This document shows positions 1 to 64,000 of a DNA stretch of 64,000 nucleotides, piece after piece. The notes beneath the pieces were generated by a model that was not told where the DNA came from, did no database searches, and worked only from the letters and a program-made list of their open reading frames with translations. The stretch comes from Escherichia coli. GTDB lineage: Bacteria > Pseudomonadota > Gammaproteobacteria > Enterobacterales > Enterobacteriaceae. Positions within the stretch are counted from its first letter, which is position 1, and each line of letters starts with the position of its first letter. A program made the position numbers and the translations under genes. The stretch lies in the NCBI RefSeq assembly GCF_016026235.1, contig NZ_CP065613.1, one strand, 5' to 3'.

Positions 1-3
1 GGC

Positions 4-879
4 GTGATTTTCTTTGGCTTTGGCAATGGCGGGCAGTCGATTGGTTTTAGCAATCTCACAGAGCATGGCGGTTTCTTTGCGGGTGGCTGGAAAGGGTTCC
101 TGACCGCGCTGTGTATTGTGGTGGCGTCCTACCAGGGCGTGGAGCTGATTGGCATTACTGCCGGTGAAGCGAAGAATCCGCAGGTGACGCTGCGCAGTGC
201 CGTAGGCAAAGTGCTGTGGCGGATCCTGATTTTCTACGTAGGCGCGATTTTCGTTATCGTCACCATCTTCCCGTGGAATGAAATTGGCAGCAACGGCAGC
301 CCGTTCGTACTGACTTTTGCCAAAATCGGTATTACCGCAGCGGCGGGCATTATCAACTTTGTGGTGCTGACGGCTGCGCTCTCTGGCTGTAACAGCGGCA
401 TGTACAGTTGCGGACGTATGCTCTACGCACTGGCGAAAAACCGTCAGTTACCGGCGGCGATGGCGAAAGTTTCCCGTCACGGCGTACCAGTTGCGGGTGT
501 GGCAGTATCTATTGCTATTCTGCTAATTGGCTCATGCCTGAACTACATCATTCCCAATCCGCAGCGTGTGTTTGTCTACGTCTACAGTGCCAGCGTGCTT
601 CCGGGGATGGTGCCATGGTTTGTGATATTGATAAGCCAGCTGCGTTTTCGGCGTGCACATAAAGCGGCGATTGCCAGCCATCCGTTCCGCTCAATCCTGT
701 TCCCGTGGGCCAACTACGTAACAATGGCATTCCTGATTTGCGTTTTGATCGGCATGTACTTTAATGAAGATACGCGTATGTCGCTGTTTGTTGGCATCAT
801 CTTTATGCTGGCGGTGACGGCGATTTATAAAGTTTTTGGCCTTAATCGCCACGGGAAAGCGCATAAACTGGAGGAATAA
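4..879 (+). CDS. yifK: APC-family amino acid permease, 3' portion (gene starts upstream of window)
   Basis: ORF runs off the 5' edge; 291 aa polytopic membrane product typical of amino-acid permeases; sits immediately upstream of the argX-hisR-leuT-proM tRNA cluster as yifK does in E. coli. Confidence 0.85.
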
Positions 880-931
880 GCAGCAAAACGCACAAACCGT
901 AACCAAACGCGCAATTTATTTAAAAAGGGAC

Positions 932-960
932 TAGACAGAGGGGTGGGAAGTCCGTATTAT
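932..960 (+). promoter_or_regulatory. Candidate sigma70 promoter of the tRNA operon (TAGACA-17 bp-TATTAT)
   Basis: -35-like TAGACA at 932-937 and -10-like TATTAT at 955-960 with 17 bp spacing, about 20 bp upstream of tRNA-Arg. Confidence 0.4.
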
Positions 961-981
961 CCACCCCCGCAACGGCGCTAA

Positions 982-1058
<77 letters not shown>

Positions 1059-1115
1059 TTTAGTCCCGGCGCTTGAGCTGCGGTGGTAGTAATACCGCGT
1101 AACAAGATTTGTAGT

Positions 1116-1192
1116 GGTGGCTATAGCTCAGTTGGTAGAGCCCTGGATTGTGATTCCAGTTGTCGTGGGTTCGAATCCCATTAGCCACCCCA
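1116..1192 (+). tRNA. hisR: tRNA-His (anticodon GUG)
   Basis: GGUGGCUAUAGCUCAGUUGGUAGAGC...GGUUCGAAUCC...CCACCCCA with the extra 5' G typical of tRNA-His; anticodon loop UUGUGAU. Confidence 0.93.
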
Positions 1193-1212
1193 TTATTAGA
1201 AGTTGTGACAAT

Positions 1213-1299
1213 GCGAAGGTGGCGGAATTGGTAGACGCGCTAGCTTCAGGTGTTAGTGTCCTTACGGACGTGGGGGTTCAAGTCCCCCCCCTCGCACCA
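1213..1299 (+). tRNA. leuT: tRNA-Leu (anticodon CAG), long variable arm
   Basis: 87 nt class II tRNA GCGAAGGUGGCGGAAUUGGUAGACGCG...; anticodon loop CUUCAGGUG; GGUUCAAGUCC T-arm. Confidence 0.92.
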
Positions 1300-1341
1300 C
1301 GACTTTAAAGAATTGAACTAAAAATTCAAAAAGCAGTATTT

Positions 1342-1418
1342 CGGCGAGTAGCGCAGCTTGGTAGCGCAACTGGTTTGGGACCAGTGGGTCGGAGGTTCGA
1401 ATCCTCTCTCGCCGACCA
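1342..1418 (+). tRNA. proM: tRNA-Pro (anticodon UGG)
   Basis: CGGCGAGUAGCGCAGCUUGGUAGCGCA...UUUGGGA anticodon loop...GGUUCGAAUCC...GCCGACCA. Confidence 0.92.
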
Positions 1419-1424
1419 ATTTTG

Positions 1425-1452
1425 AACCCCGCTTCGGCGGGGTTTTTTGTTT
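1425..1452 (+). terminator. Rho-independent terminator of the tRNA operon
   Basis: GC-rich hairpin AACCCCGC-TTCG-GCGGGGTT followed by TTTTGTTTTC. Confidence 0.8.
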
Positions 1453-1564
1453 TCTGTGCATTTCGTCACCCTCCCTTCGCAATAAACGCCCGTAATAACT
1501 CATTGCCCCACGGTATGATTTCGCCCTTAACGTATTGAAGGATGACTTCAGGCAAGGAGTGACC

Positions 1565-2800
1565 ATGCTGCAACAGGTTCCAACGCGTGCTTTTCATGTG
1601 ATGGCGAAACCGAGTGGTTCCGATTGTAATCTGAACTGTGACTACTGTTTTTATCTCGAAAAACAATCCCTTTACCGCGAAAAGCCAGTCACGCATATGG
1701 ACGATGACACGCTGGAAGCGTATGTCCGTCACTATATCGCTGCCAGCGAACCGCAAAACGAAGTGGCTTTTACCTGGCAGGGCGGCGAACCAACGTTACT
1801 CGGGCTGGATTTTTACCGCCGTGCCGTAAAGTTACAGGCGAAATACGGTGCTGGCAGGAAGATAAGTAACAGCTTCCAGACTAACGGCGTGCTGCTCGAT
1901 GATAAATGGTGTGCATTTCTGGCAGAAAATCATTTTCTTGTTGGGTTATCGCTGGACGGTCCGGCTGAGATCCACAATCAATATCGCGTGACCAAAGGTG
2001 GCAGACCAACGCATAAGCTGGTGATGCGTGCCCTGACGCTGCTGCAAAAACATCATGTCGACTATAACGTGCTGGTCTGCGTCAACCGCACCAGCGCGCA
2101 GCAACCGTTGCAGGTTTATGATTTTTTGTGCGATGCGGGAGTCGAATTCATCCAGTTTATTCCGGTGGTCGAGCGCCTGGCTGATGAAACAGCTGCCAGC
2201 GATGGACTGAAACTACATGCGCCTGGTGATATTCAGGGGGAACTGACGGAATGGTCGGTGCGCCCCGATGAATTTGGTGAATTTCTGGTGGCGATATTCG
2301 ACCACTGGATCAAACGCGACGTCGGCAAGATTTTCGTGATGAATATCGAATGGGCGTTTGCCAATTTTGTCGGTGCGCCGGGTGCGGTTTGCCATCATCA
2401 GCCAACCTGTGGGCGCTCGGTGATTGTTGAGCACAACGGCGACGTTTACGCCTGCGATCACTATGTTTATCCGCAATATCGGCTGGGGAATATGCATCAG
2501 CAAACAATTGCAGAAATGATCGATTCCCCGCAACAGCAGGTGTTTGGTGAAGATAAATTTAAGCAATTACCGGCGCAGTGTCGCAGTTGTAACGTGTTAA
2601 AAGCGTGCTGGGGAGGCTGCCCGAAACACCGCTTCATGCTCGATGCCAGCGGCAAACCGGGGCTGAATTATTTGTGTGCCGGGTATCAGCGTTATTTCCG
2701 CCATCTACCGCCATATCTTAAAGCAATGGCTGATTTGCTGGCGCACGGTCGCCCGGCCAGTGACATTATGCAGGCACATTTGCTGGTGGTGAATAAGTAA
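1565..2800 (+). CDS. aslB: Anaerobic sulfatase-maturating enzyme, radical SAM (411 aa from ATG 1565; ORF track extends to 1535)
   Basis: N-terminal CxxxCxxC radical-SAM motif (CNLNCDYC) and C-terminal Cys-rich auxiliary cluster region; length and position after the tRNA operon match aslB. Confidence 0.9.
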   Translation: MLQQVPTRAFHVMAKPSGSDCNLNCDYCFYLEKQSLYREKPVTHMDDDTLEAYVRHYIAASEPQNEVAFTWQGGEPTLLGLDFYRRAVKLQAKYGAGRKISNSFQTNGVLLDDKWCAFLAENHFLVGLSLDGPAEIHNQYRVTKGGRPTHKLVMRALTLLQKHHVDYNVLVCVNRTSAQQPLQVYDFLCDAGVEFIQFIPVVERLADETAASDGLKLHAPGDIQGELTEWSVRPDEFGEFLVAIFDHWIKRDVGKIFVMNIEWAFANFVGAPGAVCHHQPTCGRSVIVEHNGDVYACDHYVYPQYRLGNMHQQTIAEMIDSPQQQVFGEDKFKQLPAQCRSCNVLKACWGGCPKHRFMLDASGKPGLNYLCAGYQRYFRHLPPYLKAMADLLAHGRPASDIMQAHLLVVNK

Positions 2801-2835
2801 AAAAGCGGCCATTTTGTGGCCGCCTGCGGTTGATT

Positions 2836-2870
<35 letters not shown>

Positions 2871-2883
2871 TGATCGTGCAAAT

Positions 2884-3045
2884 TCAATAAATTGCAGCGT
2901 TCTGTGGATACTGGTTTGGGTGATCGTATCCGGCAAAGCCTTTGCGTGCGGTGGCAGTTGACGGGGTATCTGCTGCGCTGGCCATGAGAGGAAGAGCGGC
3001 GGCGACAGCAACAACAAGAAGTTTGGGTGAAAACGAAAATTCCAT
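2884..3045 (-). pseudogene. aslA: 5' stub of a periplasmic protein gene, probably arylsulfatase aslA; rest of gene absent
   Basis: Minus-strand ATG at 3045 encodes [28 protein letters not shown]..., a classic Sec signal peptide with AXA site, then stops after 53 codons; this is where aslA is expected (convergent with aslB, before glmZ/hemY) but only ~160 bp remain. Confidence 0.45.
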
Positions 3046-3469
3046 GCAAAATGCTCCGGTTTCATGTCATCAAAATGATGACGTAATTAAGCATTGATAA
3101 TTGAGATCCCTCTCCCTGACAGGATGATTACATAAATAATAGTGACAAAAATAAATTATTTATTTATCCAGAAAATGAATTGGAAAATCAGGAGAGCGTT
3201 TTCAATCCTACCTCTGGCGCAGTTGATATGTAAGGCAGGTTTATTATATCGCGTTGATTATTGATGCTTTTTTTAGTTTTAACGGCAATTAATATATGTG
3301 TTATTAATTGAATGAATTTTATCATTCATAATAAGTATGTGTAGGATCAAGCTCAGGTTAAATATTCACTCAGGAAGTTATTACTCAGGAAGCAAAGAGG
3401 ATTACAGAATTATCTCATAACAAGTGTTAAGGGATGTTATTTCCCGATTCTCTGTGGCATAATAAACGG

Positions 3470-3676
3470 GTAGATGCTCATTCCATCTCTTATGTTCGCC
3501 TTAGTGCCTCATAAACTCCGGAATGACGCAGAGCCGTTTACGGTGCTTATCGTCCACTGACAGATGTCGCTTATGCCTCATCAGACACCATGGACACAAC
3601 GTTGAGTGAAGCACCCACTTGTTGTCATACAGACCTGTTTTAACGCCTGCTCCGTAATAAGAGCAGGCGTTTTTTT
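3470..3676 (+). ncRNA. glmZ: GlmZ (SraJ/RyiA) small regulatory RNA
   Basis: Sequence GTAGATGCTCATTCCATCTCTTATGTTCGCC...ends in hairpin AACGCCTGCTC-CGTAATAA-GAGCAGGCGTT plus T7 tract; matches my recollection of GlmZ in the aslA-hemY intergenic region; -10-like CATAAT at 3458-3463. Exact 5' end uncertain. Confidence 0.65.
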
Positions 3677-3723
3677 ATGCATCAGAAAGGTCCCGGAGGT
3701 GCTTGCCTCCGGGTGAGAAGGAA

Positions 3724-4920
3724 CTACTGTGGTGGGTTGTTCTGCAACGTTAACATCAAACCGTCGCGACGCATCGCTGCAGCTTCTTCCGGCTTGTGCA
3801 GTCTGTCCAGCGCGTCGGCAAGCCATGCGTAATCGTAGGCGTCCGGACGTTGTTTCAGCGCCGCGCGGAAGGCGAGCGATGCTTCCTGCCATTCTCCGTG
3901 CTTCATCAGTGACTGGCCCAGTGTGCTCCACAACAGCGGGCGATCGCCGACGTTTTTGATCTGCTGGCGCAGCACTTTTTCCAGCTGTTCCGGATTGTTG
4001 GTTTTCAGTCGAGGAATCGGCAGCAGTAGGCGATCGTCGTACTGGCGTTTCAGGCCATCGATGATAATTTGCTGGGCAGTATCATGATCGTCACATTCAA
4101 TAAGATGTTCCGCCATTGCCACCTGCAACGCTACCTGATGACGCGTTTTCCGGCTTTGGTTTTTCCACCAGTTACGCAAACCTTCACTACCGTTATCGGC
4201 ACGCGCCTGATCCATCAGGCCAATCCATGCCTGTTGTTCCAGCATTGCACGATGTTCTTCATCACCAACATGGGCTTTCGCCATTGATGGGATGATATCC
4301 AGCAGCGAACTCCATGCACCTGTGCGGATATACGCCTGTTCCGCCAGACGTAATACTTCCGGATGGCGTGGCGTAACTTCCAGCAGCTTATCCACGCCGT
4401 GGCGTGCAGCATGGTTTTCATTACGGGCCAGTTGCAGACGTACACGGGTGATTTCTACCGGAATGGTGTCATTGCCGGCCAGCTCTGCTGCGCGTTCCAG
4501 ATGTTGGTTGGCGCGTGCTTCATCACCACGTTGTTGCGCGGCTTCGGCAGCCAGTAGATAGTTCACCACCGGTTGTTCCGCGTGATCGGCATTTTTCGCC
4601 ATCAGCTTTTCAACTTGCTGATAATCGCCTTCCGCCAGTTTCAGCAGCGCCTGTTCGGTCTGCTTACGGGCACGGCGACGCTTACGTCCGACAAACCACC
4701 CACGGGTGTGTGCGCCTGTGCGGAAGATCCGCCGCAGTAGCCACTCAATGGCAAACAGCACTACCATCGCCAGAATCAAAATAATCGCCAGGCCCGTGAC
4801 GCTGGTTTCGATATTGTAGTTGTCAGTCTGGATCAGCACGTAACCCTGATGACCGGCAATCATCGGGCCAACCACTATCCCCGCAATCAGCAAAACAAAG
4901 AGTAATAACACTTTTAGCAT
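3724..4920 (-). CDS. hemY: HemY, inner membrane TPR-repeat protein of the heme pathway operon
   Basis: 398 aa ORF with N-terminal TM segments and TPR-like repeats; last gene of hemCDXY on minus strand. Confidence 0.9.
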   Translation of the reverse strand: MLKVLLLFVLLIAGIVVGPMIAGHQGYVLIQTDNYNIETSVTGLAIILILAMVVLFAIEWLLRRIFRTGAHTRGWFVGRKRRRARKQTEQALLKLAEGDYQQVEKLMAKNADHAEQPVVNYLLAAEAAQQRGDEARANQHLERAAELAGNDTIPVEITRVRLQLARNENHAARHGVDKLLEVTPRHPEVLRLAEQAYIRTGAWSSLLDIIPSMAKAHVGDEEHRAMLEQQAWIGLMDQARADNGSEGLRNWWKNQSRKTRHQVALQVAMAEHLIECDDHDTAQQIIIDGLKRQYDDRLLLPIPRLKTNNPEQLEKVLRQQIKNVGDRPLLWSTLGQSLMKHGEWQEASLAFRAALKQRPDAYDYAWLADALDRLHKPEEAAAMRRDGLMLTLQNNPPQ

Positions 4921-4922
4921 GG

Positions 4923-6176
4923 TTATTCTCCTTGCGGCGCGGCTGCCGGAGTATCACCTTGCGGTGCAGGTGCAGGTGCAGGTGCAGGTGCAGGTGCAGG
5001 TGCAGGTGCAGGTGCAGGTGCAGGTGCAGGTGCAGGTGCAGGTGCAGGTTTAGCTTCCGTTGTCCCCGCTGCCGGTTGTGCCAGCAGGTTACGCACGCGG
5101 GTCTGCATCAGTTTTTCCAGCATCGCCTGGCTTTGCAGGGTTTCCGGAAGATCCATCGAGATATTTTGCTGGCTTAACTGGTCCACCTCGTCGAGGAACG
5201 CTTTGGTGGTGGCATCATCAGTATCGTAGTAAGCACGTACCCAGGTGGAGACGTTCTCCAGCGCCTGGCGATAAGTCTCTTCCTGGTGACGCGGTACAGC
5301 TTGTGCTGCGACCAGCAGGCGAGAGCGAATATTTTCGCGCAGATAGATATCCTGATTTGGCGCTAACAGCGGTACGGCGGTGTCATCACGACGGCGAATC
5401 GTAATGAAGTTGTCCATAAAGTTCTGCCAGCTTTTTTGCAGATTGATACGCCATTCGCTGATGGAACTGGAAAGCTCTTCACCGTCGGAATCCATCGGCG
5501 AACCATCGCTGTCATTATCGGCCAGACGCAGGTTATCTACCTGATTTGAAAGCTGATTAAGCTTAAGGATGATGCCGTCATAATCCACCTGCGAAACTGC
5601 AGAAAGGCTGGCGATATCATCGGTAATTGCCCGACGAACGGTAATCAGACTCGGGTCATTCATATCCGCCAGGCTGGCATCTGCACTTTTCAGCAACGCT
5701 GCAGCGGTCGTGACGTCCTGATCGCTCCACAGCTTCCGTCCGGCGAGTTTCACCAGAAAATCGGCCTGAGCCAGCAGCCAGGTTTTAGCATCGCTGCCGG
5801 AAATGGTGGCGACCTTTTGTTGGACTTCATCCAACTGTTTTGCCAGCGTTTCTTGCTGACGATTCGCCTGCTTAAGCTGTGCAGCTTGTTGCTTAATAAT
5901 GCCTTCCAGCTCGGCTTTTTGGCTCTCCTGGGCTTTTTGCAATGCCGTCAGTTGGTTAGCCAGGGCATCGCTGGTGGCGGTCTGATTGACGGCCTGTTGT
6001 TTACCCCAGCCATACAAACCGACGCCCGCCGCCAGAGCAATAGCGATAGCCACCGCGCTGAGAATCAATGCGGTATTGTTCTTACTCTTTTTTTCTGTTG
6101 CGACAGGTTGTGACGTGGTGTCCACGGCCTCCCTGGTCTCTTCAACCACGGCGGAGGTTTTTTCTTGTTCCGTCAT
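4923..6176 (-). CDS. hemX: HemX, membrane protein with C-terminal (Pro-Ala)n tract
   Basis: 417 aa ORF adjacent to hemY/hemD; coiled-coil region rich in Q/A/L and terminal PAPAPA... repeat. Confidence 0.88.
4963..5046. repeat. Perfect tandem hexanucleotide repeat (GGTGCA)x14 encoding (Pro-Ala)n in hemX
   Basis: Counted directly: 14 contiguous GGTGCA units on the plus strand (TGCACC on the coding strand). Confidence 0.95.
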
Positions 6177-6197
6177 TATGGCTTCCTGTTATGAGAG

Positions 6198-6938
6198 TTA
6201 TTGTAATGCCCGTAAAAGCGCATCGTTGTCAGCGTTATCGGCGACCTTAATGTCTTGCCAGCCCAGTTCCCGGGCGAGTTTCGCCAAACGCTCACTGACG
6301 ACCAATAGTCGACAGCGTAGTAACCAGTGCTCACGATACCATTGTGGGATCAGCGACCAGAGTTGCTGCAACATTTCACCGCTGGTAACAACGACCGTCG
6401 TCACCTCGCGGGATTGCCAGCGCATCGCTTCTTCTGCACCATCGTAATGGATTGCGCATCGTTGATAACATTCACAAAAAGTGACCTCAGCACCGCGCGC
6501 TGTCAGGGTATCCCCAATTAGCTCACGACCGCCATTGCCACGTAATATCAGCGCACGTTTGCCCGCAATATTTTGTAATTCAGGTAATTGTAGCAAGACT
6601 TCGCTGATTTCCCGATCCTGCGGGTAGAGAATCTTCTGTCCGCTTACGGTATGTAGCGCCAGTGCGGTGGTGCGTCCAATGGCGAAATAATCAGGTAGTC
6701 GGGGCCATTTACGATCTTGCTGATGCAGCTGTGATTGGGCAAAAGCAACCGCGTGTTGCGAGAGGGCAAACAGCAGATCGCTCTCCCCCAGCGCCGCCAG
6801 TTGATCAGCAAGTTGCGGTAATTGTCGACCCGGAGAAAACTCAATCAGCGGAAAATGCCAGGCCACCTGCCCCAGTGTGCGCAGACGGCTCACTAACTCT
6901 TCTCCAGCGGGAGACGGGCGGGTGACCAGGATACTCAT
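6198..6938 (-). CDS. hemD: Uroporphyrinogen-III synthase
   Basis: 246 aa ORF; 4 bp overlap with hemC stop region; conserved position in hemCDXY. Confidence 0.9.
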
Positions 6939-7876
6939 GTCGGGGCGTCTCCGTTATAGACTTCAGCGAGGATCTCGCGCGCGCCGTTATTCAGTAGCTC
7001 TTCTGCCAGCGAAATCCCCATTTGTTCGGCATCTTGCGGCGCACCGCGGCGTTCACCGCGAATAATCTGCGAACCGTCCGGCGCGCCGACCAGCGCACGC
7101 AGCCAGATTTCACCATCAATAAGCTCGGCGTAGCTACCAATTGGCACCTGACATCCGCCTTCGAGACGGGTATTCATGGCGCGTTCTGCGGTAACGCGCA
7201 GTGCAGTTTCGTGGTGATTCAGCGCGGCAAGCAGCTCGCGAGTGCGTGCATCATCAAGGCGGCATTCAATACCCACCGCACCTTGCCCTACCGCCGGAAG
7301 AGAAATCTCGGGTGGCAACGCGGCGCGAATACGTGACTCCAGACCTAAACGTTTTAGTCCGGCTACGGCAAGAATGATGGCATCGTATTCGCCGTTATCT
7401 AGTTTGCTCAGGCGAGTGCCGACGTTGCCGCGCAGGGAGCGGATAATCAGATCCGGGCGGCGTTCAGCCAGTTGGCACTGGCGACGTAAACTGGACGTCC
7501 CGACGATACTGCCTGCCGGTAACGCATCCAGACTGTCATAATTATTGGACACAAAGGCATCGCGAGGATCTTCACGCTCACAAATAGTGACCAACCCCAG
7601 ACCTTGCGGGAATTCAACCGGCACATCTTTCATTGAATGTACGGCGATATCGGCGCGATTCTCCAGGAGCGCGACTTCCAGCTCTTTTACAAATAAGCCT
7701 TTTCCGCCTACTTTCGCCAGCGGCGTATCAAGAATCACATCGCCGCGCGTCACCATCGGTACCAGTTCAACCACCAGGCCCGGATGGCTCGCCATCAACT
7801 TGTCTTTGACATAGTGTGCCTGCCAGAGTGCAAGTGGGCTTTGGCGTGTGGCAATTCTTAAAACATTGTCTAACAT
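6935..7876 (-). CDS. hemC: Porphobilinogen deaminase / hydroxymethylbilane synthase (313 aa from ATG 7876; ORF track extends to 7897)
   Basis: Product begins [20 protein letters not shown]... as HemC does; first gene of hemCDXY, divergent from cyaA. Confidence 0.92.
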
Positions 7877-8262
7877 GCTTGTTACCGTCATTATCATCCG
7901 TGGTCCATCCTAACATCCTTGCCAGAGTGATGTCAGTGTTGTGGTGAAACGTAGACGCTTGCGCAAACCGTAAAATGAGGTCTGGCAGTGGATCCTGACA
8001 GGCGTTTCACGCCGTCGTAATAAGGAATTTACAGAGAATAAACGGTGCTACACTTGTATGTAGCGCATCTTTCTTTACGGTCAATCAGCAAGGTGTTAAA
8101 TTGATCACGTTTTAGACCATTTTTTCGTCGTGAAACTAAAAAAACCAGGCGCGAAAAGTGGTAACGGTTACCTTTGACATACGAAATATCCCGAATGCCG
8201 CGTGTTACCGTTGATGTTGGCGGAATCACAGTCATGACGGGTAGCAAATCAGGCGATACGTC

Positions 8263-10809
8263 TTGTACCTCTATATTGAGACTCTGAAACAGAGACTGGA
8301 TGCCATAAATCAATTGCGTGTGGATCGCGCGCTTGCTGCTATGGGGCCTGCATTCCAACAGGTCTACAGTCTACTGCCGACATTGTTGCACTATCACCAT
8401 CCGCTAATGCCGGGTTACCTTGATGGTAACGTTCCCAAAGGCATTTGCCTTTACACGCCTGATGAAACTCAACGCCACTACCTGAACGAGCTTGAACTGT
8501 ATCGTGGAATGTCAGTACAGGACCCACCGAAAGGTGAGCTTCCAATTACTGGTGTATACACCATGGGCAGCACCTCGTCCGTAGGGCAAAGTTGTTCCTC
8601 TGACCTGGATATCTGGGTCTGTCATCAATCCTGGCTCGATAGCGAAGAGCGCCAGTTACTACAACGTAAATGTAGTCTGCTGGAAAGCTGGGCCGCCTCG
8701 CTGGGTGTGGAAGTCAGCTTCTTCCTGATTGATGAAAACCGCTTCCGTCATAATGAAAGCGGCAGCCTGGGGGGCGAAGATTGTGGCTCCACCCAGCATA
8801 TACTGCTGCTTGACGAATTTTATCGTACCGCCGTGCGTCTCGCCGGTAAGCGTATTCTGTGGAATATGGTGCCGTGCGACGAAGAAGAGCATTACGACGA
8901 CTATGTGATGACGCTTTACGCGCAGGGCGTGCTGACGCCAAATGAATGGCTGGATCTCGGTGGCTTAAGCTCGCTTTCTGCTGAAGAGTACTTTGGTGCC
9001 AGCCTTTGGCAGCTCTACAAGAGTATCGATTCCCCATACAAAGCGGTACTGAAAACACTGCTGCTGGAAGCCTATTCCTGGGAATACCCGAACCCACGTC
9101 TGCTGGCGAAAGATATCAAACAGCGTTTGCACGACGGCGAGATTGTATCGTTTGGTCTCGATCCATACTGCATGATGCTGGAGCGTGTTACTGAATACCT
9201 GACGGCGATTGAAGATTTTACCCGTCTGGATTTAGTACGTCGCTGCTTCTATTTAAAAGTGTGCGAAAAGCTCAGCCGTGAACGCGCCTGCGTAGGCTGG
9301 CGTCGCGCAGTGTTGAGCCAGTTAGTGAGCGAGTGGGGTTGGGACGAAGCTCGTCTGGCAATGCTCGATAACCGTGCTAACTGGAAGATTGATCAGGTGC
9401 GTGAGGCGCACAACGAGCTGCTCGACGCGATGATGCAGAGCTACCGTAATCTGATCCGCTTTGCGCGTCGCAATAACCTTAGCGTCTCCGCCAGTCCGCA
9501 GGATATCGGCGTACTGACGCGTAAACTGTATGCCGCGTTTGAAGCATTGCCAGGTAAAGTGACGCTGGTAAACCCGCAGATTTCGCCCGATCTCTCGGAA
9601 CCGAATCTGACCTTTATTTATGTGCCGCCGGGCCGTGCTAACCGTTCAGGTTGGTATCTGTATAACCGCGCGCCAAATATTGAGTCGATCATCAGCCATC
9701 AGCCGCTGGAATATAACCGTTACCTGAATAAACTGGTGGCGTGGGCATGGTTTAACGGTCTGCTGACCTCGCGCACCCGTTTGTATATTAAAGGTAACGG
9801 CATTGTCGATTTGCCTAAGTTGCAGGAGATGGTCGCCGACGTGTCGCACCATTTCCCGCTGCGCTTACCTGCACCGACACCGAAGGCGCTCTACAGCCCG
9901 TGTGAGATCCGCCATCTGGCGATTATCGTTAACCTGGAATATGACCCGACAGCGGCGTTCCGCAATCAGGTGGTGCATTTTGATTTCCGTAAGCTGGATG
10001 TCTTCAGCTTTGGCGAGAATCAAAATTGCCTGGTAGGTAGCGTTGACCTGCTGTACCGCAACTCGTGGAACGAAGTGCGTACGCTGCACTTCAACGGCGA
10101 GCAATCGATGATCGAAGCCCTGAAAACTATTCTCGGCAAAATGCATCAGGACGCCGCACCGCCAGATAGCGTGGAAGTCTTCTGTTATAGCCAGCATCTG
10201 CGCGGCTTAATCCGTACTCGCGTGCAGCAACTGGTTTCTGAGTGTATTGAACTGCGCCTTTCCAGCACCCGCCAGGAAACCGGGCGTTTCAAGGCGCTGC
10301 GCGTTTCTGGTCAAACCTGGGGGTTGTTCTTCGAACGCCTGAATGTATCGGTACAAAAACTGGAAAACGCCATCGAGTTTTATGGCGCTATTTCGCATAA
10401 CAAACTGCACGGCCTGTCAGTGCAGGTTGAAACCAATCACGTCAAATTACCGGCGGTGGTGGACGGCTTTGCTAGTGAAGGGATCATCCAGTTCTTCTTC
10501 GAAGAAACGCAAGACGAGAATGGCTTTAATATCTACATTCTTGACGAAAGCAACCGGGTTGAGGTGTATCACCACTGCGAAGGCAGCAAAGAGGAACTGG
10601 TGCGTGACGTCAGTCGCTTCTACTCGTCATCGCACGACCGCTTCACCTACGGCTCAAGCTTCATCAACTTCAACCTGCCGCAGTTCTATCAGATTGTGAA
10701 GGTTGATGGTCGTGAACAGGTGATTCCGTTCCGCACAAAATCTATCGGTAACATGCCGCCTGCCAATCAGGATCACGATACGCCGCTATTACAGCAATAT
10801 TTTTCGTGA
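8263..10809 (+). CDS. cyaA: Adenylate cyclase, class I (848 aa, TTG start)
   Basis: 848 aa ORF beginning TTG TAC CTC TAT ATT GAG ([19 protein letters not shown]...); cyaA is known to use a TTG start. Confidence 0.95.
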
Positions 10810-10848
10810 TGAACGTGCCGGAAAGCGAGGCTTATCCGGCATGCAATC

Positions 10849-11169
10849 TTAGCGGAAACTGACTGTTTCACCCGCCTGCTGCGTCGCCGCCTGTTCCAGC
10901 AAATCCCAGAAGGTTTCGCCGCTGCGATCGCAAATCCACTCATCGCCTTTCAGATCAAAATGGTAGCCGCCTTGTTTGGTTGCCAGCCATACCTGGTGCA
11001 GCGGTTCCTGGCGGTTGATAATGATTTTGCTGCCGTTTTCAAAGGTAATGGTCAGCACGCCGCCGTTGATTTCGCAGTCGATATCGCTGTCGCCATCCCA
11101 GTCGTCCAGACGCTCTTCAATGGTCAGCCACAGTTGATCAGCCAGGCGATGAAATTCACTGTCGTTCAT
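10849..11169 (-). CDS. cyaY: Frataxin homolog, iron-binding protein
   Basis: 106 aa acidic product [33 protein letters not shown]...; convergent with cyaA. Confidence 0.92.
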
Positions 11170-11631
11170 TGTTGTATCCTGTTTTTAAGTGATGGCGGCA
11201 GTATAGCGGCATGGGGTCAGGGCTTCAAAGTTTGCACCTCTGCTGCTGCGTTCCGGCATGATTCATCCGTCACCGGAATAATGATGTCTCTGTGTAGCGA
11301 AAGATTTGTCTCTTCATTAGGGCGCAGTTACACCACGCCTTTCCCTGTTTCTGGTAAACATTATGATCAGGTTTACCGAGCGAGCATCCTCACGCTGACG
11401 GAACTAAAAAAGCCAACAAACAAACTACATTGCGATAGTGCATAGAGCCATCTTGGCGCGAGGTGCCGATCACGAAACTACCAGCAAAACATAAATCCCC
11501 ACGAGTAAGCGTTATACTCGCAGCATTTCCTCACTTTTCAGACTTTATAAAGAGTCGCTAAACGCTTGCTTTTACGTCTTCTCCTGCGATGATAGAAAGC
11601 AGAAAGCGATGAACTTTACAGGCAATCCATA

Positions 11632-11835
11632 ATGAAAAACGTGTTTAAGGCACTCACTGTATTACTTACTCTCTTCAGCCTGACGGGCTGCGGTCTGAAA
11701 GGTCCGCTCTATTTCCCGCCTGCAGATAAAAATGCACCGCCGCCGACCAAACCGGTAGAGACGCAAACGCAATCCACGGTGCCGGATAAAAACGATCGCG
11801 CCACTGGCGATGGTCCATCCCAGGTGAATTACTAA
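11632..11835 (+). CDS. yifL: Small lipoprotein
   Basis: 67 aa with lipobox (LFSLTGC) immediately upstream of dapF. Confidence 0.8.
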   Translation: MKNVFKALTVLLTLFSLTGCGLKGPLYFPPADKNAPPPTKPVETQTQSTVPDKNDRATGDGPSQVNY

Positions 11836-11871
11836 AAGTCAGTTTCTGTACCCGCGTGATTGGAGTAAATG

Positions 11872-12696
11872 ATGCAGTTCTCGAAAATGCATGGCCTTGG
11901 CAACGATTTTATGGTCGTCGACGCGGTAACGCAGAATGTCTTTTTTTCACCGGAGCTGATTCGTCGCCTGGCTGATCGGCACCTGGGGGTAGGGTTTGAC
12001 CAACTGCTGGTGGTTGAGCCGCCGTATGATCCTGAACTGGATTTTCACTATCGCATTTTCAATGCTGATGGCAGTGAAGTGGCGCAGTGCGGCAACGGTG
12101 CGCGCTGCTTTGCCCGTTTTGTTCGTCTGAAAGGACTGACCAATAAGCGTGATATCCGCGTCAGCACCGCCAACGGGCGGATGGTTCTGACCGTCACCGA
12201 TGATGATCTGGTCCGCGTAAATATGGGCGAACCCAACTTCGAACCTTCCGCCGTGCCGTTTCGCGCTAACAAAGCGGAAAAGACCTATATTATGCGCGCC
12301 GCCGAGCAGACAATCTTATGCGGCGTGGTGTCGATGGGAAATCCGCATTGCGTGATTCAGGTCGATGATGTCGATACCGCGGCGGTAGAAACGCTTGGTC
12401 CTGTTCTGGAAAGCCACGAGCGTTTTCCGGAGCGCGCCAATATCGGTTTTATGCAAGTGGTTAAGCGCGAGCATATTCGTTTACGCGTTTATGAGCGTGG
12501 GGCAGGAGAAACCCAGGCCTGCGGCAGCGGCGCGTGTGCGGCGGTTGCAGTAGGGATTCAGCAAGGTTTGCTGGCCGAAGAAGTACGCGTGGAACTCCCC
12601 GGCGGTCGTCTTGATATCGCCTGGAAAGGTCCGGGTCACCCGTTATATATGACTGGCCCGGCGGTACATGTCTACGACGGATTTATTCATCTATGA
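11872..12696 (+). CDS. dapF: Diaminopimelate epimerase
   Basis: 274 aa, [19 protein letters not shown]..., catalytic Cys motifs (GNGARC, SGACA). Confidence 0.95.
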
Positions 12697-13400
12697 AGCA
12701 ACCAGGGGAAGAACTGCAGGAAACACTCACGGAGCTTGATGACCGGGCGGTTGTCGATTATCTGATTAAAAATCCTGAGTTTTTTATCCGTAATGCGCGC
12801 GCAGTAGAAGCGATACGTGTGCCGCATCCGGTACGCGGCACCGTTTCGTTGGTCGAGTGGCACATGGCCCGCGCACGTAATCATATTCATGTTCTGGAAG
12901 AGAACATGGCGCTGTTGATGGAACAGGCTATCGCCAACGAAGGCCTGTTTTATCGCCTACTCTACCTGCAGCGCAGTCTCACCGCCGCCAGCAGTCTCGA
13001 CGATATGCTGATGCGCTTTCACCGCTGGGCGCGCGATCTCGGCCTGGCAGGTGCGAGTCTGCGCCTGTTTCCGGATCGCTGGCGCTTAGGTGCGCCGTCG
13101 AACCACACTCATCTGGCATTAAGCCGTCAGTCTTTCGAACCGCTGCGTATTCAGCGTTTGGGGCAGGAACAGCACTATCTTGGACCGCTTAACGGACCTG
13201 AGCTGCTGGTGGTGCTACCTGAAGCGAAAGCAGTGGGATCGGTGGCGATGTCGATGCTGGGAAGCGATGCTGATTTGGGTGTCGTGCTGTTTACCAGTCG
13301 CGATGCCAGTCACTATCAACAAGGGCAAGGAACGCAGTTACTTCATGAAATTGCGCTGATGTTGCCGGAGCTTCTGGAGCGTTGGATTGAACGCGTATGA
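12693..13400 (+). CDS. yigA: DUF484-family protein
   Basis: 235 aa ORF, 4 bp overlap with dapF and xerC; dapF-yigA-xerC-yigB operon layout. Confidence 0.85.
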
Positions 13401-14293
13401 CCGATTTACACACCGATGTAGAACGCTACCTACGTTATCTGAGCGTGGAGCGCCAGCTTAGCCCGATAACCCTGCTTAACTACCAGCGTCAGCTTGAGGC
13501 GATCATCAATTTTGCCAGCGAAAACGGCCTGCAAAGCTGGCAGCAATGTGATGTGACGATGGTGCGCAATTTTGCTGTACGCAGTCGCCGTAAAGGGCTG
13601 GGAGCAGCAAGCCTCGCGTTACGGCTTTCTGCGCTACGTAGCTTTTTTGACTGGCTGGTCAGCCAGAACGAACTCAAAGCTAACCCGGCGAAAGGTGTTT
13701 CGGCACCGAAAGCGCCGCGTCATCTGCCGAAAAATATCGACGTCGACGATATGAATCGGCTGCTGGACATTGATATCAACGATCCCCTCGCTGTACGCGA
13801 CCGTGCAATGCTGGAAGTGATGTACGGCGCGGGTCTGCGTCTTTCCGAGCTGGTGGGGCTGGATATCAAACACCTCGACCTGGAGTCTGGTGAAGTGTGG
13901 GTAATGGGGAAAGGCAGCAAAGAGCGCCGCCTGCCGATTGGTCGCAACGCTGTGGCGTGGATTGAGCACTGGCTTGATTTGCGCGACCTGTTTGGTAGCG
14001 AAGACGACGCGCTTTTTCTGTCGAAACTGGGCAAGCGTATCTCCGCGCGTAATGTGCAGAAACGCTTTGCCGAATGGGGCATAAAACAAGGGCTGAATAA
14101 TCACGTTCATCCGCATAAATTACGTCACTCGTTCGCCACGCATATGCTGGAGTCGAGCGGCGATCTTCGTGGTGTGCAGGAGCTGCTGGGTCATGCCAAC
14201 CTCTCCACCACGCAAATCTATACTCATCTTGATTTTCAACACCTTGCCTCGGTGTACGATGCGGCGCATCCACGCGCCAAACGGGGGAAATAA
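13397..14293 (+). CDS. xerC: Tyrosine site-specific recombinase XerC
   Basis: 298 aa; C-terminal R..HxxR..Y catalytic signature ([10 protein letters not shown]...[14 protein letters not shown]). Confidence 0.95.
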
Positions 14294-15009
14294 TGCGTTT
14301 TTACCGGCCTTTGGGGCGCATCTCGGCGCTCACCTTTGACCTGGATGATACCCTTTACGATAACCGTCCGGTGATTTTGCGCACCGAGCGAGAGGCGCTT
14401 ACCTTTGTGCAAAATTATCATCCGGCGCTGCGCAGCTTCCAGAATGAAGATCTGCAACGCCTGCGCCAGGCGGTACGGGAAGCGGAACCCGAGATTTATC
14501 ACGACGTGACGCGTTGGCGTTTTCGTTCGATTGAACAAGCGATGCTCGACGCCGGGCTGAGTGCCGAAGAAGCCAGTGCAGGCGCACACGCAGCAATGAT
14601 TAACTTTGCCAAATGGCGCAGCCGAATCGACGTCCCGCAGCAAACTCACGACACCTTAAAACAGCTGGCGAAGAAATGGCCGCTGGTGGCGATCACCAAC
14701 GGTAACGCCCAGCCGGAACTGTTTGGTTTGGGGGATTATTTTGAGTTTGTGCTGCGCGCTGGCCCGCACGGGCGCTCAAAACCGTTCAGCGATATGTACT
14801 TTTTGGCTGCGGAAAAACTCAACGTGCCGATCGGCGAGATCTTACATGTTGGGGACGATCTCACCACTGACGTGGGTGGGGCAATTCGCAGCGGAATGCA
14901 GGCTTGTTGGATCAGACCGGAAAATGGCGATCTGATGCAAACCTGGGACAGCCGTTTACTGCCGCATCTGGAAATTTCCCGGTTGGCATCTCTGACCTCG
15001 CTGATATAA
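14293..15009 (+). CDS. yigB: HAD-superfamily phosphatase
   Basis: 238 aa; N-terminal DxD motif (FDLDDTLYD). Confidence 0.88.
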
Positions 15010-15018
15010 TCAGCAAAT

Positions 15019-15034
15019 CTGTATATATACCCAG
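15019..15034. promoter_or_regulatory. LexA (SOS) box upstream of uvrD
   Basis: CTGTATATATACCCAG, a CTG-N10-CAG palindrome-like site 60 bp upstream of the uvrD ATG. Confidence 0.6.
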
Positions 15035-15092
15035 CTTTTTGGCGGAGGGCGTTGCGCTTCTCCGCCCAACCTATTTTTACGCGGCGGTGCCA

Positions 15093-17255
15093 ATGGACGT
15101 TTCTTACCTGCTCGACAGCCTTAATGACAAACAGCGCGAAGCGGTGGCCGCGCCACGCAGCAACCTTCTGGTGCTGGCGGGCGCGGGCAGTGGTAAGACG
15201 CGCGTACTGGTGCATCGTATCGCCTGGCTGATGAGCGTGGAAAACTGCTCGCCATACTCGATTATGGCTGTGACGTTTACCAACAAAGCGGCGGCGGAGA
15301 TGCGTCATCGTATCGGGCAACTGATGGGCACCAGCCAGGGCGGCATGTGGGTCGGCACCTTCCACGGGCTGGCGCACCGTTTGCTGCGTGCGCACCATAT
15401 GGACGCCAATCTACCGCAGGATTTCCAGATCCTCGACAGTGAAGACCAGCTACGCCTGCTTAAGCGTCTGATCAAAGCCATGAACCTCGACGAGAAGCAG
15501 TGGCCGCCGCGCCAGGCAATGTGGTACATCAACAGCCAGAAAGATGAAGGCCTGCGTCCGCATCATATTCAAAGCTACGGTAATCCGGTGGAGCAGACCT
15601 GGCAGAAGGTGTATCAGGCGTATCAGGAAGCGTGTGACCGCGCGGGCCTGGTGGACTTCGCCGAGCTGCTGCTGCGCGCTCACGAACTGTGGCTTAACAA
15701 GCCGCATATCCTACAACACTACCGCGAACGTTTTACCAATATCCTGGTGGACGAATTCCAGGATACCAACAACATTCAGTACGCGTGGATCCGCCTGCTG
15801 GCGGGCGACACCGGCAAAGTGATGATCGTCGGTGATGACGACCAGTCAATCTACGGCTGGCGTGGGGCGCAGGTGGAGAATATTCAGCGTTTCCTTAATG
15901 ATTTCCCCGGTGCCGAAACTATTCGTCTGGAGCAAAACTACCGCTCTACCAGCAATATTCTGAGCGCCGCTAACGCCCTGATTGAAAACAACAACGGGCG
16001 TCTGGGTAAAAAACTGTGGACCGATGGCGCGGACGGTGAGCCTATTTCCCTCTATTGCGCTTTTAACGAACTCGATGAAGCGCGTTTTGTGGTTAACCGC
16101 ATCAAAACCTGGCAGGACAACGGCGGGGCGCTTGCCGAGTGCGCCATTCTCTACCGCAGTAACGCCCAGTCGCGTGTGCTGGAAGAAGCACTGTTGCAGG
16201 CGAGTATGCCGTACCGTATTTACGGCGGGATGCGCTTCTTCGAACGCCAGGAAATCAAAGATGCGCTCTCGTATCTGCGCCTGATTGCCAACCGTAACGA
16301 CGACGCGGCCTTTGAGCGTGTGGTGAATACGCCAACGCGGGGTATTGGTGACCGGACGCTGGACGTGGTACGTCAGACATCGCGCGATCGCCAGTTAACA
16401 CTCTGGCAGGCATGTCGTGAACTGTTGCAGGAAAAAGCCCTCGCCGGACGTGCTGCCAGCGCCTTACAGCGGTTTATGGAACTGATCGACGCCTTAGCGC
16501 AGGAAACTGCCGATATGCCGCTGCATGTACAGACTGACCGGGTAATTAAAGACTCCGGCCTGCGTACCATGTACGAGCAGGAGAAGGGCGAAAAAGGTCA
16601 GACGCGTATCGAAAACTTAGAGGAACTGGTGACGGCAACGCGCCAGTTCAGCTACAACGAAGAAGACGAAGATTTAATGCCGCTGCAGGCGTTCCTATCC
16701 CATGCGGCGCTGGAAGCAGGCGAAGGGCAGGCGGATACCTGGCAGGATGCGGTACAACTGATGACCATGCACTCGGCGAAAGGTCTGGAGTTCCCGCAGG
16801 TGTTTATCGTCGGTATGGAAGAGGGCATGTTCCCAAGCCAGATGTCGCTGGATGAAGGCGGGCGTCTGGAAGAAGAACGCCGTCTGGCCTACGTTGGCGT
16901 AACCCGCGCGATGCAGAAACTGACGCTGACCTACGCGGAAACTCGCCGTCTGTATGGCAAAGAGGTTTACCATCGCCCGTCGCGCTTTATTGGCGAGCTG
17001 CCGGAAGAGTGTGTGGAAGAGGTGCGCCTGCGCGCCACGGTAAGCCGCCCGGTCAGCCATCAGCGGATGGGTACGCCGATGGTCGAGAACGACAGCGGCT
17101 ACAAGCTCGGCCAGCGTGTACGCCACGCTAAGTTTGGTGAAGGCACCATCGTCAATATGGAAGTCAGCGGTGAACATAGCCGTTTGCAGGTGGCATTCCA
17201 GGGCCAGGGAATCAAATGGCTGGTGGCAGCTTACGCCCGGCTGGAGTCGGTGTAA
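15093..17255 (+). CDS. uvrD: DNA helicase II (720 aa from ATG 15093; ORF track over-extends upstream to 14904)
   Basis: MDVSYLLDSLNDKQREAVAAP...; Walker A GAGSGKT; UvrD/Rep helicase motifs. Confidence 0.95.
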   Translation: MDVSYLLDSLNDKQREAVAAPRSNLLVLAGAGSGKTRVLVHRIAWLMSVENCSPYSIMAVTFTNKAAAEMRHRIGQLMGTSQGGMWVGTFHGLAHRLLRAHHMDANLPQDFQILDSEDQLRLLKRLIKAMNLDEKQWPPRQAMWYINSQKDEGLRPHHIQSYGNPVEQTWQKVYQAYQEACDRAGLVDFAELLLRAHELWLNKPHILQHYRERFTNILVDEFQDTNNIQYAWIRLLAGDTGKVMIVGDDDQSIYGWRGAQVENIQRFLNDFPGAETIRLEQNYRSTSNILSAANALIENNNGRLGKKLWTDGADGEPISLYCAFNELDEARFVVNRIKTWQDNGGALAECAILYRSNAQSRVLEEALLQASMPYRIYGGMRFFERQEIKDALSYLRLIANRNDDAAFERVVNTPTRGIGDRTLDVVRQTSRDRQLTLWQACRELLQEKALAGRAASALQRFMELIDALAQETADMPLHVQTDRVIKDSGLRTMYEQEKGEKGQTRIENLEELVTATRQFSYNEEDEDLMPLQAFLSHAALEAGEGQADTWQDAVQLMTMHSAKGLEFPQVFIVGMEEGMFPSQMSLDEGGRLEEERRLAYVGVTRAMQKLTLTYAETRRLYGKEVYHRPSRFIGELPEECVEEVRLRATVSRPVSHQRMGTPMVENDSGYKLGQRVRHAKFGEGTIVNMEVSGEHSRLQVAFQGQGIKWLVAAYARLESV

Positions 17256-17330
17256 CGTTGCCGGATGCGGTGCTGCGCACCTTATTTGGCCTAAAAAATC
17301 ATTCATATTCAATAAATTGCAACGTCATGT

Positions 17331-17364
17331 ATGCCGGATAGGGCGTTTACGCCGCATCCGGCAT
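17331..17364. repeat. REP element
   Basis: ATGCCGGATAGGGCGTTTACGCCGCATCCGGCAT palindromic unit downstream of uvrD. Confidence 0.7.
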
Positions 17365-17401
17365 CTGCGCCATCTTCAGTATCTGACACAAAACTATCGT
17401 T

Positions 17402-17833
17402 TTAACCTTTCCGCTCGACGGAAATCATGGTGACAAAAGGATAGCGTTGCCACGGGATTGCCCCGCCTTTCATATACATATGTGAAATCGTACCATCAAG
17501 ATAAAGCAGCTGCTCAACGTTCAGTTTCGCTTTGGCATAACAGGCAAAATCATAAAAATTTGTCGCCTGCTGGCTCAACAAAAACACGGCATTCCCATGT
17601 TTATTAATCCCAACACCGTTACGAATTTTACGTGAGGCGACGTTGGGATGAATACGCGGATTAATTACACCGTTTTCCATCAACATTGGCCCTGACTGCA
17701 CCGCAAACTGAATATCTTTACTGGCTTTAAAAGCATCTAGACGAACGATGCCGACTTTATCTCCCGCGACATAAAACACGCCGCCAGGACGGATAAAGAA
17801 ATTCCCTTCACCTGAAGCGAGATTTAACGCCAC
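17402..17833 (-). pseudogene. yigE: yigE (DUF2233) 3' portion, separated from its 5' portion by IS4
   Basis: 143 aa ORF fragment abutting the IS4 left end; together with 19269-19604 it reconstitutes a ~254 aa protein. Confidence 0.75.
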
Positions 17834-19268
17834 CTTCTGCTGTAATGCCGATCAGTTAAGGATCAGTTGACCGATCCAGTGGCTGTGTAAGAATCCGGAA
17901 ACGCTCACTTGTTTCCGGATTTTTTTATGCACATTGGACAGGCTCTTGATCTGGTATCCCGTTACGATTCTCTGCGTAACCCACTGACTTCTCTGGGGGA
18001 TTACCTCGACCCCGAACTCATCTCTCGTTGCCTTGCCGAATCAGGTACTGTAACGCTACGCAAGCGCCGTCTTCCCCTCGAAATGATGGTCTGGTGTATT
18101 GTTGGCATGGCGCTTGAGCGTAAAGAACCTCTTCACCAGATTGTGAATCGCCTGGACATCATGCTGCCGGGCAATCGCCCCTTCGTTGCCCCCAGTGCCG
18201 TTATTCAGGCCCGCCAGCGCCTGGGAAGTGAGGCTGTCCGCCGCGTGTTCACGAAAACAGCGCAGCTCTGGCATAACGCCACGCCGCATCCGCACTGGTG
18301 CGGCCTGACCCTGCTGGCCATCGATGGTGTGTTCTGGCGCACACCGGATACACCAGAGAACGATGCAGCCTTCCCCCGCCAGACACATGCCGGGAACCCG
18401 GCGCTCTACCCGCAGGTCAAAATGGTCTGCCAGATGGAACTGACCAGCCATCTGCTGACGGCTGCAGCCTTCGGCACGATGAAGAACAGCGAAAATGAGC
18501 TTGCTGAGCAACTTATAGAACAAACCGGCGATAACACTCTGACGTTAATGGATAAAGGTTATTACTCACTGGGACTGTTAAATGCCTGGAGCCTGGCGGG
18601 AGAACACCGCCACTGGATGATACCTCTCAGAAAGGGAGCGCAATATGAAGAGCTCAGAAAACTGGGTAAAGGCGATCATCTGGTGAAGCTGAAAACCAGC
18701 CCGCAGGCACGAAAAAAGTGGCCGGGACTGGGAAATGAAGTGACAGCCCGCCTGCTGACCGTGACGCGCAAAGGAAAAGTCTGCCATCTGCTGACGTCGA
18801 TGACGGACGCCATGCGCTTCCCCGGAGGAGAAATGGCGGATCTGTACAGTCATCGCTGGGAAATCGAACTGGGATACAGGGAGATAAAACAGACGATGCA
18901 ACTGAGCAGGCTGACGCTGAGAAGTAAAAAGCCGGAGCTTGTGGAGCAAGAGCTGTGGGGTGTCTTACTGGCTTATAATCTGGTGAGATATCAGATGATT
19001 AAAATGGCGGAACATCTGAAAGGTTACTGGCCGAATCAACTGAGTTTCTCAGAATCATGCGGAATGGTGATGAGAATGCTGATGACATTGCAGGGCGCTT
19101 CACCGGGACGTATACCGGAGCTGATGCGCGATCTTGCAAGTATGGGACAACTTGTGAAATTACCGACGAGAAGGGGAAGGGCCTTCCCGAGAGTGGTAAA
19201 GGAGAGGCCCTGGAAATACCCCACAGCCCCGAAAAAGAGCCAGTCAGTTGCTTAACTGACTGGCATTA
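17834..19268 (+). mobile_element. IS4 insertion sequence with 12 bp target-site duplication CACCTTCTGCTG
   Basis: Terminal inverted repeats TAATGCCGATCAGTTAAG (left) and CTTAACTGACTGGCATTA (right, 16/18 match); identical 12 bp direct repeats at 17822-17833 and 19269-19280. Confidence 0.9.
17927..19255 (+). CDS. insG: IS4 DDE transposase (442 aa from ATG 17927)
   Basis: Product [30 protein letters not shown]... recognised as IS4-family transposase; inside the IR-bounded element. Confidence 0.88.
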
Positions 19269-19604
19269 CACCTTCTGCTGACCGTTTTCGATGTACAAAC
19301 CGAGCGGCGCATAGCTTTCATCATAGATGCCGCCGTTCATCGCCATCTGCACCTGACCCTGACTATTCATATCCGCCAGCAGAGCATGTAACGTTCCCCA
19401 CGCTTCGCCATTAGCTTTTTGCCAGTACATTTTCACCCGCTCTGTTTGAGGATTAACGGTATACGCCTGTACGGTCAGCGTCGGATCTGAGAGTGCGCAA
19501 TCATCAGCGGCAACAGCAAACAAGGGAAGTAAGGTGAGGGTGAGAAAAATCTGTTTGAGATTCAAGGTGATCATTCCTTTACCAATGAGTAGCCGATGCG
19601 CCAT
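19269..19604 (-). pseudogene. yigE: yigE 5' portion (signal peptide and N-terminal domain), truncated by IS4
   Basis: 112 aa ORF with N-terminal signal peptide (LTLTLLPLFAVAADD) that runs into the IS4 right end. Confidence 0.75.
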
Positions 19605-19973
19605 TATAGGTCCTGGATGTTGGATTTTTTTATCCTGTTAGCGACCTTGACGAGTACCAAAAAGCGCGAAGTTCAACTATTGTTCTGTGGTGTTCTGTTG
19701 CGTGTTGACGGCAAAATTTTGCTGGCGTAACATGCGCGCACGATCACTCTAAGAGGACATTCGCCTTGGACACACCCAGTAGATACTGGCTCACTATCCT
19801 GTCATCCAGGATCAACTCCTAAGGCTATCCCTTTTTGCTGATAGCCTTAGCGGTTGTCAGCGACCTCAATTTTTCCCGTCGCGCTGAGTCAGGCTGTTTA
19901 ATGGTCTGAAACCCAATTTGTTTCTGTGTGCCCACCGAACTGTCCGATATTTTAAGCATTGGGAGTCCCGGTC

Positions 19974-20924
19974 ATGCTGAGCGCATTTCAACTGGAAAAT
20001 AACCGACTGACCCGGCTGGAAGTCGAAGAGTCACAACCCCTTGTAAATGCAGTATGGATTGATCTTGTCGAACCGGACGACGACGAGCGACTGCGCGTAC
20101 AATCTGAACTTGGCCAGAGCCTGGCAACCCGCCCGGAACTGGAAGACATCGAAGCATCGGCACGTTTCTTTGAAGACGACGACGGCCTGCATATTCACTC
20201 CTTCTTCTTCTTTGAAGATGCGGAAGATCACGCCGGTAACTCCACTGTGGCATTTACCATCCGTGATGGTCGTCTGTTTACTCTGCGTGAGCGTGAACTG
20301 CCCGCTTTTCGTCTGTATCGTATGCGTGCCCGTAGCCAGTCGATGGTAGACGGTAACGCCTACGAGCTGCTGCTGGATCTGTTCGAAACCAAAATCGAAC
20401 AGTTGGCAGATGAAATTGAAAATATCTATAGCGACCTGGAGCAGTTGAGCCGGGTGATTATGGAAGGGCATCAGGGCGATGAGTACGACGAGGCGCTCTC
20501 CACTCTGGCGGAACTGGAAGATATCGGCTGGAAAGTTCGCCTGTGTCTGATGGATACCCAGCGCGCGCTCAACTTCCTGGTGCGTAAAGCGCGTTTACCG
20601 GGTGGGCAACTGGAGCAGGCGCGTGAAATCCTGCGAGATATCGAATCCCTGCTGCCGCATAACGAATCCCTGTTCCAGAAGGTGAACTTCCTGATGCAGG
20701 CGGCGATGGGTTTTATCAACATCGAGCAGAACCGCATCATCAAAATCTTCTCGGTGGTATCCGTGGTATTCCTGCCGCCGACGCTCGTTGCTTCCAGCTA
20801 TGGGATGAACTTTGAGTTTATGCCAGAACTGAAGTGGAGTTTCGGCTACCCAGGCGCGATTATCTTTATGATCCTCGCGGGCCTGGCACCGTATCTGTAC
20901 TTTAAGCGCAAGAACTGGCTGTAA
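19974..20924 (+). CDS. corA: Mg2+/Co2+ transport protein CorA (316 aa from ATG 19974)
   Basis: [17 protein letters not shown]...; C-terminal [11 protein letters not shown] signature (GMN motif) and two TM helices. Confidence 0.95.
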
Positions 20925-20977
20925 TATGAGTGCCGGATAAAGCTATTTTTTTATCCGGCTTATTTCTAAAAATTGTC

Positions 20978-21457
20978 TTATTTAAAGTCATGCGGATTGA
21001 AAACTCGCTCTATTTTATTTTCTTGTGTTAATTGATACTCAGTAAAATCGTTAATACCAATATGAGTGTTACGATAAGGGTATTCATTAATAACCATTAA
21101 GTAATTTTTCACGATGCAATTATCATTGCTCTTAATTGTCGGGAAACAGTAGAGATCTTCATACGGCCCTTCGATATATTTTTTATAGTCAGTGAAGCCA
21201 TTACCGATATCAATGACATACCAGGTATGCCAACTACCTTCTGGTAGGGGATGTTGATTTTTAATTTCATTCTGATGCTTCAGATACCAATTTATTTTAT
21301 CGCTGTCAGTCCATGGCAGATGATCAACGACCAGAAAGACTGAATTGCCAGCATCAGAGTATGTATACAAAATCTGTACAGGACGCAATGTCCATAAATT
21401 ATAGATGCAGCATAGAAGAAATAAACATAATATAATTTTCTGGAGTTTGCTTTTCAT
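20978..21457 (-). CDS. Hypothetical protein with N-terminal membrane anchor or signal (159 aa); second gene of low-GC islet
   Basis: ORF with hydrophobic N-terminus (IILCLFLLCCIYNLW) and W/Y-rich soluble domain; start overlaps stop of the upstream 284 aa gene by 4 bp (ATGA); very AT-rich codon usage. Confidence 0.6.
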   Translation of the reverse strand: MKSKLQKIILCLFLLCCIYNLWTLRPVQILYTYSDAGNSVFLVVDHLPWTDSDKINWYLKHQNEIKNQHPLPEGSWHTWYVIDIGNGFTDYKKYIEGPYEDLYCFPTIKSNDNCIVKNYLMVINEYPYRNTHIGINDFTEYQLTQENKIERVFNPHDFK

Positions 21458-22308
21458 AGATAATTTTCGATTCTTTCGATAGTGTTAAAATTGGTGAAAA
21501 AAGGTTTGAAAGCAAAGTCTTTATGCCGTTGTAAAAAGAACCATATGCGAAAAAATCTATATTTGCTGTAAGTCTTGTTTTTGATATCAGTTACATCAAG
21601 ACCGAAGTGGTCCTGTGCTACAAAATGAATTGTTGCACTCCATCCTATAGCGTATTTTTGAAAACTTAAAAGAGATATTTTTTGAGCTGAAATATCATGA
21701 ACACTGATTCCTAAGCCATTAAAACTGTCCTCGAAGTCATTAAATTTATTTAGTCTTGATGAAAGTAATTTGGTTTTAATGCTTTGCAGGATAAGAGGTT
21801 GGTATCCTGTCGAGGGAGTTGAATTAATGCCATTTTCGATACATTCTTTGATTATTCGTATTGGACTATTATAACCATATTTATTTATTTTTTCATGAAA
21901 AGATAAATTTAATTGTTGGCTATGAAAATTGCTGCCATTTCCATATCTAAAATGTTCAATCAGATCTTCGATAAGTGTTTTATATTGTCCAAAAAAGGAA
22001 AGCATTTTTGCTAGTTCTTTCATTTCTGCAAATAAAATATCAGTGCATTCACGTTGTGATATTTTTGTTCCGGAACTTGAGGCACTAAAAGCAACATTAA
22101 TAGAACCTGGGCCAGGGAAATGGTATTTAATAAGTCTGTAAGGATCAACTTTTGCTGAGATATCGCTTAGGCCGAGTGAGAGAAAGTCTTGTTCTACCAT
22201 ATCACCATATTGCATATCATCAGCAGAAAAATCATCGAATAAACTAATAGTTTCGAAAAGTGTACAGGGAATATTAATTGGCGGAAGTAATATGTTATTC
22301 ATTTGCAT
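21454..22308 (-). CDS. Hypothetical cytoplasmic protein (284 aa); first gene of low-GC islet
   Basis: Long ORF in a low-GC segment absent from K-12 as I recall it; no recognisable Walker, GxSxG or nucleotidyltransferase motif on inspection. Confidence 0.6.
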   Translation of the reverse strand: MQMNNILLPPINIPCTLFETISLFDDFSADDMQYGDMVEQDFLSLGLSDISAKVDPYRLIKYHFPGPGSINVAFSASSSGTKISQRECTDILFAEMKELAKMLSFFGQYKTLIEDLIEHFRYGNGSNFHSQQLNLSFHEKINKYGYNSPIRIIKECIENGINSTPSTGYQPLILQSIKTKLLSSRLNKFNDFEDSFNGLGISVHDISAQKISLLSFQKYAIGWSATIHFVAQDHFGLDVTDIKNKTYSKYRFFRIWFFLQRHKDFAFKPFFTNFNTIERIENYL

Positions 22309-22515
22309 TTGCCTTGGTTATATTTAAGCTCAATATCAATTCGAGAACAAATGCTAGGGTAAAAAAATATTTAAAAAAGAAGTACACTTCACATTTTTTC
22401 ATTACATCTCTGAAGAGAACCTCGTTAATGATTGGTCTTGCTCATTGTTAATAACAAAATGTTGAATTTACCGATTAGGAAACTTTTTCCTACGCGGATT
22501 GCCTCCAGTTCTGGC

Positions 22516-22635
22516 ATGAACTTTGAGTTTATGCCAGAACTGAAGTGGGGCTTCGGCTACCCTGGCGCGATTATCTTTATGATCCTCGCGGGCCTGACAC
22601 CGTATCTGTACTTTAAGCGTAAGAACTGGCTGTAA
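22516..22635 (+). pseudogene. corA: Duplicated corA 3' end (last ~39 codons plus stop), ~96% identical to 20805-20924
   Basis: Direct alignment: 115/120 identical; weaker homology continues ~20 bp upstream. ORF track reports a 67 aa ORF ending in the CorA C-terminus. Confidence 0.85.
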
Positions 22636-22659
22636 CTATACGATGTCGCTGTGAGTAAG

Positions 22660-23046
22660 TTAGTGTGCTGACAGCGACATTTTAGCCGAGGGAATCGCAG
22701 ATAACATAATTGTTGTGAATAATATCCATGCCACGTTGAGTTGGACGCTTAATGACTCACATCTCACCCCTTCAATTGCTGCAGAGATAATAGAAAAAAG
22801 TGTCAAACCCAATGAAATCAATACAAAGTAGATTGCCTTACATCCAGTATCTCTTATTCTTTTTGCTCCAATATTGATATTTACATAGGTATTATTAATA
22901 ACCAGAATAAAACTCAAAGCCAGGTTGATATCATTCAAAGTTATTAATATTGACCATGATGTTAATGTATAGATTATGAACTGAAAGCGTGATAAACGCT
23001 CAAGCCTGGATGGGTAGAATATATTTCTGATGGATGATTTGAACAT
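22660..23046 (-). CDS. yigF: Small inner membrane protein (DUF2628-like)
   Basis: 128 aa hydrophobic ORF in the expected position between corA and rarD; low GC. Confidence 0.6.
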   Translation of the reverse strand: MFKSSIRNIFYPSRLERLSRFQFIIYTLTSWSILITLNDINLALSFILVINNTYVNINIGAKRIRDTGCKAIYFVLISLGLTLFSIISAAIEGVRCESLSVQLNVAWILFTTIMLSAIPSAKMSLSAH

Positions 23047-23245
23047 TTTTACATTGTTTTATATATATAATTGTTTTGAATATATATTACCTGAATTATG
23101 TGGTTTGCATATATATATGCAATATAGCAGTCTTTGCATTGATAACTATACAGTAGTAATTTAGAGTGTGTAAGTTTTTATTGATGGGGTATATTTTAAT
23201 TAAATATAATTGAAATGTATTTTTATTCTATAAACAATATCTTGG

Positions 23246-23560
23246 GTGAATGGATTCTATATGGGAAATGGTAACTTTTGGCAGTTGTTCTTGGGTAAAG
23301 AACCTTACAGCAAAAAATCTTATTTTGTTAAGGCATGGTTATTGTGGTGGGCTATTACCATCCTTGTTCTATTTATTTTAAGCCTGACTACGACATTAAA
23401 TTTAAGAAGTATAGGTATAGGGTTAAGTTTTGGGTTTTGTCAAATTCTTGGTAGATATACGATGTCTCTAGGATGGAGTAAGTACTGGGGAGTTTTGGGG
23501 GTATTTCCTGTAACAAATATTGTTCTTTTTCTTATCTTAATTTTTTTCAAAAAAAGATAA
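23246..23560 (+). CDS. yigG: Small inner membrane protein
   Basis: 104 aa ORF with two predicted TM segments, divergent from yigF; low GC. Confidence 0.5.
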   Translation: MNGFYMGNGNFWQLFLGKEPYSKKSYFVKAWLLWWAITILVLFILSLTTTLNLRSIGIGLSFGFCQILGRYTMSLGWSKYWGVLGVFPVTNIVLFLILIFFKKR

Positions 23561-23606
23561 ATAAGTCAGTGGGTAGGCTCTTTAAACGGCCTACCCATGT
23601 TAATTC

Positions 23607-24494
23607 TTAACTTTTTCTACGCTGCGTATAAATCGCATCCATCACAAAAATTGCCAGCGCCACCCAAATAAAGGCGAAAGTCACCATCTTATCGGCACCC
23701 GGTTTTTCACCATAAAACGTCACAGCCAGCAGGAACATCAGCGTCGGGCCAATGTACTGGAAAAAGCCTAACGTTGAGAGACGCAAGCGCGTGGCAGCGG
23801 CGGTAAAACACAACAGCGGTACGGTAGTGACAATACCGGCGGCGATCAGCAGTAAATTCAGCGACATCGGGTTTTGCCCCATATGGCTGGTTGAGCTGTC
23901 GGCAATAGCAAACAGGTAAATTGCCGCCACGGGCAGCAGCCACATGGTTTCGATTAACATGCCGGTTTGCGCTTCAACGGCAATCTTCTTGCGTACCAGA
24001 CCGTAGAAGGCAAAACTAAATGCTAGCCCCAGCGCGATAATAGGTAGCGAACCAAAAGTCCACAGCTGGACCAACACGCCACATATCGCCAGAATCACCG
24101 CCAGCCATTGCATCCGGCGGAATCGCTCGCCGAGGAAAATCATCCCCAGCACAATGTTCACCAGCGGGTTAATAAAGTAACCAAGGCTCGCTTCCAGCAT
24201 ATGGTGATTGTTCACCGCCCAGATAAACAGTAGCCAGTTGCCACCAATCAGCACGGCAGAGACTGCCAGCATAAAAATTTTCTGTGGCGTCTGAATCAGC
24301 GTTTTTAAATAGGACCACTGGCGGCAAATGCTCATCAGCACCACCATAAAGAAAAACGACCAGATCACGCGATGCGTCAGGATTTCATCGGCGGGCACGT
24401 AGTAAATCAACTTGAAGTACGCTGGCGCTATACCCCAAATAAAATAAGCGGCAAGAGCGAGTAATACGCCCTGCCGCGTTTGTTTTGCATCCAT
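23607..24494 (-). CDS. rarD: EamA/DMT-family transporter RarD
   Basis: 295 aa, 10-TM DMT-like profile; conserved position. Confidence 0.88.
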   Translation of the reverse strand: MDAKQTRQGVLLALAAYFIWGIAPAYFKLIYYVPADEILTHRVIWSFFFMVVLMSICRQWSYLKTLIQTPQKIFMLAVSAVLIGGNWLLFIWAVNNHHMLEASLGYFINPLVNIVLGMIFLGERFRRMQWLAVILAICGVLVQLWTFGSLPIIALGLAFSFAFYGLVRKKIAVEAQTGMLIETMWLLPVAAIYLFAIADSSTSHMGQNPMSLNLLLIAAGIVTTVPLLCFTAAATRLRLSTLGFFQYIGPTLMFLLAVTFYGEKPGADKMVTFAFIWVALAIFVMDAIYTQRRKS

Positions 24495-24545
24495 CGGGAA
24501 TACTCATTTTTAATTGGTAACAGCAGTTTACCTGCTTTTACGTTA

Positions 24546-25013
24546 TCAACCTACCATATAGGTGGCGGTGGCACTGGCAATATAAAGCTGTTCTTCATTG
24601 TGTAATTCAACGCGGGCGACGGCGACTTTATTGCCTGCACGCAACAGACTACTGGTAGCAGTAAAACGCTCGCCCCTGCCTGGGCGCAGATAATCAACGC
24701 GAAGATCAATGGTCCCCATCCGCGATAGCCGCTGGCGTAGTTCATCTTCACTGATGGTTTCGTGGCGGGTTAAGGTACTTCCCACGCACACCAGACCTGC
24801 GGCGACATCCAGCGCCGACGCAATGACCCCGCCGTGCAAAATGCTTTGCGCCCAGTTACCCACCATCATTGGCTGATTTTTAAAGGCCAGCTGTGCGAAC
24901 TCTTTTTCGTAACGCTCCAGCTCCATCCCTAACGCGCGGTTAAATGGCATGTGATAAACAAACATCTCACCCACTAATTTCAGGGCTTGTTCAGCGGTCA
25001 GTACGGCAGACAT
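24546..25013 (-). CDS. yigI: PaaI/hotdog-fold thioesterase (155 aa from ATG 25013; ORF track extends to 25031)
   Basis: Hotdog thioesterase-like sequence; position between rarD and pldA. Confidence 0.85.
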
Positions 25014-25177
25014 ATCATCCTTACACTTCATTGGTTAATGAAATGTTGATTTTATGCTTCTTTGTTGTTGGTTTCTACTTTAGGAAGGGATAACTAACGG
25101 CTATGGAGTTAAGTATGTAAAATAGCCCGCAGAAAAATATTCACCTTATCAATAATTCGTTACGGAGAACACGACCG

Positions 25178-26047
25178 ATGCGGACTCTGCAGGGCTGGTT
25201 GTTGCCGGTGTTTATGTTGCCTATGGCAGTATATGCACAAGAGGCAACGGTGAAAGAGGTGCATGACGCGCCAGCGGTGCGTGGCAGTATTATCGCCAAT
25301 ATGCTGCAGGAGCATGACAATCCGTTCACGCTCTATCCTTATGACACCAACTACCTCATCTACACACAAACCAGCGATCTGAATAAAGAAGCGATTGCCA
25401 GTTACGACTGGGCGGAAAATGCGCGTAAGGATGAAGTAAAGTTTCAGTTGAGCCTGGCATTTCCGCTGTGGCGTGGGATTTTAGGCCCGAACTCGGTGTT
25501 GGGTGCGTCTTATACGCAAAAATCCTGGTGGCAACTGTCCAATAGCGAAGAGTCTTCACCGTTTCGTGAAACCAACTACGAACCGCAATTGTTTCTCGGT
25601 TTTGCCACCGATTACCGTTTTGCAGGCTGGACGTTGCGCGATGTAGAGATGGGGTATAACCACGACTCTAACGGGCGTTCAGACCCGACCTCCCGCAGCT
25701 GGAACCGCCTTTATACTCGCCTGATGGCAGAAAACGGTAACTGGCTGGTAGAAGTGAAGCCGTGGTATGTGGTGGGTAATACTGACGATAACCCGGATAT
25801 CACCAAATATATGGGTTACTACCAGCTTAAAATCGGCTATCACCTCGGTGATGCGGTGTTGAGTGCGAAAGGACAGTACAACTGGAACACCGGCTACGGC
25901 GGCGCGGAGTTAGGCTTAAGTTACCCGATCACCAAACATGTGCGCCTTTATACTCAGGTTTACAGCGGCTATGGCGAATCGCTCATCGACTATAACTTCA
26001 ACCAGACCCGTGTCGGTGTGGGGGTTATGCTAAACGATTTGTTTTGA
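25178..26047 (+). CDS. pldA: Outer membrane phospholipase A
   Basis: 289 aa with signal peptide and beta-barrel pattern; C-terminal aromatic residue (F). Confidence 0.93.
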   Translation: MRTLQGWLLPVFMLPMAVYAQEATVKEVHDAPAVRGSIIANMLQEHDNPFTLYPYDTNYLIYTQTSDLNKEAIASYDWAENARKDEVKFQLSLAFPLWRGILGPNSVLGASYTQKSWWQLSNSEESSPFRETNYEPQLFLGFATDYRFAGWTLRDVEMGYNHDSNGRSDPTSRSWNRLYTRLMAENGNWLVEVKPWYVVGNTDDNPDITKYMGYYQLKIGYHLGDAVLSAKGQYNWNTGYGGAELGLSYPITKHVRLYTQVYSGYGESLIDYNFNQTRVGVGVMLNDLF

Positions 26048-26179
26048 TGAACGGTTGAGTGGTTGGCAAATCTGGAATCCAGCATCCAGGATTACCCTCT
26101 CAGAGACTAAAAGCATTGCAGTTTCTCGCGCAGGCGCTGAAAATAGCGCCTGTTTTTATTTCAGGCAATCGGGGTGAAT

Positions 26180-28009
26180 GTGGCGCAGGCGGAAGTGTTG
26201 AATCTGGAGTCCGGAGCTAAACAGGTTTTACAAGAAACCTTTGGCTACCAACAGTTTCGCCCCGGCCAGGAAGAAATTATCGACACTGTGCTTTCCGGTC
26301 GCGATTGCCTGGTCGTCATGCCCACCGGTGGCGGAAAATCCCTTTGCTATCAAATTCCTGCCTTATTGCTAAACGGCCTTACCGTGGTTGTTTCACCGCT
26401 GATTTCGTTGATGAAAGATCAGGTGGATCAACTGCAAGCCAACGGCGTGGCGGCGGCGTGCCTTAACTCGACGCAAACCCGCGAACAGCAACTTGAAGTG
26501 ATGACAGGCTGCCGCACCGGGCAAATTCGTCTGCTTTATATCGCCCCGGAACGCCTGATGCTGGATAACTTTCTTGAGCATCTGGCGCACTGGAATCCGG
26601 TGTTATTAGCCGTTGATGAAGCGCACTGTATCTCCCAATGGGGCCACGATTTCCGCCCGGAATATGCCGCGCTCGGTCAGTTGCGCCAGCGGTTCCCGAC
26701 GCTGCCGTTTATGGCGCTGACCGCCACAGCCGACGACACCACGCGCCAGGATATCGTGCGCCTGCTGGGGCTGAACGATCCGCTGATTCAAATCAGCAGT
26801 TTTGACCGTCCGAATATTCGCTACATGCTGATGGAGAAGTTCAAACCGCTCGATCAGTTGATGCGCTACGTGCAGGAACAGCGCGGTAAGTCCGGCATTA
26901 TCTACTGCAACAGCCGGGCGAAAGTAGAAGACACCGCTGCGCGCCTGCAAAGCAAGGGTATTAGCGCGGCGGCCTATCATGCCGGGCTGGAAAATAATGT
27001 CCGCGCCGACGTGCAGGAGAAATTCCAGCGCGATGACCTGCAAATTGTGGTGGCGACGGTGGCGTTCGGCATGGGCATCAATAAACCAAACGTTCGCTTC
27101 GTGGTCCACTTTGATATTCCGCGCAATATCGAATCCTATTATCAGGAAACCGGTCGCGCCGGGCGTGATGGCCTGCCCGCGGAAGCGATGCTGTTTTACG
27201 ATCCGGCCGATATGGCGTGGCTGCGCCGTTGTCTGGAAGAGAAGCCGCAGGGGCAGTTGCAGGATATCGAACGTCATAAACTCAATGCGATGGGCGCTTT
27301 TGCCGAAGCGCAAACTTGCCGTCGTCTGGTACTGCTGAACTATTTTGGCGAAGGGCGTCAGGAGCCGTGCGGGAACTGCGATATCTGCCTCGATCCGCCG
27401 AAACAGTACGACGGTTCAACCGATGCTCAGATTGCCCTTTCCACCATTGGTCGTGTGAATCAGCGTTTTGGTATGGGCTATGTGGTGGAAGTGATTCGCG
27501 GCGCTAATAACCAGCGTATCCGCGACTATGGTCATGACAAACTAAAAGTCTACGGTATGGGCCGTGATAAAAGTCATGAACATTGGGTGAGCGTGATCCG
27601 CCAGCTGATTCACCTCGGTCTGGTGACGCAAAATATTGCCCAGCATTCTGCCCTACAACTGACAGAGGCTGCGCGTCCGGTGCTGCGCGGCGAATCCTCT
27701 TTGCAACTTGCCGTGCCGCGTATCGTGGCGCTCAAACCGAAAGCGATGCAGAAATCGTTCGGCGGCAACTATGATCGCAAACTGTTCGCCAAATTACGCA
27801 AACTGCGTAAATCGATAGCCGATGAAAGTAATGTCCCGCCGTACGTGGTGTTTAACGACGCAACCTTGATTGAGATGGCTGAACAGATGCCGATCACCGC
27901 CAGCGAAATGCTCAGCGTTAACGGCGTTGGGATGCGCAAGCTGGAACGCTTTGGCAAACCGTTTATGGCGCTGATTCGTGCGCATGTTGATGGCGATGAC
28001 GAAGAGTAG
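26180..28009 (+). CDS. recQ: ATP-dependent DNA helicase RecQ (609 aa from GTG 26180; ORF track starts at 26174)
   Basis: [30 protein letters not shown]...; Walker A PTGGGKS, DEAH box (VDEAH), zinc-binding Cys cluster, HRDC region. Confidence 0.95.
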
Positions 28010-28072
28010 TCAGCAGCATAAAAAAGTGCCAGTATGAAGACTCCGTAAACGTTTCCCCCGCGAGTCAAATGT

Positions 28073-28693
28073 ATGTTGATGTTATTTCTCACCGTCGCCA
28101 TGGTGCACATTGTGGCGCTTATGAGCCCCGGTCCCGATTTCTTTTTTGTCTCTCAGACCGCTGTCAGTCGTTCCCGTAAAGAAGCGATGATGGGCGTGCT
28201 GGGCATTACCTGCGGCGTAATGGTTTGGGCTGGGATTGCGCTGCTTGGCCTGCATTTGATTATCGAAAAAATGGCCTGGCTGCATACGCTGATTATGGTG
28301 GGCGGTGGCCTGTATCTCTGCTGGATGGGTTACCAGATGCTACGCGGTGCACTGAAAAAAGAGGCGGTTTCTGCACCTGCGCCACAGGTCGAGCTGGCGA
28401 AAAGTGGGCGCAGTTTCCTGAAAGGTTTACTGACCAATCTCGCTAATCCGAAAGCGATTATCTACTTTGGCTCGGTGTTCTCATTGTTTGTCGGTGATAA
28501 CGTTGGCACTACCGCGCGCTGGGGCATTTTTGCGCTGATCATTGTCGAAACGCTGGCGTGGTTTACCGTCGTTGCCAGCCTGTTTGCCCTGCCGCAAATG
28601 CGCCGTGGTTATCAACGTCTGGCGAAGTGGATTGATGGTTTTGCCGGGGCGTTATTTGCCGGATTTGGCATTCATTTGATTATTTCGCGGTGA
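28073..28693 (+). CDS. rhtC: Threonine efflux protein (LysE/RhtB family)
   Basis: 206 aa, 6-TM LysE-type exporter; rhtC-rhtB convergent pair. Confidence 0.9.
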   Translation: MLMLFLTVAMVHIVALMSPGPDFFFVSQTAVSRSRKEAMMGVLGITCGVMVWAGIALLGLHLIIEKMAWLHTLIMVGGGLYLCWMGYQMLRGALKKEAVSAPAPQVELAKSGRSFLKGLLTNLANPKAIIYFGSVFSLFVGDNVGTTARWGIFALIIVETLAWFTVVASLFALPQMRRGYQRLAKWIDGFAGALFAGFGIHLIISR

Positions 28694-28711
28694 TGCCAGA
28701 CGCGTCTTCAG

Positions 28712-28745
28712 AGTAAGTCGGATAAGGCGTTTACGCCGCATCCGA
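28712..28745. repeat. REP element
   Basis: GATAAGGCGTTTACGCCGCATCCGACATTA between convergent rhtC and rhtB. Confidence 0.65.
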
Positions 28746-28754
28746 CATTATTTT

Positions 28755-29375
28755 TCACGCATGCCTCGCCGATGCTAACAGCGCTCCCACCAGCATAAAC
28801 AACGAGCCGAAAATCTTATTCAGCGCCTTCATCTGCTTTGGTCCTTTAATCCATAGAGCAATCCGTTGAGCAAGGGTGGCGTAACCGATCATCACAATAA
28901 TATCGACCACAATAGTGGTGACGCCGAGCACGATATACTGCATCAGTTGCGGCTGTTGCGGCATGATGAATTGCGGAAATAGCGCCGCCAGAAACACAAT
29001 ACTTTTGGGATTGGTGAGATTCACAAAAACTGCGCGCTGGAACAAATGTCGACGCGATTGAGTAGAGGCCAGCGATTTAAGGTCAATTGCACCAGCGGCG
29101 CGCCACTGCTGGATTCCCAGCCAAATCAAGTAAGCCGCGCCTGCCCACTTCAACACTTCAAACGCAATCACTGAGCGGGAAAATAGCGTCCCCAACCCCA
29201 CGCCAACCAGCACAATATGAATCGCCAGTCCGGTCTGAAGCCCAGCAATAGACGCCACCGCGCCGCGATAACCGTGGTTGAGCGAGGTGGTCATAGTGTT
29301 GATTGCACCAGAGCCTGGCGACAGGCTTAAAATGATCGATGTCAGCAGGTAGGCAAACCACCATTCTAAGGTCAT
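28755..29375 (-). CDS. rhtB: Homoserine/homoserine lactone efflux protein (LysE/RhtB family)
   Basis: 206 aa, LysE-type exporter paralog. Confidence 0.9.
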
Positions 29376-29485
29376 GATGAACTCCCGGTGTGTCTATTTT
29401 TGTGCCACAATACGCTACTGTCGCAGCGTTGTGTCAGGCACGCTAAAAAAAACGATTTTACGTGGTTTAAGAGGCAGATTACCCG

Positions 29486-30508
29486 ATGTTTCAGCAGCAA
29501 AAAGACTGGGAAACAAGAGAAAACGCGTTTGCTGCTTTTACCATGGGACCGCTGACTGATTTCTGGCGTCAGCGTGATGAAGCAGAGTTTACTGGTGTGG
29601 ATGACATTCCGGTGCGCTTTGTCCGTTTTCGCGCACAGCACCATGACCGGGTGGTAGTCATCTGCCCGGGGCGTATTGAGAGCTACGTAAAATATGCGGA
29701 ACTGGCCTATGACCTGTTCCATTTGGGGTTTGATGTCTTAATCATCGACCATCGCGGGCAGGGACGTTCCGGTCGCCTGTTAGCCGATCCGCATCTCGGG
29801 CATGTTAATCGCTTTAATGATTATGTTGATGATCTGGCGGCATTCTGGCAGCAGGAGGTTCAGCCCGGTCCGTGGCGTAAACGCTATATACTGGCACATT
29901 CGATGGGCGGTGCGATCTCCACATTATTTCTGCAACGCCATCCAGGTGTATGTGACGCCATTGCGCTAACTGCGCCAATGTTTGGGATCGTGATTCGTAT
30001 GCCGTCATTTATGGCACGGCAGATCCTCAACTGGGCCGAAGCGCATCCACGTTTCCGTGATGGCTATGCAATAGGCACCGGGCGCTGGCGCGCGTTGCCG
30101 TTTGCTATCAACGTACTGACCCACAGCAGACAGCGATATCGACGTAACTTACGCTTCTATGCTGATGACCCAACGATTCGCGTCGGTGGGCCGACCTACC
30201 ATTGGGTACGCGAAAGTATTCTGGCTGGCGAACAGGTGTTAGCCGGTGCGGGTGATGACGCCACGCCAACGCTTCTCTTACAAGCTGAAGAGGAACGCGT
30301 GGTGGATAACCGCATGCATGACCGTTTTTGTGAACTCCGCACCGCCGCGGGCCATCCTGTCGAAGGAGGACGACCGTTGGTAATTAAAGGTGCTTACCAT
30401 GAGATCCTTTTTGAAAAGGACGCAATGCGCTCAGTCGCGCTCCACGCCATTGTTGATTTTTTCAACAGGCATAACTCACCCAGCGGAAACCGCTCTACAG
30501 AGGTTTAA
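29486..30508 (+). CDS. pldB: Lysophospholipase L2
   Basis: 340 aa alpha/beta hydrolase with GHSMGG nucleophile elbow. Confidence 0.92.
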   Translation: MFQQQKDWETRENAFAAFTMGPLTDFWRQRDEAEFTGVDDIPVRFVRFRAQHHDRVVVICPGRIESYVKYAELAYDLFHLGFDVLIIDHRGQGRSGRLLADPHLGHVNRFNDYVDDLAAFWQQEVQPGPWRKRYILAHSMGGAISTLFLQRHPGVCDAIALTAPMFGIVIRMPSFMARQILNWAEAHPRFRDGYAIGTGRWRALPFAINVLTHSRQRYRRNLRFYADDPTIRVGGPTYHWVRESILAGEQVLAGAGDDATPTLLLQAEEERVVDNRMHDRFCELRTAAGHPVEGGRPLVIKGAYHEILFEKDAMRSVALHAIVDFFNRHNSPSGNRSTEV

Positions 30509-30515
30509 ATTTCTT

Positions 30516-31316
30516 ATGTACCAGGTTGTTGCGTCTGATTTAGATGGCACGTTACTTTCTCCCGACCATACGTTATCCCCTTACGCCAAAGAAACTCTGA
30601 AGCTGCTCACCGCGCGCGGCATCAACTTTGTGTTTGCGACCGGTCGTCACCACGTTGATGTGGGGCAAATTCGCGATAATCTGGAGATTAAGTCTTACAT
30701 GATTACCTCCAATGGTGCGCGCGTTCACGATCTGGATGGTAATCTGATTTTTGCTCATAACCTGGATCGCGACATTGCCAGCGATCTGTTTGGCGTAGTC
30801 AACGACAATCCGGACATCATTACTAACGTTTATCGCGACGACGAATGGTTTATGAATCGCCATCGCCCGGAAGAGATGCGCTTTTTTAAAGAAGCGGTGT
30901 TCAAATATGCGCTGTATGAGCCTGGATTACTGGAGCCGGAAGGCGTCAGCAAAGTGTTCTTCACCTGCGATTCCCATGAACAACTGCTGCCGCTGGAGCA
31001 GGCGATTAACGCTCGTTGGGGCGATCGCGTCAACGTCAGTTTCTCTACCTTAACCTGTCTGGAAGTGATGGCGGGCGGCGTTTCAAAAGGCCATGCGCTG
31101 GAAGCGGTGGCGAAGAAACTGGGCTACAGCCTGAAGGATTGTATTGCGTTTGGTGACGGGATGAACGACGCCGAAATGCTGTCGATGGCGGGGAAAGGCT
31201 GCATTATGGGCAGTGCGCACCAGCGTCTGAAAGACCTTCATCCCGAGCTGGAAGTGATTGGTACTAATGCCGACGACGCGGTGCCGCATTATCTGCGTAA
31301 ACTCTATTTATCGTAA
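30516..31316 (+). CDS. yigL: HAD-family sugar phosphatase (Cof subfamily) (266 aa from ATG 30516; ORF track over-extends to 30390)
   Basis: MYQVVASDLDGTLLSPDH... with DxD HAD motif. Confidence 0.92.
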   Translation: MYQVVASDLDGTLLSPDHTLSPYAKETLKLLTARGINFVFATGRHHVDVGQIRDNLEIKSYMITSNGARVHDLDGNLIFAHNLDRDIASDLFGVVNDNPDIITNVYRDDEWFMNRHRPEEMRFFKEAVFKYALYEPGLLEPEGVSKVFFTCDSHEQLLPLEQAINARWGDRVNVSFSTLTCLEVMAGGVSKGHALEAVAKKLGYSLKDCIAFGDGMNDAEMLSMAGKGCIMGSAHQRLKDLHPELEVIGTNADDAVPHYLRKLYLS

Positions 31317-31391
31317 TCGTTCTTTATTTGGTCAGTTGTCAACCTGATACTTCGCTACAATGGATACTCGTTAATCAAAGAGTTTTCCATT

Positions 31392-32291
31392 GTGGCGCTA
31401 CTTATCATCACCACGATTCTGTGGGCCTTCTCCTTTAGCTTTTATGGCGAGTACCTTGCGGGGCACGTCGATAGCTATTTTGCGGTGCTGGTGCGCGTTG
31501 GCCTGGCGGCACTCGTTTTTCTGCCGTTTCTGCGTACCCGTGGCAATAGCCTGAAAACAGTCGGCCTGTATATGCTGGTGGGCGCGATGCAGCTTGGCGT
31601 GATGTATATGCTGAGTTTCCGCGCTTATCTCTATCTGACGGTTTCCGAACTGCTGCTGTTCACCGTACTGACGCCGCTCTACATCACGCTGATTTATGAC
31701 ATCATGAGTAAGCGCCGTCTGCGCTGGGGATATGCTTTTAGTGCCTTGTTGGCGGTGATTGGTGCCGGGATTATTCGCTATGATCAGGTCACCGACCATT
31801 TCTGGACTGGCTTGTTGCTGGTGCAACTCTCCAATATCACTTTTGCCATCGGCATGGTGGGTTACAAACGCCTGATGGAAACTCGCCCGATGCCGCAGCA
31901 TAACGCCTTTGCGTGGTTCTATCTTGGCGCGTTCCTGGTGGCGGTAATTGCATGGTTCTTGCTGGGAAATGCGCAGAAAATGCCGCAAACCACGTTGCAA
32001 TGGGGCATTCTGGTGTTTCTTGGCGTAGTGGCTTCCGGGATTGGCTACTTTATGTGGAACTACGGCGCGACGCAGGTGGACGCCGGAACGCTGGGAATTA
32101 TGAATAATATGCACGTTCCGGCAGGGCTGCTGGTAAACCTGGCTATCTGGCACCAACAGCCGCACTGGCCAACGTTTATTACAGGCGCGCTGGTGATCCT
32201 GGCCTCACTGTGGGTGCATCGTAAGTGGGTCGCTCCGCGCTCTTCACAAACGGCAGATGATCGCAGGCGTGATTGCGCGCTGAGCGAATAA
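31392..32291 (+). CDS. yigM: DMT-family inner membrane transporter (biotin uptake in K-12)
   Basis: 299 aa 10-TM ORF; 3' end overlaps the 3' end of convergent metR. Confidence 0.85.
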
Positions 32292-33132
32292 ACGCTTCCG
32301 TAACTGGCTGACGCTGCTCGCCATCGCGCACGGCGGCGTACAGTCGGCTCCACAAGCCTTCGCCCAGGGTTTTGGTCACCACCAGACCCTGGCGCTCAAA
32401 ACTCTCTACTACCCAATGCGGTAGCGCGGCAATACCCATCCGCGCGGCAACCATCTGAATCAACAATAAGGTGTTATCGACGCTTTTTAGTGACGGACTG
32501 ACGCCTGCCGGCTGAAGAAAATGCCGCCAGACATCCAGTCGACTACGCTGCACCGGATAAATTAATAGCGTCTCGCTGGCGAGATCTTCCGGTGTAATAC
32601 GCGTTTTTGCCGCCAGTGGATGGTCAGGTGCTAACACCAGACGCACTTCATAGTCGAACATCGGCGAATAATGCAGACCACTGCGCGGCAGAATATCGGA
32701 CGTCATTACCAGATCCAGCTCTCCCTGTTGCAAGGCGGGCTGCGGGTCAAATGTCACGCCCGATTTAAAGTCCATCTCGACCTGCGGCCAGTTCTTATGG
32801 AAATTTTCTAACGCGGGCGTCAGCCACTGTATACAGCTATGGCACTCAATGGCAATGCGCAGACGCGTCTGCTGCGGTTCATTGCAGGCTTGCAGTGCCT
32901 GGCTAATTTGTGGCAGCACCTGGTTTGCCAGTTGCAACAGGATTTCTCCCTGCGGTGTAAAGCGAAGCGGCTGGCTTTTACGCACAAATAGCCGGAAGCC
33001 AAGGCGTTGTTCCAGATCGCTAAACTGGTGAGACAGGGCGGATTGCGTCTGATGCAACGTCGCCGCAGCGGCTGCGAGAGAGCCGCAGTTCCGCAACGCT
33101 TGTAGCGTTTTCAGGTGTTTTACTTCGATCAT
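32179..33132 (-). CDS. metR: LysR-type transcriptional activator MetR
   Basis: 317 aa; N-terminal HTH ([36 protein letters not shown]); divergent from metE. Confidence 0.95.
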
Positions 33133-33204
33133 GAAAGTCCTTCACTTCGGCATGAATAATTTGCGCTTGAGGAATATACAGTAACCGCCAATTATGGATG
33201 TGTA

Positions 33205-33240
33205 AACATCTGGACGGCTAAAATCCTTCGTCTTTTAAAT
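33205..33240. promoter_or_regulatory. Candidate MetJ operator (tandem met-box-like repeats) in the metR-metE control region
   Basis: CATCTGGACGGCTAAAATCCTTCGTCTTTT contains 8 bp units resembling the AGACGTCT met box; placement by eye only. Confidence 0.3.
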
Positions 33241-33367
33241 TTATGGTGCGTTGGCTGCGTTTCTCCACCCCGGTCACTTACTTCAGTAAGCTCCCGGGGA
33301 TGAATAAACTTGCCGCCTTCCCTAAATTCAAAATCCATAGTATTTACATATAATTAGAGGAAGAAAA

Positions 33368-35629
33368 ATGACAATATTGAATCACACCCTCGGTTTCCCT
33401 CGCGTTGGCCTGCGTCGCGAGCTGAAAAAAGCGCAAGAGAGTTATTGGGCAGGGAACTCCACGCGTGAAGAACTGCTGGCGGTAGGGCGTGAATTGCGTG
33501 CTCGTCACTGGGATCAACAAAAGCAAGCGGGTATCGACCTGCTGCCGGTGGGCGATTTTGCCTGGTACGATCATGTACTGACCACCAGTTTGCTGCTGGG
33601 TAATGTTCCGCCACGTCATCAGAACAAAGACGGTTCGGTAGATATCGACACCCTGTTCCGTATTGGTCGTGGACGTGCGCCGACTGGCGAACCTGCGGCG
33701 GCAGCGGAAATGACCAAATGGTTTAACACCAACTATCACTACATGGTGCCGGAGTTCGTTAAAGGCCAACAGTTCAAACTGACCTGGACGCAGCTGCTGG
33801 AGGAAGTGGACGAGGCGCTGGTGCTGGGCCACAACGTTAAGCCTGTGCTGCTGGGGCCGGTTACTTACCTGTGGCTGGGGAAAGTGAAAGGTGAACAGTT
33901 TGACCGCCTTAGCCTGCTGAACGACATTCTGCCGGTTTATCAGCAAGTGCTGGCAGAACTGGCGAAACGCGGCATCGAGTGGGTACAGATTGATGAACCC
34001 GCGCTGGTACTGGAACTACCACAGGCGTGGCTGGACGCATACAAACCCGCTTACGACGCGCTCCAGGGACAGGTGAAACTGCTGCTGACCACCTATTTTG
34101 AAGGCGTAACGCCAAATCTCGACACGATTACTGCGCTGCCTGTTCAGGGTCTGCATGTTGACCTCGTACATGGTAAAGATGACGTTGCTGAACTGCACAA
34201 GCGCCTGCCTTCTGACTGGTTGCTGTCTGCGGGTCTGATCAATGGTCGTAACGTCTGGCGCGCCGATCTTACCGAGAAATATGCGCAAATTAAGGACATT
34301 GTCGGCAAACGTGATTTATGGGTGGCATCTTCCTGCTCGTTGCTGCACAGCCCCATCGACCTGAGCGTGGAAACGCGTCTTGATGCAGAAGTGAAAAGCT
34401 GGTTTGCCTTCGCCCTGCAAAAATGTCATGAACTGGCACTGCTGCGAGATGCGCTGAACAGTGGTGATACGGCAGCTCTGGCAGAGTGGAGCGCTCCAAT
34501 TCAGGCGCGTCGTCACTCTACTCGTGTACATAACCCGGCAGTAGAAAAGCGTCTGGCGGCGATCACCGCCCAGGACAGCCAGCGTGCGAATGTCTATGAA
34601 GTGCGTGCCGAAGCCCAGCGTGCGCGTTTTAAACTGCCAGCGTGGCCGACCACCACGATTGGTTCCTTCCCGCAAACCACGGAAATTCGTACCCTGCGTC
34701 TGGATTTCAAAAAGGGTAATCTCGACGCCAACAACTACCGCACGGGCATTGCGGAACATATCAAGCAGGCCATTGTTGAACAGGAACGTTTGGGACTGGA
34801 TGTGCTGGTACATGGCGAGGCCGAGCGTAATGACATGGTGGAATACTTTGGCGAGCACCTCGACGGATTTGTCTTTACGCAAAACGGTTGGGTACAGAGC
34901 TACGGTTCCCGCTGCGTGAAGCCACCGATTGTCATTGGTGACATTAGCCGCCCGGCACCGATTACCGTGGAGTGGGCGAAGTATGCGCAATCTCTGACTG
35001 ATAAACCGGTGAAAGGGATGCTGACTGGCCCGGTGACCATTCTCTGCTGGTCGTTCCCGCGTGAAGATGTCAGCCGTGAAACCATCGCCAAACAAATTGC
35101 GCTGGCGCTGCGTGATGAAGTGGCGGACCTGGAAGCCGCAGGAATTGGCATCATCCAGATTGATGAACCGGCGCTGCGCGAAGGTTTACCGCTGCGTCGT
35201 AGCGACTGGGATGCATATCTCCAGTGGGGCGTGGAGGCCTTCCGTATCAACGCCGCCGTGGCGAAAGATGACACACAAATCCACACTCACATGTGTTATT
35301 GCGAGTTCAACGACATCATGGATTCGATTGCGGCACTGGATGCAGACGTCATCACCATCGAAACCTCGCGTTCCGACATGGAGTTGCTGGAGTCGTTTGA
35401 AGAGTTTGATTATCCGAATGAAATCGGTCCAGGCGTCTATGACATTCACTCGCCAAACGTACCGAGCGTGGAATGGATTGAAGCCTTGCTGAAGAAAGCG
35501 GCAAAACGCATTCCGGCAGAGCGCCTGTGGGTCAACCCGGACTGTGGCCTGAAAACGCGCGGCTGGCCAGAAACCCGCGCGGCACTGGCGAACATGGTGC
35601 AGGCGGCGCAGAATTTGCGTCGGGGATGA
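33368..35629 (+). CDS. metE: Cobalamin-independent methionine synthase
   Basis: 753 aa; starts [24 protein letters not shown]...; C-terminal zinc-binding His/Cys/Glu motifs. Confidence 0.96.
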
Positions 35630-35734
35630 TGAATATTAACGAGTCACTGTAAATTGCAGTACGATGAAAGAGGCAAAACTGCCTGATACCAGGCCTACAT
35701 AATTTATGCAATTTATTGAATTTTTGAGTTTTGT

Positions 35735-35775
35735 TGGCCGGACAAGGCGTTCACGCCGCATCCGGCATGAACAAC
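35735..35775. repeat. REP element
   Basis: GGCCGGACAAGGCGTTCACGCCGCATCCGGCATGAACAA downstream of metE. Confidence 0.65.
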
Positions 35776-35913
35776 GCGCACTTTGCCAATAATCTGATGG
35801 CTTCCATCACCGGAAGCCATTTTGCTATCTGCGCCCGTTCAGATACAGAAATAACCGAATCATTTTTACGCAAAATATAATCCTGAGCGATTTGTTCAGT
35901 AATCAACGCTACG

Positions 35914-36189
35914 TTATTTATTCTCACTTTTCACGAAATTGTATCCCTTTTCAGTAACGTGGTAGTGAGGCATAGACTTATGTCCGCTATCCTCAATAAT
36001 AACCAAACCCTCGTTAGCTAATTTGTTAACAATGTTAACAACATTACCGAATCCTGGAATTTGCCTTATGGATAGTGTGCGATCGAGATTCATCCAGTTC
36101 CAGTTTATATCTTTCTCAGCCATAACTTTCAGTACGTTAATTTCAGTTTCAGTTATCATAGTCAAGTGCATCCTGGTGGTATAAGTCAT
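35914..36189 (-). CDS. Small hypothetical protein, candidate immunity protein for the upstream Hcp-ET toxin (up to 91 aa; true start may be an internal Met)
   Basis: ORF immediately downstream of, and overlapping, the 3' end of the toxin-domain ORF; the usual toxin-immunity gene arrangement. No homology check possible here. Confidence 0.45.
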   Translation of the reverse strand: MTYTTRMHLTMITETEINVLKVMAEKDINWNWMNLDRTLSIRQIPGFGNVVNIVNKLANEGLVIIEDSGHKSMPHYHVTEKGYNFVKSENK

Positions 36190-37296
36190 TAAGTTCTCCC
36201 TTAAGTTTATAATCTTCTAGAGTAGCAGTATGCGTATGATTCCAGAGTGCATAGCCTGCGTCACCATCAGGTTGTCCTGTTTCCCAACCAAGATTACAGT
36301 AACGCTGATATTCCCGACACTCATGAGTATAGAAGTTAAGATCTACTTGTTCTGGGGGGATTTTTCCTTTCTCAATGTCTTTCAGTCTATTGATCATCAC
36401 TTCATTTACAGGGTCATGACCAAATCTGGCTATGTGTTTTTCAACAATAGCGATACCTTCCCTGTTGATTGTTACGCCATCTGTCGTCAGATTTTCTATT
36501 GGACCACCGGCAAGGTCGGGATTAAATGGTCTTCCTGATACTGCTCCTCTGGCTCCGAAATGCTCAAGTGATTCCAAATCAGGGAGTCTCATTCTCCCCA
36601 GAACTGCTCCAGCAACTATTGAAGCACCAGCGATGAGTAACCCTTTGTTATCCATAAATTGATCGTAACCAGCAGGTGCATCTCCCCCCAACTTGTCTGC
36701 TGTTTCCCTGAATCCTTCGATATTCCCATTGTATATGCCGCCAGCAGCAAGCAGTCTGCCAACCGCTTTACTATTAAGTGTTTTGAACCATTACCAGCTT
36801 TAGTTTTTGGCCGTGGTATAAACAGACGGTTGTAGTTATCGGGAAATGCCAAATAACTAAATTCAGTATTAGCAATCAGATGCCTGGAGAGTATATATTC
36901 ATAACTGACAGTGATGGCTTCTGTATCCAGATTGTTCTCAGTAAACAGGTGATTGATTGCTGATAAGAGCGCGCCGCGGAGTTGAATGTTGTAATATTTC
37001 TCCCATCGACCAAACCTATTGATCCGATAGAAGTCAAACTCCATGAACAACTGCTCGTTATTGTTAATAGCGTTAATAAGTAACGGGGAGCTTTTGTCAA
37101 TCAATTTACAGAAACTAAGGCCATGCAATTATGACCCTTTGCCTGTATTCGTAATACTATTAGAGAGCGAGAACGCGAAGATTTCATCATCATGGCCAAT
37201 CTGCCAGCGATTACCTATTGATGCGCTCGTTCCACAACGAGAGGAAATACATCCTTGTTGTTCTCCGGTTATGGTCAGGTAAATAATATCACTCAT
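36149..37296 (-). pseudogene. hcp: T6SS Hcp with C-terminal extended toxin domain (Hcp-ET type), broken by an in-frame TAA and a frameshift
   Basis: Minus-strand ATG at 37296 encodes MSDIIYLTITGEQQGCISSRCGTSASIGNRWQIGHDDEIFAFSLSNSITNTGKGS*, an Hcp N-terminal signature; same frame continues after the TAA (37129-37131) with ...KLIDKSSPLLINAINNNEQLFMEFDFYRINRFGRWEKYY... (Hcp core); a frame change near 36745 joins it to a ~180 aa C-terminal domain. Confidence 0.7.
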
Positions 37297-37690
37297 CCTT
37301 GAAAAACCTTTTGTTAATTCTTTTGTGAAAGAGAAATAGTATTGTTGTTTTTTTTTACCTTTATTTACGCCTAAAAGTGATGAACTAAAATGTGAAAAAC
37401 AAAATGTTTCACTTTAATATCTTTTTATCAGGAAGGTCTGAGATGATTTATAATTAATGTGAATGTGTTGATAATAATTAATGTTTGTTTGTGAATGGGA
37501 GTTGATGGTAAATCTCTAAGGTGTCTTCCATTGAAGAGACTCATTTATGACTATGACTTGCCGACTTTTTTAAGGTCAAATAGCGGAGTCGTAATCTCCA
37601 ATCAATTCATACTGATTATTTTTTGGGGGACAGAGATGGCAGCAAAACGCACTCGTTCACTCACCATCTCAAATATAGACTAAGAGGAAA

Positions 37691-38503
37691 CTAACTCCGC
37701 TTCCCACCATACTGCTTAAACCATTCCAGCATACGCTGCCAGCCATCTTTCGCAGATTCGGCATGATAGCTCGGGCGATAATCAGCGTTGAATGCATGCC
37801 CGGCATCCGGGTACACGATAATCTCTGCTTTCGCATTAGCAGCCCGCAGCGCCTGGCGCATGGTTTCAACGCTCTCCTGCGGAATACTGTTATCCAGACC
37901 GCCATATAAGCCGAGAACCGGCGCGTTAAGATCGGTTGCGATATCAACAGGTTGTTTCGGTGAATTCAACGACTTGTCGCCCGTCAGTTTGCCGTACCAC
38001 GCCACTGCGGCTTTTAGCTGTGGATTATGCGCGGCATACAGCCAGGTGATACGTCCACCCCAGCAGAATCCGGTGATCATTAAACGATGAACATCGCCGC
38101 CGTTGCGGGAAGCCCAACTGGCGACATGATCGAGATCGGCCAGCACCTGCGAGTCAGGCACTTTTGCTACCAGACCGCTAAGCAACGTGGGGATATCGGC
38201 AAAATCATTCGGATCGCCTTCGCGGAAGTAAAGTTCAGGTGCGATAGCCAGATACCCCTCCAGCGCCAGACGGCGACAAATGTCGCGGATATGTTCATGC
38301 ACGCCAAAAATTTCCTGCACTACAATGACCACTGGCAGTGGGCCATCGCTTTGCTTTGGTCTGGCATGGTAAGCAGGCATGTTATCCCCTTGTGAAGGGA
38401 TAGAGGTGAAGCCCGCCACAATCGCGTCGTCCGGGGTCTGAACGATGGTCGAAGCGAGAGGCGATGCAGCAGGTGCAAATCCAGATTGTTGTGTTGTTGC
38501 CAT
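37691..38503 (-). CDS. ysgA: Dienelactone hydrolase-family protein (271 aa from ATG 38503; ORF track extends to 38569)
   Basis: Alpha/beta hydrolase with GFCWGG nucleophile motif; good SD (GGAGAA) before the 38503 start. Confidence 0.88.
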   Translation of the reverse strand: MATTQQSGFAPAASPLASTIVQTPDDAIVAGFTSIPSQGDNMPAYHARPKQSDGPLPVVIVVQEIFGVHEHIRDICRRLALEGYLAIAPELYFREGDPNDFADIPTLLSGLVAKVPDSQVLADLDHVASWASRNGGDVHRLMITGFCWGGRITWLYAAHNPQLKAAVAWYGKLTGDKSLNSPKQPVDIATDLNAPVLGLYGGLDNSIPQESVETMRQALRAANAKAEIIVYPDAGHAFNADYRPSYHAESAKDGWQRMLEWFKQYGGKRS

Positions 38504-38764
38504 GGTATTCTCCGTACCCTTATAAAAATGTTGCGCAATGTTAACTATAGTCAGCATGCAACAAATCACATTGCCTGAATCGGCTCATCTTTTATGCAGT
38601 CCTGCAGAATGAAGAGTGATTTATGTGATTTGCATCACTTTTGGTGGGTAAATTTATGCAACGCATTTGCGTCATGGTGATGAGTATCACGAAAAAATGT
38701 TAAACCCTTCGGTAAAGTGTCTTTTTGCTTCTTCTGACTAAACCGATTCACAGAGGAGTTGTAT

Positions 38765-39526
38765 ATGTCCAAGTCTGATGTTTTTCATCTCGGCCTCACT
38801 AAAAACGATTTACAAGGGGCTACGCTTGCCATCGTCCCTGGCGACCCGGATCGTGTGGAAAAGATCGCCGCGCTGATGGATAAGCCGGTTAAGCTGGCAT
38901 CTCACCGCGAATTCACTACCTGGCGTGCAGAGCTGGATGGTAAACCTGTTATCGTCTGCTCTACCGGTATCGGCGGCCCGTCTACCTCTATTGCTGTTGA
39001 AGAGCTGGCACAGCTGGGCATTCGCACCTTCCTGCGTATCGGTACAACGGGCGCTATTCAGCCGCATATTAATGTGGGTGATGTCCTGGTTACCACGGCG
39101 TCTGTCCGTCTGGATGGCGCGAGCCTGCACTTCGCACCGCTGGAATTCCCGGCTGTCGCTGATTTCGAATGTACGACTGCGCTGGTTGAAGCTGCGAAAT
39201 CCATTGGCGCGACAACTCACGTTGGCGTGACAGCTTCTTCTGATACCTTCTACCCAGGTCAGGAACGTTACGATACTTACTCTGGTCGCGTAGTTCGTCA
39301 CTTTAAAGGTTCTATGGAAGAGTGGCAGGCGATGGGCGTAATGAACTATGAAATGGAATCTGCAACCCTGCTGACCATGTGTGCAAGTCAGGGCCTGCGT
39401 GCCGGTATGGTAGCGGGTGTTATCGTTAACCGCACCCAGCAAGAGATCCCGAATGCTGAGACGATGAAACAAACTGAAAGCCAAGCGGTGAAAATCGTGG
39501 TGGAAGCGGCGCGTCGTCTGCTGTAA
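38765..39526 (+). CDS. udp: Uridine phosphorylase (253 aa from ATG 38765)
   Basis: [35 protein letters not shown]...; PNP/UDP phosphorylase family. Confidence 0.95.
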
Positions 39527-39666
39527 TTCTCTTCTCCTGTCTGAAGGCCGACGCGTTCGGCCTTTTGTATTTTTGCGTAGCGCCTCGCAGGAAATGCCTT
39601 TCCAACTGGACGTTTGTACAGCACAATTCTATTTTGTGCGGGTAAGTTGTTGCGTCAGGAGGCGTT

Positions 39667-41094
39667 GTGGATTTCTCAATCATGGTTTACGCAGTTATTG
39701 CGTTGGTGGGTGTGGCAATTGGCTGGCTGTTTGCCAGTTATCAACATGCGCAGCAAAAAGCCGAGCAATTAGCTGAACGTGAAGAGATGGTCGCGGAGTT
39801 AAGCGCGGCAAAACAACAAATTACCCAAAGCGAGCACTGGCGTGCAGAGTGCGAGTTACTCAATAACGAAGTGCGCAGCCTGCAAAGTATTAACACCTCT
39901 CTGGAGGCCGATCTGCGTGAAGTAACCACGCGGATGGAAGCCGCACAGCAACATGCTGACGATAAAATTCGCCAGATGATTAACAGCGAGCAGCGCCTCA
40001 GTGAGCAGTTTGAAAACCTCGCCAACCGTATTTTTGAGCACAGCAATCGCCGGGTTGATGAGCAAAACCGTCAGAGTCTGAACAGCCTGTTGTCGCCGCT
40101 ACGTGAACAACTGGACGGTTTCCGCCGTCAGGTTCAGGACAGCTTCGGTAAAGAAGCACAAGAACGCCATACCCTGACCCACGAAATTCGCAATCTCCAG
40201 CAACTCAACGCGCAAATGGCCCAGGAAGCGATCAACCTGACGCGCGCGCTGAAAGGCGACAATAAAACCCAGGGCAACTGGGGCGAGGTAGTATTGACGC
40301 GGGTGCTGGAGGCTTCCGGTCTGCGTGAAGGGTATGAATATGAAACCCAGGTCAGCATCGAAAATGACGCCCGCTCGCGGATGCAGCCGGATGTCATCGT
40401 GCGGCTGCCGCAGGGAAAAGATGTGGTGATCGACGCCAAAATGACGCTGGTCGCCTATGAACGCTATTTTAACGCCGAAGACGACTACACCCGCGAAAGC
40501 GCGCTACAGGAACATATCGCGTCGGTGCGTAACCATATCCGTTTGCTGGGACGCAAAGATTATCAACAGCTGCCGGGGCTGCGAACTCTGGATTACGTGC
40601 TGATGTTTATTCCCGTTGAACCCGCTTTTTTACTGGCGCTTGACCGCCAGCCGGAGCTGATCACCGAAGCGTTGAAAAACAATATCATGCTGGTTAGCCC
40701 GACTACGCTGCTGGTGGCGCTGCGCACTATCGCCAACCTGTGGCGTTATGAGCATCAAAGCCGCAACGCCCAGCAAATCGCCGATCGTGCCAGCAAGCTG
40801 TACGACAAGATGCGTTTGTTCATCGATGACATGTCAGCGATTGGTCAAAGTCTCGACAAAGCGCAGGATAACTACCGCCAGGCAATGAAAAAACTCTCTT
40901 CAGGTCGCGGAAATGTGCTGGCGCAGGCAGAAGCGTTTCGCGGTTTAGGAGTAGAAATTAAACGCGAGATTAATCCGGATTTGGCTGAACAGGCGGTGAG
41001 CCAGGATGAAGAGTATCGACTTCGGTCGGTTCCGGAGCAGCCGAATGATGAAGCTTATCAACGCGATGATGAATATAATCAGCAGTCGCGCTAG
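39667..41094 (+). CDS. rmuC: DNA recombination protein RmuC
   Basis: 475 aa; N-terminal TM segment, long coiled-coil, C-terminal RmuC domain. Confidence 0.9.
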   Translation: MDFSIMVYAVIALVGVAIGWLFASYQHAQQKAEQLAEREEMVAELSAAKQQITQSEHWRAECELLNNEVRSLQSINTSLEADLREVTTRMEAAQQHADDKIRQMINSEQRLSEQFENLANRIFEHSNRRVDEQNRQSLNSLLSPLREQLDGFRRQVQDSFGKEAQERHTLTHEIRNLQQLNAQMAQEAINLTRALKGDNKTQGNWGEVVLTRVLEASGLREGYEYETQVSIENDARSRMQPDVIVRLPQGKDVVIDAKMTLVAYERYFNAEDDYTRESALQEHIASVRNHIRLLGRKDYQQLPGLRTLDYVLMFIPVEPAFLLALDRQPELITEALKNNIMLVSPTTLLVALRTIANLWRYEHQSRNAQQIADRASKLYDKMRLFIDDMSAIGQSLDKAQDNYRQAMKKLSSGRGNVLAQAEAFRGLGVEIKREINPDLAEQAVSQDEEYRLRSVPEQPNDEAYQRDDEYNQQSR

Positions 41095-41188
41095 CCCATT
41101 GGGAGTAGTTAAGCCGGGTAGAAATCTAGGGCATCGACGCCCAATCTGTTACACTTCTGGAACAATTTTTTGATGAGCAGGCATTGAG

Positions 41189-41944
41189 ATGGTGGATAAG
41201 TCACAAGAAACGACGCACTTTGGTTTTCAGACCGTCGCGAAGGAACAAAAAGCGGATATGGTCGCCCACGTTTTCCATTCCGTGGCATCAAAATACGATG
41301 TCATGAATGATTTGATGTCATTTGGTATTCATCGTTTGTGGAAGCGATTCACGATTGATTGCAGCGGCGTACGCCGTGGGCAGACCGTGCTGGATCTGGC
41401 TGGTGGCACCGGCGACCTGACAGCGAAATTCTCCCGCCTGGTCGGAGAAACTGGCAAAGTGGTCCTTGCTGATATCAATGAATCCATGCTCAAAATGGGC
41501 CGCGAGAAGCTGCGTAATATCGGTGTGATTGGCAACGTTGAGTATGTTCAGGCGAACGCTGAGGCGCTGCCGTTCCCGGATAACACCTTTGATTGCATCA
41601 CCATTTCGTTTGGTCTGCGTAACGTCACCGACAAAGATAAAGCACTGCGTTCAATGTATCGCGTGCTGAAACCCGGCGGCCGCCTGCTGGTGCTTGAGTT
41701 CTCGAAGCCAATTATCGAGCCGCTGAGCAAAGCCTATGATGCATACTCCTTCCATGTGCTGCCGCGTATTGGCTCACTGGTCGCGAACGACGCCGACAGC
41801 TACCGTTATCTGGCAGAATCCATCCGTATGCATCCCGATCAGGATACCCTGAAAGCCATGATGCAGGATGCCGGATTCGAAAGTGTCGACTACTACAATC
41901 TGACGGCAGGGGTTGTGGCGCTGCATCGTGGTTATAAGTTCTGA
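41189..41944 (+). CDS. ubiE: Ubiquinone/menaquinone C-methyltransferase
   Basis: 251 aa; SAM-binding motif LDLAGGTGD. Confidence 0.95.
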
Positions 41945-41957
41945 CAGGAGACCGGAA

Positions 41958-44200
<2,243 letters not shown>

Positions 44201-44278
44201 TTTTTTCATCGCTCAAGGCGGGCCGTGTAACGTATAATGCGGCTTTGTTTAATCATCATCTACCACAGAGGAACATGT

Positions 44279-44548
44279 ATGGGTGGTATCAGTATTTGGC
44301 AGTTATTGATTATTGCCGTCATCGTTGTACTGCTTTTTGGCACCAAAAAGCTCGGCTCCATCGGTTCCGATCTTGGTGCGTCGATCAAAGGCTTTAAAAA
44401 AGCAATGAGCGATGATGAACCAAAGCAGGATAAAACCAGTCAGGATGCTGATTTTACTGCGAAAACTATCGCCGATAAGCAGGCGGATACGAATCAGGAA
44501 CAGGCTAAAACAGAAGACGCGAAGCGCCACGATAAAGAGCAGGTGTAA
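44279..44548 (+). CDS. tatA: Twin-arginine translocase subunit TatA (89 aa from ATG 44279)
   Basis: [43 protein letters not shown]... Confidence 0.95.
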
Positions 44549-44551
44549 TCC

Positions 44552-45067
44552 GTGTTTGATATCGGTTTTAGCGAACTGCTATTGGTGTTCATCATCGGCC
44601 TCGTCGTTCTGGGGCCGCAACGACTGCCTGTGGCGGTAAAAACGGTAGCGGGCTGGATTCGCGCGTTGCGTTCACTGGCGACAACGGTGCAGAACGAACT
44701 GACCCAGGAGTTAAAACTCCAGGAGTTTCAGGACAGTCTGAAAAAGGTTGAAAAGGCGAGCCTCACTAACCTGACGCCCGAACTGAAAGCGTCGATGGAT
44801 GAATTACGCCAGGCCGCGGAGTCGATGAAGCGTTCCTACGTTGCAAACGATCCTGAAAAGGCGAGCGATGAAGCGCACACCATCCATAACCCGGTGGTGA
44901 AAGATAATGAAGCTGCGCATGAGGGCGTAACGCCTGCCGCTGCACAAACGCAGGCCAGTTCGCCGGAACAGAAGCCAGAAACCACGCCAGAGCCGGTGGT
45001 AAAACCTGCTGCGGACGCTGAACCGAAAACCGCTGCACCTTCCCCTTCGTCGAGTGATAAACCGTAA
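44552..45067 (+). CDS. tatB: Twin-arginine translocase subunit TatB
   Basis: 171 aa; [26 protein letters not shown]... N-terminal TM plus amphipathic helix. Confidence 0.95.
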
Positions 45068-45069
45068 AC

Positions 45070-45846
45070 ATGTCTGTAGAAGATACTCAACCGCTTATCA
45101 CGCATCTGATTGAGCTGCGTAAGCGTCTGCTGAACTGCATTATCGCGGTGATCGTGATATTCCTGTGTCTGGTCTATTTCGCCAATGACATCTATCACCT
45201 GGTATCCGCGCCATTGATCAAGCAGTTGCCGCAAGGTTCAACGATGATCGCCACCGACGTGGCCTCGCCGTTCTTTACGCCGATCAAGCTGACCTTTATG
45301 GTGTCGCTGATTCTGTCAGCGCCGGTGATTCTCTATCAGGTGTGGGCATTTATCGCCCCAGCGCTGTATAAGCATGAACGTCGCCTGGTGGTGCCGTTGC
45401 TGGTTTCCAGCTCTCTGCTGTTTTATATCGGTATGGCGTTCGCCTACTTTGTGGTCTTTCCGCTGGCATTTGGCTTCCTTGCCAATACCGCGCCGGAAGG
45501 GGTGCAGGTATCTACCGACATCGCCAGCTATTTAAGCTTCGTTATGGCGTTGTTTATGGCGTTTGGTGTCTCCTTTGAAGTGCCGGTGGCAATTGTGCTG
45601 CTGTGCTGGATGGGGATTACCTCGCCAGAAGACTTACGCAAAAAACGCCCGTATGTGCTGGTTGGTGCATTCGTTGTCGGGATGTTGCTGACGCCGCCGG
45701 ATGTCTTCTCGCAAACGCTGTTGGCGATCCCGATGTACTGTCTGTTTGAAATCGGTGTCTTCTTCTCACGCTTTTACGTTGGTAAAGGGCGAAATCGGGA
45801 AGAGGAAAACGACGCTGAAGCAGAAAGCGAAAAAACTGAAGAATAA
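45070..45846 (+). CDS. tatC: Twin-arginine translocase subunit TatC
   Basis: 258 aa, 6-TM protein directly after tatB. Confidence 0.95.
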
Positions 45847-45887
45847 ATTCAACCGCCCGTCAGGGCGGTTGTCATATGGAGTACAGG

Positions 45888-47200
<1,313 letters not shown>

Positions 47201-47321
47201 TTACGCTAAGTTAATTATATTCCCCGGTTTGCGTTATACCGTCAGAGTTCACGCTAATTTAACAAATTTACAGCATCGCAAAGATGAACGCCGTATAATG
47301 GGCGCAGATTAAGAGGCTACA

Positions 47322-48815
47322 ATGGACGCCATGAAATATAACGATTTACGCGACTTCTTGACGCTGCTTGAACAGCAGGGTGAGCTAAAACGTATCACGC
47401 TCCCGGTGGATCCGCATCTGGAAATCACTGAAATTGCTGACCGCACTTTGCGTGCCGGTGGGCCTGCGCTGTTATTCGAAAACCCTAAAGGCTACTCAAT
47501 GCCGGTGCTGTGCAATCTGTTCGGTACGCCAAAGCGCGTGGCGATGGGCATGGGGCAGGAAGATGTTTCGGCGCTGCGTGAAGTTGGTAAATTATTGGCG
47601 TTTCTGAAAGAGCCGGAGCCGCCAAAAGGTTTCCGCGACCTGTTTGATAAACTGCCGCAGTTTAAGCAAGTATTGAACATGCCGACAAAGCGGCTGCGCG
47701 GTGCGCCTTGCCAACAAAAAATCGTCTCTGGCGATGACGTCGATCTCAATCGCATTCCCATTATGACCTGCTGGCCGGGAGATGCCGCGCCGCTGATTAC
47801 CTGGGGGCTGACAGTGACGCGCGGCCCACATAAAGAGCGGCAGAATCTGGGCATTTATCGCCAGCAGCTGATTGGTAAAAACAAACTGATTATGCGCTGG
47901 CTGTCGCATCGCGGCGGCGCGCTGGATTATCAGGAGTGGTGTGCGGCTCATCTGGGCGAACGTTTCCCGGTTTCTGTGGCGCTGGGTGCCGATCCCGCCA
48001 CGATTCTCGGTGCAGTCACCCCCGTTCCGGATACGCTTTCAGAGTATGCGTTTGCCGGATTGCTACGCGGCACCAAAACCGAAGTAGTAAAGTGTATTTC
48101 CAATGATCTCGAAGTGCCCGCCAGTGCGGAGATTGTGCTGGAAGGGTATATCGAACAAGGCGAAACTGCGCCGGAAGGGCCGTATGGCGACCACACCGGT
48201 TACTATAATGAAGTCGATAGTTTCCCGGTATTTACCGTGACGCATATTACCCAGCGTGAAGATGCGATTTACCATTCCACCTATACCGGGCGTCCGCCAG
48301 ATGAGCCCGCGGTGCTGGGTGTCGCACTGAACGAAGTGTTTGTGCCGATTCTGCAAAAACAGTTCCCGGAAATTGTCGATTTTTACCTGCCGCCGGAAGG
48401 CTGCTCTTATCGCCTGGCGGTAGTGACAATCAAAAAACAGTACGCCGGACACGCGAAGCGCGTCATGATGGGCGTCTGGTCGTTCTTACGCCAGTTTATG
48501 TACACTAAATTTGTGATCGTTTGCGATGATGACGTTAACGCACGCGACTGGAACGATGTGATTTGGGCGATTACCACCCGTATGGACCCGGCGCGGGATA
48601 CTGTTCTGGTAGAAAATACGCCTATTGATTATCTGGATTTTGCCTCGCCTGTCTCCGGGCTGGGTTCAAAAATGGGGCTGGATGCCACGAATAAATGGCC
48701 GGGGGAAACCCAGCGTGAATGGGGACGTCCCATCAAAAAAGATCCAGATGTTGTCGCGCATATTGACGCCATCTGGGATGAACTGGCTATTTTTAACAAC
48801 GGTAAAAGCGCCTGA
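47322..48815 (+). CDS. ubiD: 3-octaprenyl-4-hydroxybenzoate decarboxylase
   Basis: 497 aa UbiD-family decarboxylase. Confidence 0.95.
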
Positions 48816-48860
48816 TGCGCGTTTGTTTTGCCCTATTTATCGATCCGACAGAGAAAGCGC

Positions 48861-49562
48861 ATGACAACCTTAAGCTGTAAAGTGACCTCGGTAGAAGCTA
48901 TCACGGATACCGTATATCGTGTCCGCATCGTGCCAGACGCGGCCTTTTCTTTTCGCGCTGGTCAGTATTTGATGGTAGTGATGGATGAGCGCGACAAACG
49001 TCCGTTCTCAATGGCTTCGACGCCGGATGAAAAAGGGTTTATCGAGCTGCATATTGGCGCTTCTGAAATCAACCTTTACGCGAAAGCAGTCATGGACCGC
49101 ATCCTCAAAGATCATCAAATCGTGGTCGATATTCCCCACGGAGAAGCGTGGCTGCGCGATGATGAAGAGCGTCCGATGATTTTGATTGCGGGCGGCACCG
49201 GGTTCTCCTATGCGCGCTCGATTTTATTGACGGCGTTGGCGCGTAATCCCAATCGCGATATCACCATTTACTGGGGCGGGCGTGAAGAGCAACATCTGTA
49301 TGATCTCTGCGAGCTTGAGGCGCTTTCGCTAAAGCACCCTGGTCTGCAAGTGGTGCCGGTGGTTGAACAACCGGAAGCAGGCTGGCGTGGGCGTACTGGT
49401 ACCGTGTTAACGGCGGTATTGCAGGATCATGGTACGCTGGCAGAGCATGATATCTATATTGCCGGACGTTTTGAGATGGCGAAAATTGCCCGTGACCTGT
49501 TTTGCAGTGAGCGTAATGCGCGGGAAGATCGCCTGTTTGGCGATGCGTTTGCATTTATCTGA
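48861..49562 (+). CDS. fre: NAD(P)H-flavin reductase (233 aa from ATG 48861; ORF track over-extends to 48828)
   Basis: [23 protein letters not shown]...; ferredoxin-NADP reductase fold motifs (RPFS, GGTGFS). Confidence 0.93.
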
Positions 49563-49567
49563 GATAT

Positions 49568-49593
49568 AAAAAAACCCGCCCCTGACAGGCGGG
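49568..49593 (-). terminator. Intrinsic terminator (hairpin CCCGCC-CCTGACA-GGCGGG), U-tract on the minus strand; probably ends the fadBA transcript
   Basis: Minus-strand reading: hairpin followed by TTTTTTTAT; lies between fre stop and the REP cluster downstream of fadA. Confidence 0.5.
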
Positions 49594-49639
49594 AAGAACG
49601 GCAACTAAAACTTTATTCAGTGGCATTTAGATCTATGTC

Positions 49640-49750
49640 GCATCCGGCAATTGGTGCACGATGCCTGATGCGACGCTGGCGCGTCTTATCAGGCCTACAT
49701 TGGTGCCGGATCGGTAGACCGGATAAGGCGTTCACGCCGCATCCGGCAAG
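49640..49750. repeat. Cluster of REP elements (BIME-like)
   Basis: Several inverted REP units (GCATCCGGCA..., TGCCTGATGCGACGCTGGCGCGTCTTATCAGGCCTACA, GCCGGATCGG..., GGATAAGGCGTTCACGCCGCATCCGGCA). Confidence 0.7.
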
Positions 49751-49753
49751 TGG

Positions 49754-50926
<1,173 letters not shown>

Positions 50927-53116
50927 TTAAGCCGTTTTCAGGTCGCCAACCGGACGGGCTGGCTCAACTGGTGGATAGTACGGTTCGTTATGACGCGCTT
51001 TATTACGCAGACCTTCCGGCACTTCATACAGCGGGCCGAGGTGCTGATATTGCTGTGCCATATCGAGGTATTTCGCGCTGCCGAGGGTGTCCAGCCAGCG
51101 GAACGCGCCGCCGTGGAACGGAGGGAAGCCCAGGCCGTAGACCAGCGCCATATCCGCTTCTGCCGGAGTGGCGATAATGCCTTCTTCCAGACAACGCACC
51201 ACTTCGTTGACCATCGGGATCATCATGCGGGCGATAATCTCTTCTTCGCTGAAATCGCGCTTCTGCTGGCTCACTTCTACTAGCAGGTCGTCAACAGCGG
51301 CGTCTTCTTCTTTCTTCGGCTTACCTTTGCTGTCTTCTTTATAACGCCAGAAACCGAGGCCGTTCTTCTGACCAAAGCGGTTGGCATCAAACAGCGCGTC
51401 GATGGCATCGCGATAATCTTTCTGCATCCGCTGCGGGAAGCCTGCTGCCATCACCGCCTGAGCGTGATGCGCGGTGTCAATGCCCACGACATCCAGCAGA
51501 TATGCCGGACCCATCGGCCAGCCAAACTGTTTTTCCATCACTTTGTCGATCTTGCGGAAATCCGCGCCGTCGCGCAGCAACTGGCTGAAACCGGCGAAAT
51601 ACGGGAACAGCACGCGGTTGACGAAGAAGCCGGGGCAGTCGTTAACCACAATTGGCGTTTTGCCCATCTTGCTCGCCCAGGCGACGACTTTCGCGATGGT
51701 TTCGTCAGAGCTTTTCTCGCCGCGAATAATTTCCACCAACGGCATCCGGTGGACCGGGTTAAAGAAGTGCATCCCGCAGAAGTTTTCCGGACGTTCCAGC
51801 GCGTTGGCCAGTTCGCTGATAGGAATGGTTGAAGTGTTAGACGCCAGCACGGTATCCGGGCGTACTTTCTGCTCGGTTTCTGCCAGTACGGCTTTTTTCA
51901 CTTTCGGGTTTTCGACAACCGCTTCTACCACAACATCCACGCGGTCAAACCCGGCGTAGTCGAGCGTTGGGTGGATTGTAGAGATCACGCCAGCCAGTTT
52001 CAGACCATCGATCTTGCCGCGCTCAAGCTGCTTGTTCAGCAGTTTCGCGGCTTCGGTCATGCCGAGGGTTAACGACTTGTCGTTGATATCTTTCATGACA
52101 ACCGGCACGCCTTTCCACGCAGACTGGTAAGCGATGCCGCCGCCCATAATGCCTGCGCCCAGCACAGCGGCCTGTTTCGGGGTTTCAACGTCTTTGGTGA
52201 GTTTCTTCGCTTTGCCTTTTACATATTGATCGTTAAGGAATATGCCGACCAGTGCGCGAGCTTCGTTGGTATGCGCCAGCGGGACAAAACTTTTGTTTTC
52301 CAGGTTTAGAGCTTCTTCACGACCAAAACGGGCCGCAGCTTCAATGGTTTTTACTGCGGTGATGGGGGCCGGATAATGTTTCCCCGCCGTTTGTGCGACC
52401 ATCCCTTTAGCGATGGTGAAGCTCATGGTGGCTTCAATCTTGCTCAGTTTTAGCGGTTCCAGCTTCGGCTGACGTTTCGCTTTCCAGTCGAGGTCGCCGT
52501 TAATGGCCTGGCGTAAAATCGCCATCGCCCCTTCAATCAGTTTTTCTGCTTTGACTACGCCATCCACCAGACCGATTTTCAGCGCCTGGTCCGCGCCGAC
52601 ATCTTTACCGGCGGCAATGATTTCCAGCGCACTGTCAGCGCCCAGCATACGTGGCATACGTACAGAACCGCCAAAGCCAGGCATGATGCCCAGTTTGGTT
52701 TCCGGCAAACCGATGCGCAGCTCCGGCGTCGCCAGACGATAATCGGTCGCCAGCACGCATTCGCAGCCACCGCCCAGCGCATAGCCATTGACGGCAGCAA
52801 TGGTCGGCACCGGCAGATCTTCCAGGCGATTAAACACGCTATTGGCAAAATGCAGCCACTGGCTTAACTGTTCTTCAGGAACGAGGAACAGGGACAAAAA
52901 TTCGGTGATATCAGCACCGACGATAAAGGCTGCTTTGTTCGAACGCAGCAGCAGCCCTTTTAGATCTGATTGCTGTTCCAGCACGCCGATGGCCTCGCCG
53001 AGGCTGGCGACGGTCGCAGTGTCGAGTTTATTAACTGAACCTGGGGCATCAAATACCAGTTCGGCAATGCCATCTTCCAGCCAGTCAAGGTACAGGGTGT
53101 CGCCTTTGTAAAGCAT
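50927..53116 (-). CDS. fadB: Fatty acid oxidation complex alpha subunit (729 aa from ATG 53116; ORF track over-extends to 53242)
   Basis: [32 protein letters not shown]...; enoyl-CoA hydratase plus 3-hydroxyacyl-CoA dehydrogenase domains ([10 protein letters not shown] Rossmann motif). Confidence 0.95.
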
Positions 53117-53305
53117 GTCAGTCTCCTGAATCCGCAAGGTGATCTGGTCGTACCAGATGAGTCGAAGTGTGTATTTTGTGTTAAAAATATGCAAATAAAA
53201 GATTAAAGAAATGCCGATCTGATCACGCTCGGCAGAAATCACGCTCTGGATGAACGATGTGCTAAGATGCGGAGACTTAAGGTCAAAAAAACAGAAGGGT
53301 AAAAA

Positions 53306-54637
53306 ATGGAATCACTGGCCTCGCTCTATAAAAATCATATAGCTACCTTACAAGAACGGACTCGCGATGCGCTGGCGCGCTTCAAGCTGGATGCGTTACT
53401 TATTCACTCCGGCGAGCTGTTCAATGTTTTTCTCGACGATCATCCCTATCCGTTTAAAGTGAACCCGCAATTCAAAGCGTGGGTGCCGGTAACTCAGGTG
53501 CCAAACTGCTGGTTGCTGGTGGATGGCGTGAACAAGCCGAAACTGTGGTTTTATCTGCCGGTTGATTACTGGCACAACGTCGAACCGCTGCCGACCTCCT
53601 TCTGGACTGAAGATGTGGAAGTGATCGCGCTGCCGAAAGCCGATGGCATTGGTAGCCTGCTGCCTGCTGCGCGCGGCAATATCGGTTATATCGGTCCGGT
53701 GCCAGAACGTGCGCTGCAACTGGGTATTGAGGCCAGCAACATCAACCCGAAAGGGGTGATCGACTACCTGCATTACTACCGCTCCTTCAAAACCGAGTAC
53801 GAACTGGCCTGTATGCGTGAAGCGCAGAAAATGGCGGTCAACGGTCATCGTGCGGCAGAAGAAGCGTTCCGTTCTGGCATGAGCGAGTTCGATATCAATA
53901 TTGCCTATCTGACCGCGACCGGTCATCGTGATACCGACGTACCTTACAGCAACATTGTGGCGCTCAACGAACACGCTGCGGTGCTGCATTACACCAAACT
54001 GGATCATCAGGCGCCGGAAGAGATGCGCAGCTTCCTGCTGGATGCCGGGGCCGAATATAACGGCTATGCGGCTGACCTGACCCGTACCTGGTCGGCAAAA
54101 AGCGACAACGACTACGCACAGCTGGTGAAAGACGTAAATGATGAACAACTGGCGCTGATCGCCACCATGAAAGCTGGCGTCAGCTATGTGGATTACCACA
54201 TCCAGTTCCATCAGCGCATCGCCAAATTGCTGCGTAAACATCAAATCATCACCGATATGAGTGAAGAAGCGATGGTCGAAAACGATCTCACCGGACCGTT
54301 TATGCCGCACGGTATCGGCCATCCGCTGGGCCTCCAGGTGCATGATGTCGCTGGTTTTATGCAGGATGATAGCGGTACGCATCTCGCGGCACCGGCAAAA
54401 TATCCGTACCTGCGCTGCACCCGTATTCTCCAGCCAGGCATGGTGTTAACCATCGAACCGGGTATCTACTTCATCGAATCGCTGCTGGCGCCGTGGCGTG
54501 AAGGGCAGTTCAGCAAACACTTCAACTGGCAGAAAATTGAAGCACTGAAACCGTTCGGCGGCATTCGTATCGAAGACAACGTGGTGATCCACGAAAACAA
54601 CGTGGAAAACATGACCCGGGATCTGAAACTGGCGTGA
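53306..54637 (+). CDS. pepQ: Xaa-Pro dipeptidase (prolidase)
   Basis: 443 aa M24-family metallopeptidase; divergent from fadB. Confidence 0.95.
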
Positions 54638-55251
54638 TGGAAAGCTGGTTAATTCCTGCGGCACCGGTCACGGTCGTTGAAGAGATCAAAAAAAGCCGCT
54701 TCATTACGCTGTTGGCGCATACCGATGGCGTTGAGGCGGCGAAAGCGTTTGTTGAATCGGTGCGGGCAGAACACCCCGATGCCCGCCACCATTGCGTGGC
54801 GTGGGTGGCGGGTGCGCCGGATGATTCACAACAGCTGGGGTTCTCTGACGATGGGGAGCCGGCGGGAACGGCAGGTAAACCGATGCTCGCCCAGCTAATG
54901 GGCAGCGGCGTCGGGGAAATTACCGCTGTGGTAGTGCGCTACTACGGCGGCATATTGCTTGGCACCGGTGGGTTAGTGAAAGCGTATGGCGGCGGCGTGA
55001 ATCAGGCGCTGCGCCAGCTAACGACCCAACGCAAGACGCCATTAACCGAATATACTTTGCAATGTGAATATAGTCAGTTAACCGGCATTGAAGCGTTGCT
55101 GGGGCAGTGTGACGGCAAAATTATCAACAGTGATTATCAGGCATTCGTTCTGCTGCGGGTGGCGCTTCCGGCGGCGAAAGTGGCTGAATTTTCCGCAAAG
55201 CTGGCGGATTTTAGCCGTGGTTCATTGCAATTGTTAGCGATTGAAGAATAA
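54634..55251 (+). CDS. yigZ: IMPACT-family protein
   Basis: 205 aa; 4 bp overlap with pepQ stop. Confidence 0.88.
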
Positions 55252-55289
55252 TCCCCACTTCGTTTTGCAGAACTAAGGAAGCGGCAGAG

Positions 55290-56741
55290 ATGCATTTTCG
55301 CGCCATTACCCGAATCGTTGGACTACTGGTCATCTTATTTTCAGGGACCATGATTATCCCTGGGCTGGTAGCACTCATCTACCGGGATGGAGCGGGCCGC
55401 GCTTTTACCCAGACCTTTTTTGTCGCCCTCGCCATTGGCTCTATGCTGTGGTGGCCGAACCGCAAAGAGAAGGGCGAACTGAAATCCCGTGAGGGGTTTC
55501 TGATAGTGGTGCTGTTTTGGACCGTGCTGGGTAGTGTCGGTGCGCTCCCTTTTATCTTCTCGGAAAGCCCGAACCTCACGATTACCGATGCGTTTTTTGA
55601 ATCTTTCTCTGGCCTGACCACCACCGGGGCCACTACGCTGGTGGGGCTGGATTCGCTCCCTCATGCCATCCTCTTTTATCGCCAGATGCTGCAATGGTTT
55701 GGCGGGATGGGGATCATCGTGTTAGCGGTTGCGATACTGCCTATCCTCGGCGTGGGTGGGATGCAGCTCTATCGCGCAGAAATGCCCGGCCCGCTGAAAG
55801 ATAACAAAATGCGCCCGCGAATTGCGGAAACGGCGAAAACCCTGTGGTTGATTTATGTCTTGCTGACCGTCGCCTGTGCGCTGGCGTTGTGGTTTGCCGG
55901 AATGGATGCCTTTGATGCCATCGGCCATAGCTTTGCGACTATCGCTATTGGCGGCTTCTCGACACATGATGCCAGTATCGGTTATTTCGACAGCCCGACT
56001 ATTAACACTATCATTGCTATCTTCCTGCTGATCTCCGGCTGTAACTACGGTCTGCACTTTTCACTGTTAAGTGGGCGTAGTCTGAAGGTTTATTGGCGCG
56101 ATCCGGAATTTCGCATGTTTATCGGCGTACAGTTTACGCTGGTGGTTATTTGTACACTCGTACTGTGGTTTCATAATGTCTACAGTTCGGCGCTGATGAC
56201 AATTAACCAGGCGTTTTTCCAGGTGGTATCGATGGCGACAACCGCCGGGTTTACGACTGACAGCATTGCCCGCTGGCCGCTCTTTTTGCCGGTACTGCTT
56301 TTATGTTCAGCTTTTATCGGCGGTTGCGCCGGATCAACGGGCGGTGGCCTGAAAGTGATCCGCATCCTGCTGCTGTTTAAGCAGGGGAACCGTGAGCTGA
56401 AACGACTGGTGCATCCGAACGCCGTCTATAGCATTAAGCTGGGGAATCGCGCACTGCCGGAACGTATCCTCGAAGCCGTTTGGGGATTTTTCTCCGCCTA
56501 TGCATTGGTGTTTATTGTCAGTATGCTGGCGATTATCGCCACGGGCGTGGATGATTTTTCTGCCTTTGCCTCAGTTGTTGCGACATTGAATAACCTGGGG
56601 CCAGGGCTTGGCGTGGTTGCTGATAACTTTACCAGTATGAACCCGGTGGCTAAATGGATCCTGATTGCCAACATGCTGTTTGGTCGTCTCGAGGTCTTTA
56701 CATTGCTGGTGCTCTTTACCCCGACTTTCTGGCGTGAATGA
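55290..56741 (+). CDS. trkH: Potassium uptake protein TrkH
   Basis: 483 aa polytopic membrane protein with repeated pore-loop GxG motifs (TTTGAT, GGFSTH). Confidence 0.95.
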   Translation: MHFRAITRIVGLLVILFSGTMIIPGLVALIYRDGAGRAFTQTFFVALAIGSMLWWPNRKEKGELKSREGFLIVVLFWTVLGSVGALPFIFSESPNLTITDAFFESFSGLTTTGATTLVGLDSLPHAILFYRQMLQWFGGMGIIVLAVAILPILGVGGMQLYRAEMPGPLKDNKMRPRIAETAKTLWLIYVLLTVACALALWFAGMDAFDAIGHSFATIAIGGFSTHDASIGYFDSPTINTIIAIFLLISGCNYGLHFSLLSGRSLKVYWRDPEFRMFIGVQFTLVVICTLVLWFHNVYSSALMTINQAFFQVVSMATTAGFTTDSIARWPLFLPVLLLCSAFIGGCAGSTGGGLKVIRILLLFKQGNRELKRLVHPNAVYSIKLGNRALPERILEAVWGFFSAYALVFIVSMLAIIATGVDDFSAFASVVATLNNLGPGLGVVADNFTSMNPVAKWILIANMLFGRLEVFTLLVLFTPTFWRE

Positions 56742-56752
56742 TGGAGTAATAC

Positions 56753-57298
56753 GTGAAAACATTAATTCTTTTCTCAACAAGGGACGGACAAACGCGCGAG
56801 ATTGCCTCCTACCTGGCTTCGGAACTGAAAGAACTGGGGATCCAGGCGGATGTCGCCAATGTGCACCGCATTGAAGAACCACAATGGGAAAACTATGACC
56901 GTGTGGTCATTGGTGCTTCTATTCGCTATGGTCACTACCACTCTGCGTTCCAGGAATTTGTCAAAAAACATGCGACGCGACTGAATTCGATGCCGAGCGC
57001 CTTTTATTCCGTAAACCTGGTGGCGCGCAAACCGGAGAAGCGTACTCCACAGACCAACAGCTACGCGCGGAAGTTTCTGATGAACTCGCAATGGCGTCCC
57101 GATCGCTGCGCGGTCATTGCCGGGGCGCTGCGTTACCCACGTTATCGCTGGTACGACCGTTTTATGATCAAGCTGATTATGAAGATGTCAGGCGGTGAAA
57201 CGGATACGCGCAAAGAAGTTGTCTATACCGATTGGGAGCAGGTGGCGAATTTCGCCCGAGAAATCGCCCATTTAACCGACAAACCGACGCTGAAATAA
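56753..57298 (+). CDS. hemG: Protoporphyrinogen oxidase HemG (flavodoxin-like)
   Basis: 181 aa; [25 protein letters not shown]... flavodoxin fold. Confidence 0.95.
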
Positions 57299-57347
57299 GC
57301 ATAAAGAATAAAAAATGCGCGGTCGGAAAATTATTTTAAATTTCCTC

Positions 57348-57375
57348 TTGTCAGGCTGGAATAACTCCCTATAAT
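57348..57375 (+). promoter_or_regulatory. rrnA P1 promoter with upstream AT-rich UP element
   Basis: TTGTCA (57348-57353) - 16 bp - TATAAT (57370-57375), preceded by AAAATTATTTTAAATTTCCT; matches the classic rrn P1 layout. Confidence 0.85.
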
Positions 57376-57464
57376 GCGCCACCACTGACACGGAACAACG
57401 GCAAACACGCCGCCGGGTCAGCGGGGTTCTCCTGAGAATTCCGGCAGAGAAAGCAAAAAAATGC

Positions 57465-57492
57465 TTGACTCTGTAGCGGGAAAGGGTATTAT
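57465..57492 (+). promoter_or_regulatory. rrnA P2 promoter
   Basis: TTGACT (57465-57470) - 16 bp - TATTAT (57487-57492). Confidence 0.8.
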
Positions 57493-57529
57493 GCACACCC
57501 CGCGCCGCTGAGAAAAAGCGAAGCGGCAC

Positions 57530-57542
57530 TGCTCTTTAACAA
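57530..57542 (+). promoter_or_regulatory. boxA antitermination element in the rrn leader
   Basis: TGCTCTTTAACAA in the leader upstream of 16S. Confidence 0.8.
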
Positions 57543-57674
57543 TTTATCAGACAATCTGTGTGGGCACTCGAAGATACGGATTCTTAACGTCGCAAGACGA
57601 AAAATGAATACCAAGTCTCAAGAGTGAACACGTAATTCATTACGAAGTTTAATTCTTTGAGCATCAAACTTTTA

Positions 57675-59216
<1,542 letters not shown>

Positions 59217-59283
59217 CTTAAAGAAGCGTTCTTTGTAGTGCTCACACAGATTGTCTGATGAAAATGAGCAGTAAAACCTCTAC

Positions 59284-59360
<77 letters not shown>

Positions 59361-59402
59361 AATTTGCACGGCAAATTTGAAGAGGTTTTAACTACATGTT
59401 AT

Positions 59403-59478
59403 GGGGCTATAGCTCAGCTGGGAGAGCGCCTGCTTTGCACGCAGGAGGTCTGCGGTTCGATCCCGCATAGCTCCACCA
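59403..59478 (+). tRNA. alaT: tRNA-Ala (anticodon UGC), rrn spacer tRNA
   Basis: GGGGCTATAGCTCAGCTGGGAGAGCGCCTGCTTTGCACGCAGGAGG...AGCTCCACCA. Confidence 0.95.
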
Positions 59479-59661
59479 TCTCTGTAGTGATTAAATAAAA
59501 AATACTTCAGAGTGTACCTGCAAAGGTTCACTGCGAAGTTTTGCTCTTTAAAAATCTGGATCAAGCTGAAAATTGAAACACTGAACAACGAAAGTTGTTC
59601 GTGAGTCTCTCAAATTTTCGCAACACGATGATGAATCGAAAGAAACATCTTCGGGTTGTGA

Positions 59662-62562
<2,901 letters not shown>

Positions 62563-62654
62563 ACAACGCCGAAGATGTTTTGGCGGATGAGAGAAGATTT
62601 TCAGCCTGATACAGATTAAATCAGAACGCAGAAGCGGTCTGATAAAACAGAATT

Positions 62655-62774
62655 TGCCTGGCGGCCTTAGCGCGGTGGTCCCACCTGACCCCATGCCGAA
62701 CTCAGAAGTGAAACGCCGTAGCGCCGATGGTAGTGTGGGGTCTCCCCATGCGAGAGTAGGGAACTGCCAGGCAT
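62655..62774 (+). rRNA. rrfA: 5S ribosomal RNA
   Basis: TGCCTGGCGGCCTTAGCGCGGTGGTCCCACCTGACCCCATGCCGAACTCAG...GGAACTGCCAGGCAT; 120 nt. Confidence 0.96.
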
Positions 62775-62786
62775 CAAATTAAGCAG

Positions 62787-62814
62787 AAGGCCATCCTGAC
62801 GGATGGCCTTTTTG
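62787..62814 (+). terminator. rrnA operon terminator
   Basis: Hairpin AAGGCCATCC-TGAC-GGATGGCCTT followed by TTTTG. Confidence 0.85.
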
Positions 62815-62832
62815 CATTGGCGCAGAAAAAAA

Positions 62833-62870
62833 TGCCGGATGCGACGCTGGCGCGTCTTATTCAGCCTACT
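62833..62870. repeat. REP element
   Basis: GCCGGATGCGACGCTGGCGCGTCTTATTCAGCCTAC. Confidence 0.6.
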
Positions 62871-62875
62871 CTTGC

Positions 62876-63403
62876 TTATCCGTTCTGCTTTTGCATCCAC
62901 TCCACCACAAAATCAGCCAGCCCCTCAACATCATTAATATCCAGTAATGCGACATCAAGATTAAGCGGCACATCACTGGCTACAGCAATAACATGCCTGT
63001 CTATCACTAATTCTTCAGGTCGATGTCCGGCTCCATCGCGAAACAGCACAATCTTTGCGATCTCTTCATGCTTAAACCCTTCGACCAGAATCAAATCCAG
63101 CTTTGAGGTATCCATTCGACTTGCGAGAAACTGTAGATCCAGCTCTTCTTCGTCTGGTGTTTCCGTCATCAAGGCCCATCGTTGCTGGCTGGCAACGATG
63201 GTTTGTGCCGCGCCAGCCTTGCGCAGCTCATAGCTATCTTTGCCTGGCTTATCAACATCCATATCATGGTGCGTATGCTTAATCAGCCCTGGACGGATCC
63301 CTCTGGCGCATAATGCCGGGATCAGTTTTTTCAGCAGCGTAGTTTTTCCAGTGCCACTCCACGCGGCAAAGGCGAGTAACGGTATCATCGTTTTTCCTGC
63401 CAT
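62876..63403 (-). CDS. mobB: Molybdopterin-guanine dinucleotide biosynthesis adapter protein MobB
   Basis: 175 aa; Walker A GTGKTT near N-terminus; start overlaps mobA 3' end. Confidence 0.93.
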
Positions 63404-63969
63404 CGGGCAAGCTCCTCTGGCGTATTCACGTTAACAAATGAATCTTTATGATCGCTGAAATCAACCGAATGGCCGCCAGCCAGACGCATAAATGCCATTA
63501 CCCGGCGTTCTCCTGCTTGCAGATATTCCAGTAATAAAGGCTCAATTGCGCGGTTTACCAGAGCAATAGTCGGGTGATCGCGTTCACCGTCGTGGACCCA
63601 CACGACAGGCGCATCTTTGCGCTGATGATTAAGCCGGGCTGCTAAATCCTCGGGAATATAAGGAGTATCGCACGGACAAAACAAAAACCACTCGCCTGCT
63701 TCCTGCTGCATTACTGAAAGCATTCCTGCCAGAGGGCCTGGGTAATCCGCCAGTGAATCTTCAATCACTTTCAGACCGCTTGCCTGATAGATTTCCTGAT
63801 GACGATTAGCATTAACCACGACGTGAGAGAGCTGCGCCATAAGCGCGTCAGCGACATGTTGCCATAATGGTTTGCCGTTTAATTCAAGCAATCCTTTATC
63901 TACGCCGCCCATTCGTCTGGCTTTACCGCCTGCCAGCACAACGCCTGTTATCGTCGTCATCAGATTCAC
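63385..63969 (-). CDS. mobA: Molybdenum cofactor guanylyltransferase MobA
   Basis: 194 aa; N-terminal [11 protein letters not shown] nucleotide-binding motif. Confidence 0.94.
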
Positions 63970-64000
63970 CGATATCGCCTCTTTTATTGTGGGATTGACC

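What the first reader, a model, noticed from the sequence alone, without database searches (positions are those of the whole stretch)
22640..23600. yigF-yigG block next to the islet is itself markedly AT-rich, suggesting the corA 3' region is an old horizontal-acquisition hotspot
The divergent small membrane protein genes yigF and yigG, and the 200 bp between them (alternating AT runs such as ATATATATAATTG and ATATATATGCAATATAG), have much lower GC than surrounding core genes. Together with the newly inserted cassette immediately upstream, this suggests successive insertions at the same corA-proximal site, with yigF/yigG an older, now-fixed layer.
Basis: inference. Interest (0 to 1): 0.3.

Follow-up and report, generated by a model that had tools for sequence, protein, structure and literature searches.

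The report
AT-rich swap cassette, not yigF-yigG
The AT-rich stretch between corA and rarD is real, but it is not the K-12 genes yigF and yigG: it is a different two-gene cassette for small membrane proteins, carried by about a quarter of E. coli genomes at a site where several cassettes replace one another, which is an ordinary chromosomal gene-exchange hotspot.

Summary
Observation confirmed. Window 22640-23600 has GC 0.32 against 0.515 for the window (z = -4). GC3 is 0.31-0.36 against 0.59 +/- 0.04 in core genes. The 199-bp spacer has GC 0.21.

The gene names are wrong. The block (22636-23614) shares no detectable DNA similarity with K-12 yigF-yigG, which are tandem on one strand. It holds two divergent genes. 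ORF128 (22660-23046, minus) is a remote YigG-family homologue (24-29% identity, hhalign E 1e-21) that RefSeq leaves unannotated. ORF99 (23261-23560, plus) is a near-orphan unrelated to YigF. Both are under purifying selection (dN/dS about 0.2).

The block is not fixed. It occurs in 1,463 of 5,426 complete E. coli genomes. The others carry yigFG, an E. albertii-like yigFG allele, only the neighbouring colicin-M-like effector/immunity islet, or almost nothing. Of 80 Enterobacterales species, 42 have an empty 45-273-bp corA-rarD gap.

Cassette and flank histories disagree, no integrase is present, and no phage or genuine plasmid copy was found. Exchange by homologous recombination in the conserved flanks therefore fits best.

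The hotspot idea is supported. "Older, now-fixed yigF/yigG layer" is not. This is an ordinary kind of locus, of low to moderate interest.

The parts
19974..20924 (+). Intact corA, the conserved left flank of the variable interval.
   Evidence: 316-aa ORF. It is 99.3% identical in DNA to K-12 corA and has GC 0.531.
20978..22308 (-). Neighbouring islet (module 1). It holds a DUF943 gene (20978-21457) and a DUF3289/YPO3983-family gene (21454-22308), which form a candidate colicin-M-like type VI effector and immunity pair. It is not part of the block but shares the hotspot.
   Evidence: Pfam DUF943 E 1.4e-26 and DUF3289 E 1.5e-83. NCBIfam TIGR03034 E 3.6e-131. Toxicity of a DUF3289 protein and rescue by DUF943 are reported in PMC11148199. 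GC 0.32-0.34. Present in 2,648 of 5,426 E. coli genomes.
22485..22635 (+). corA' remnant: a duplicated, decaying 3' end of corA (about 137-150 nt, including the stop codon) that separates the islet from the block.
   Evidence: 22499-22635 is 94.9% identical to the K-12 corA 3' end and 93.4% to the window's own corA. The left edge was traced by alignment with the intact gene and with L007. PGAP annotates the equivalent stretch as a partial CorA pseudogene. GC 0.50.
22636..23614 (.). The AT-rich cassette itself ('block B'), bounded by the corA' stop codon and the last codons of rarD.
   Evidence: No blastn similarity to the K-12 corA-rarD interval; homology ends at 22635 and resumes at 23615. 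GC 0.32. Present in 1,463 of 5,426 E. coli genomes, always on the chromosome. Absent from phages; the only two hits in the plasmid collection are 1.0- and 4.8-Mb records.
22643..22680 (+). Hairpin just after the corA' stop codon (13-nt arms, 92% complementary, followed by TTTT). It is probably the corA-side terminator. Its right arm encodes the last codons of ORF128.
   Evidence: Inverted repeat I3 and the sequence itself. The terminator function is inferred.
22660..23046 (-). ORF128: a 128-aa small membrane protein and remote member of the YigG family. PGAP does not annotate it in RefSeq E. coli genomes.
   Evidence: ORF. BLASTP to K-12 YigG gives 29% identity, E 4e-5. Family profile against YigG-position proteins of 11 loci gives hhalign probability 99.4%, E 1.2e-21 over 115 columns. 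NF008474 (YigG equivalog) scores 26 bits against a cut-off of 217. Pfam DUF805 E 0.16. dN/dS is 0.17 against a divergent Escherichia lineage, and an intact 127-aa orthologue exists in Pseudocitrobacter. Three hydrophobic segments. No CDS is annotated there.
23047..23260 (.). Divergent intergenic spacer with GC 0.21 and (AT)n runs. It presumably holds both promoters.
   Evidence: GC 0.211 over 23047-23245. The best sigma-70-like site is at 23181-23210 on the plus strand, but the number of promoter-like sites is no higher than in shuffled sequence (7 against 6.4). It is poorly conserved in L007 and Pseudocitrobacter.
23105..23122 (.). It is allele-specific and not a conserved operator.
   Evidence: Inverted repeat I5. 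Absent from the aligned position in L007 and Pseudocitrobacter.
23261..23560 (+). ORF99: a 99-aa small membrane protein (an alternative GTG start at 23246 gives 104 aa). It is a near-orphan and is annotated only as 'hypothetical protein'.
   Evidence: ORF and PGAP CDS WP_000526442.1. No similarity to YigF or YigG. A profile search of 1.84 billion representatives gives 17 hits. It is 62% identical to a protein at the same site in Pseudocitrobacter corydidari. dN/dS is 0.21. Distant relatives hit DUF805 below threshold, at E 1.3e-4 and 0.031.
23531..23565 (.). T7-C-A7 homopolymer palindrome at the 3' end of ORF99.
   Evidence: Inverted repeat I2. Rare frameshifted C-terminal variants occur in databases (P0017, P0019, P0020).
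23569..23598 (.). GC-rich hairpin between the convergent ORF99 and rarD, probably a bidirectional terminator.
   Evidence: Terminator-like site with 11 pairs, 6 of them G-C; inverted repeat I4. The function is inferred.
23607..24494 (-). rarD, the conserved right flank. Its last two or three codons belong to the replaced segment.
   Evidence: 295-aa ORF. It is 99.4% identical to K-12 from 23615 onward. K-12 rarD is 891 nt against 888 nt here.

Best explanation
Window 22636-23614 is one of several interchangeable, AT-rich accessory cassettes that occupy the short gap between the convergent core genes corA and rarD.

What it encodes: two divergently transcribed small inner-membrane proteins. One is a remote YigG-family protein (ORF128). 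The other is a near-orphan, possibly DUF805-like (ORF99). Both are kept by purifying selection.

What it is not: it is not K-12 yigF-yigG. It takes the place of yigF-yigG at this site in about 27% of E. coli genomes.

Shown: the composition, the lack of homology to yigFG, the patchy distribution, the disagreement between cassette and flank histories, and the absence of mobility genes.

Inferred:
1. Cassettes enter and are swapped by homologous recombination in the highly conserved corA and rarD flanks, including between species. No site-specific element is involved.
2. The convergent terminator gap is tolerated as an insertion site because nothing there is disrupted.
3. Like K-12 yigFG, the block is probably bound and largely silenced by H-NS because of its AT content.

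The biochemical role of the two proteins is unknown. My best guess is an envelope or surface-related accessory function, by analogy with the Salmonella yigG attachment and chlorine-stress phenotypes.
For: Composition: GC 0.32, GC3 0.31-0.36, and a codon index more than 5 sd below core genes.

Not yigFG: there is no DNA similarity and the gene arrangement differs. ORF99 is unrelated to YigF. ORF128 is only remotely YigG-like.

Real genes: dN/dS is 0.17 and 0.21, against 0.011 for corA and rarD over the same pair of genomes. Intact orthologues of 127 and 98 aa sit at the same site in Pseudocitrobacter corydidari, although dS is saturated.

Polymorphic site in E. coli:
- the block in 1,463 of 5,426 genomes;
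- yigFG at 80% or more coverage in 2,962, of which 554 fall in the 60-80% identity band (sampled hits about 79%);
- islet only;
- islet + corA' + block in 1,409;
- islet + corA' + yigFG in 299;
- a near-empty 128-bp derivative.

Across 80 species: 42 empty, 11 with yigF, with or without a YigG-like gene, 20 with GC-normal other genes, 1 islet + yigFG, 1 DUF943 only; rarD was not in the held DNA for the other 5. Within Pseudocitrobacter, one species has the block and another is empty.

Incongruent histories:
- The window's flanks are closest to K-12 (99.3% and 99.1%), yet the cassettes are unrelated.
- The E. albertii yigF region is 99.56% identical to the variant E. coli allele, while their corA genes are 93.9% identical.
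- K-12 yigFG is 97.2% identical to that of Escherichia sp. E1V33, while the flanks are 91.6-95.8%.

No vector: no integrase or transposase in the block, no phage copy, and no genuine plasmid copy.

H-NS analogy: K-12 yigFG (GC 0.35) has been described as a promoter island, as H-NS-silenced horizontally acquired DNA and as an extended protein-occupancy domain.
Against: - H-NS binding of this block was not tested. The TCGATAAATT-like nucleation motif occurs only once in the block.
- Promoter-like sites are no more frequent than composition predicts.
- No recombination tract was mapped, so flank-mediated exchange is inferred from sharp boundaries and incongruence, not observed directly.
- Cassette type was not mapped onto a genome phylogeny. 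The number of independent gains and losses in E. coli is therefore unknown, and part of the pattern could be vertical inheritance within phylogroups.
- The block lies at the same site in a different genus, which is also compatible with old vertical residence followed by many losses.
- No experimental evidence on protein function exists for either gene.
Confidence: 0.72

Rival explanations
1. One reading: the block is yigF-yigG, an older and now fixed layer of horizontally acquired DNA, with the islet as a recent addition.
For: The block sits where yigF-yigG sit in K-12 and is equally AT-rich (0.32 against 0.35). One ORF is a remote YigG-family homologue. The corA' remnant shows that the islet was placed upstream of an existing corA end.
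Against: There is no DNA homology to yigFG and the gene orientation differs. No YigF homologue is present. The block is present in only 27% of E. coli genomes. The islet is more widespread (49%) and more diverse than the block. The same islet-plus-remnant unit also lies upstream of true yigFG.
Confidence: 0.03
2. Old resident genes rather than foreign DNA. The cassette has sat between corA and rarD since before Escherichia and Pseudocitrobacter split. It became AT-rich in place through weak selection and the universal GC-to-AT mutation bias, and its patchy distribution reflects repeated loss.
For: Same site, same gene order and intact ORFs in Pseudocitrobacter corydidari, with saturated dS. 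The GC of yigFG-type cassettes partly tracks host GC: 0.34 in Escherichia against 0.44-0.45 in Kosakonia and Phytobacter. Deletion derivatives exist. No mobility genes are present.
Against: 42 of 80 species, including the closest genera, have an empty gap holding only a terminator hairpin. Sister species differ: P. faecalis is empty and P. corydidari is occupied. Cassette alleles are shared across species at far higher identity than their flanks. Nearly identical flanks carry unrelated cassettes. dN between E. coli and Pseudocitrobacter (0.30-0.47) is higher than about 0.2 times the flank dS would predict.
Confidence: 0.15
3. The block works together with the adjacent type VI effector/immunity islet, for example as extra or orphan immunity-like membrane proteins against envelope-targeting toxins.
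For: It lies beside a DUF3289/DUF943 colicin-M-like effector and immunity pair. It encodes small, fast-evolving, polymorphic membrane proteins, as immunity genes often are. In 1,409 of the 1,430 genomes with most of the block, the islet junction is also present.
Against: The two modules occur independently. The block occurs without the islet in Pseudocitrobacter. The islet occurs alone or with yigFG in about 1,200 E. coli genomes and in Atlantibacter. Neither protein matches any known immunity family. dN/dS of about 0.2 gives no sign of diversifying selection.
Confidence: 0.07
4. Non-functional AT-rich filler. The ORFs are chance open frames in decaying DNA.
For: PGAP omits ORF128. Neither protein reaches a curated family threshold. 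Deletion derivatives and rare frameshift variants exist.
Against: dN/dS is 0.17-0.21. ORF lengths are preserved (128/127 and 99/98 aa) in another genus despite 56-64% DNA identity. The profile match of ORF128 to the YigG family has E 1e-21.
Confidence: 0.03

Closest known systems
E. coli K-12 yigF-yigG (b3817-b3818)
   Same: Same chromosomal slot between the corA and rarD stop codons. Similar size (911 against 979 bp) and AT-richness (0.35 against 0.32). Two small inner-membrane proteins of about 100-130 aa. ORF128 is a remote homologue of YigG. K-12 yigFG is already described as a promoter island, as H-NS-silenced horizontally acquired DNA and as a protein-occupancy domain.
   Different: No DNA similarity. 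The genes are divergent rather than tandem. There is no DUF2628/YigF homologue, and ORF99 is unrelated. The YigG-like gene lies next to corA, where yigF sits in K-12. ORF128 fails the YigG equivalog model, scoring 26 bits against a cut-off of 217.
Chromosomal gene-exchange hotspots between conserved core genes, without integrases (as described for E. coli and other species by Touchon et al. 2009 and Oliveira et al. 2017; cited from my own knowledge, not checked here)
   Same: One interval between two core genes holds different accessory gene families in different genomes. There are no mobility genes, the boundaries at the core genes are sharp, and cassette and flank histories disagree.
   Different: The site is very small (0-3 kb) and has only a handful of recurring cassettes. 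Whether it is listed in the published hotspot catalogues was not checked.
H-NS-silenced xenogeneic AT-rich islands
   Same: GC about 20 points below the genome, atypical codon usage, patchy distribution. The K-12 counterpart is documented as H-NS-bound.
   Different: H-NS binding was not tested for this block. The high-affinity motif is not enriched, and promoter-like sites do not exceed the compositional expectation.
DUF805 family (Pfam PF05656; E. coli YhaH, YhaI)
   Same: Small proteins with several membrane-spanning segments. YigG and ORF128 hit the model weakly (E 0.0069 and 0.16). Distant relatives of ORF99 hit it nearly end to end (E 1.3e-4). The best local alignment of the ORF99 profile to YhaH falls on the RRLHDxxRSxWW motif. 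One source names an ORF99 variant 'YhaH (DUF805 family)'.
   Different: No protein of the block reaches the gathering score. hhalign probability is only 5.6% for YhaH and 0.5% for YhaI. The arginine/aspartate signature is not conserved in ORF99.

Membership tests
K-12 yigF-yigG gene pair | Nucleotide homology to the K-12 corA-rarD interval | tested here: not met
   blastn with word size 7 finds no match between 22636-23614 and K-12; only corA, the corA' remnant and rarD align. Megablast with the K-12 interval and with the block finds largely complementary sets of genomes (3,958 and 1,463 of 5,426).
K-12 yigF-yigG gene pair | Two tandem genes on the rarD strand, with yigF next to corA | tested here: not met
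   In K-12 both genes are on the minus strand. Here the two ORFs are divergent, minus then plus.
K-12 yigF-yigG gene pair | A DUF2628 (YigF) protein | tested here: not met
   K-12 YigF hits PF10947 at E 3.7e-10; neither ORF of the block does. ORF99 against YigF gives BLASTP E 1.4 and hhalign probability 0.2%.
K-12 yigF-yigG gene pair | A YigG equivalog (NCBIfam NF008474, cut-off 217 bits) | tested here: not met
   ORF128 scores 26.2 bits (E 6.8e-6); K-12 YigG scores 255.6 bits.
YigG superfamily (remote homology) | Significant profile-level similarity over most of the protein, including the IF-PS...R and IN-N-xxR-RD-G motifs | tested here: met
   hhalign probability 99.4%, E 1.2e-21, 115 columns. 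BLASTP E 4e-5. tblastn hits to YigG-position ORFs of Phytobacter, Kosakonia and Mangrovibacter.
Horizontally acquired (xenogeneic) DNA | Base composition and codon usage deviate from the host core | tested here: met
   GC 0.32 against 0.515 (z = -4). GC3 is 6-7 sd and the codon index more than 5 sd below core genes.
Horizontally acquired (xenogeneic) DNA | Patchy distribution within and between species | tested here: met
   27% of E. coli genomes. None of the 80 species representatives, but present in Pseudocitrobacter corydidari and absent from P. faecalis. Also found in Shigella sonnei and unclassified Escherichia.
Horizontally acquired (xenogeneic) DNA | Phylogeny incongruent with the flanking core genes | tested here: met
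   Flanks 99.1-99.3% identical to K-12 carry an unrelated cassette. At the same site the E. albertii yigF allele is 99.56% identical to an E. coli allele, against 93.9% for corA. A full mapping onto a genome tree was not done.
Horizontally acquired (xenogeneic) DNA | H-NS occupancy and silencing | not testable with these tools
   Documented only for K-12 yigFG. The motif count in the block is uninformative.
Classical genomic island or integrative element | Integrase or transposase, flanking attachment-site repeats, tRNA or gene-end target | tested here: not met
   There are no such ORFs or Pfam hits in 22636-23614, and no phage or genuine plasmid copy. The only repeat is the corA' duplication, which flanks the neighbouring islet and not the block.
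Core-gene-flanked exchange hotspot | The same core-gene interval holds different, unrelated gene families across genomes | tested here: met
   Six configurations in E. coli. Across 80 species the interval is empty or holds yigFG-type genes, an AbrB-like membrane protein (named from sequence resemblance only; no family search was run), a desaturase-like pair (same basis), or islet variants.
DUF805 (PF05656) | Score at or above the Pfam gathering threshold (25.7 bits) | tested here: inconclusive
   ORF128 scores 12.9 bits and ORF99 has no hit. Distant ORF99 relatives score 22.8 and 15.2 bits with near full-length coverage. hhalign to YhaH aligns the signature motif at probability 5.6%.
Promoter island (as described for K-12 yigF-yigG) | Density of promoter-like sites above expectation | tested here: inconclusive
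   A simple consensus scan finds 7 sites against 6.4 +/- 2.5 in shuffled sequence of the same composition. The published definition uses another algorithm (PlatProm) that was not available.

The most novel reading that the evidence does not exclude
The corA-rarD gap may be a two-slot modular locus. In this reading, slot 2 holds a small set of interchangeable 'allelic cassettes' of DUF805-like small membrane proteins (yigFG, its E. albertii-type variant, and this block). These would be maintained side by side across Enterobacteriaceae by balancing or frequency-dependent selection, for example as surface or envelope determinants that affect susceptibility to phages, colicins or contact-dependent toxins, and passed between species through flank homology. 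Slot 1 would be filled by stacking a second copy of the locus, as in Atlantibacter, where a rarD' + corA' junction is preserved.
Probability: 0.12. Interest if true: 0.55.

Novelty: new member of a known kind. Interest (0 to 1): 0.27.

Why it matters
- It corrects an annotation by position. Roughly 1,400 complete E. coli genomes, including O157:H7, O55:H7, O104:H4 and O45:H2 strains, have no yigF-yigG at this site. They carry a different cassette, and one of its genes (ORF128, YigG-like and under purifying selection) is missing from RefSeq annotation.
- It gives a compact, well-bounded example of how a convergent terminator gap between two conserved genes becomes an exchange site. It includes a clear case of an allele shared between E. 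albertii and E. coli.
- It offers natural allelic series for testing what YigG-like and DUF805-like proteins do.
- It does not change any general principle.

Tried and rejected
1. A 15-nt match to the rarD 3' end at 22481-22495 (shuffle p 0.0035) first suggested a rarD' + corA' stacking junction in E. coli. Alignment with the intact corA and with L007 showed that the string is the decayed 5' edge of the corA' remnant. The stacking junction is shown only for Atlantibacter subterranea (rarD' of 192 nt plus corA' of 267 nt).

2. P0039 and locus L006 looked like a 51%-identical distant homologue. L006 is an error-rich E. coli assembly, 97-98% identical in DNA and full of frameshifts, so it was discarded.

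3. The 18-bp palindrome TTGCATATATATATGCAA was considered as a regulator binding site. It is not conserved in L007 or Pseudocitrobacter.

4. H-NS nucleation motif: one match in the block, so no enrichment.

5. Promoter-like sites are not above the compositional expectation.

6. Rfam: nothing near threshold.

7. Homology of ORF99 to YigF, YigG or ORF128: none.

8. A phage or plasmid vector: none; the two plasmid-collection hits are 1.0- and 4.8-Mb records, too large for ordinary plasmids.

9. Phase variation at the T7-C-A7 tract: only rare frameshift variants.

10. Literature searches by guessed O157 locus tags and by corA + rarD + island returned only false positives. The DUF805 literature holds no functional study.

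11. DUF805 membership of ORF99 through YhaH and YhaI profile comparison: not significant.
Full report
**Setting**

The window is E. coli chromosome. The local gene order is uvrD, yigE (split by an IS4 copy), corA (19974-20924, plus strand), a two-gene AT-rich islet (20978-22308, minus), a 3' fragment of corA (about 22485-22635), the block in question, then rarD (23607-24494, minus), yigI, pldA and recQ.

**Observation**

The AT-richness is real and large.
- Positions 22640-23600 have GC 0.320, against 0.515 for the window. That is four standard deviations below the mean of all 961-bp windows. The only windows as low lie in the same 20.5-24.1 kb tract.
- The minus-strand ORF has GC 0.346, the spacer 0.211 and the plus-strand ORF 0.327. 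corA has 0.531 and rarD 0.506.
- Third-codon-position GC is 0.364 and 0.31, against 0.588 +/- 0.038 for 36 long ORFs in the window. RarD, itself a membrane protein, has 0.618. The bias is therefore compositional and not a by-product of hydrophobic amino acids. A codon index built on core usage gives 0.40 and 0.41 against 0.67 +/- 0.047.

**Identity**

The labels yigF and yigG are wrong.
- In K-12 the corA-rarD interval (911 bp, GC 0.35) holds yigF and yigG in tandem on the minus strand.
- A sensitive blastn of the window against K-12 aligns corA (99.3%), rarD onward from 23615 (99.4%) and the 137-nt corA fragment (94.9%). Nothing between 22636 and 23614 aligns.
- The block holds ORF128 (22660-23046, minus) and ORF99 (23261-23560, plus; an alternative GTG start lies at 23246).
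- ORF128 is 29% identical to K-12 YigG (E 4e-5). A profile of ORF128 and its two orthologues matches a profile of YigG-position proteins from eleven loci at probability 99.4%, E 1.2e-21. It scores only 26 bits on the YigG equivalog model, whose cut-off is 217. It is therefore a remote family member and not yigG.
- ORF99 has no detectable relation to YigF (DUF2628), YigG or ORF128.
- ORF99 is nearly an orphan. There are 31 close hits among 5.8 billion proteins and 17 among 1.84 billion cluster representatives.
- A few 105-111-aa distant relatives of ORF99 hit Pfam DUF805 just below threshold (E 1.3e-4). Comparison with K-12 YhaH and YhaI aligns the family's signature motif without significance. 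DUF805 kinship is possible but unproven.
- PGAP annotates only ORF99, as 'hypothetical protein', and omits ORF128.

**Are they genes?**

Against a divergent Escherichia lineage (L007, whose corA and rarD are 94-95% identical in DNA), dN/dS is 0.17 for ORF128 and 0.21 for ORF99. For corA and rarD it is 0.011. In Pseudocitrobacter corydidari the same two genes (127 and 98 aa; 47% and 62% identity) sit in the same orientation directly between corA and rarD, although synonymous sites are saturated. Both are therefore real genes that evolve quickly. Each has two or three hydrophobic segments.

**Distribution in E. coli**

Among 5,426 complete genomes:
- The block is in 1,463, always on the chromosome.
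- The K-12-type interval is covered at 80% or more in 2,962. Of these, 554 fall in the 60-80% identity band; the sampled hits in that band carry a variant about 79% identical.
- About 1,000 genomes match only 84 bp next to rarD. The sampled genome of this class (ST2747) carries the islet alone plus a 21-codon stub of yigG.
- The junction islet + corA' + block is in 1,409 genomes.
- The same islet + corA' unit upstream of genuine yigF-yigG is in 299.
- One strain has corA joined to the first 73 nt and the last about 60 nt of the block, an 844-bp deletion that leaves a 128-bp gap.
- The islet-only type equals the islet + corA' + yigFG type minus about 0.9 kb.
- The islet is in 2,648 genomes at 80-100% identity. 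That is more common and more diverse than the block, so it is not obviously the newer layer.

**Distribution across species**

A scan for CorA returned one locus for each of 80 Enterobacterales species.
- corA and rarD are convergent neighbours almost everywhere.
- The gap is empty (45-273 bp, usually a GC-rich hairpin) in 42 species. These include most Enterobacter, Citrobacter, Klebsiella, Kluyvera and Yersinia species.
- Eleven species carry yigF, with or without a YigG-like gene, in an AT-poor-to-moderate cassette (GC 0.34-0.45).
- Twenty carry unrelated genes of normal GC. In Serratia, Pectobacterium, Pantoea, Dickeya and Edwardsiella this is a protein of about 350 aa that resembles AbrB-family membrane proteins. 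In Franconibacter, Pluralibacter and one Citrobacter it is a pair that resembles fatty-acid desaturases. Both names rest on sequence resemblance; no family search was run.
- One species has islet + yigFG and one has a lone DUF943 gene. For the remaining five, rarD was not in the held DNA.
- P. faecalis is empty, whereas P. corydidari has the block. A Salmonella study reports yigG as absent from serovar Enteritidis.

**Incongruence**

- The window's flanks are closest to K-12 (corA 99.3%, rarD-pldA 99.1%), although the two carry unrelated cassettes. L007, with flanks only 92-95% identical, carries the same cassette type.
- The E. albertii yigF region is 99.56% identical to the variant allele in E. 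coli strain R14, while their corA genes are 93.9% identical. K-12 yigFG is 97.2% identical to that of Escherichia sp. E1V33, against 91.6-95.8% in the flanks.
- Cassettes therefore move independently of their flanks, including between species.

**Mechanism (inferred)**

- The block has no integrase, transposase or terminal repeats.
- Its edges coincide with the stop codon of corA' and the last codons of rarD.
- No copy exists in 50,697 phage records. The only two hits among 72,556 plasmid records are 1.0- and 4.8-Mb records, too large for ordinary plasmids and read here as chromosomal sequence.
- Together with the incongruence, this fits replacement by homologous recombination in the strongly conserved corA and rarD genes.
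- The neighbouring islet was added differently: it is followed by a duplicate of the corA 3' end.
- In Atlantibacter subterranea the islet is followed by a 192-nt rarD 3' fragment and then a 267-nt corA 3' fragment before yigF-yigG. Two versions of the locus are stacked head to tail there. This would be expected from Campbell-type integration of a circularised fragment, or from homology-facilitated illegitimate recombination.
- In E. coli only the corA' part is detectable. An apparent 15-nt rarD trace turned out to be the decayed edge of corA'.
- The islet encodes DUF3289 and DUF943, reported as a colicin-M-like toxin and its immunity protein.
- The islet and the block occur independently of each other, so I treat them as separate modules.

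**Expression**

K-12 yigF-yigG has been described as a promoter island, as H-NS-repressed horizontally acquired DNA with intragenic promoters, and as an extended protein-occupancy domain. By composition the block should behave alike, but this is analogy only. The H-NS nucleation motif occurs once in the block. Promoter-like sites do not exceed the compositional expectation. The 18-bp palindrome in the spacer is not conserved. No Rfam family matches.

**Verdict**

- The measured observation stands.
- The gene identification is wrong.
- The 'hotspot with successive layers' idea is supported and can be stated more strongly.
- 'Older, now-fixed yigF/yigG layer' is refuted.
- The locus is a typical small exchange hotspot between core genes, and the block is an uncharacterised member of that known kind.

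Noticed in passing
window 35630-37690: A second AT-rich islet (GC about 0.40-0.42) lies between metE (33368-35629) and the ysgA/dlhH-like gene (37691-38557), with only short minus-strand ORFs. ORF 36616-37128 hits Pfam T6SS_HCP (E 7e-11, model positions 51-125), and the 55-aa ORF 37129-37296 looks like the Hcp N-terminus. This appears to be a split Hcp gene with a C-terminal extension, followed by small ORFs (180 and 91 aa) that could be a toxin domain and an immunity gene.
   Followed up: partly
window 17402-19604: An IS4-family transposase gene (17909-19255; Pfam Nterm_IS4 and DDE_Tnp_1) splits yigE into fragments at 17402-17833 and 19266-19604. Strain FDAARGOS_943, which is 100% identical over the block, has an intact yigE.
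   Followed up: partly
window 2800-3724: GC dips to 0.43 between aslB (1565-2800) and hemY (3724-4920). From memory, K-12 has the 1.6-kb aslA gene here. The window holds only a 53-aa ORF (2884-3045, minus) that looks like a signal-peptide-bearing N-terminus, so aslA seems to be largely deleted or replaced.
   Followed up: no
L027 (Atlantibacter subterranea) 5452-8525: The locus reads corA, DUF943/DUF3289 islet, a 192-nt copy of the rarD 3' end (7127-7315, 94.8% to its own rarD), a 267-nt copy of the corA 3' end (7320-7586, 95.5%), then yigF, yigG and rarD. Two versions of the locus are stacked head to tail, which shows how the islet was added.
   Followed up: yes
L004 (E. coli R14) 3001-3458 and L010 (E. 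albertii) 5449-5906: The yigF region of E. coli strain R14, whose yigFG interval is only 79% identical to K-12, is 99.56% identical to the E. albertii yigF region, while corA is only 93.9% identical between the two. One search counts 554 E. coli genomes in the 60-80% identity band, and both sampled hits in that band (R14 and Esc30) are at 79.3%. This points to recent exchange of the cassette between species.
   Followed up: partly
window 22660-23046 (minus strand): ORF128 is not annotated by PGAP in the RefSeq genomes inspected, although it is conserved and under purifying selection. Many database entries for it are 'partial' proteins on contigs of about 58-60 kb. This suggests (not checked) that short-read assemblies often break in the adjacent (AT)n-rich spacer.
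   Followed up: partly
L091 (E. coli S87) 3997-4124: This strain has no islet, and an 844-bp internal deletion of the block leaves a 128-bp corA-rarD gap. It is either a derivative of a block-only ancestor or the product of corA/corA' recombination followed by deletion.
   Followed up: partly
window 23531-23565: A T7-C-A7 homopolymer palindrome lies at the 3' end of ORF99. A few database variants (P0017, P0019, P0020) carry frameshifts here that extend the protein into the terminator. They are too rare to suggest phase variation.
   Followed up: partly

Follow-up and report, generated by a model that had tools for sequence, protein, structure and literature searches.

The window analysed here, a stretch of 64,000 nucleotides from Escherichia coli, carries two convergent genes, yigM (bioP) and metR, whose coding sequences run into one another at their 3' ends:

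31392..32291, + strand: yigM (bioP) coding sequence; GTG start, 299 aa, TAA stop at 32289-32291 (ORF and RefSeq)
32179..33132, - strand: metR coding sequence; 317 aa, TAA stop read from 32181 to 32179 (ORF and RefSeq)
32179..32291: convergent yigM/metR overlap; 113 bp, a length of 2 mod 3

The coordinates, the gene identities and the 113-bp length had been proposed in a preliminary description made from the sequence alone and were all borne out by the ORF listing, the sequence and RefSeq. In the RefSeq annotation of FDAARGOS_943, in which the locus is 100% identical over 1.9 kb, bioP and metR carry the identical 113-bp overlap; it is likewise annotated in the RefSeq record of MG1655 (bioP 4011076-4011975, metR 4011863-4012816). 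Of 5426 complete E. coli genomes, 5423 contain the locus.

YigM is a biotin transporter of the EamA/DMT type and MetR a LysR-type regulator, according to Pfam, RefSeq and the papers cited here. The identification of YigM as the E. coli biotin transporter dates to Ringlstetter 2010 and Finkenwirth et al. 2013, and biotin transport by YigM is documented by Finkenwirth et al. 2013 (PMC4049904) and Cote et al. 2016 (PMC5120140). The Pfam EamA match extends up to residue 275 of YigM; in MetR, residues 5-63 match HTH_1 and residues 86-288 match LysR_substrate. The AlphaFold model of YigM (mean pLDDT 88.6) consists mostly of long helices, the final one beginning at residue 259; the pLDDT is 85-87 over residues 261-280, then 60 and 53 across residues 281-299. 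For MetR, PDB entry 5fo5 covers residues 1-92 of the E. coli protein, and the regulatory domain of a Neisseria LysR-family (MetR-like) protein (4ab5/4ab6) aligned with MetR through V296. Each of the two overlapping ORFs is a real gene with an assigned function. The overlap itself is already known, being both annotated and published: it was remarked on by Cote et al. 2016 in mBio (PMC5120140), who also found that a metR deletion mutant resembles a yigM mutant in its behaviour towards a BioA inhibitor. That study was conducted without an analysis of the partition of selection, of the distribution of the overlap or of transcript ends.

To describe the distribution of the overlap, contigs were scanned with one genome per species, giving 80 loci, all from Enterobacteriaceae, to which the window and the FDAARGOS_943 locus were added. 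Its length is 113 bp in the window and in 73 of the Enterobacteriaceae species loci; 7 loci have 116 bp and 1 has 98 bp. Of the 81 Enterobacteriaceae species loci, 80 keep the overlap, at 98-116 bp; L066, in which metR is disrupted, is the one that does not. YigM has 299 codons across these loci, with the qualification that in L026 the stop falls at yigM codon 285; the metR stop occurs earlier in L033. The exceptional L066 (Leclercia adecarboxylata NCTC13032) has an apparently frameshifted metR at about 3814-4741, reflecting a pseudogene or an assembly error, and only a 52%-identity partial match with an unrelated C-terminal translation was recovered from it. Loci beyond Enterobacteriaceae were reached via representative proteins and exact-protein look-ups, with one verified locus apiece for Erwiniaceae, the Serratia clade, Pectobacterium and Yersinia:

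Yersinia: YigM 299 aa, MetR 317 aa, 113-bp overlap
Pectobacterium: YigM 299 aa, MetR 311 aa, 95-bp overlap
Dickeya-like contig: YigM 299 aa, MetR 312 aa, 98-bp overlap
Serratia marcescens: YigM 286 aa, MetR 314 aa, 36-bp gap, overlap absent
Erwinia toletana: YigM 287 aa, MetR 312 aa, DUF1456 gene in between, overlap absent
Vibrio and Microbulbifer YigM homologues (~50% identity): 292-294 aa, metR not adjacent

Serratia and Yersinia both belong to Yersiniaceae, and the Yersinia junction is exactly that of E. coli. Because of this exact match in a relative of Serratia, the overlap would be older than the split between Enterobacteriaceae, Pectobacteriaceae and Yersiniaceae, and the distribution suggests that it was secondarily lost at least twice. 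Precisely at the crossover point, Serratia has ~100 bp that Yersinia lacks. A tandem duplication of the overlap was considered as the event that separated the genes in Serratia and Erwinia and was rejected, since the yigM 3' end aligned locally with the metR tail region no better than shuffled sequences do (P = 0.56 and 0.81). A separate irregularity was seen in the Dickeya-like yigM (L082:556-1455, P0123), where residues ~205-245 are scrambled relative to all relatives as if by two compensating frameshifts, either through a Logan assembly error or because the gene is decaying.

Within the overlap, position 1 of the yigM codons faces position 1 of the metR codons, position 2 faces position 3 and position 3 faces position 2. 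A length of 2 mod 3 is termed 'phase 1' in a recent preprint and, according to that preprint, is the commonest class for non-trivial convergent overlaps. In this phase nearly every synonymous change in one gene alters the protein encoded by the other, a few synonymous first-position changes excepted. The 113 bp could be partitioned into three segments:

32179..32225: yigM-constrained segment; YigM 263-278, the end of helix 10, opposite the metR stop and MetR 303-317, a passenger tail
32226..32238: core in which both frames are constrained; YigM W279-V280-A281-P282 faces MetR A299-E300-R301-P302
32239..32291: metR-constrained segment; MetR 281-298, the last regulatory-domain helix and LPFV motif, opposite YigM 283-299 and its stop, a passenger tail

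This partition emerged from the entropy by codon position among 72 distinct sequences. Over 32179-32235 the entropy is 0.88 at yigM position 3 versus 0.21 at yigM position 2, and over 32236-32291 it is 0.69 at metR position 3 versus 0.15 at metR position 2; third positions in the non-overlapping flanks give 0.90-1.00. Across 32226-32238, the 72 sequences hardly vary at any of the three codon positions, and for YigM 279-282 and MetR 299-302 pN is ~0.01 and pS ~0.03 in both frames. The ratio pN/pS, computed from Nei-Gojobori proportions, changes along each gene as follows:

YigM 1-262: 0.145
YigM 264-278: 0.25
YigM 283-298: 1.81
MetR 1-280: 0.091
MetR 283-298: 0.16
MetR 303-317: 1.64

Compared with windows of equal size in the remainder of the same genes, the two tails have a pN (0.18 and 0.25) that reaches or exceeds the top 5%. 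The pS of the partner within the overlap is 0.43-0.47 versus 0.56-0.58 outside, a deficit of 20-25% that ranks near the 5th percentile of windows of that size. Purifying selection acting in both frames over the entire overlap failed this test, with dual constraint found only at 32226-32238. The suggestion that such an overlap constrains both genes thus applies to ~13 nt (32226-32238), whereas elsewhere entropy and pN/pS show the constraint to be one-sided. From these comparisons, the last 15-17 codons of each gene appear to evolve as passengers of the synonymous sites of the partner.

The ends of the conserved protein cores coincide with this partition. Homology of YigM to distant relatives runs out at query residues ~275-283, and YigM orthologues that do not overlap metR stop 4-8 residues past a conserved core that ends near residue 282; the Serratia protein (286 aa), for instance, terminates in ...WVHRRWVAPKQIG. 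The E. coli protein is 12-13 aa longer than these non-overlapping orthologues. MetR is kept everywhere up to the motif HLPFV(K/R)xAxRP, after which 10-15 variable residues follow. The tails of both proteins are wholly different in Serratia and Erwinia. Shorter variants occur naturally: YigM of 284 aa (a cluster of 42 sequences, and locus L026) and of 285 aa (Salmonella Gaminara, and a cluster of 66 sequences), and MetR of 310-312 aa. It had been raised as an alternative that the true C-terminus of yigM is shorter than the ORF suggests. As a statement about annotation this does not stand, the 299-codon ORF and its stop being alike in ~80 species and in Yersinia; it is nevertheless right in spirit, given that the core ends at ~282, that non-overlapping orthologues stop 4-8 residues later and that variants of 284 and 285 aa exist. 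Conservation of the YigM C-terminus is accordingly found for residues 263-282 and is missing from residues 283-298.

Each stop codon sits in a pair of conserved Phe-Ile codons of the partner, TTT ATT reading AAT AAA on the opposite strand. The TAA stop of yigM lies within the metR codons TTT ATT for F281-I282, and the metR stop lies within the yigM codons for F262-I263, where it alternates between TAA and TGA or is shifted by one codon among species. To estimate what chance would produce, the protein sequence of the partner was held fixed and synonymous codons were resampled. With MetR fixed, 59% of the trials gave a yigM frame that extended exactly 17 codons past P282, and 38% one that extended only 2; with YigM fixed, the metR frame extended 15 codons past P302 in 56% of the trials and 10 in another 36%. 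The observed tail lengths are therefore the modal outcomes of chance, and no selection is needed to account for the length of the overlap.

We consider it highly probable that two unrelated genes overlap here tail to tail, in a genuine and old arrangement that is structurally passive. In the lineage ancestral to Enterobacteriaceae, Pectobacteriaceae and Yersiniaceae, a fusion event would have set the conserved ends of the two genes directly against each other, without a spacer between them, transmembrane helix 10 and the WVAP motif of YigM meeting the last regulatory-domain helix and LPFVxxAxRP of MetR. Each frame would then read on, antisense to the conserved end of the partner, until the first stop that the partner protein permits, in the metR Phe281-Ile282 codons for yigM and in the yigM Phe262-Ile263 codons for metR. 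The outcome would be two short, mostly unselected tails (YigM 283-299 and MetR 303-317), the sequence of which is dictated by synonymous changes in the partner, with selection in both frames over ~13 nt only. Conserved ends that meet head-on leave no room for a terminator, so both transcripts must end inside the partner gene, most likely through the action of Rho on C-rich untranslated RNA after each stop, on the metR side putatively. We infer that the overlap has no regulatory role. A counterpoint to a passive overlap is that three families have kept it, possibly because it is of some benefit.

A few positions in the tails vary less than the rest. The context of the yigM stop, CGAATAAA (window 32284-32292), is the same in all but one of 84 overlapping-species loci. 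In the overlapping loci MetR F281 is always encoded by TTT and I282 always by ATT, the metR codon there being ATC in Serratia and GTG in Erwinia; as a result of these fixed codons, YigM E299 never changes while the rest of the YigM tail does. The invariant context could reflect a weak constraint on the C-terminal residue of YigM or on the stop context. On the other side, the synonymous sites of yigM V268, L270 and H276 (32193-32219), which face MetR S313, P311 and D305, are nearly invariant in the 72 sequences, which hints that a few positions of the MetR tail are under weak constraint. The tails may, on these sequence patterns, carry some weak constraint.

The region was also inspected for signals that could end transcription. 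A pattern scan detected no terminator-like site near the junction on either strand and none on the - strand over 31000-33500; a single weak + strand site, at 32885-32901, is far inside metR and below shuffle expectation. The 61-nt segments around both stops showed no unusual folding (z = -0.68 and -0.10), and an Rfam search gave no family match at the overlap. Outside it, in the metR-metE spacer, the Vibrio antisense RNA family V_AS5 gave a weak match (33224-33353, - strand; 22.8 bits versus a gathering threshold of 96, E = 0.099) that is most likely due to chance. Base composition indicated two candidate zones for Rho, the GC skew after both stops being rut-like and C-rich, G-poor RNA being the kind linked with Rho loading:

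32300..32500, + strand: candidate Rho loading/termination zone; C-rich, G-poor untranslated RNA past the yigM stop, antisense to metR, GC skew -0.14 to -0.28
31950..32150, - strand: putative Rho zone for metR transcripts, proposed from composition; C-rich RNA past the metR stop, antisense to yigM, + strand GC skew +0.20 to +0.30

Published data are available for the + strand. In their supplementary file 2, Adams et al. 2021 (PMC7815308) report a region of Rho termination on the + strand that is centred on MG1655 position 4011704, which corresponds to window position 32020, with a score of 5.07 and p = 1.3e-12 from 800-nt windows. Without bicyclomycin, + strand reads fall from 98 upstream to 21 downstream; with bicyclomycin they are 300 and 326 (PMC7815308). 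The best-scoring coordinate (window 32020, +) is inside yigM, 271 nt before the stop, at 800-nt resolution; if termination truly occurred inside the yigM ORF, some bioP transcripts would carry no stop codon. The supplements of Adams et al. list no Term-seq 3' end for bioP or metR and no Rho entry on the metR strand, and the PIRT-Seq publication makes no mention of bioP or metR. In the two lineages in which the genes are apart, hairpins follow the stops: Erwinia (L087:3365-3400) has a perfect 10-bp stem after yigM (-25.1 kcal/mol, z = -4.0, 0 of 200 shuffles as stable) and Serratia (L086:3362-3397) a stem of 8-11 bp in the 36-bp spacer, foldable on both strands (-19.7 kcal/mol, z about -2). Both post-stop hairpins are GC-rich and neither has a strong U tract. 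In E. coli the bioP and metR mRNAs are likely complementary at their 3' ends, because the geometry requires it if both mRNAs reach their stop codons; the missing terminator and the published Rho data agree with this.

Other explanations have to be weighed against a passive overlap. An error of annotation or sequencing, with a spurious 3' extension of yigM or metR of the 3'-end-extension class of Palleja et al. 2008, could be suspected from the 12-13 aa by which YigM exceeds orthologues without an overlap. A stop position cannot, however, be miscalled in the way that a start can, identical stops occur in ~80 species and in 5423 E. coli genomes with no frameshift needed, and both proteins align with their families up to the crossover point. 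Misannotation by 3'-end extension was rejected: the extension is neither lineage-specific nor caused by a frameshift, the same stops occur in ~80 species and Yersinia, and the ORFs of the window are intact. An artefact of this kind has next to no chance of being correct. True dual coding, in which both tails are functional peptides (a basic cytoplasmic tail in YigM, a partner contact in MetR) and the 113 bp are selected in both frames, draws on the lowered pS of the partner within the overlap, on the 299-aa length of YigM held in many genera, on the invariance of YigM E299 and near-invariance of R291, R293, Q286 and A296, and on the near-invariance of MetR D305, P307, P311 and S313. However, the constant tail length follows from stops fixed by the conserved Phe-Ile codons of the partner, and many of the tail residues that look 'conserved' lie opposite partner codons that are two-fold degenerate or non-degenerate. 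A tail pN/pS of 1.6-1.8, together with a pN that reaches or exceeds the top 5% of equally long windows, also argues against functional peptides, as do the completely different tails of Serratia and Erwinia and the natural proteins of 284/285 aa (YigM) and 310-312 aa (MetR), and we regard dual coding as unlikely.

The preliminary description had proposed antisense interference between the two messages, and such coupling in cis would mean that the absence of a terminator is itself selected and that convergent transcription, or a 3' duplex with RNase III, makes bioP and metR antagonistic. It is consistent with the lack of a terminator between the genes and with RNA past both stops that could lengthen the complementary region, with the limitation by Rho of + strand transcription into metR, and with the conservation of the arrangement across three families. 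The Keio metR deletion also phenocopies loss of yigM, an effect that a cassette reading into yigM could produce as well. More simply, we presume that this phenotype comes from physical truncation of yigM helix 10, given the standard Keio design. Constraint at the protein level and chance explain the full substitution pattern, and the overlap holds no RNA family and no unusual structure. A literature search gave no 3' ends, antisense RNA or expression anticorrelation for bioP and metR. Regulatory use of the complementary 3' ends is made less likely by Serratia and Erwinia, which independently uncoupled the two genes yet kept both, and antisense coupling in cis is in our estimation quite improbable. 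Biotin synthesis uses SAM at several steps. It could be imagined that the head-on layout without a terminator was kept since collision of the bioP and metR transcripts, or a duplex between them, links biotin uptake to the methionine/SAM regulon, with CGAATAAA and the weakly constrained tail positions forming an RNA-level signal; we hold this to be a very long shot.

Conserved long convergent gene overlaps in prokaryotes were reportedly described by Rogozin and colleagues in 2002. The yigM/metR overlap resembles that class in being tail-to-tail and longer than 60 bp, in joining two well-characterised genes through a 3' extension into the neighbour and in being kept in orthologous pairs; relative to the class, it spans at least three Enterobacterales families. 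Regulation of convergent genes by excludon-type or overlapping 3' UTR antisense RNA operates in Listeria and Staphylococcus. Those systems share with bioP/metR convergent genes, mRNAs complementary at their 3' ends and no terminator between; in them a reciprocal expression effect and RNase III processing have been demonstrated, whereas the likeness of bioP/metR is one of geometry alone and two lineages have dissolved it. The closest parallel for transcript ends is Rho termination of antisense transcripts (PMC7815308), to which the locus conforms in losing + strand signal, in a bicyclomycin-sensitive manner, over the 3' region of yigM and antisense to metR. Also shared is the C-rich RNA downstream, which lacks a hairpin terminator, with the match holding at 800-nt resolution and for the + strand only. 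The survey of Palleja et al. 2008 (PMC2478687) accepted long overlaps as possibly real for convergent genes alone (54 of 178), and the yigM/metR pair was not found named there. Few long convergent overlaps are genuine, and the one between yigM and metR is among them.

The significance of these results is mainly practical and leaves the current view of gene overlaps, and of biotin or methionine biology, unchanged. Both genes are harmed when bases are deleted or inserted within the final ~110 bp of either one. From the coordinates and the Keio design, the standard yigM deletion presumably likewise removes the conserved residues 288-302 of MetR. In selection scans, spurious 'positive selection' (pN/pS >1) would be called at both C-termini, a signal that is only synonymous drift in the partner. 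The locus can also serve as a teaching example of how a long convergent overlap can last long at little cost, the cost being low because the two constrained cores barely overlap. Upstream of yigM, the mechanical ORF of yigL (30390-31316, +; GTG start at 30390, 308 aa) overlaps pldB; in RefSeq the protein has 266 aa and starts 126 bp downstream (locus L001 717-1517), a difference that concerns the choice of start codon only.

Follow-up and report, generated by a model that had tools for sequence, protein, structure and literature searches.

Between metE and ysgA, the Escherichia coli DNA analyzed here (the window, a stretch of 64,000 nt) carries an interrupted gene with an Hcp-like N-terminus and a small gene behind it. 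RefSeq annotates identical DNA as a tssD pseudogene and a "colicin" fragment (150-aa CDS). This raises the question whether these pieces are parts of a single effector locus and whether any of them is still functional. We consider it very likely that the locus is the remnant of an Hcp-ET antibacterial effector locus with a dead toxin gene and an intact gene for immunity. The features referred to in the text are:

35914..36159, minus strand: intact 81-aa winged-helix gene, probable cognate immunity protein (WP_000627421.1), based on position, conservation, and wHTH prediction
36149..37296, minus strand: hcp-ET pseudogene (Hcp domain, linker, and toxin domain) with a nonsense codon and a frameshift relative to the intact ortholog
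36152..36556, minus strand: toxin domain of the carocin D/pyocin G type, residues 248–382, based on homology and a predicted all-alpha fold
36557..36846, minus strand: linker or pre-toxin region, residues ~151–247, with a hydrophobic segment inside
~36584..36646, minus strand: Gly/Ala-rich hydrophobic segment LLIAGASIVAGAVLG, residues ~218–238, Kyte-Doolittle 19-residue maximum 1.62
36787..36789, minus strand: 1-nt deletion (~36788) of a T in GGT TTC, codon 170, a frameshift relative to strain RM13516
36892..37281, minus strand: Hcp (TssD) tube-protein domain, residues 6–135 of the repaired protein, based on Pfam T6SS_HCP, TIGR03344, and PDB
37129..37131, minus strand: premature stop TAA, Gln56* (CAA>TAA, C>T at 37131, relative to strain RM13516)
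37297..37690, minus strand: upstream region from the ysgA stop to the hcp-ET start, AT-rich (33–39% GC), presumed promoter region

The island comprises 2,070 bp, and a 100% identical copy is present in an annotated genome. The open reading frames and peptide strings given by an earlier sequence-only reading of this DNA were all recovered, on the minus strand. Its claim that the DNA is accessory is borne out by the distribution of the hcp-ET gene, which is carried by only 846 of the 5426 complete E. coli genomes (~16%), CFT073 and Nissle 1917 included. In K-12 MG1655 and BL21(DE3), nothing matched the region better than a REP-like repeat, which is multi-copy and lies at another genomic position. 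The GC content of the insert is 33–46%, compared to 55% for metE and ysgA. A search for mobile-element borders at the locus found neither flanking repeats nor an integrase, and the Rfam scan returned only sub-threshold REP-derived matches. The locus had also been described as lacking other T6SS genes nearby, and none is annotated in ~65 kb of the genome with the identical island (collinearity beyond the island is assumed). The upstream region is conserved among allele A/ysgA-type loci. A promoter scan did not exceed chance, with 8 promoter-like matches versus 5.7 ± 2.3 in shuffles.

The Hcp carrier and its interrupted frame

The N-terminus is that of a genuine Hcp protein, as had been proposed. 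TIGR03344 is matched with 124.9 bits (E = 2.8e-36; residues 1–147 of the intact allele A), well above its curated cut-off of 58.9, Pfam T6SS_HCP with E = 1.3e-13 (intact allele B), and Hcp chains in PDB with E-values from 8.5e-15 (6a2v) to 4e-7; these scores stem from intact alleles, and the window copy is only 8 nt away from allele B but interrupted. Pfam found no Pyocin_S domain in the hcp-ET protein. The linker which follows the Hcp domain recurs in Enterobacter, where it precedes the toxin of a carrier other than Hcp (P0056).

The gene from E. coli O145:H28 RM13516 (382 aa; L011:1501-2649) was used as the intact reference ortholog. The window copy is 99.3% identical to it (8 nt differences over 1149 nt), and its toxin stop codon is found at 36151..36149. 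The sequence-only reading was right that the frame is broken but had placed the frameshift near 36745, a position inside the overlap of two ORFs; the deletion is at ~36788. With Gln56* and this deletion, the window copy does not represent an intact, expressible ORF, and we classify it on sequence grounds as a pseudogene of the Hcp-ET class. Sequencing errors at 37131 and 36788 are an unlikely cause, because both lesions are present in FDAARGOS_943 and Gln56* recurs in O121 RM8352 and EC2641. The deletion at ~36788 is absent from O121 RM8352.

Secondary lesions within the Gln56* lineage include a frameshift, a second stop, and IS903B. A different nonsense codon, W98*, is found in CFT073, Nissle 1917, and JA0257, and Shigella sonnei has an IS1-associated fragment of the gene. 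The comparison of these loci indicates that the toxin has been inactivated independently in several E. coli lineages and that the immunity gene stays intact.

An alternative is that the locus is partly alive, the residual toxin frame (either the 180-aa ORF that begins at TTG 36691 or the "colicin" CDS of 150 aa in RefSeq) being translated and forming an intracellular toxin–antitoxin-like pair with the immunity gene. This frame indeed contains the entire toxin domain (36691..36149), is annotated as a CDS by RefSeq, and is found as the same fragment in numerous genomes (P0001, with 236 member sequences). However, it is open simply because the lesions lie 5′ of it and arose recently (only 8 nt separate the copy from an intact gene). 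It has neither ribosome-binding site nor promoter support, the promoter scan not exceeding chance, and a toxin without its Hcp carrier could not be delivered. Sister lineages have gained IS903B, a second stop, and IS1, as neutral decay predicts. We thus regard a partly functional locus as very improbable and retain the view of a dead toxin gene.

The toxin domain

The C-terminal domain (~135 aa) is predicted to be all-alpha (AF2 pLDDT 95.7). Its invariant residues include H41, H78/E79, H109, and E114/D115, counted from residue 248 of the 382-aa protein as position 1. It had no match in Pfam, NCBIfam, or PDB, and PADLOC and PHROGs returned nothing for the toxin fragment. A search with the domain yielded 868 clusters at E ≤ 1e-3. 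In most of the 148 representatives analyzed, the domain is located at the C-terminus (median tail 5 aa), and the N-termini of its carriers are Pyocin_S, Cloacin, RHS, PAAR, LysM, or Hcp; these architectures were taken from the representative search, and the search for homologous proteins gave mostly short fragments. Recurrence at the C-terminus of pyocins and of Rhs, PAAR, and LysM proteins supports the earlier proposal that the extension is a polymorphic toxin domain. By architecture and by domain search, the protein thus combines an Hcp domain with a toxin extension common to other polymorphic toxins, as is typical for the Hcp-ET class.

The toxin domain is 44% identical to carocin D (D8WUT9, AFDB50 model; E = 2e-10, TM 0.94) and 45% identical to the C-terminus of a Pseudomonas aeruginosa pyocin (BLASTP E = 2e-32). 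The 87-aa immunity protein of this pyocin agrees with ImSX2 in its termini and in length. The cytotoxic domains of pyocins G and SX2 are homologous to that of carocin D (PMC7322526, PMC10422930). Alignments and structure models consistently assign the toxin domain to this carocin D/pyocin G/pyocin SX2 family of cytotoxic domains.

An HNH-type (beta-beta-alpha-metal) DNase had been suggested by a loose resemblance in His/Asn/His spacing around the motif WNHTH, and it would agree with database entries that name some fragments of the protein "HNH endonuclease" and with the occurrence of HNH domains in other Hcp-ET proteins (PMC6730261). This assignment is effectively refuted: neither HNH nor Colicin-DNase of Pfam is matched even at E ≤ 10, the prediction is all-alpha rather than the beta-beta-alpha-metal fold of HNH and colicin DNases, and WNHTH lies within a helix. 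A non-HNH DNase of the pyocin S3 type was also suspected, but two papers treat the killing unit of carocin D as separate from this type (PMC5909648, PMC5821083).

The activity of the toxin family is disputed in the literature. DNase activity in vitro is reported for carocin D and carocin S3 (PMC7322526, PMC7461348), whereas purified pyocin SX2 is without DNase activity, yet blocks in vitro transcription–translation (PMC10422930). We consider DNA on the one hand and RNA or translation on the other as about equally probable targets. Mutagenesis data for carocin S2 were left out of the analysis because its killing domain is described as colicin D-like.

The downstream winged-helix gene

A small ORF does overlap the 3′ end of the toxin gene, as had been noted, but its proposed length of 91 aa (from ATG 36189) does not hold. 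Homologs and RefSeq start at ATG 36159, and a length of 81 aa is most likely. The gene overlaps the toxin stop by 11 nt, and its DNA is identical to its counterpart in strain RM13516, where the toxin is intact. As anticipated, it is conserved beside intact homologs: the family follows the toxin in E. coli, Citrobacter, and Enterobacter and in one vgrG-PAAR locus, and the winged-helix family recurs behind Hcp, DUF8093-type, and PAAR carriers. A small gene was found 3′ of the toxin in all loci inspected.

The protein has a predicted wHTH topology (AF2 pLDDT 95). It belongs to a family of 357 members, and "MarR family transcriptional regulator" is the name given by NCBI to relatives. The predicted fold is of a DNA-binding type, an observation which runs counter to our preferred explanation.

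Two alleles of the locus, A and B, allow toxin and small gene to be compared. Their nucleotide identity is 98–100% over nt 1–800 and 68–73% over nt 900–1100. The Hcp domains are 98.7% identical at the protein level; the C-terminal 87 aa of the toxin show 62% and the immunity proteins 59% protein sequence identity. In allele A loci, the cognate gene is followed by a B-type immunity gene as an additional orphan copy.

Because it is conserved after the toxin whatever the carrier, and because it co-varies with the C-terminal half of the toxin, we consider the 81-aa gene to be the likely cognate immunity gene. Position, conservation, and co-variation agree with the immediately downstream immunity gene of Hcp-ET loci, neutralization being putative. 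Alternatively, the gene might encode a small MarR-like protein that regulates transcription of the locus. Overlap with the toxin stop codon argues against this, as do the location directly behind the toxin domain irrespective of the N-terminal carrier (a vgrG-DcrB-PAAR locus included), the divergence in parallel with the C-terminal half of the toxin, and the occurrence of an additional orphan copy behind the cognate one. The size of ~10 kDa equals that of ImG, ImSX2, and CaroS3I (PMC7322526, PMC10422930, PMC7461348), and the short motifs NLDR, EG, and VTEK.Y are shared with pyocin immunity proteins. A regulator would be compatible with the confidently predicted wHTH topology, the NCBI names of family members, a weak match to an Lrs14-family HTH (E = 0.023), and the lack of detectable similarity to ImSX2-like immunity proteins (hhalign probability 0.3% against immunity proteins of pyocin carriers; HMM and BLAST not significant). 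On balance, a regulator is unlikely. The common motifs and the equal size are a hint of remote homology between the 81-aa protein and the pyocin immunity proteins.

Relation to known effectors and proposed mechanism

Our overall assessment is that the locus belongs to the known Hcp-ET class as an ordinary member undergoing decay; its toxin type is less described. Hcp-ET effectors of Enterobacteriaceae (Ma et al., 2017) include Hcp-ET1, an HNH-DNase, and Hcp-ET3-4/Usp of strain UTI89 (PMC6730261, PMC6099711). As summarized in these two papers, the class shares with our locus an Hcp tube domain with a C-terminal toxin, polymorphic C-termini, one or sometimes several copies of an immunity gene immediately downstream, and a frequent "orphan" location away from the T6SS cluster. 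The hcp-ET described here differs by being devoid of a Pyocin_S translocation domain, and the window copy differs by being a pseudogene.

Carocin D from Pectobacterium carotovorum and pyocins G and SX2 from P. aeruginosa have a homologous killing domain (44–45% identity, TM 0.94), which is without a Pfam family or solved structure, and an immunity gene behind it for a protein of ~10 kDa. In contrast to the Hcp carrier with hydrophobic linker, these proteins act as diffusible bacteriocins and possess a domain for receptor binding and a Pyocin_S domain for translocation across the inner membrane, and their ImSX2-like immunity proteins (87–91 aa) have no detectable sequence similarity to the winged-helix protein. 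The same toxin domain also occurs on polymorphic T6SS effectors with PAAR or Rhs carriers, whose toxin/immunity cassettes can be displaced ("orphan"), and they show a comparable sharp break in identity within the toxin-coding region and extra downstream immunity genes. They differ in the carrier protein and in the T6SS delivery site, which is the tube for our locus and not the spike.

We infer secretion, toxicity, and immunity for the hcp-ET locus as follows. The intact 382-aa protein would consist of an Hcp tube domain, a linker of ~100 aa with a hydrophobic Gly/Ala-rich segment, and an all-alpha toxin of ~135 aa. By analogy to the published Hcp-ET class, it would be built into the inner tube of a T6SS encoded elsewhere in the genome, and the loaded tube would be fired into neighboring bacteria. 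There, the delivered toxin may act on nucleic acid in the cytoplasm of the prey. In the producer and in kin cells, the 81-aa protein would bind the toxin and neutralize it, as suggested by position, conservation, and co-variation. The toxin gene of the window copy is dead (Gln56* and the frameshift), and the locus is therefore no longer able to attack. At most, it might shield the host from those relatives in which the same toxin is still fired.

A more far-reaching, tentative idea is that enterobacterial T6SS versions of this toxin combine a winged-helix immunity protein, a hydrophobic Gly/Ala-rich linker that crosses the inner membrane (no Pyocin_S), and selection for "immunity-only" genotypes. 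That E. coli lineages (O121, CFT073/Nissle, FDAARGOS_943, EC2641) have repeatedly lost the toxin while strictly keeping the immunity gene would then reflect such selection. We consider this joint reading possible, with the balance of probability against it.

The window copy itself is non-functional as a weapon. Its analysis explains the fragmented annotation (tssD pseudogene, colicin, and hypothetical protein) beside metE and ties this cluster to a bacteriocin toxin family of disputed activity that has neither a Pfam model nor a structure. With intact E. coli alleles, for example from O145:H28 RM13516 and LH85-a, the action of the toxin, its neutralization by a winged-helix protein, and the entry of an Hcp-borne toxin into the cytoplasm without Pyocin_S could be studied in a system that is easy to manipulate genetically. 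The decay of the toxin with retention of the immunity gene represents a clean natural case of disarmament in which protection is kept.

The metE-ysgA island and its broken hcp-ET gene

The chromosomal order in the window is metR, metE (plus strand), island, ysgA (minus strand), udp, and rmuC. The island is bounded by the stop codons of ysgA (37691) and metE (35629) and carries the fragments of an hcp-ET gene (coding for an Hcp tube domain, a linker, and a toxin domain) on the minus strand. The peptide strings quoted in the sequence-only reading are exactly those encoded by the three fragments.

Consecutive ORFs of the island
37296..37129, minus strand: hcp-ET fragment 1
37128..36616, minus strand: hcp-ET fragment 2
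36691..36149, minus strand: hcp-ET fragment 3
end at 35914, minus strand: small ORF following the three fragments (ORF reading)

That this DNA is accessory, as had been claimed, is borne out. Of 5,426 complete E. coli genomes compared by megablast, only a minority have the whole island region; the Hcp-toxin gene is present in 846 genomes of this set and is chromosomal every time. The best match to the region in K-12 MG1655 and BL21(DE3) is a REP-like repeat of ~110 bp (window ~35687-35797) at another locus. The GC content is 33-46%, compared to ~55% in metE and ysgA. From the minority presence and the drop in GC, we thus consider the island accessory DNA; neither an integrase nor flanking repeats were found to mark it. 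It also appears to be an orphan locus, as proposed: no T6SS genes are annotated in the ~65 kb of strain FDAARGOS_943 which correspond to the window (island 100% identical). In the B2-type strains CFT073 (L003), Nissle 1917 (L013), and JA0257 (L014), the left neighbour is hxlB / ptsG-like PTS gene / tkt rather than ysgA, and the metE-proximal accessory region is therefore larger and differently composed in such strains.

The N-terminus is Hcp, as read from the sequence. Intact allele A matches TIGR03344 over residues 1-147 (124.9 bits, cut-off 58.9), and intact allele B matches Pfam T6SS_HCP over residues 6-135 (E=1.3e-13), the sole Pfam match in the 382-aa protein; solved Hcp structures are matched as well (6a2v, E=8.5e-15; 3he1, E=1.5e-12). 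At the same place, strain RM13516 (E. coli O145:H28) has an uninterrupted 1,149-bp gene (382 aa, WP_025380640.1), from which the window copy differs at 8 positions. A C>T exchange at 37131 converts Gln56 from CAA to TAA (Q56*), and one T is lost at ~36788 (codon 170). The window copy is thus a pseudogene. The frame break had been recognized beforehand and was placed near 36745, where the two frames overlap; its true position is ~40 nt farther upstream.

Q56* is common to strains FDAARGOS_943, O121 RM8352, and EC2641. The island DNA of FDAARGOS_943 is identical to that studied here, with IS1 inserted beside ysgA; RM8352 has an additional stop at codon 133, and EC2641 an IS903B insertion. A stop at codon 98 is an independent knockout of the second allele (allele A) in CFT073, Nissle 1917, and JA0257. 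The gene is intact in RM13516, TUM14759, and LH85-a. A cluster from Shigella sonnei named "IS1 orfB" carries toxin sequence with 96% identity, which suggests a further IS1-associated disruption.

Several other elements were observed. Upstream of hcp-ET, a 24-nt AT-rich unit (ATAATTAATGTGAATGTGTTGATA) occurs in two imperfect tandem copies (37450-37497), possibly a regulatory site, or chance. A REP/BIME-like repeat (35687-35830), which contains a terminator-like hairpin (35694..35681), separates the probable immunity gene from the stop codon of metE. Allele A loci lack it at this position, although the repeat is matched in 5425 of 5426 E. coli genomes, at a median of 9 places; Rfam returned only sub-threshold REP-derived sRNA models (naRNA4, 32.9 bits; gathering threshold 59.5). 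A 58-aa ORF which extends into this element (35751-35927, minus strand) is annotated in the identical RefSeq genome as hypothetical protein WP_001222305.1. It is unlikely to be a gene: indels disrupt its frame in allele A loci, and in other allele B genomes the annotation at this place is a different ORF of 40 aa. Adjoining corA (19959-20924), a small accessory pair (20978-22308, minus strand) codes for a member of the YPO3983 family (TIGR03034, 436.6 bits) and, in an overlapping gene, for a 159-aa protein annotated as DUF943. A 128-aa membrane-like ORF is found nearby (22660-23046), and a near-identical genome has a partial corA duplicate beyond the pair.

A toxin domain of the carocin D / pyocin G type

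For the last ~135 residues, searches of NCBIfam, PADLOC, PHROGs, and Pfam (the latter with hits up to E=10 allowed) gave no match, and a profile built from 25 homologs has no sequence match in PDB. The Pfam result speaks against the HNH-type nuclease which had been suspected. Foldseek against AFDB50 retrieved Carocin D from Pectobacterium carotovorum (D8WUT9, 836 aa; E=2e-10, TM 0.94, 44% identity), alongside numerous "S-type pyocin / colicin transporter / PAAR / RHS" proteins. A P. aeruginosa pyocin shares 45% identity with the window domain over its C-terminus (E=2e-32). The 87-aa gene downstream of this pyocin codes for a product which starts with MLNLE and ends with EKKYGIV, closely matching the length and the primer-encoded termini of ImSX2.

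The carocin D unit is not covered by Pfam and belongs neither to the HNH nor to the pyocin S3-type DNases (PMC5821083, PMC5909648). The cytotoxic domain and the immunity protein of pyocin G are homologous only to those of carocin D, which is a DNase in vitro (PMC7322526). Pyocin SX2 has a pyocin G-like domain, which carocin D and S3 have as well; after purification, SX2 did not act as a DNase under any of the conditions used and inhibited in vitro transcription-translation (PMC10422930). Given this homology, the domain is a bacteriocin warhead of a known type, lethal in experiments, with conflicting reports on its substrate.

An exhaustive profile search detected the domain in 868 clusters (50% identity). 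Among 148 best representatives, host proteins range from 150 to 5,157 aa, with a median of 5 residues between domain end and C-terminus. Pfam domains of 36 full-length carriers are Pyocin_S (15), Cloacin (3), RHS repeats (2), LysM (2), and PAAR, ColA_N, and T6SS_HCP (1 each); one member is a 2,644-aa SpvB/Rhs protein. Judged from these sequences, C-terminal placement on varied carriers marks the domain as a killing module of polymorphic toxins or bacteriocins. The residues that never or hardly ever vary (domain numbering) are H41, R44, F45, R57, L58, D72, Y76, H78, E79, R81, E82, R85, Y86, W105, N106, H109, T110, T112, L113, E114, and D115.

The small gene and its exchange with the toxin tip

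The small gene had been taken as a 91-aa ORF, but its first 10 residues have no counterpart elsewhere; according to homologs and RefSeq, it starts with ATG at 36159 (81 aa). Its DNA is identical to that of the toxin-proficient strain RM13516. The proposed immunity position is retained beside intact homologs: an equivalent overlapping gene follows the toxin in E. coli allele A (85 aa with 59% identity) and after the Hcp-ET of Citrobacter freundii (78 aa, 78%). It also occurs in Enterobacter cancerogenus, where linker and toxin are unchanged and the N-terminus is of the DUF8093 type (83 aa, 37%), in an effector locus with vgrG-DcrB-PAAR (79 aa, HMM E=2e-13), and in another metagenomic locus.

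The family comprises 357 clusters and is practically confined to Enterobacterales. No Pfam domain covers it, and "MarR family transcriptional regulator" is a frequent name for its members. The AF2 model of the 81-aa protein (pLDDT 95) predicts the winged-helix order H-b-H-H-b-b-H. A regulatory role has to be weighed against the comparison of allele A (LH85-a, CFT073) with allele B (window, RM13516).

Identity between alleles A and B
DNA, nt 1-800: 98-100%
DNA, nt 900-1100: 68-73%
Hcp domain, protein: 98.7%
Linker and first part of toxin, protein: 93%
Last 87 toxin residues: 62%
Immunity proteins: 59%

Allele A loci (L002:4864-5109; also L003, L013, L014) carry, after the cognate 85-aa gene, a second, orphan 81-aa immunity-like gene, the product of which is 88% identical to the B-type protein of the window; such strains may thus be protected against both variants of the toxin. 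Joint exchange of toxin tip and immunity gene with retention of orphan immunity genes is typical of polymorphic toxin loci, and argues for immunity and against a regulatory role.

Two small-protein families accompany the one toxin-domain family: the winged-helix type (window 35914-36159) follows Hcp, PAAR, and DUF8093-type carriers, and pyocin-type carriers of P. aeruginosa and Rouxiella are followed by an ImSX2-like type (L005:5397-5660, L015:4594-4869). The latter two proteins are 47% identical to each other and have no significant similarity to the winged-helix family; common short motifs (NLDR, EG, VTEK.Y) hint at remote homology in sequence.

Proposed action and present state

Direct observations are the architecture, the family memberships, the lesions, the way in which the small gene is conserved and co-varies, and the pattern across the population. 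If it behaves like the Hcp-ET effectors in the literature (PMC6730261, PMC6099711), the uninterrupted protein would become part of the Hcp tube, built by a T6SS with genes at another place, and its toxin would be delivered to neighbouring cells. Bacteriocin homologs suggest that it would attack nucleic acid in the cytoplasm, with DNA and a translation component about equally plausible as target, and that a ~10-kDa immunity protein would block it. The Pfam scan found no Pyocin_S inner-membrane-translocation domain in the Hcp-ET protein; where pyocins have this domain, it has a hydrophobic Gly/Ala-rich stretch (LLIAGASIVAGAVLG, window ~36584-36646, linker residues ~218-238, K-D 1.62). The linker with this stretch is common to Hcp-ET and the non-Hcp Enterobacter carrier (P0056), and comparable stretches precede the toxin domain in many short carriers (homologs P0073, P0082, P0084, P0114, and others). 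One may speculate that the segment is an alternative membrane-entry device.

The sequence-only reading holds for its observations and, apart from the HNH assignment and the ORF start, for its interpretation. The window locus belongs to the known Hcp-ET class and is in decay. Its pairing of Hcp with a carocin D / pyocin G type toxin is absent from the five Hcp-ET clans described in accessible reviews. A promoter scan of the locus gave nothing convincing. Taken alone, the locus is an ordinary one and no longer functional; its toxin, however, belongs to a family without a structure, a Pfam model, or an agreed activity. In the window the weapon is disabled, and the intact immunity gene, if transcribed, could protect against relatives armed with allele B.

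Follow-up and report, generated by a model that had tools for sequence, protein, structure and literature searches.

A decayed Hcp-toxin fusion gene and its intact candidate immunity neighbour at the metE-ysgA locus of Escherichia coli

Hcp-ET effectors, as reportedly described by Ma et al. in 2017, are Hcp proteins that carry a C-terminal extension toxin. In T6SS, CDI and Rhs systems it is well documented that immunity genes can outlast their toxins. Two later summaries of the Hcp-ET class (PMC6730261, PMC6099711) list five extension domains: HNH-DNase, DUF2235/Tle1, pyocin S3, colicin DNase and papain-like peptidase. Hcp-ET1 is reported from strain 55989 (O104:H4). The hcp3 gene of the porcine ExPEC strain PCN033 is a 1149-bp ORF whose first half alone is Hcp-like; its deletion affected cell invasion and colonisation and did not reduce the killing of K-12 (W3110) (Peng et al. 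2016, PMC4882540). Immunity genes that persist without a working cognate toxin form orphan T6SS immunity genes or defence islets (bioRxiv 10.1101/471110). An immunity islet has been described in S. Typhi (PMC7400221) and orphan immunity genes in Pantoea (PMC9796082).

The locus reported here lies in a 64,000-nt stretch of an E. coli chromosome (contig NZ_CP065613.1), called the window below, in which the gene order is metR, metE, islet, ysgA, udp and rmuC. BLAST of the metE-ysgA region against E. coli 55989 shows homology that ends at 35625 and restarts at 37700; in 55989 the site is empty, with 38 bp separating metE from ysgA. The 2.07 kb between these positions have a GC content of 35-47%, compared with 54-55% in the flanks. 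The islet was therefore acquired, as both the empty site in 55989 and its lower GC content indicate. Its minus strand carries two genes, an Hcp-toxin fusion and an overlapping 81-codon ORF (Table 1). The nearest relative of the window is FDAARGOS_943, which is 100% identical to it over 20 kb except for one IS1 confined to FDAARGOS_943. The islet is carried by 848 of 5426 complete E. coli genomes.

Table 1. Features of the metE-ysgA islet, in window coordinates.
Feature	Position	Strand	Basis
Horizontally acquired islet, between the 3' end of metE and the 3' end of ysgA	35626..37699		BLAST against 55989; GC content
Candidate immunity gene, intact, 81 codons (WP_000627421.1)	35914..36159	-	Identical to the 88-3493 copy
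Pseudogene of an orphan Hcp-toxin fusion (Hcp-ET type; orthologue of PCN033 hcp3)	36149..37296	-	Alignment with intact orthologues
Putative C-terminal toxin domain (aa 241-382 plus stop), uninterrupted, uncoupled from the Hcp start	36149..36577	-	ORF, alignment, model
Linker (aa 172-240), Gly/Ala-rich with hydrophobic stretch GLLIAGASIVAGAVLG	36578..36785	-	Alignment with Hcp-less proteins
1-nt deletion at codon 170/171, Hcp/extension junction (TT left of TTT)	36786..36787	-	Alignment with orthologues
Hcp/TssD tube-protein domain (aa 1-147), interrupted by the stop	36856..37296	-	Pfam, TIGR03344 and PDB matches
TAA nonsense codon in place of CAA (Gln56), inside the Hcp domain	37129..37131	-	Alignment with orthologues
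Weak sigma-70-like match upstream of the Hcp-ET start, TTGACC-18-CATAGT	37550..37579	-	Promoter scan

The window copy is a dead member of the Hcp-ET kind. Several features are shared with that class. The intact orthologue has an N-terminal Hcp/TssD domain by profile and PDB matches, the gene lies outside a T6SS cluster, and the sequences point to a putative C-terminal toxin extension, also present on other delivery proteins, with a small candidate immunity gene directly downstream. Two features set it apart: the window copy is a pseudogene, and by Pfam and NCBIfam its extension matches none of the five domains listed for the class. The gene is also distinct from Hcp-ET1, whose reported host 55989 has an empty metE-ysgA site. 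The gene shares its metE-ysgA locus, its 1149-bp ORF length and 98.3% DNA identity with PCN033 hcp3, which is intact, unlike the window copy with its Gln56 stop and frameshift. As in the polymorphic toxins Rhs, CdiA and PAAR, the toxin domain occurs on Hcp, PAAR and other N-termini with a matching immunity gene downstream, and the old immunity gene stays in the locus when the toxin tip is exchanged; the carrier here, unlike in those modules, is Hcp.

Intact orthologues of the fusion gene are 1149 nt long, encode 382 aa and are annotated tssD, close to the length of about 380 aa that a reading of the window from its sequence alone had estimated. In an intact orthologue the Hcp domain is matched by PF05638 (E 6.8e-14, aa 6-135) and TIGR03344 (E 1.6e-36, aa 1-147), and the Hcp part matches the PDB Hcp chains 6a2v and 3he1. 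The C-terminal extension spans aa ~150-382. Its linker, which in the window is out of frame relative to the start codon, contains a segment, KTLNSKAVGRLLAAGG...GLLIAGAS..., that alignment also places in 348-aa proteins of Pantoea, Klebsiella and Cronobacter. Linker and toxin domain are thus conserved together in proteins without an Hcp domain. The leftover 3' ORF is annotated in RefSeq as a separate CDS, 'colicin'.

The two lesions were located by comparison with two intact reference orthologues, those of 88-3493 (99.5% identity) and PCN033. Translation of the minus strand from 37296 (region 37296-36140) gives MSDIIYL...NTGKGS, a stop, and then LHGLSFCKLIDK. The stop, Gln56stop, results from a single C>T change (C166T) that converts CAA to TAA. 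The second lesion is the loss of one T, GGTTTC in the orthologues having become GGTTC in the window, and the continuation, ...NSKAVGRLLAAGGIYNGNIEG...DYDN followed by a stop, is read in another frame. No single ORF joins the Hcp domain to the toxin in the window, given Gln56stop and the 1-nt deletion. Relative to 88-3493 the window shows exactly seven differences in 1384 positions. Four are silent (L7L and three flanking or downstream of the lesions); the others are the missense change E36D, C166T and the T lost from GGTTTC. The identical sequence of FDAARGOS_943 carries the RefSeq annotation tssD, 'frameshifted; internal stop'. The full Hcp-toxin fusion protein can no longer be made in the window lineage, because Gln56stop and then the T deletion intervene. 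The sequence-only reading had proposed this inactivation by an in-frame TAA and one frameshift, and the in-frame, 99.5%-identical orthologues bear it out. Its position for the TAA was exact, and the codon replaced is indeed a sense codon, CAA. Its frameshift is a real 1-nt indel, but the actual site, at 36787-36786, lies ~45 nt upstream of the one it gave, 36740-36750. Both reading frames are open from 36792 to 36616, so the site of the frameshift is not locatable from the window sequence alone.

Both lesions recur in other genomes. They were counted by megablast with a 35-nt query centred on each lesion; the search requires an exact 28-mer, so a genome can match only if it shares the lesion. 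The same TAA allele is present in 15 of the 5426 complete E. coli genomes: nine O121 genomes (O121:H19 lineage), NCTC9064, an O103 strain, a horse isolate, FDAARGOS_943, EC2641 and VREC0864. The same T deletion is present in 6/5426, and the two occur together in the last three genomes named. Judged by these comparisons, both lesions are true mutations.

The distribution of the lesions also gives their order. All TAA carriers examined have the haplotype A108T-C166T(stop)-A282G, and the stop, shared by 15 genomes, therefore arose once and first. Second hits differ between groups. The window group acquired the T deletion, whereas E133stop is found in the O121:H19 group, NCTC9064 and the O103 strain ML775. 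The horse isolate has lost G609, 2014C-3655 has lost C939, and EC2641 has an IS903B insertion. Differing second hits are the usual signature of drift after a first knockout. The T deletion is also found in three genomes that lack the stop, each of which has a 22-bp deletion; outside the stop lineage it reflects either recurrence or transfer by recombination within the gene. Taken together, the locus is very probably a genuine orphan Hcp-ET pseudogene, decayed stepwise, beside an intact cognate immunity gene.

The putative toxin domain of ~140 aa recurs in several settings. It is fused to PAAR (P0082), is part of 348-aa proteins in Pantoea, Klebsiella, Cronobacter and Lonsdalea that carry the whole module of Gly/Ala-rich segment, hydrophobic segment and toxin domain, and stands alone in proteins of ~136-140 aa in Microcoleus and Pseudomonas. 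In the proteins without Hcp, the part shared with the fusion begins at about residue 172 with the Gly/Ala-rich segment, followed by the hydrophobic segment and the ~140-aa domain. Nearly invariant positions, in the numbering of the 142-aa domain query, include SGRxF, H48, R51, YTHExRExxRY and WNxxHTATLEDY. In the intact protein, where 240 is added to the query position, conserved residues include H288, H325, E326, R328 and H356. The AlphaFold2 model of the domain is all-alpha with a pLDDT of 92.5. No Pfam or NCBIfam family matched the domain, and no structural neighbour of the model was found in the PDB; the predicted fold is thus a confident one that has neither a solved relative nor a family assignment. 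A DNase of the HNH or colicin type was considered and rejected, as no such domain was matched in Pfam/NCBIfam and the all-alpha model has no beta-beta-alpha metal finger. Identity with Hcp-ET1 was rejected on the same domain and fold grounds and by the empty metE-ysgA site of 55989. The RefSeq names 'colicin' and 'HNH endonuclease' for fragments of this gene are unsupported by the domain searches and by the predicted fold.

The ATG of the small gene overlaps the 3' end of the toxin ORF by 11 nt. As the sequence-only reading had stated, the gene is intact: its 81-codon ORF is uninterrupted, and its protein does not differ from the WP_000627421.1 of strains whose toxin gene is unbroken. Pfam and NCBIfam searches with the 81-aa protein gave sub-threshold winged-helix matches only. 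In three other genera a homologue of the small gene comes directly after the toxin domain: in Pantoea it has 90 aa and 53% identity, in Pseudomonas indica 80 aa (BLASTP E 8e-14), and in Microcoleus it matches with E 1e-6. The pairing is independent of what precedes the toxin domain, and it spans phyla. This conserved pairing in Pantoea, Pseudomonas and Microcoleus backs the label given to the small gene before these comparisons, and it suggests that the 81-aa protein acts as the immunity protein. The 99.4% identity reported for ETI1 would be impossible for a protein of 81 aa, a further argument against identity with Hcp-ET1.

The match listed in Table 1 is the sole sigma-70-like sequence upstream of the Hcp-ET start on the coding strand, and a scan of that strand found none between the Hcp-ET start and the immunity gene. 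In the promoter and terminator scan of the region, promoter-like sites were not above the background of shuffled sequence. Expression of the immunity gene may depend on an upstream promoter, and the premature stop could cause polarity.

What is known of the Hcp-ET class suggests how the intact system might work. The intact gene, as in 88-3493 and PCN033 (hcp3), would yield the 382-aa protein, whose N-terminal Hcp domain would become part of the T6SS tube. The linker and the ~140-aa toxin domain, covalently attached, would travel with the tube into neighbouring cells, and the producer and its kin would be protected by the overlapping 81-aa protein, which would neutralise the toxin. In the window lineage a C>T change turned Gln56 into a stop, and the T deletion at codon 170/171 followed.

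Decay of the toxin gene is not confined to this lineage. At least 12 independent inactivating lesions were found. G699 is lost in F8111-1SC3, N3 has Q331stop and has lost C939, the gene is interrupted by an IS3 insertion in HCP4S3_I4, and MFDS1022581 has an IS2 and a stop. An IS3-family transposase is present at the metE-ysgA locus in O145 strains too. In CFSAN061768 the toxin gene is wholly gone, with an IS1 adjoining, and the immunity gene remains. In a second allele of the islet the toxin tip is another one and has its own 85-aa immunity gene, followed by an orphan 81-aa gene of the window type; this allele was found in AR_0015, LF82 and SF-468. The variant toxin gene is intact in AR_0015 (377 aa) and carries W98stop in LF82 and SF-468. 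W98stop is present in 282 B2 genomes, Nissle 1917, LF82 and the type strain ATCC 11775 among them, and 560 genomes have a sense codon at this position. Nonsense mutations alone disarm more than a third of the carrier genomes. A tentative reading of this record, and one held with less than even confidence, is that the islet has repeatedly been converted in E. coli from an attack-and-defence module to a defence-only module.

The islet has, at the window locus, an intact immunity ORF and no functional cognate toxin gene. Like described orphan immunity systems, the locus has an immunity-only state (CFSAN061768) and an extra orphan behind the variant pair. It differs from mobile arrays of acquired immunity genes in that the candidate protector is a single gene, which stayed behind as its own toxin decayed. 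Whether such retention reflects selection is the point on which a purely neutral account has to be weighed. By that account, which is the strongest of the alternatives though still rather improbable, the immunity ORF owes its integrity solely to its small size and to the short time since the inactivation. The gene is a target about one fifth the size of the toxin gene. With 7 differences in 1384 positions, 1.2-1.5 changes would be expected in its 246 nt and none was found (P ~0.2-0.3), so an intact ORF is expected by chance within the window lineage. The orphan copies, moreover, differ from the window copy at 10-11 of 81 residues (15 differences over 246 nt for the copy compared at the DNA level), which gives no sign of strong constraint.

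Three observations from the wider population weigh against neutrality. CFSAN061768 retains the immunity gene after loss of the whole toxin gene, and the orphan immunity type is intact in all four loci that carry it, the toxin-less CFSAN061768 included. Variable sites among window-type alleles number 37 per 1138 nt in the toxin gene and 3 per 246 nt in the immunity gene, where ~8 were expected (Poisson P ~0.04). The 81-codon ORF is also intact in 20 of 20 readable loci, a sample chosen partly for toxin lesions. On the neutral side, if the at least 12 disruptive events fell uniformly over both genes the probability of none in the immunity gene would be ~0.1. These variable-site and zero-lesion statistics are suggestive, not conclusive. 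The better arguments for the worth of the shield, as the sequences suggest, are the immunity-only locus and the orphan copy behind the variant pair. The earlier proposal that immunity is retained against kin that still carry the toxin thus fits the population data, namely the immunity-only locus, the orphan copy and the count of zero lesions against at least 12. Within the window lineage, retention is not demonstrable because the alleles are only ~0.5% diverged. The immunity gene probably still protects against neighbours firing this toxin, and the support for selection on it lies at the population level.

The secretion apparatus bears on the cause of the decay. Inspection covered the T6SS cluster at aspV (tRNA-Asp) in three genomes, FDAARGOS_943, FWSEC0006 and 88-3493. 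The T6SS lies outside the window, and the state of the apparatus in the window strain is taken from FDAARGOS_943. There an IS21 interrupts the sheath gene tssC, and IS600 has cut short one vgrG. In FWSEC0006 (O121:H19, with the same Gln56 stop) tssK is annotated as frameshifted. This tssK frameshift could be an assembly error. In 88-3493, which has an intact toxin gene, tssA, B, C, E, F, G, H, J, K, L and M, hcp and vgrG are intact, and an accessory VasL-domain gene alone is frameshifted. The T6SS of PCN033, whose toxin gene is also intact, is experimentally functional (PMC4882540). The broken core genes in the genomes with the Gln56 stop point to erosion of a weapon that could not be fired. 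Decay of the toxin by loss of use, the weapon being no longer launchable, is most likely, a link that rests on three genomes; in short, the weapon was most likely eroded and the shield kept.

A second account, that the toxin gene was lost by positive selection as costly or dangerous to its carrier, seems unlikely. The at least 12 independent events and the nonsense codons in over a third of carriers could reflect such a cost. The immunity gene is, however, present in the lineage, so self-poisoning should be covered. The Gln56-stop genomes that were checked also have core T6SS genes broken, and by different lesions, as would be expected if an unused system were eroding as a whole and not if one toxin were singled out for removal. 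The sequence-only reading had raised decay of a self-endangering toxin as one explanation; it finds no support here, as a core T6SS gene is also broken in two genomes with the Gln56 stop and intact in 88-3493.

Function of the split gene is very improbable. It could take the form of a C-terminal ORF that serves as an addiction pair with the immunity gene, or of readthrough and frameshifting that restore the protein. The toxin-domain part is uninterrupted in the window (a leftover ORF of 150-180 aa), this ORF is annotated as a separate CDS in several genomes, and in Microcoleus and Pseudomonas the domain also occurs by itself. Yet no recognisable ribosome-binding site precedes the internal ATG or TTG, and no promoter-like site was found inside the gene on the coding strand. 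Other lineages break the toxin domain too (Q331stop, loss of C939, loss of the whole gene), and the orthologues read in frame through both sites with ordinary sense codons, with nothing to suggest programmed recoding.

The least probable alternative, also raised by the sequence-only reading, is that the strain encodes an intact Hcp-ET and that errors of sequencing or assembly account for both lesions; it is effectively refuted. One lesion is indeed a length change in a short T run, and other lesions in longer homopolymers (C6 at nt 939, G6 at nt 609) are possibly errors of their own assemblies. The stop, however, is a base substitution, and it is shared by 15 complete genomes that were assembled independently and come from different laboratories and serotypes. 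The T3>T2 deletion recurs in 6 genomes, three assemblies carry both lesions, one of these with an added IS903B, and the lesions form a nested pattern on a common haplotype.

Stepwise decay of the fusion gene beside a kept immunity gene is therefore the reading carried forward. The window pseudogene is in itself ordinary: it belongs to a known kind of effector and was already flagged by the NCBI pipeline in identical sequence. The only points worth following are that the toxin has been disarmed repeatedly at this locus and that its predicted fold has no family assignment. If the conversion to a defence-only module is real, selection would be maintaining the shield once the weapon, or its launcher, has gone. 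If the toxin assignment holds, the domain would represent an uncharacterised all-alpha family with a small winged-helix-like immunity protein, which ranges from Enterobacterales to cyanobacteria and for which the present names 'colicin' and 'HNH endonuclease' would be wrong. The locus offers a natural series of states (intact, nonsense, frameshift, IS insertion and immunity only) over hundreds of complete genomes. This series, which includes Nissle 1917 and LF82, could be used to measure whether immunity genes outlive their toxins under selection.

The toxin domain of the Hcp fusion has no family in Pfam or NCBIfam. Its AlphaFold2 model, of high confidence (pLDDT 92.5), is all-alpha and has no neighbour in the PDB. 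RefSeq labels fragments of the domain "colicin" or "HNH endonuclease", names that neither the family searches nor the all-alpha model supports. The domain occurs on several carriers. In Pantoea and Pseudomonas it is joined to different N-terminal domains, in Microcoleus it is a stand-alone protein, and it is also found fused to PAAR (P0082). A homolog of the 81-aa protein, the product of the candidate immunity gene, is encoded after the toxin domain in each of the Pantoea, Pseudomonas and Microcoleus loci.

Features of the islet and comparison loci (coordinates without an L-number are those of the window)
Feature	Coordinates	Strand	Genome or counterpart
Toxin domain of Hcp fusion	36149-36577	minus	intact in L002:3765-4193
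Toxin domain on other carriers	L018:2501-3816, L020:2501-3674, L022:2501-3393		Pantoea, Pseudomonas and Microcoleus
Single-T deletion	36786-36787		also L011, L012, L013
ysgA to Hcp-ET start	37691-37296		L001:1845-3045, with IS1A (FDAARGOS_943)
REP-like palindrome	35730-35775
58-aa ORF	35751-35927
Second islet allele	L028:1201-2908		AR_0015; also L025 (LF82), L027 (SF-468)
Immunity-only locus	L024:1493-2745		CFSAN061768
tssC::IS21 with vgrG::IS600	L016:46442-50000 and L017:1-1587		FDAARGOS_943
tssK frameshift	L030:28113-29445		FWSEC0006

The islet exists in other states. A second allele combines a variant toxin tip and its own 85-aa immunity gene with an orphan immunity gene of the window type. 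In 282 genomes, among them Nissle 1917, LF82 and ATCC 11775, the toxin gene of this allele is interrupted by W98stop. The CFSAN061768 locus has no toxin gene left; it contains a truncated immunity paralog and an 81-codon immunity gene that is intact, with an IS1 beside them. A GC-rich, REP-like palindrome (gccggatgcggcgtgaacgccttgtccggcc) lies at the edge of the islet that faces metE. Short ORFs at this edge (58 aa in the window, 40 aa in other genomes), which RefSeq calls "hypothetical", are probably not genes.

Across 20 kb the window and its nearest relative, FDAARGOS_943, are 100% identical except that FDAARGOS_943 carries an IS1A, absent from the window, between the start of Hcp-ET and ysgA. 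In two genomes with Gln56stop, FDAARGOS_943 and FWSEC0006, core genes of the T6SS cluster beside tRNA-Asp (aspV) are disrupted. Because the lesions differ, these T6SS losses are independent. The aspV region of FDAARGOS_943 contains many IS elements (IS1, IS600, IS21, ISEc60 and IS5).

The single-T deletion lies on two distinct 5' haplotypes: in one it accompanies Gln56stop, in the other the loss of 22 bp at nt 195-216. Such a distribution suggests intragenic recombination or recurrence of the single-T deletion.
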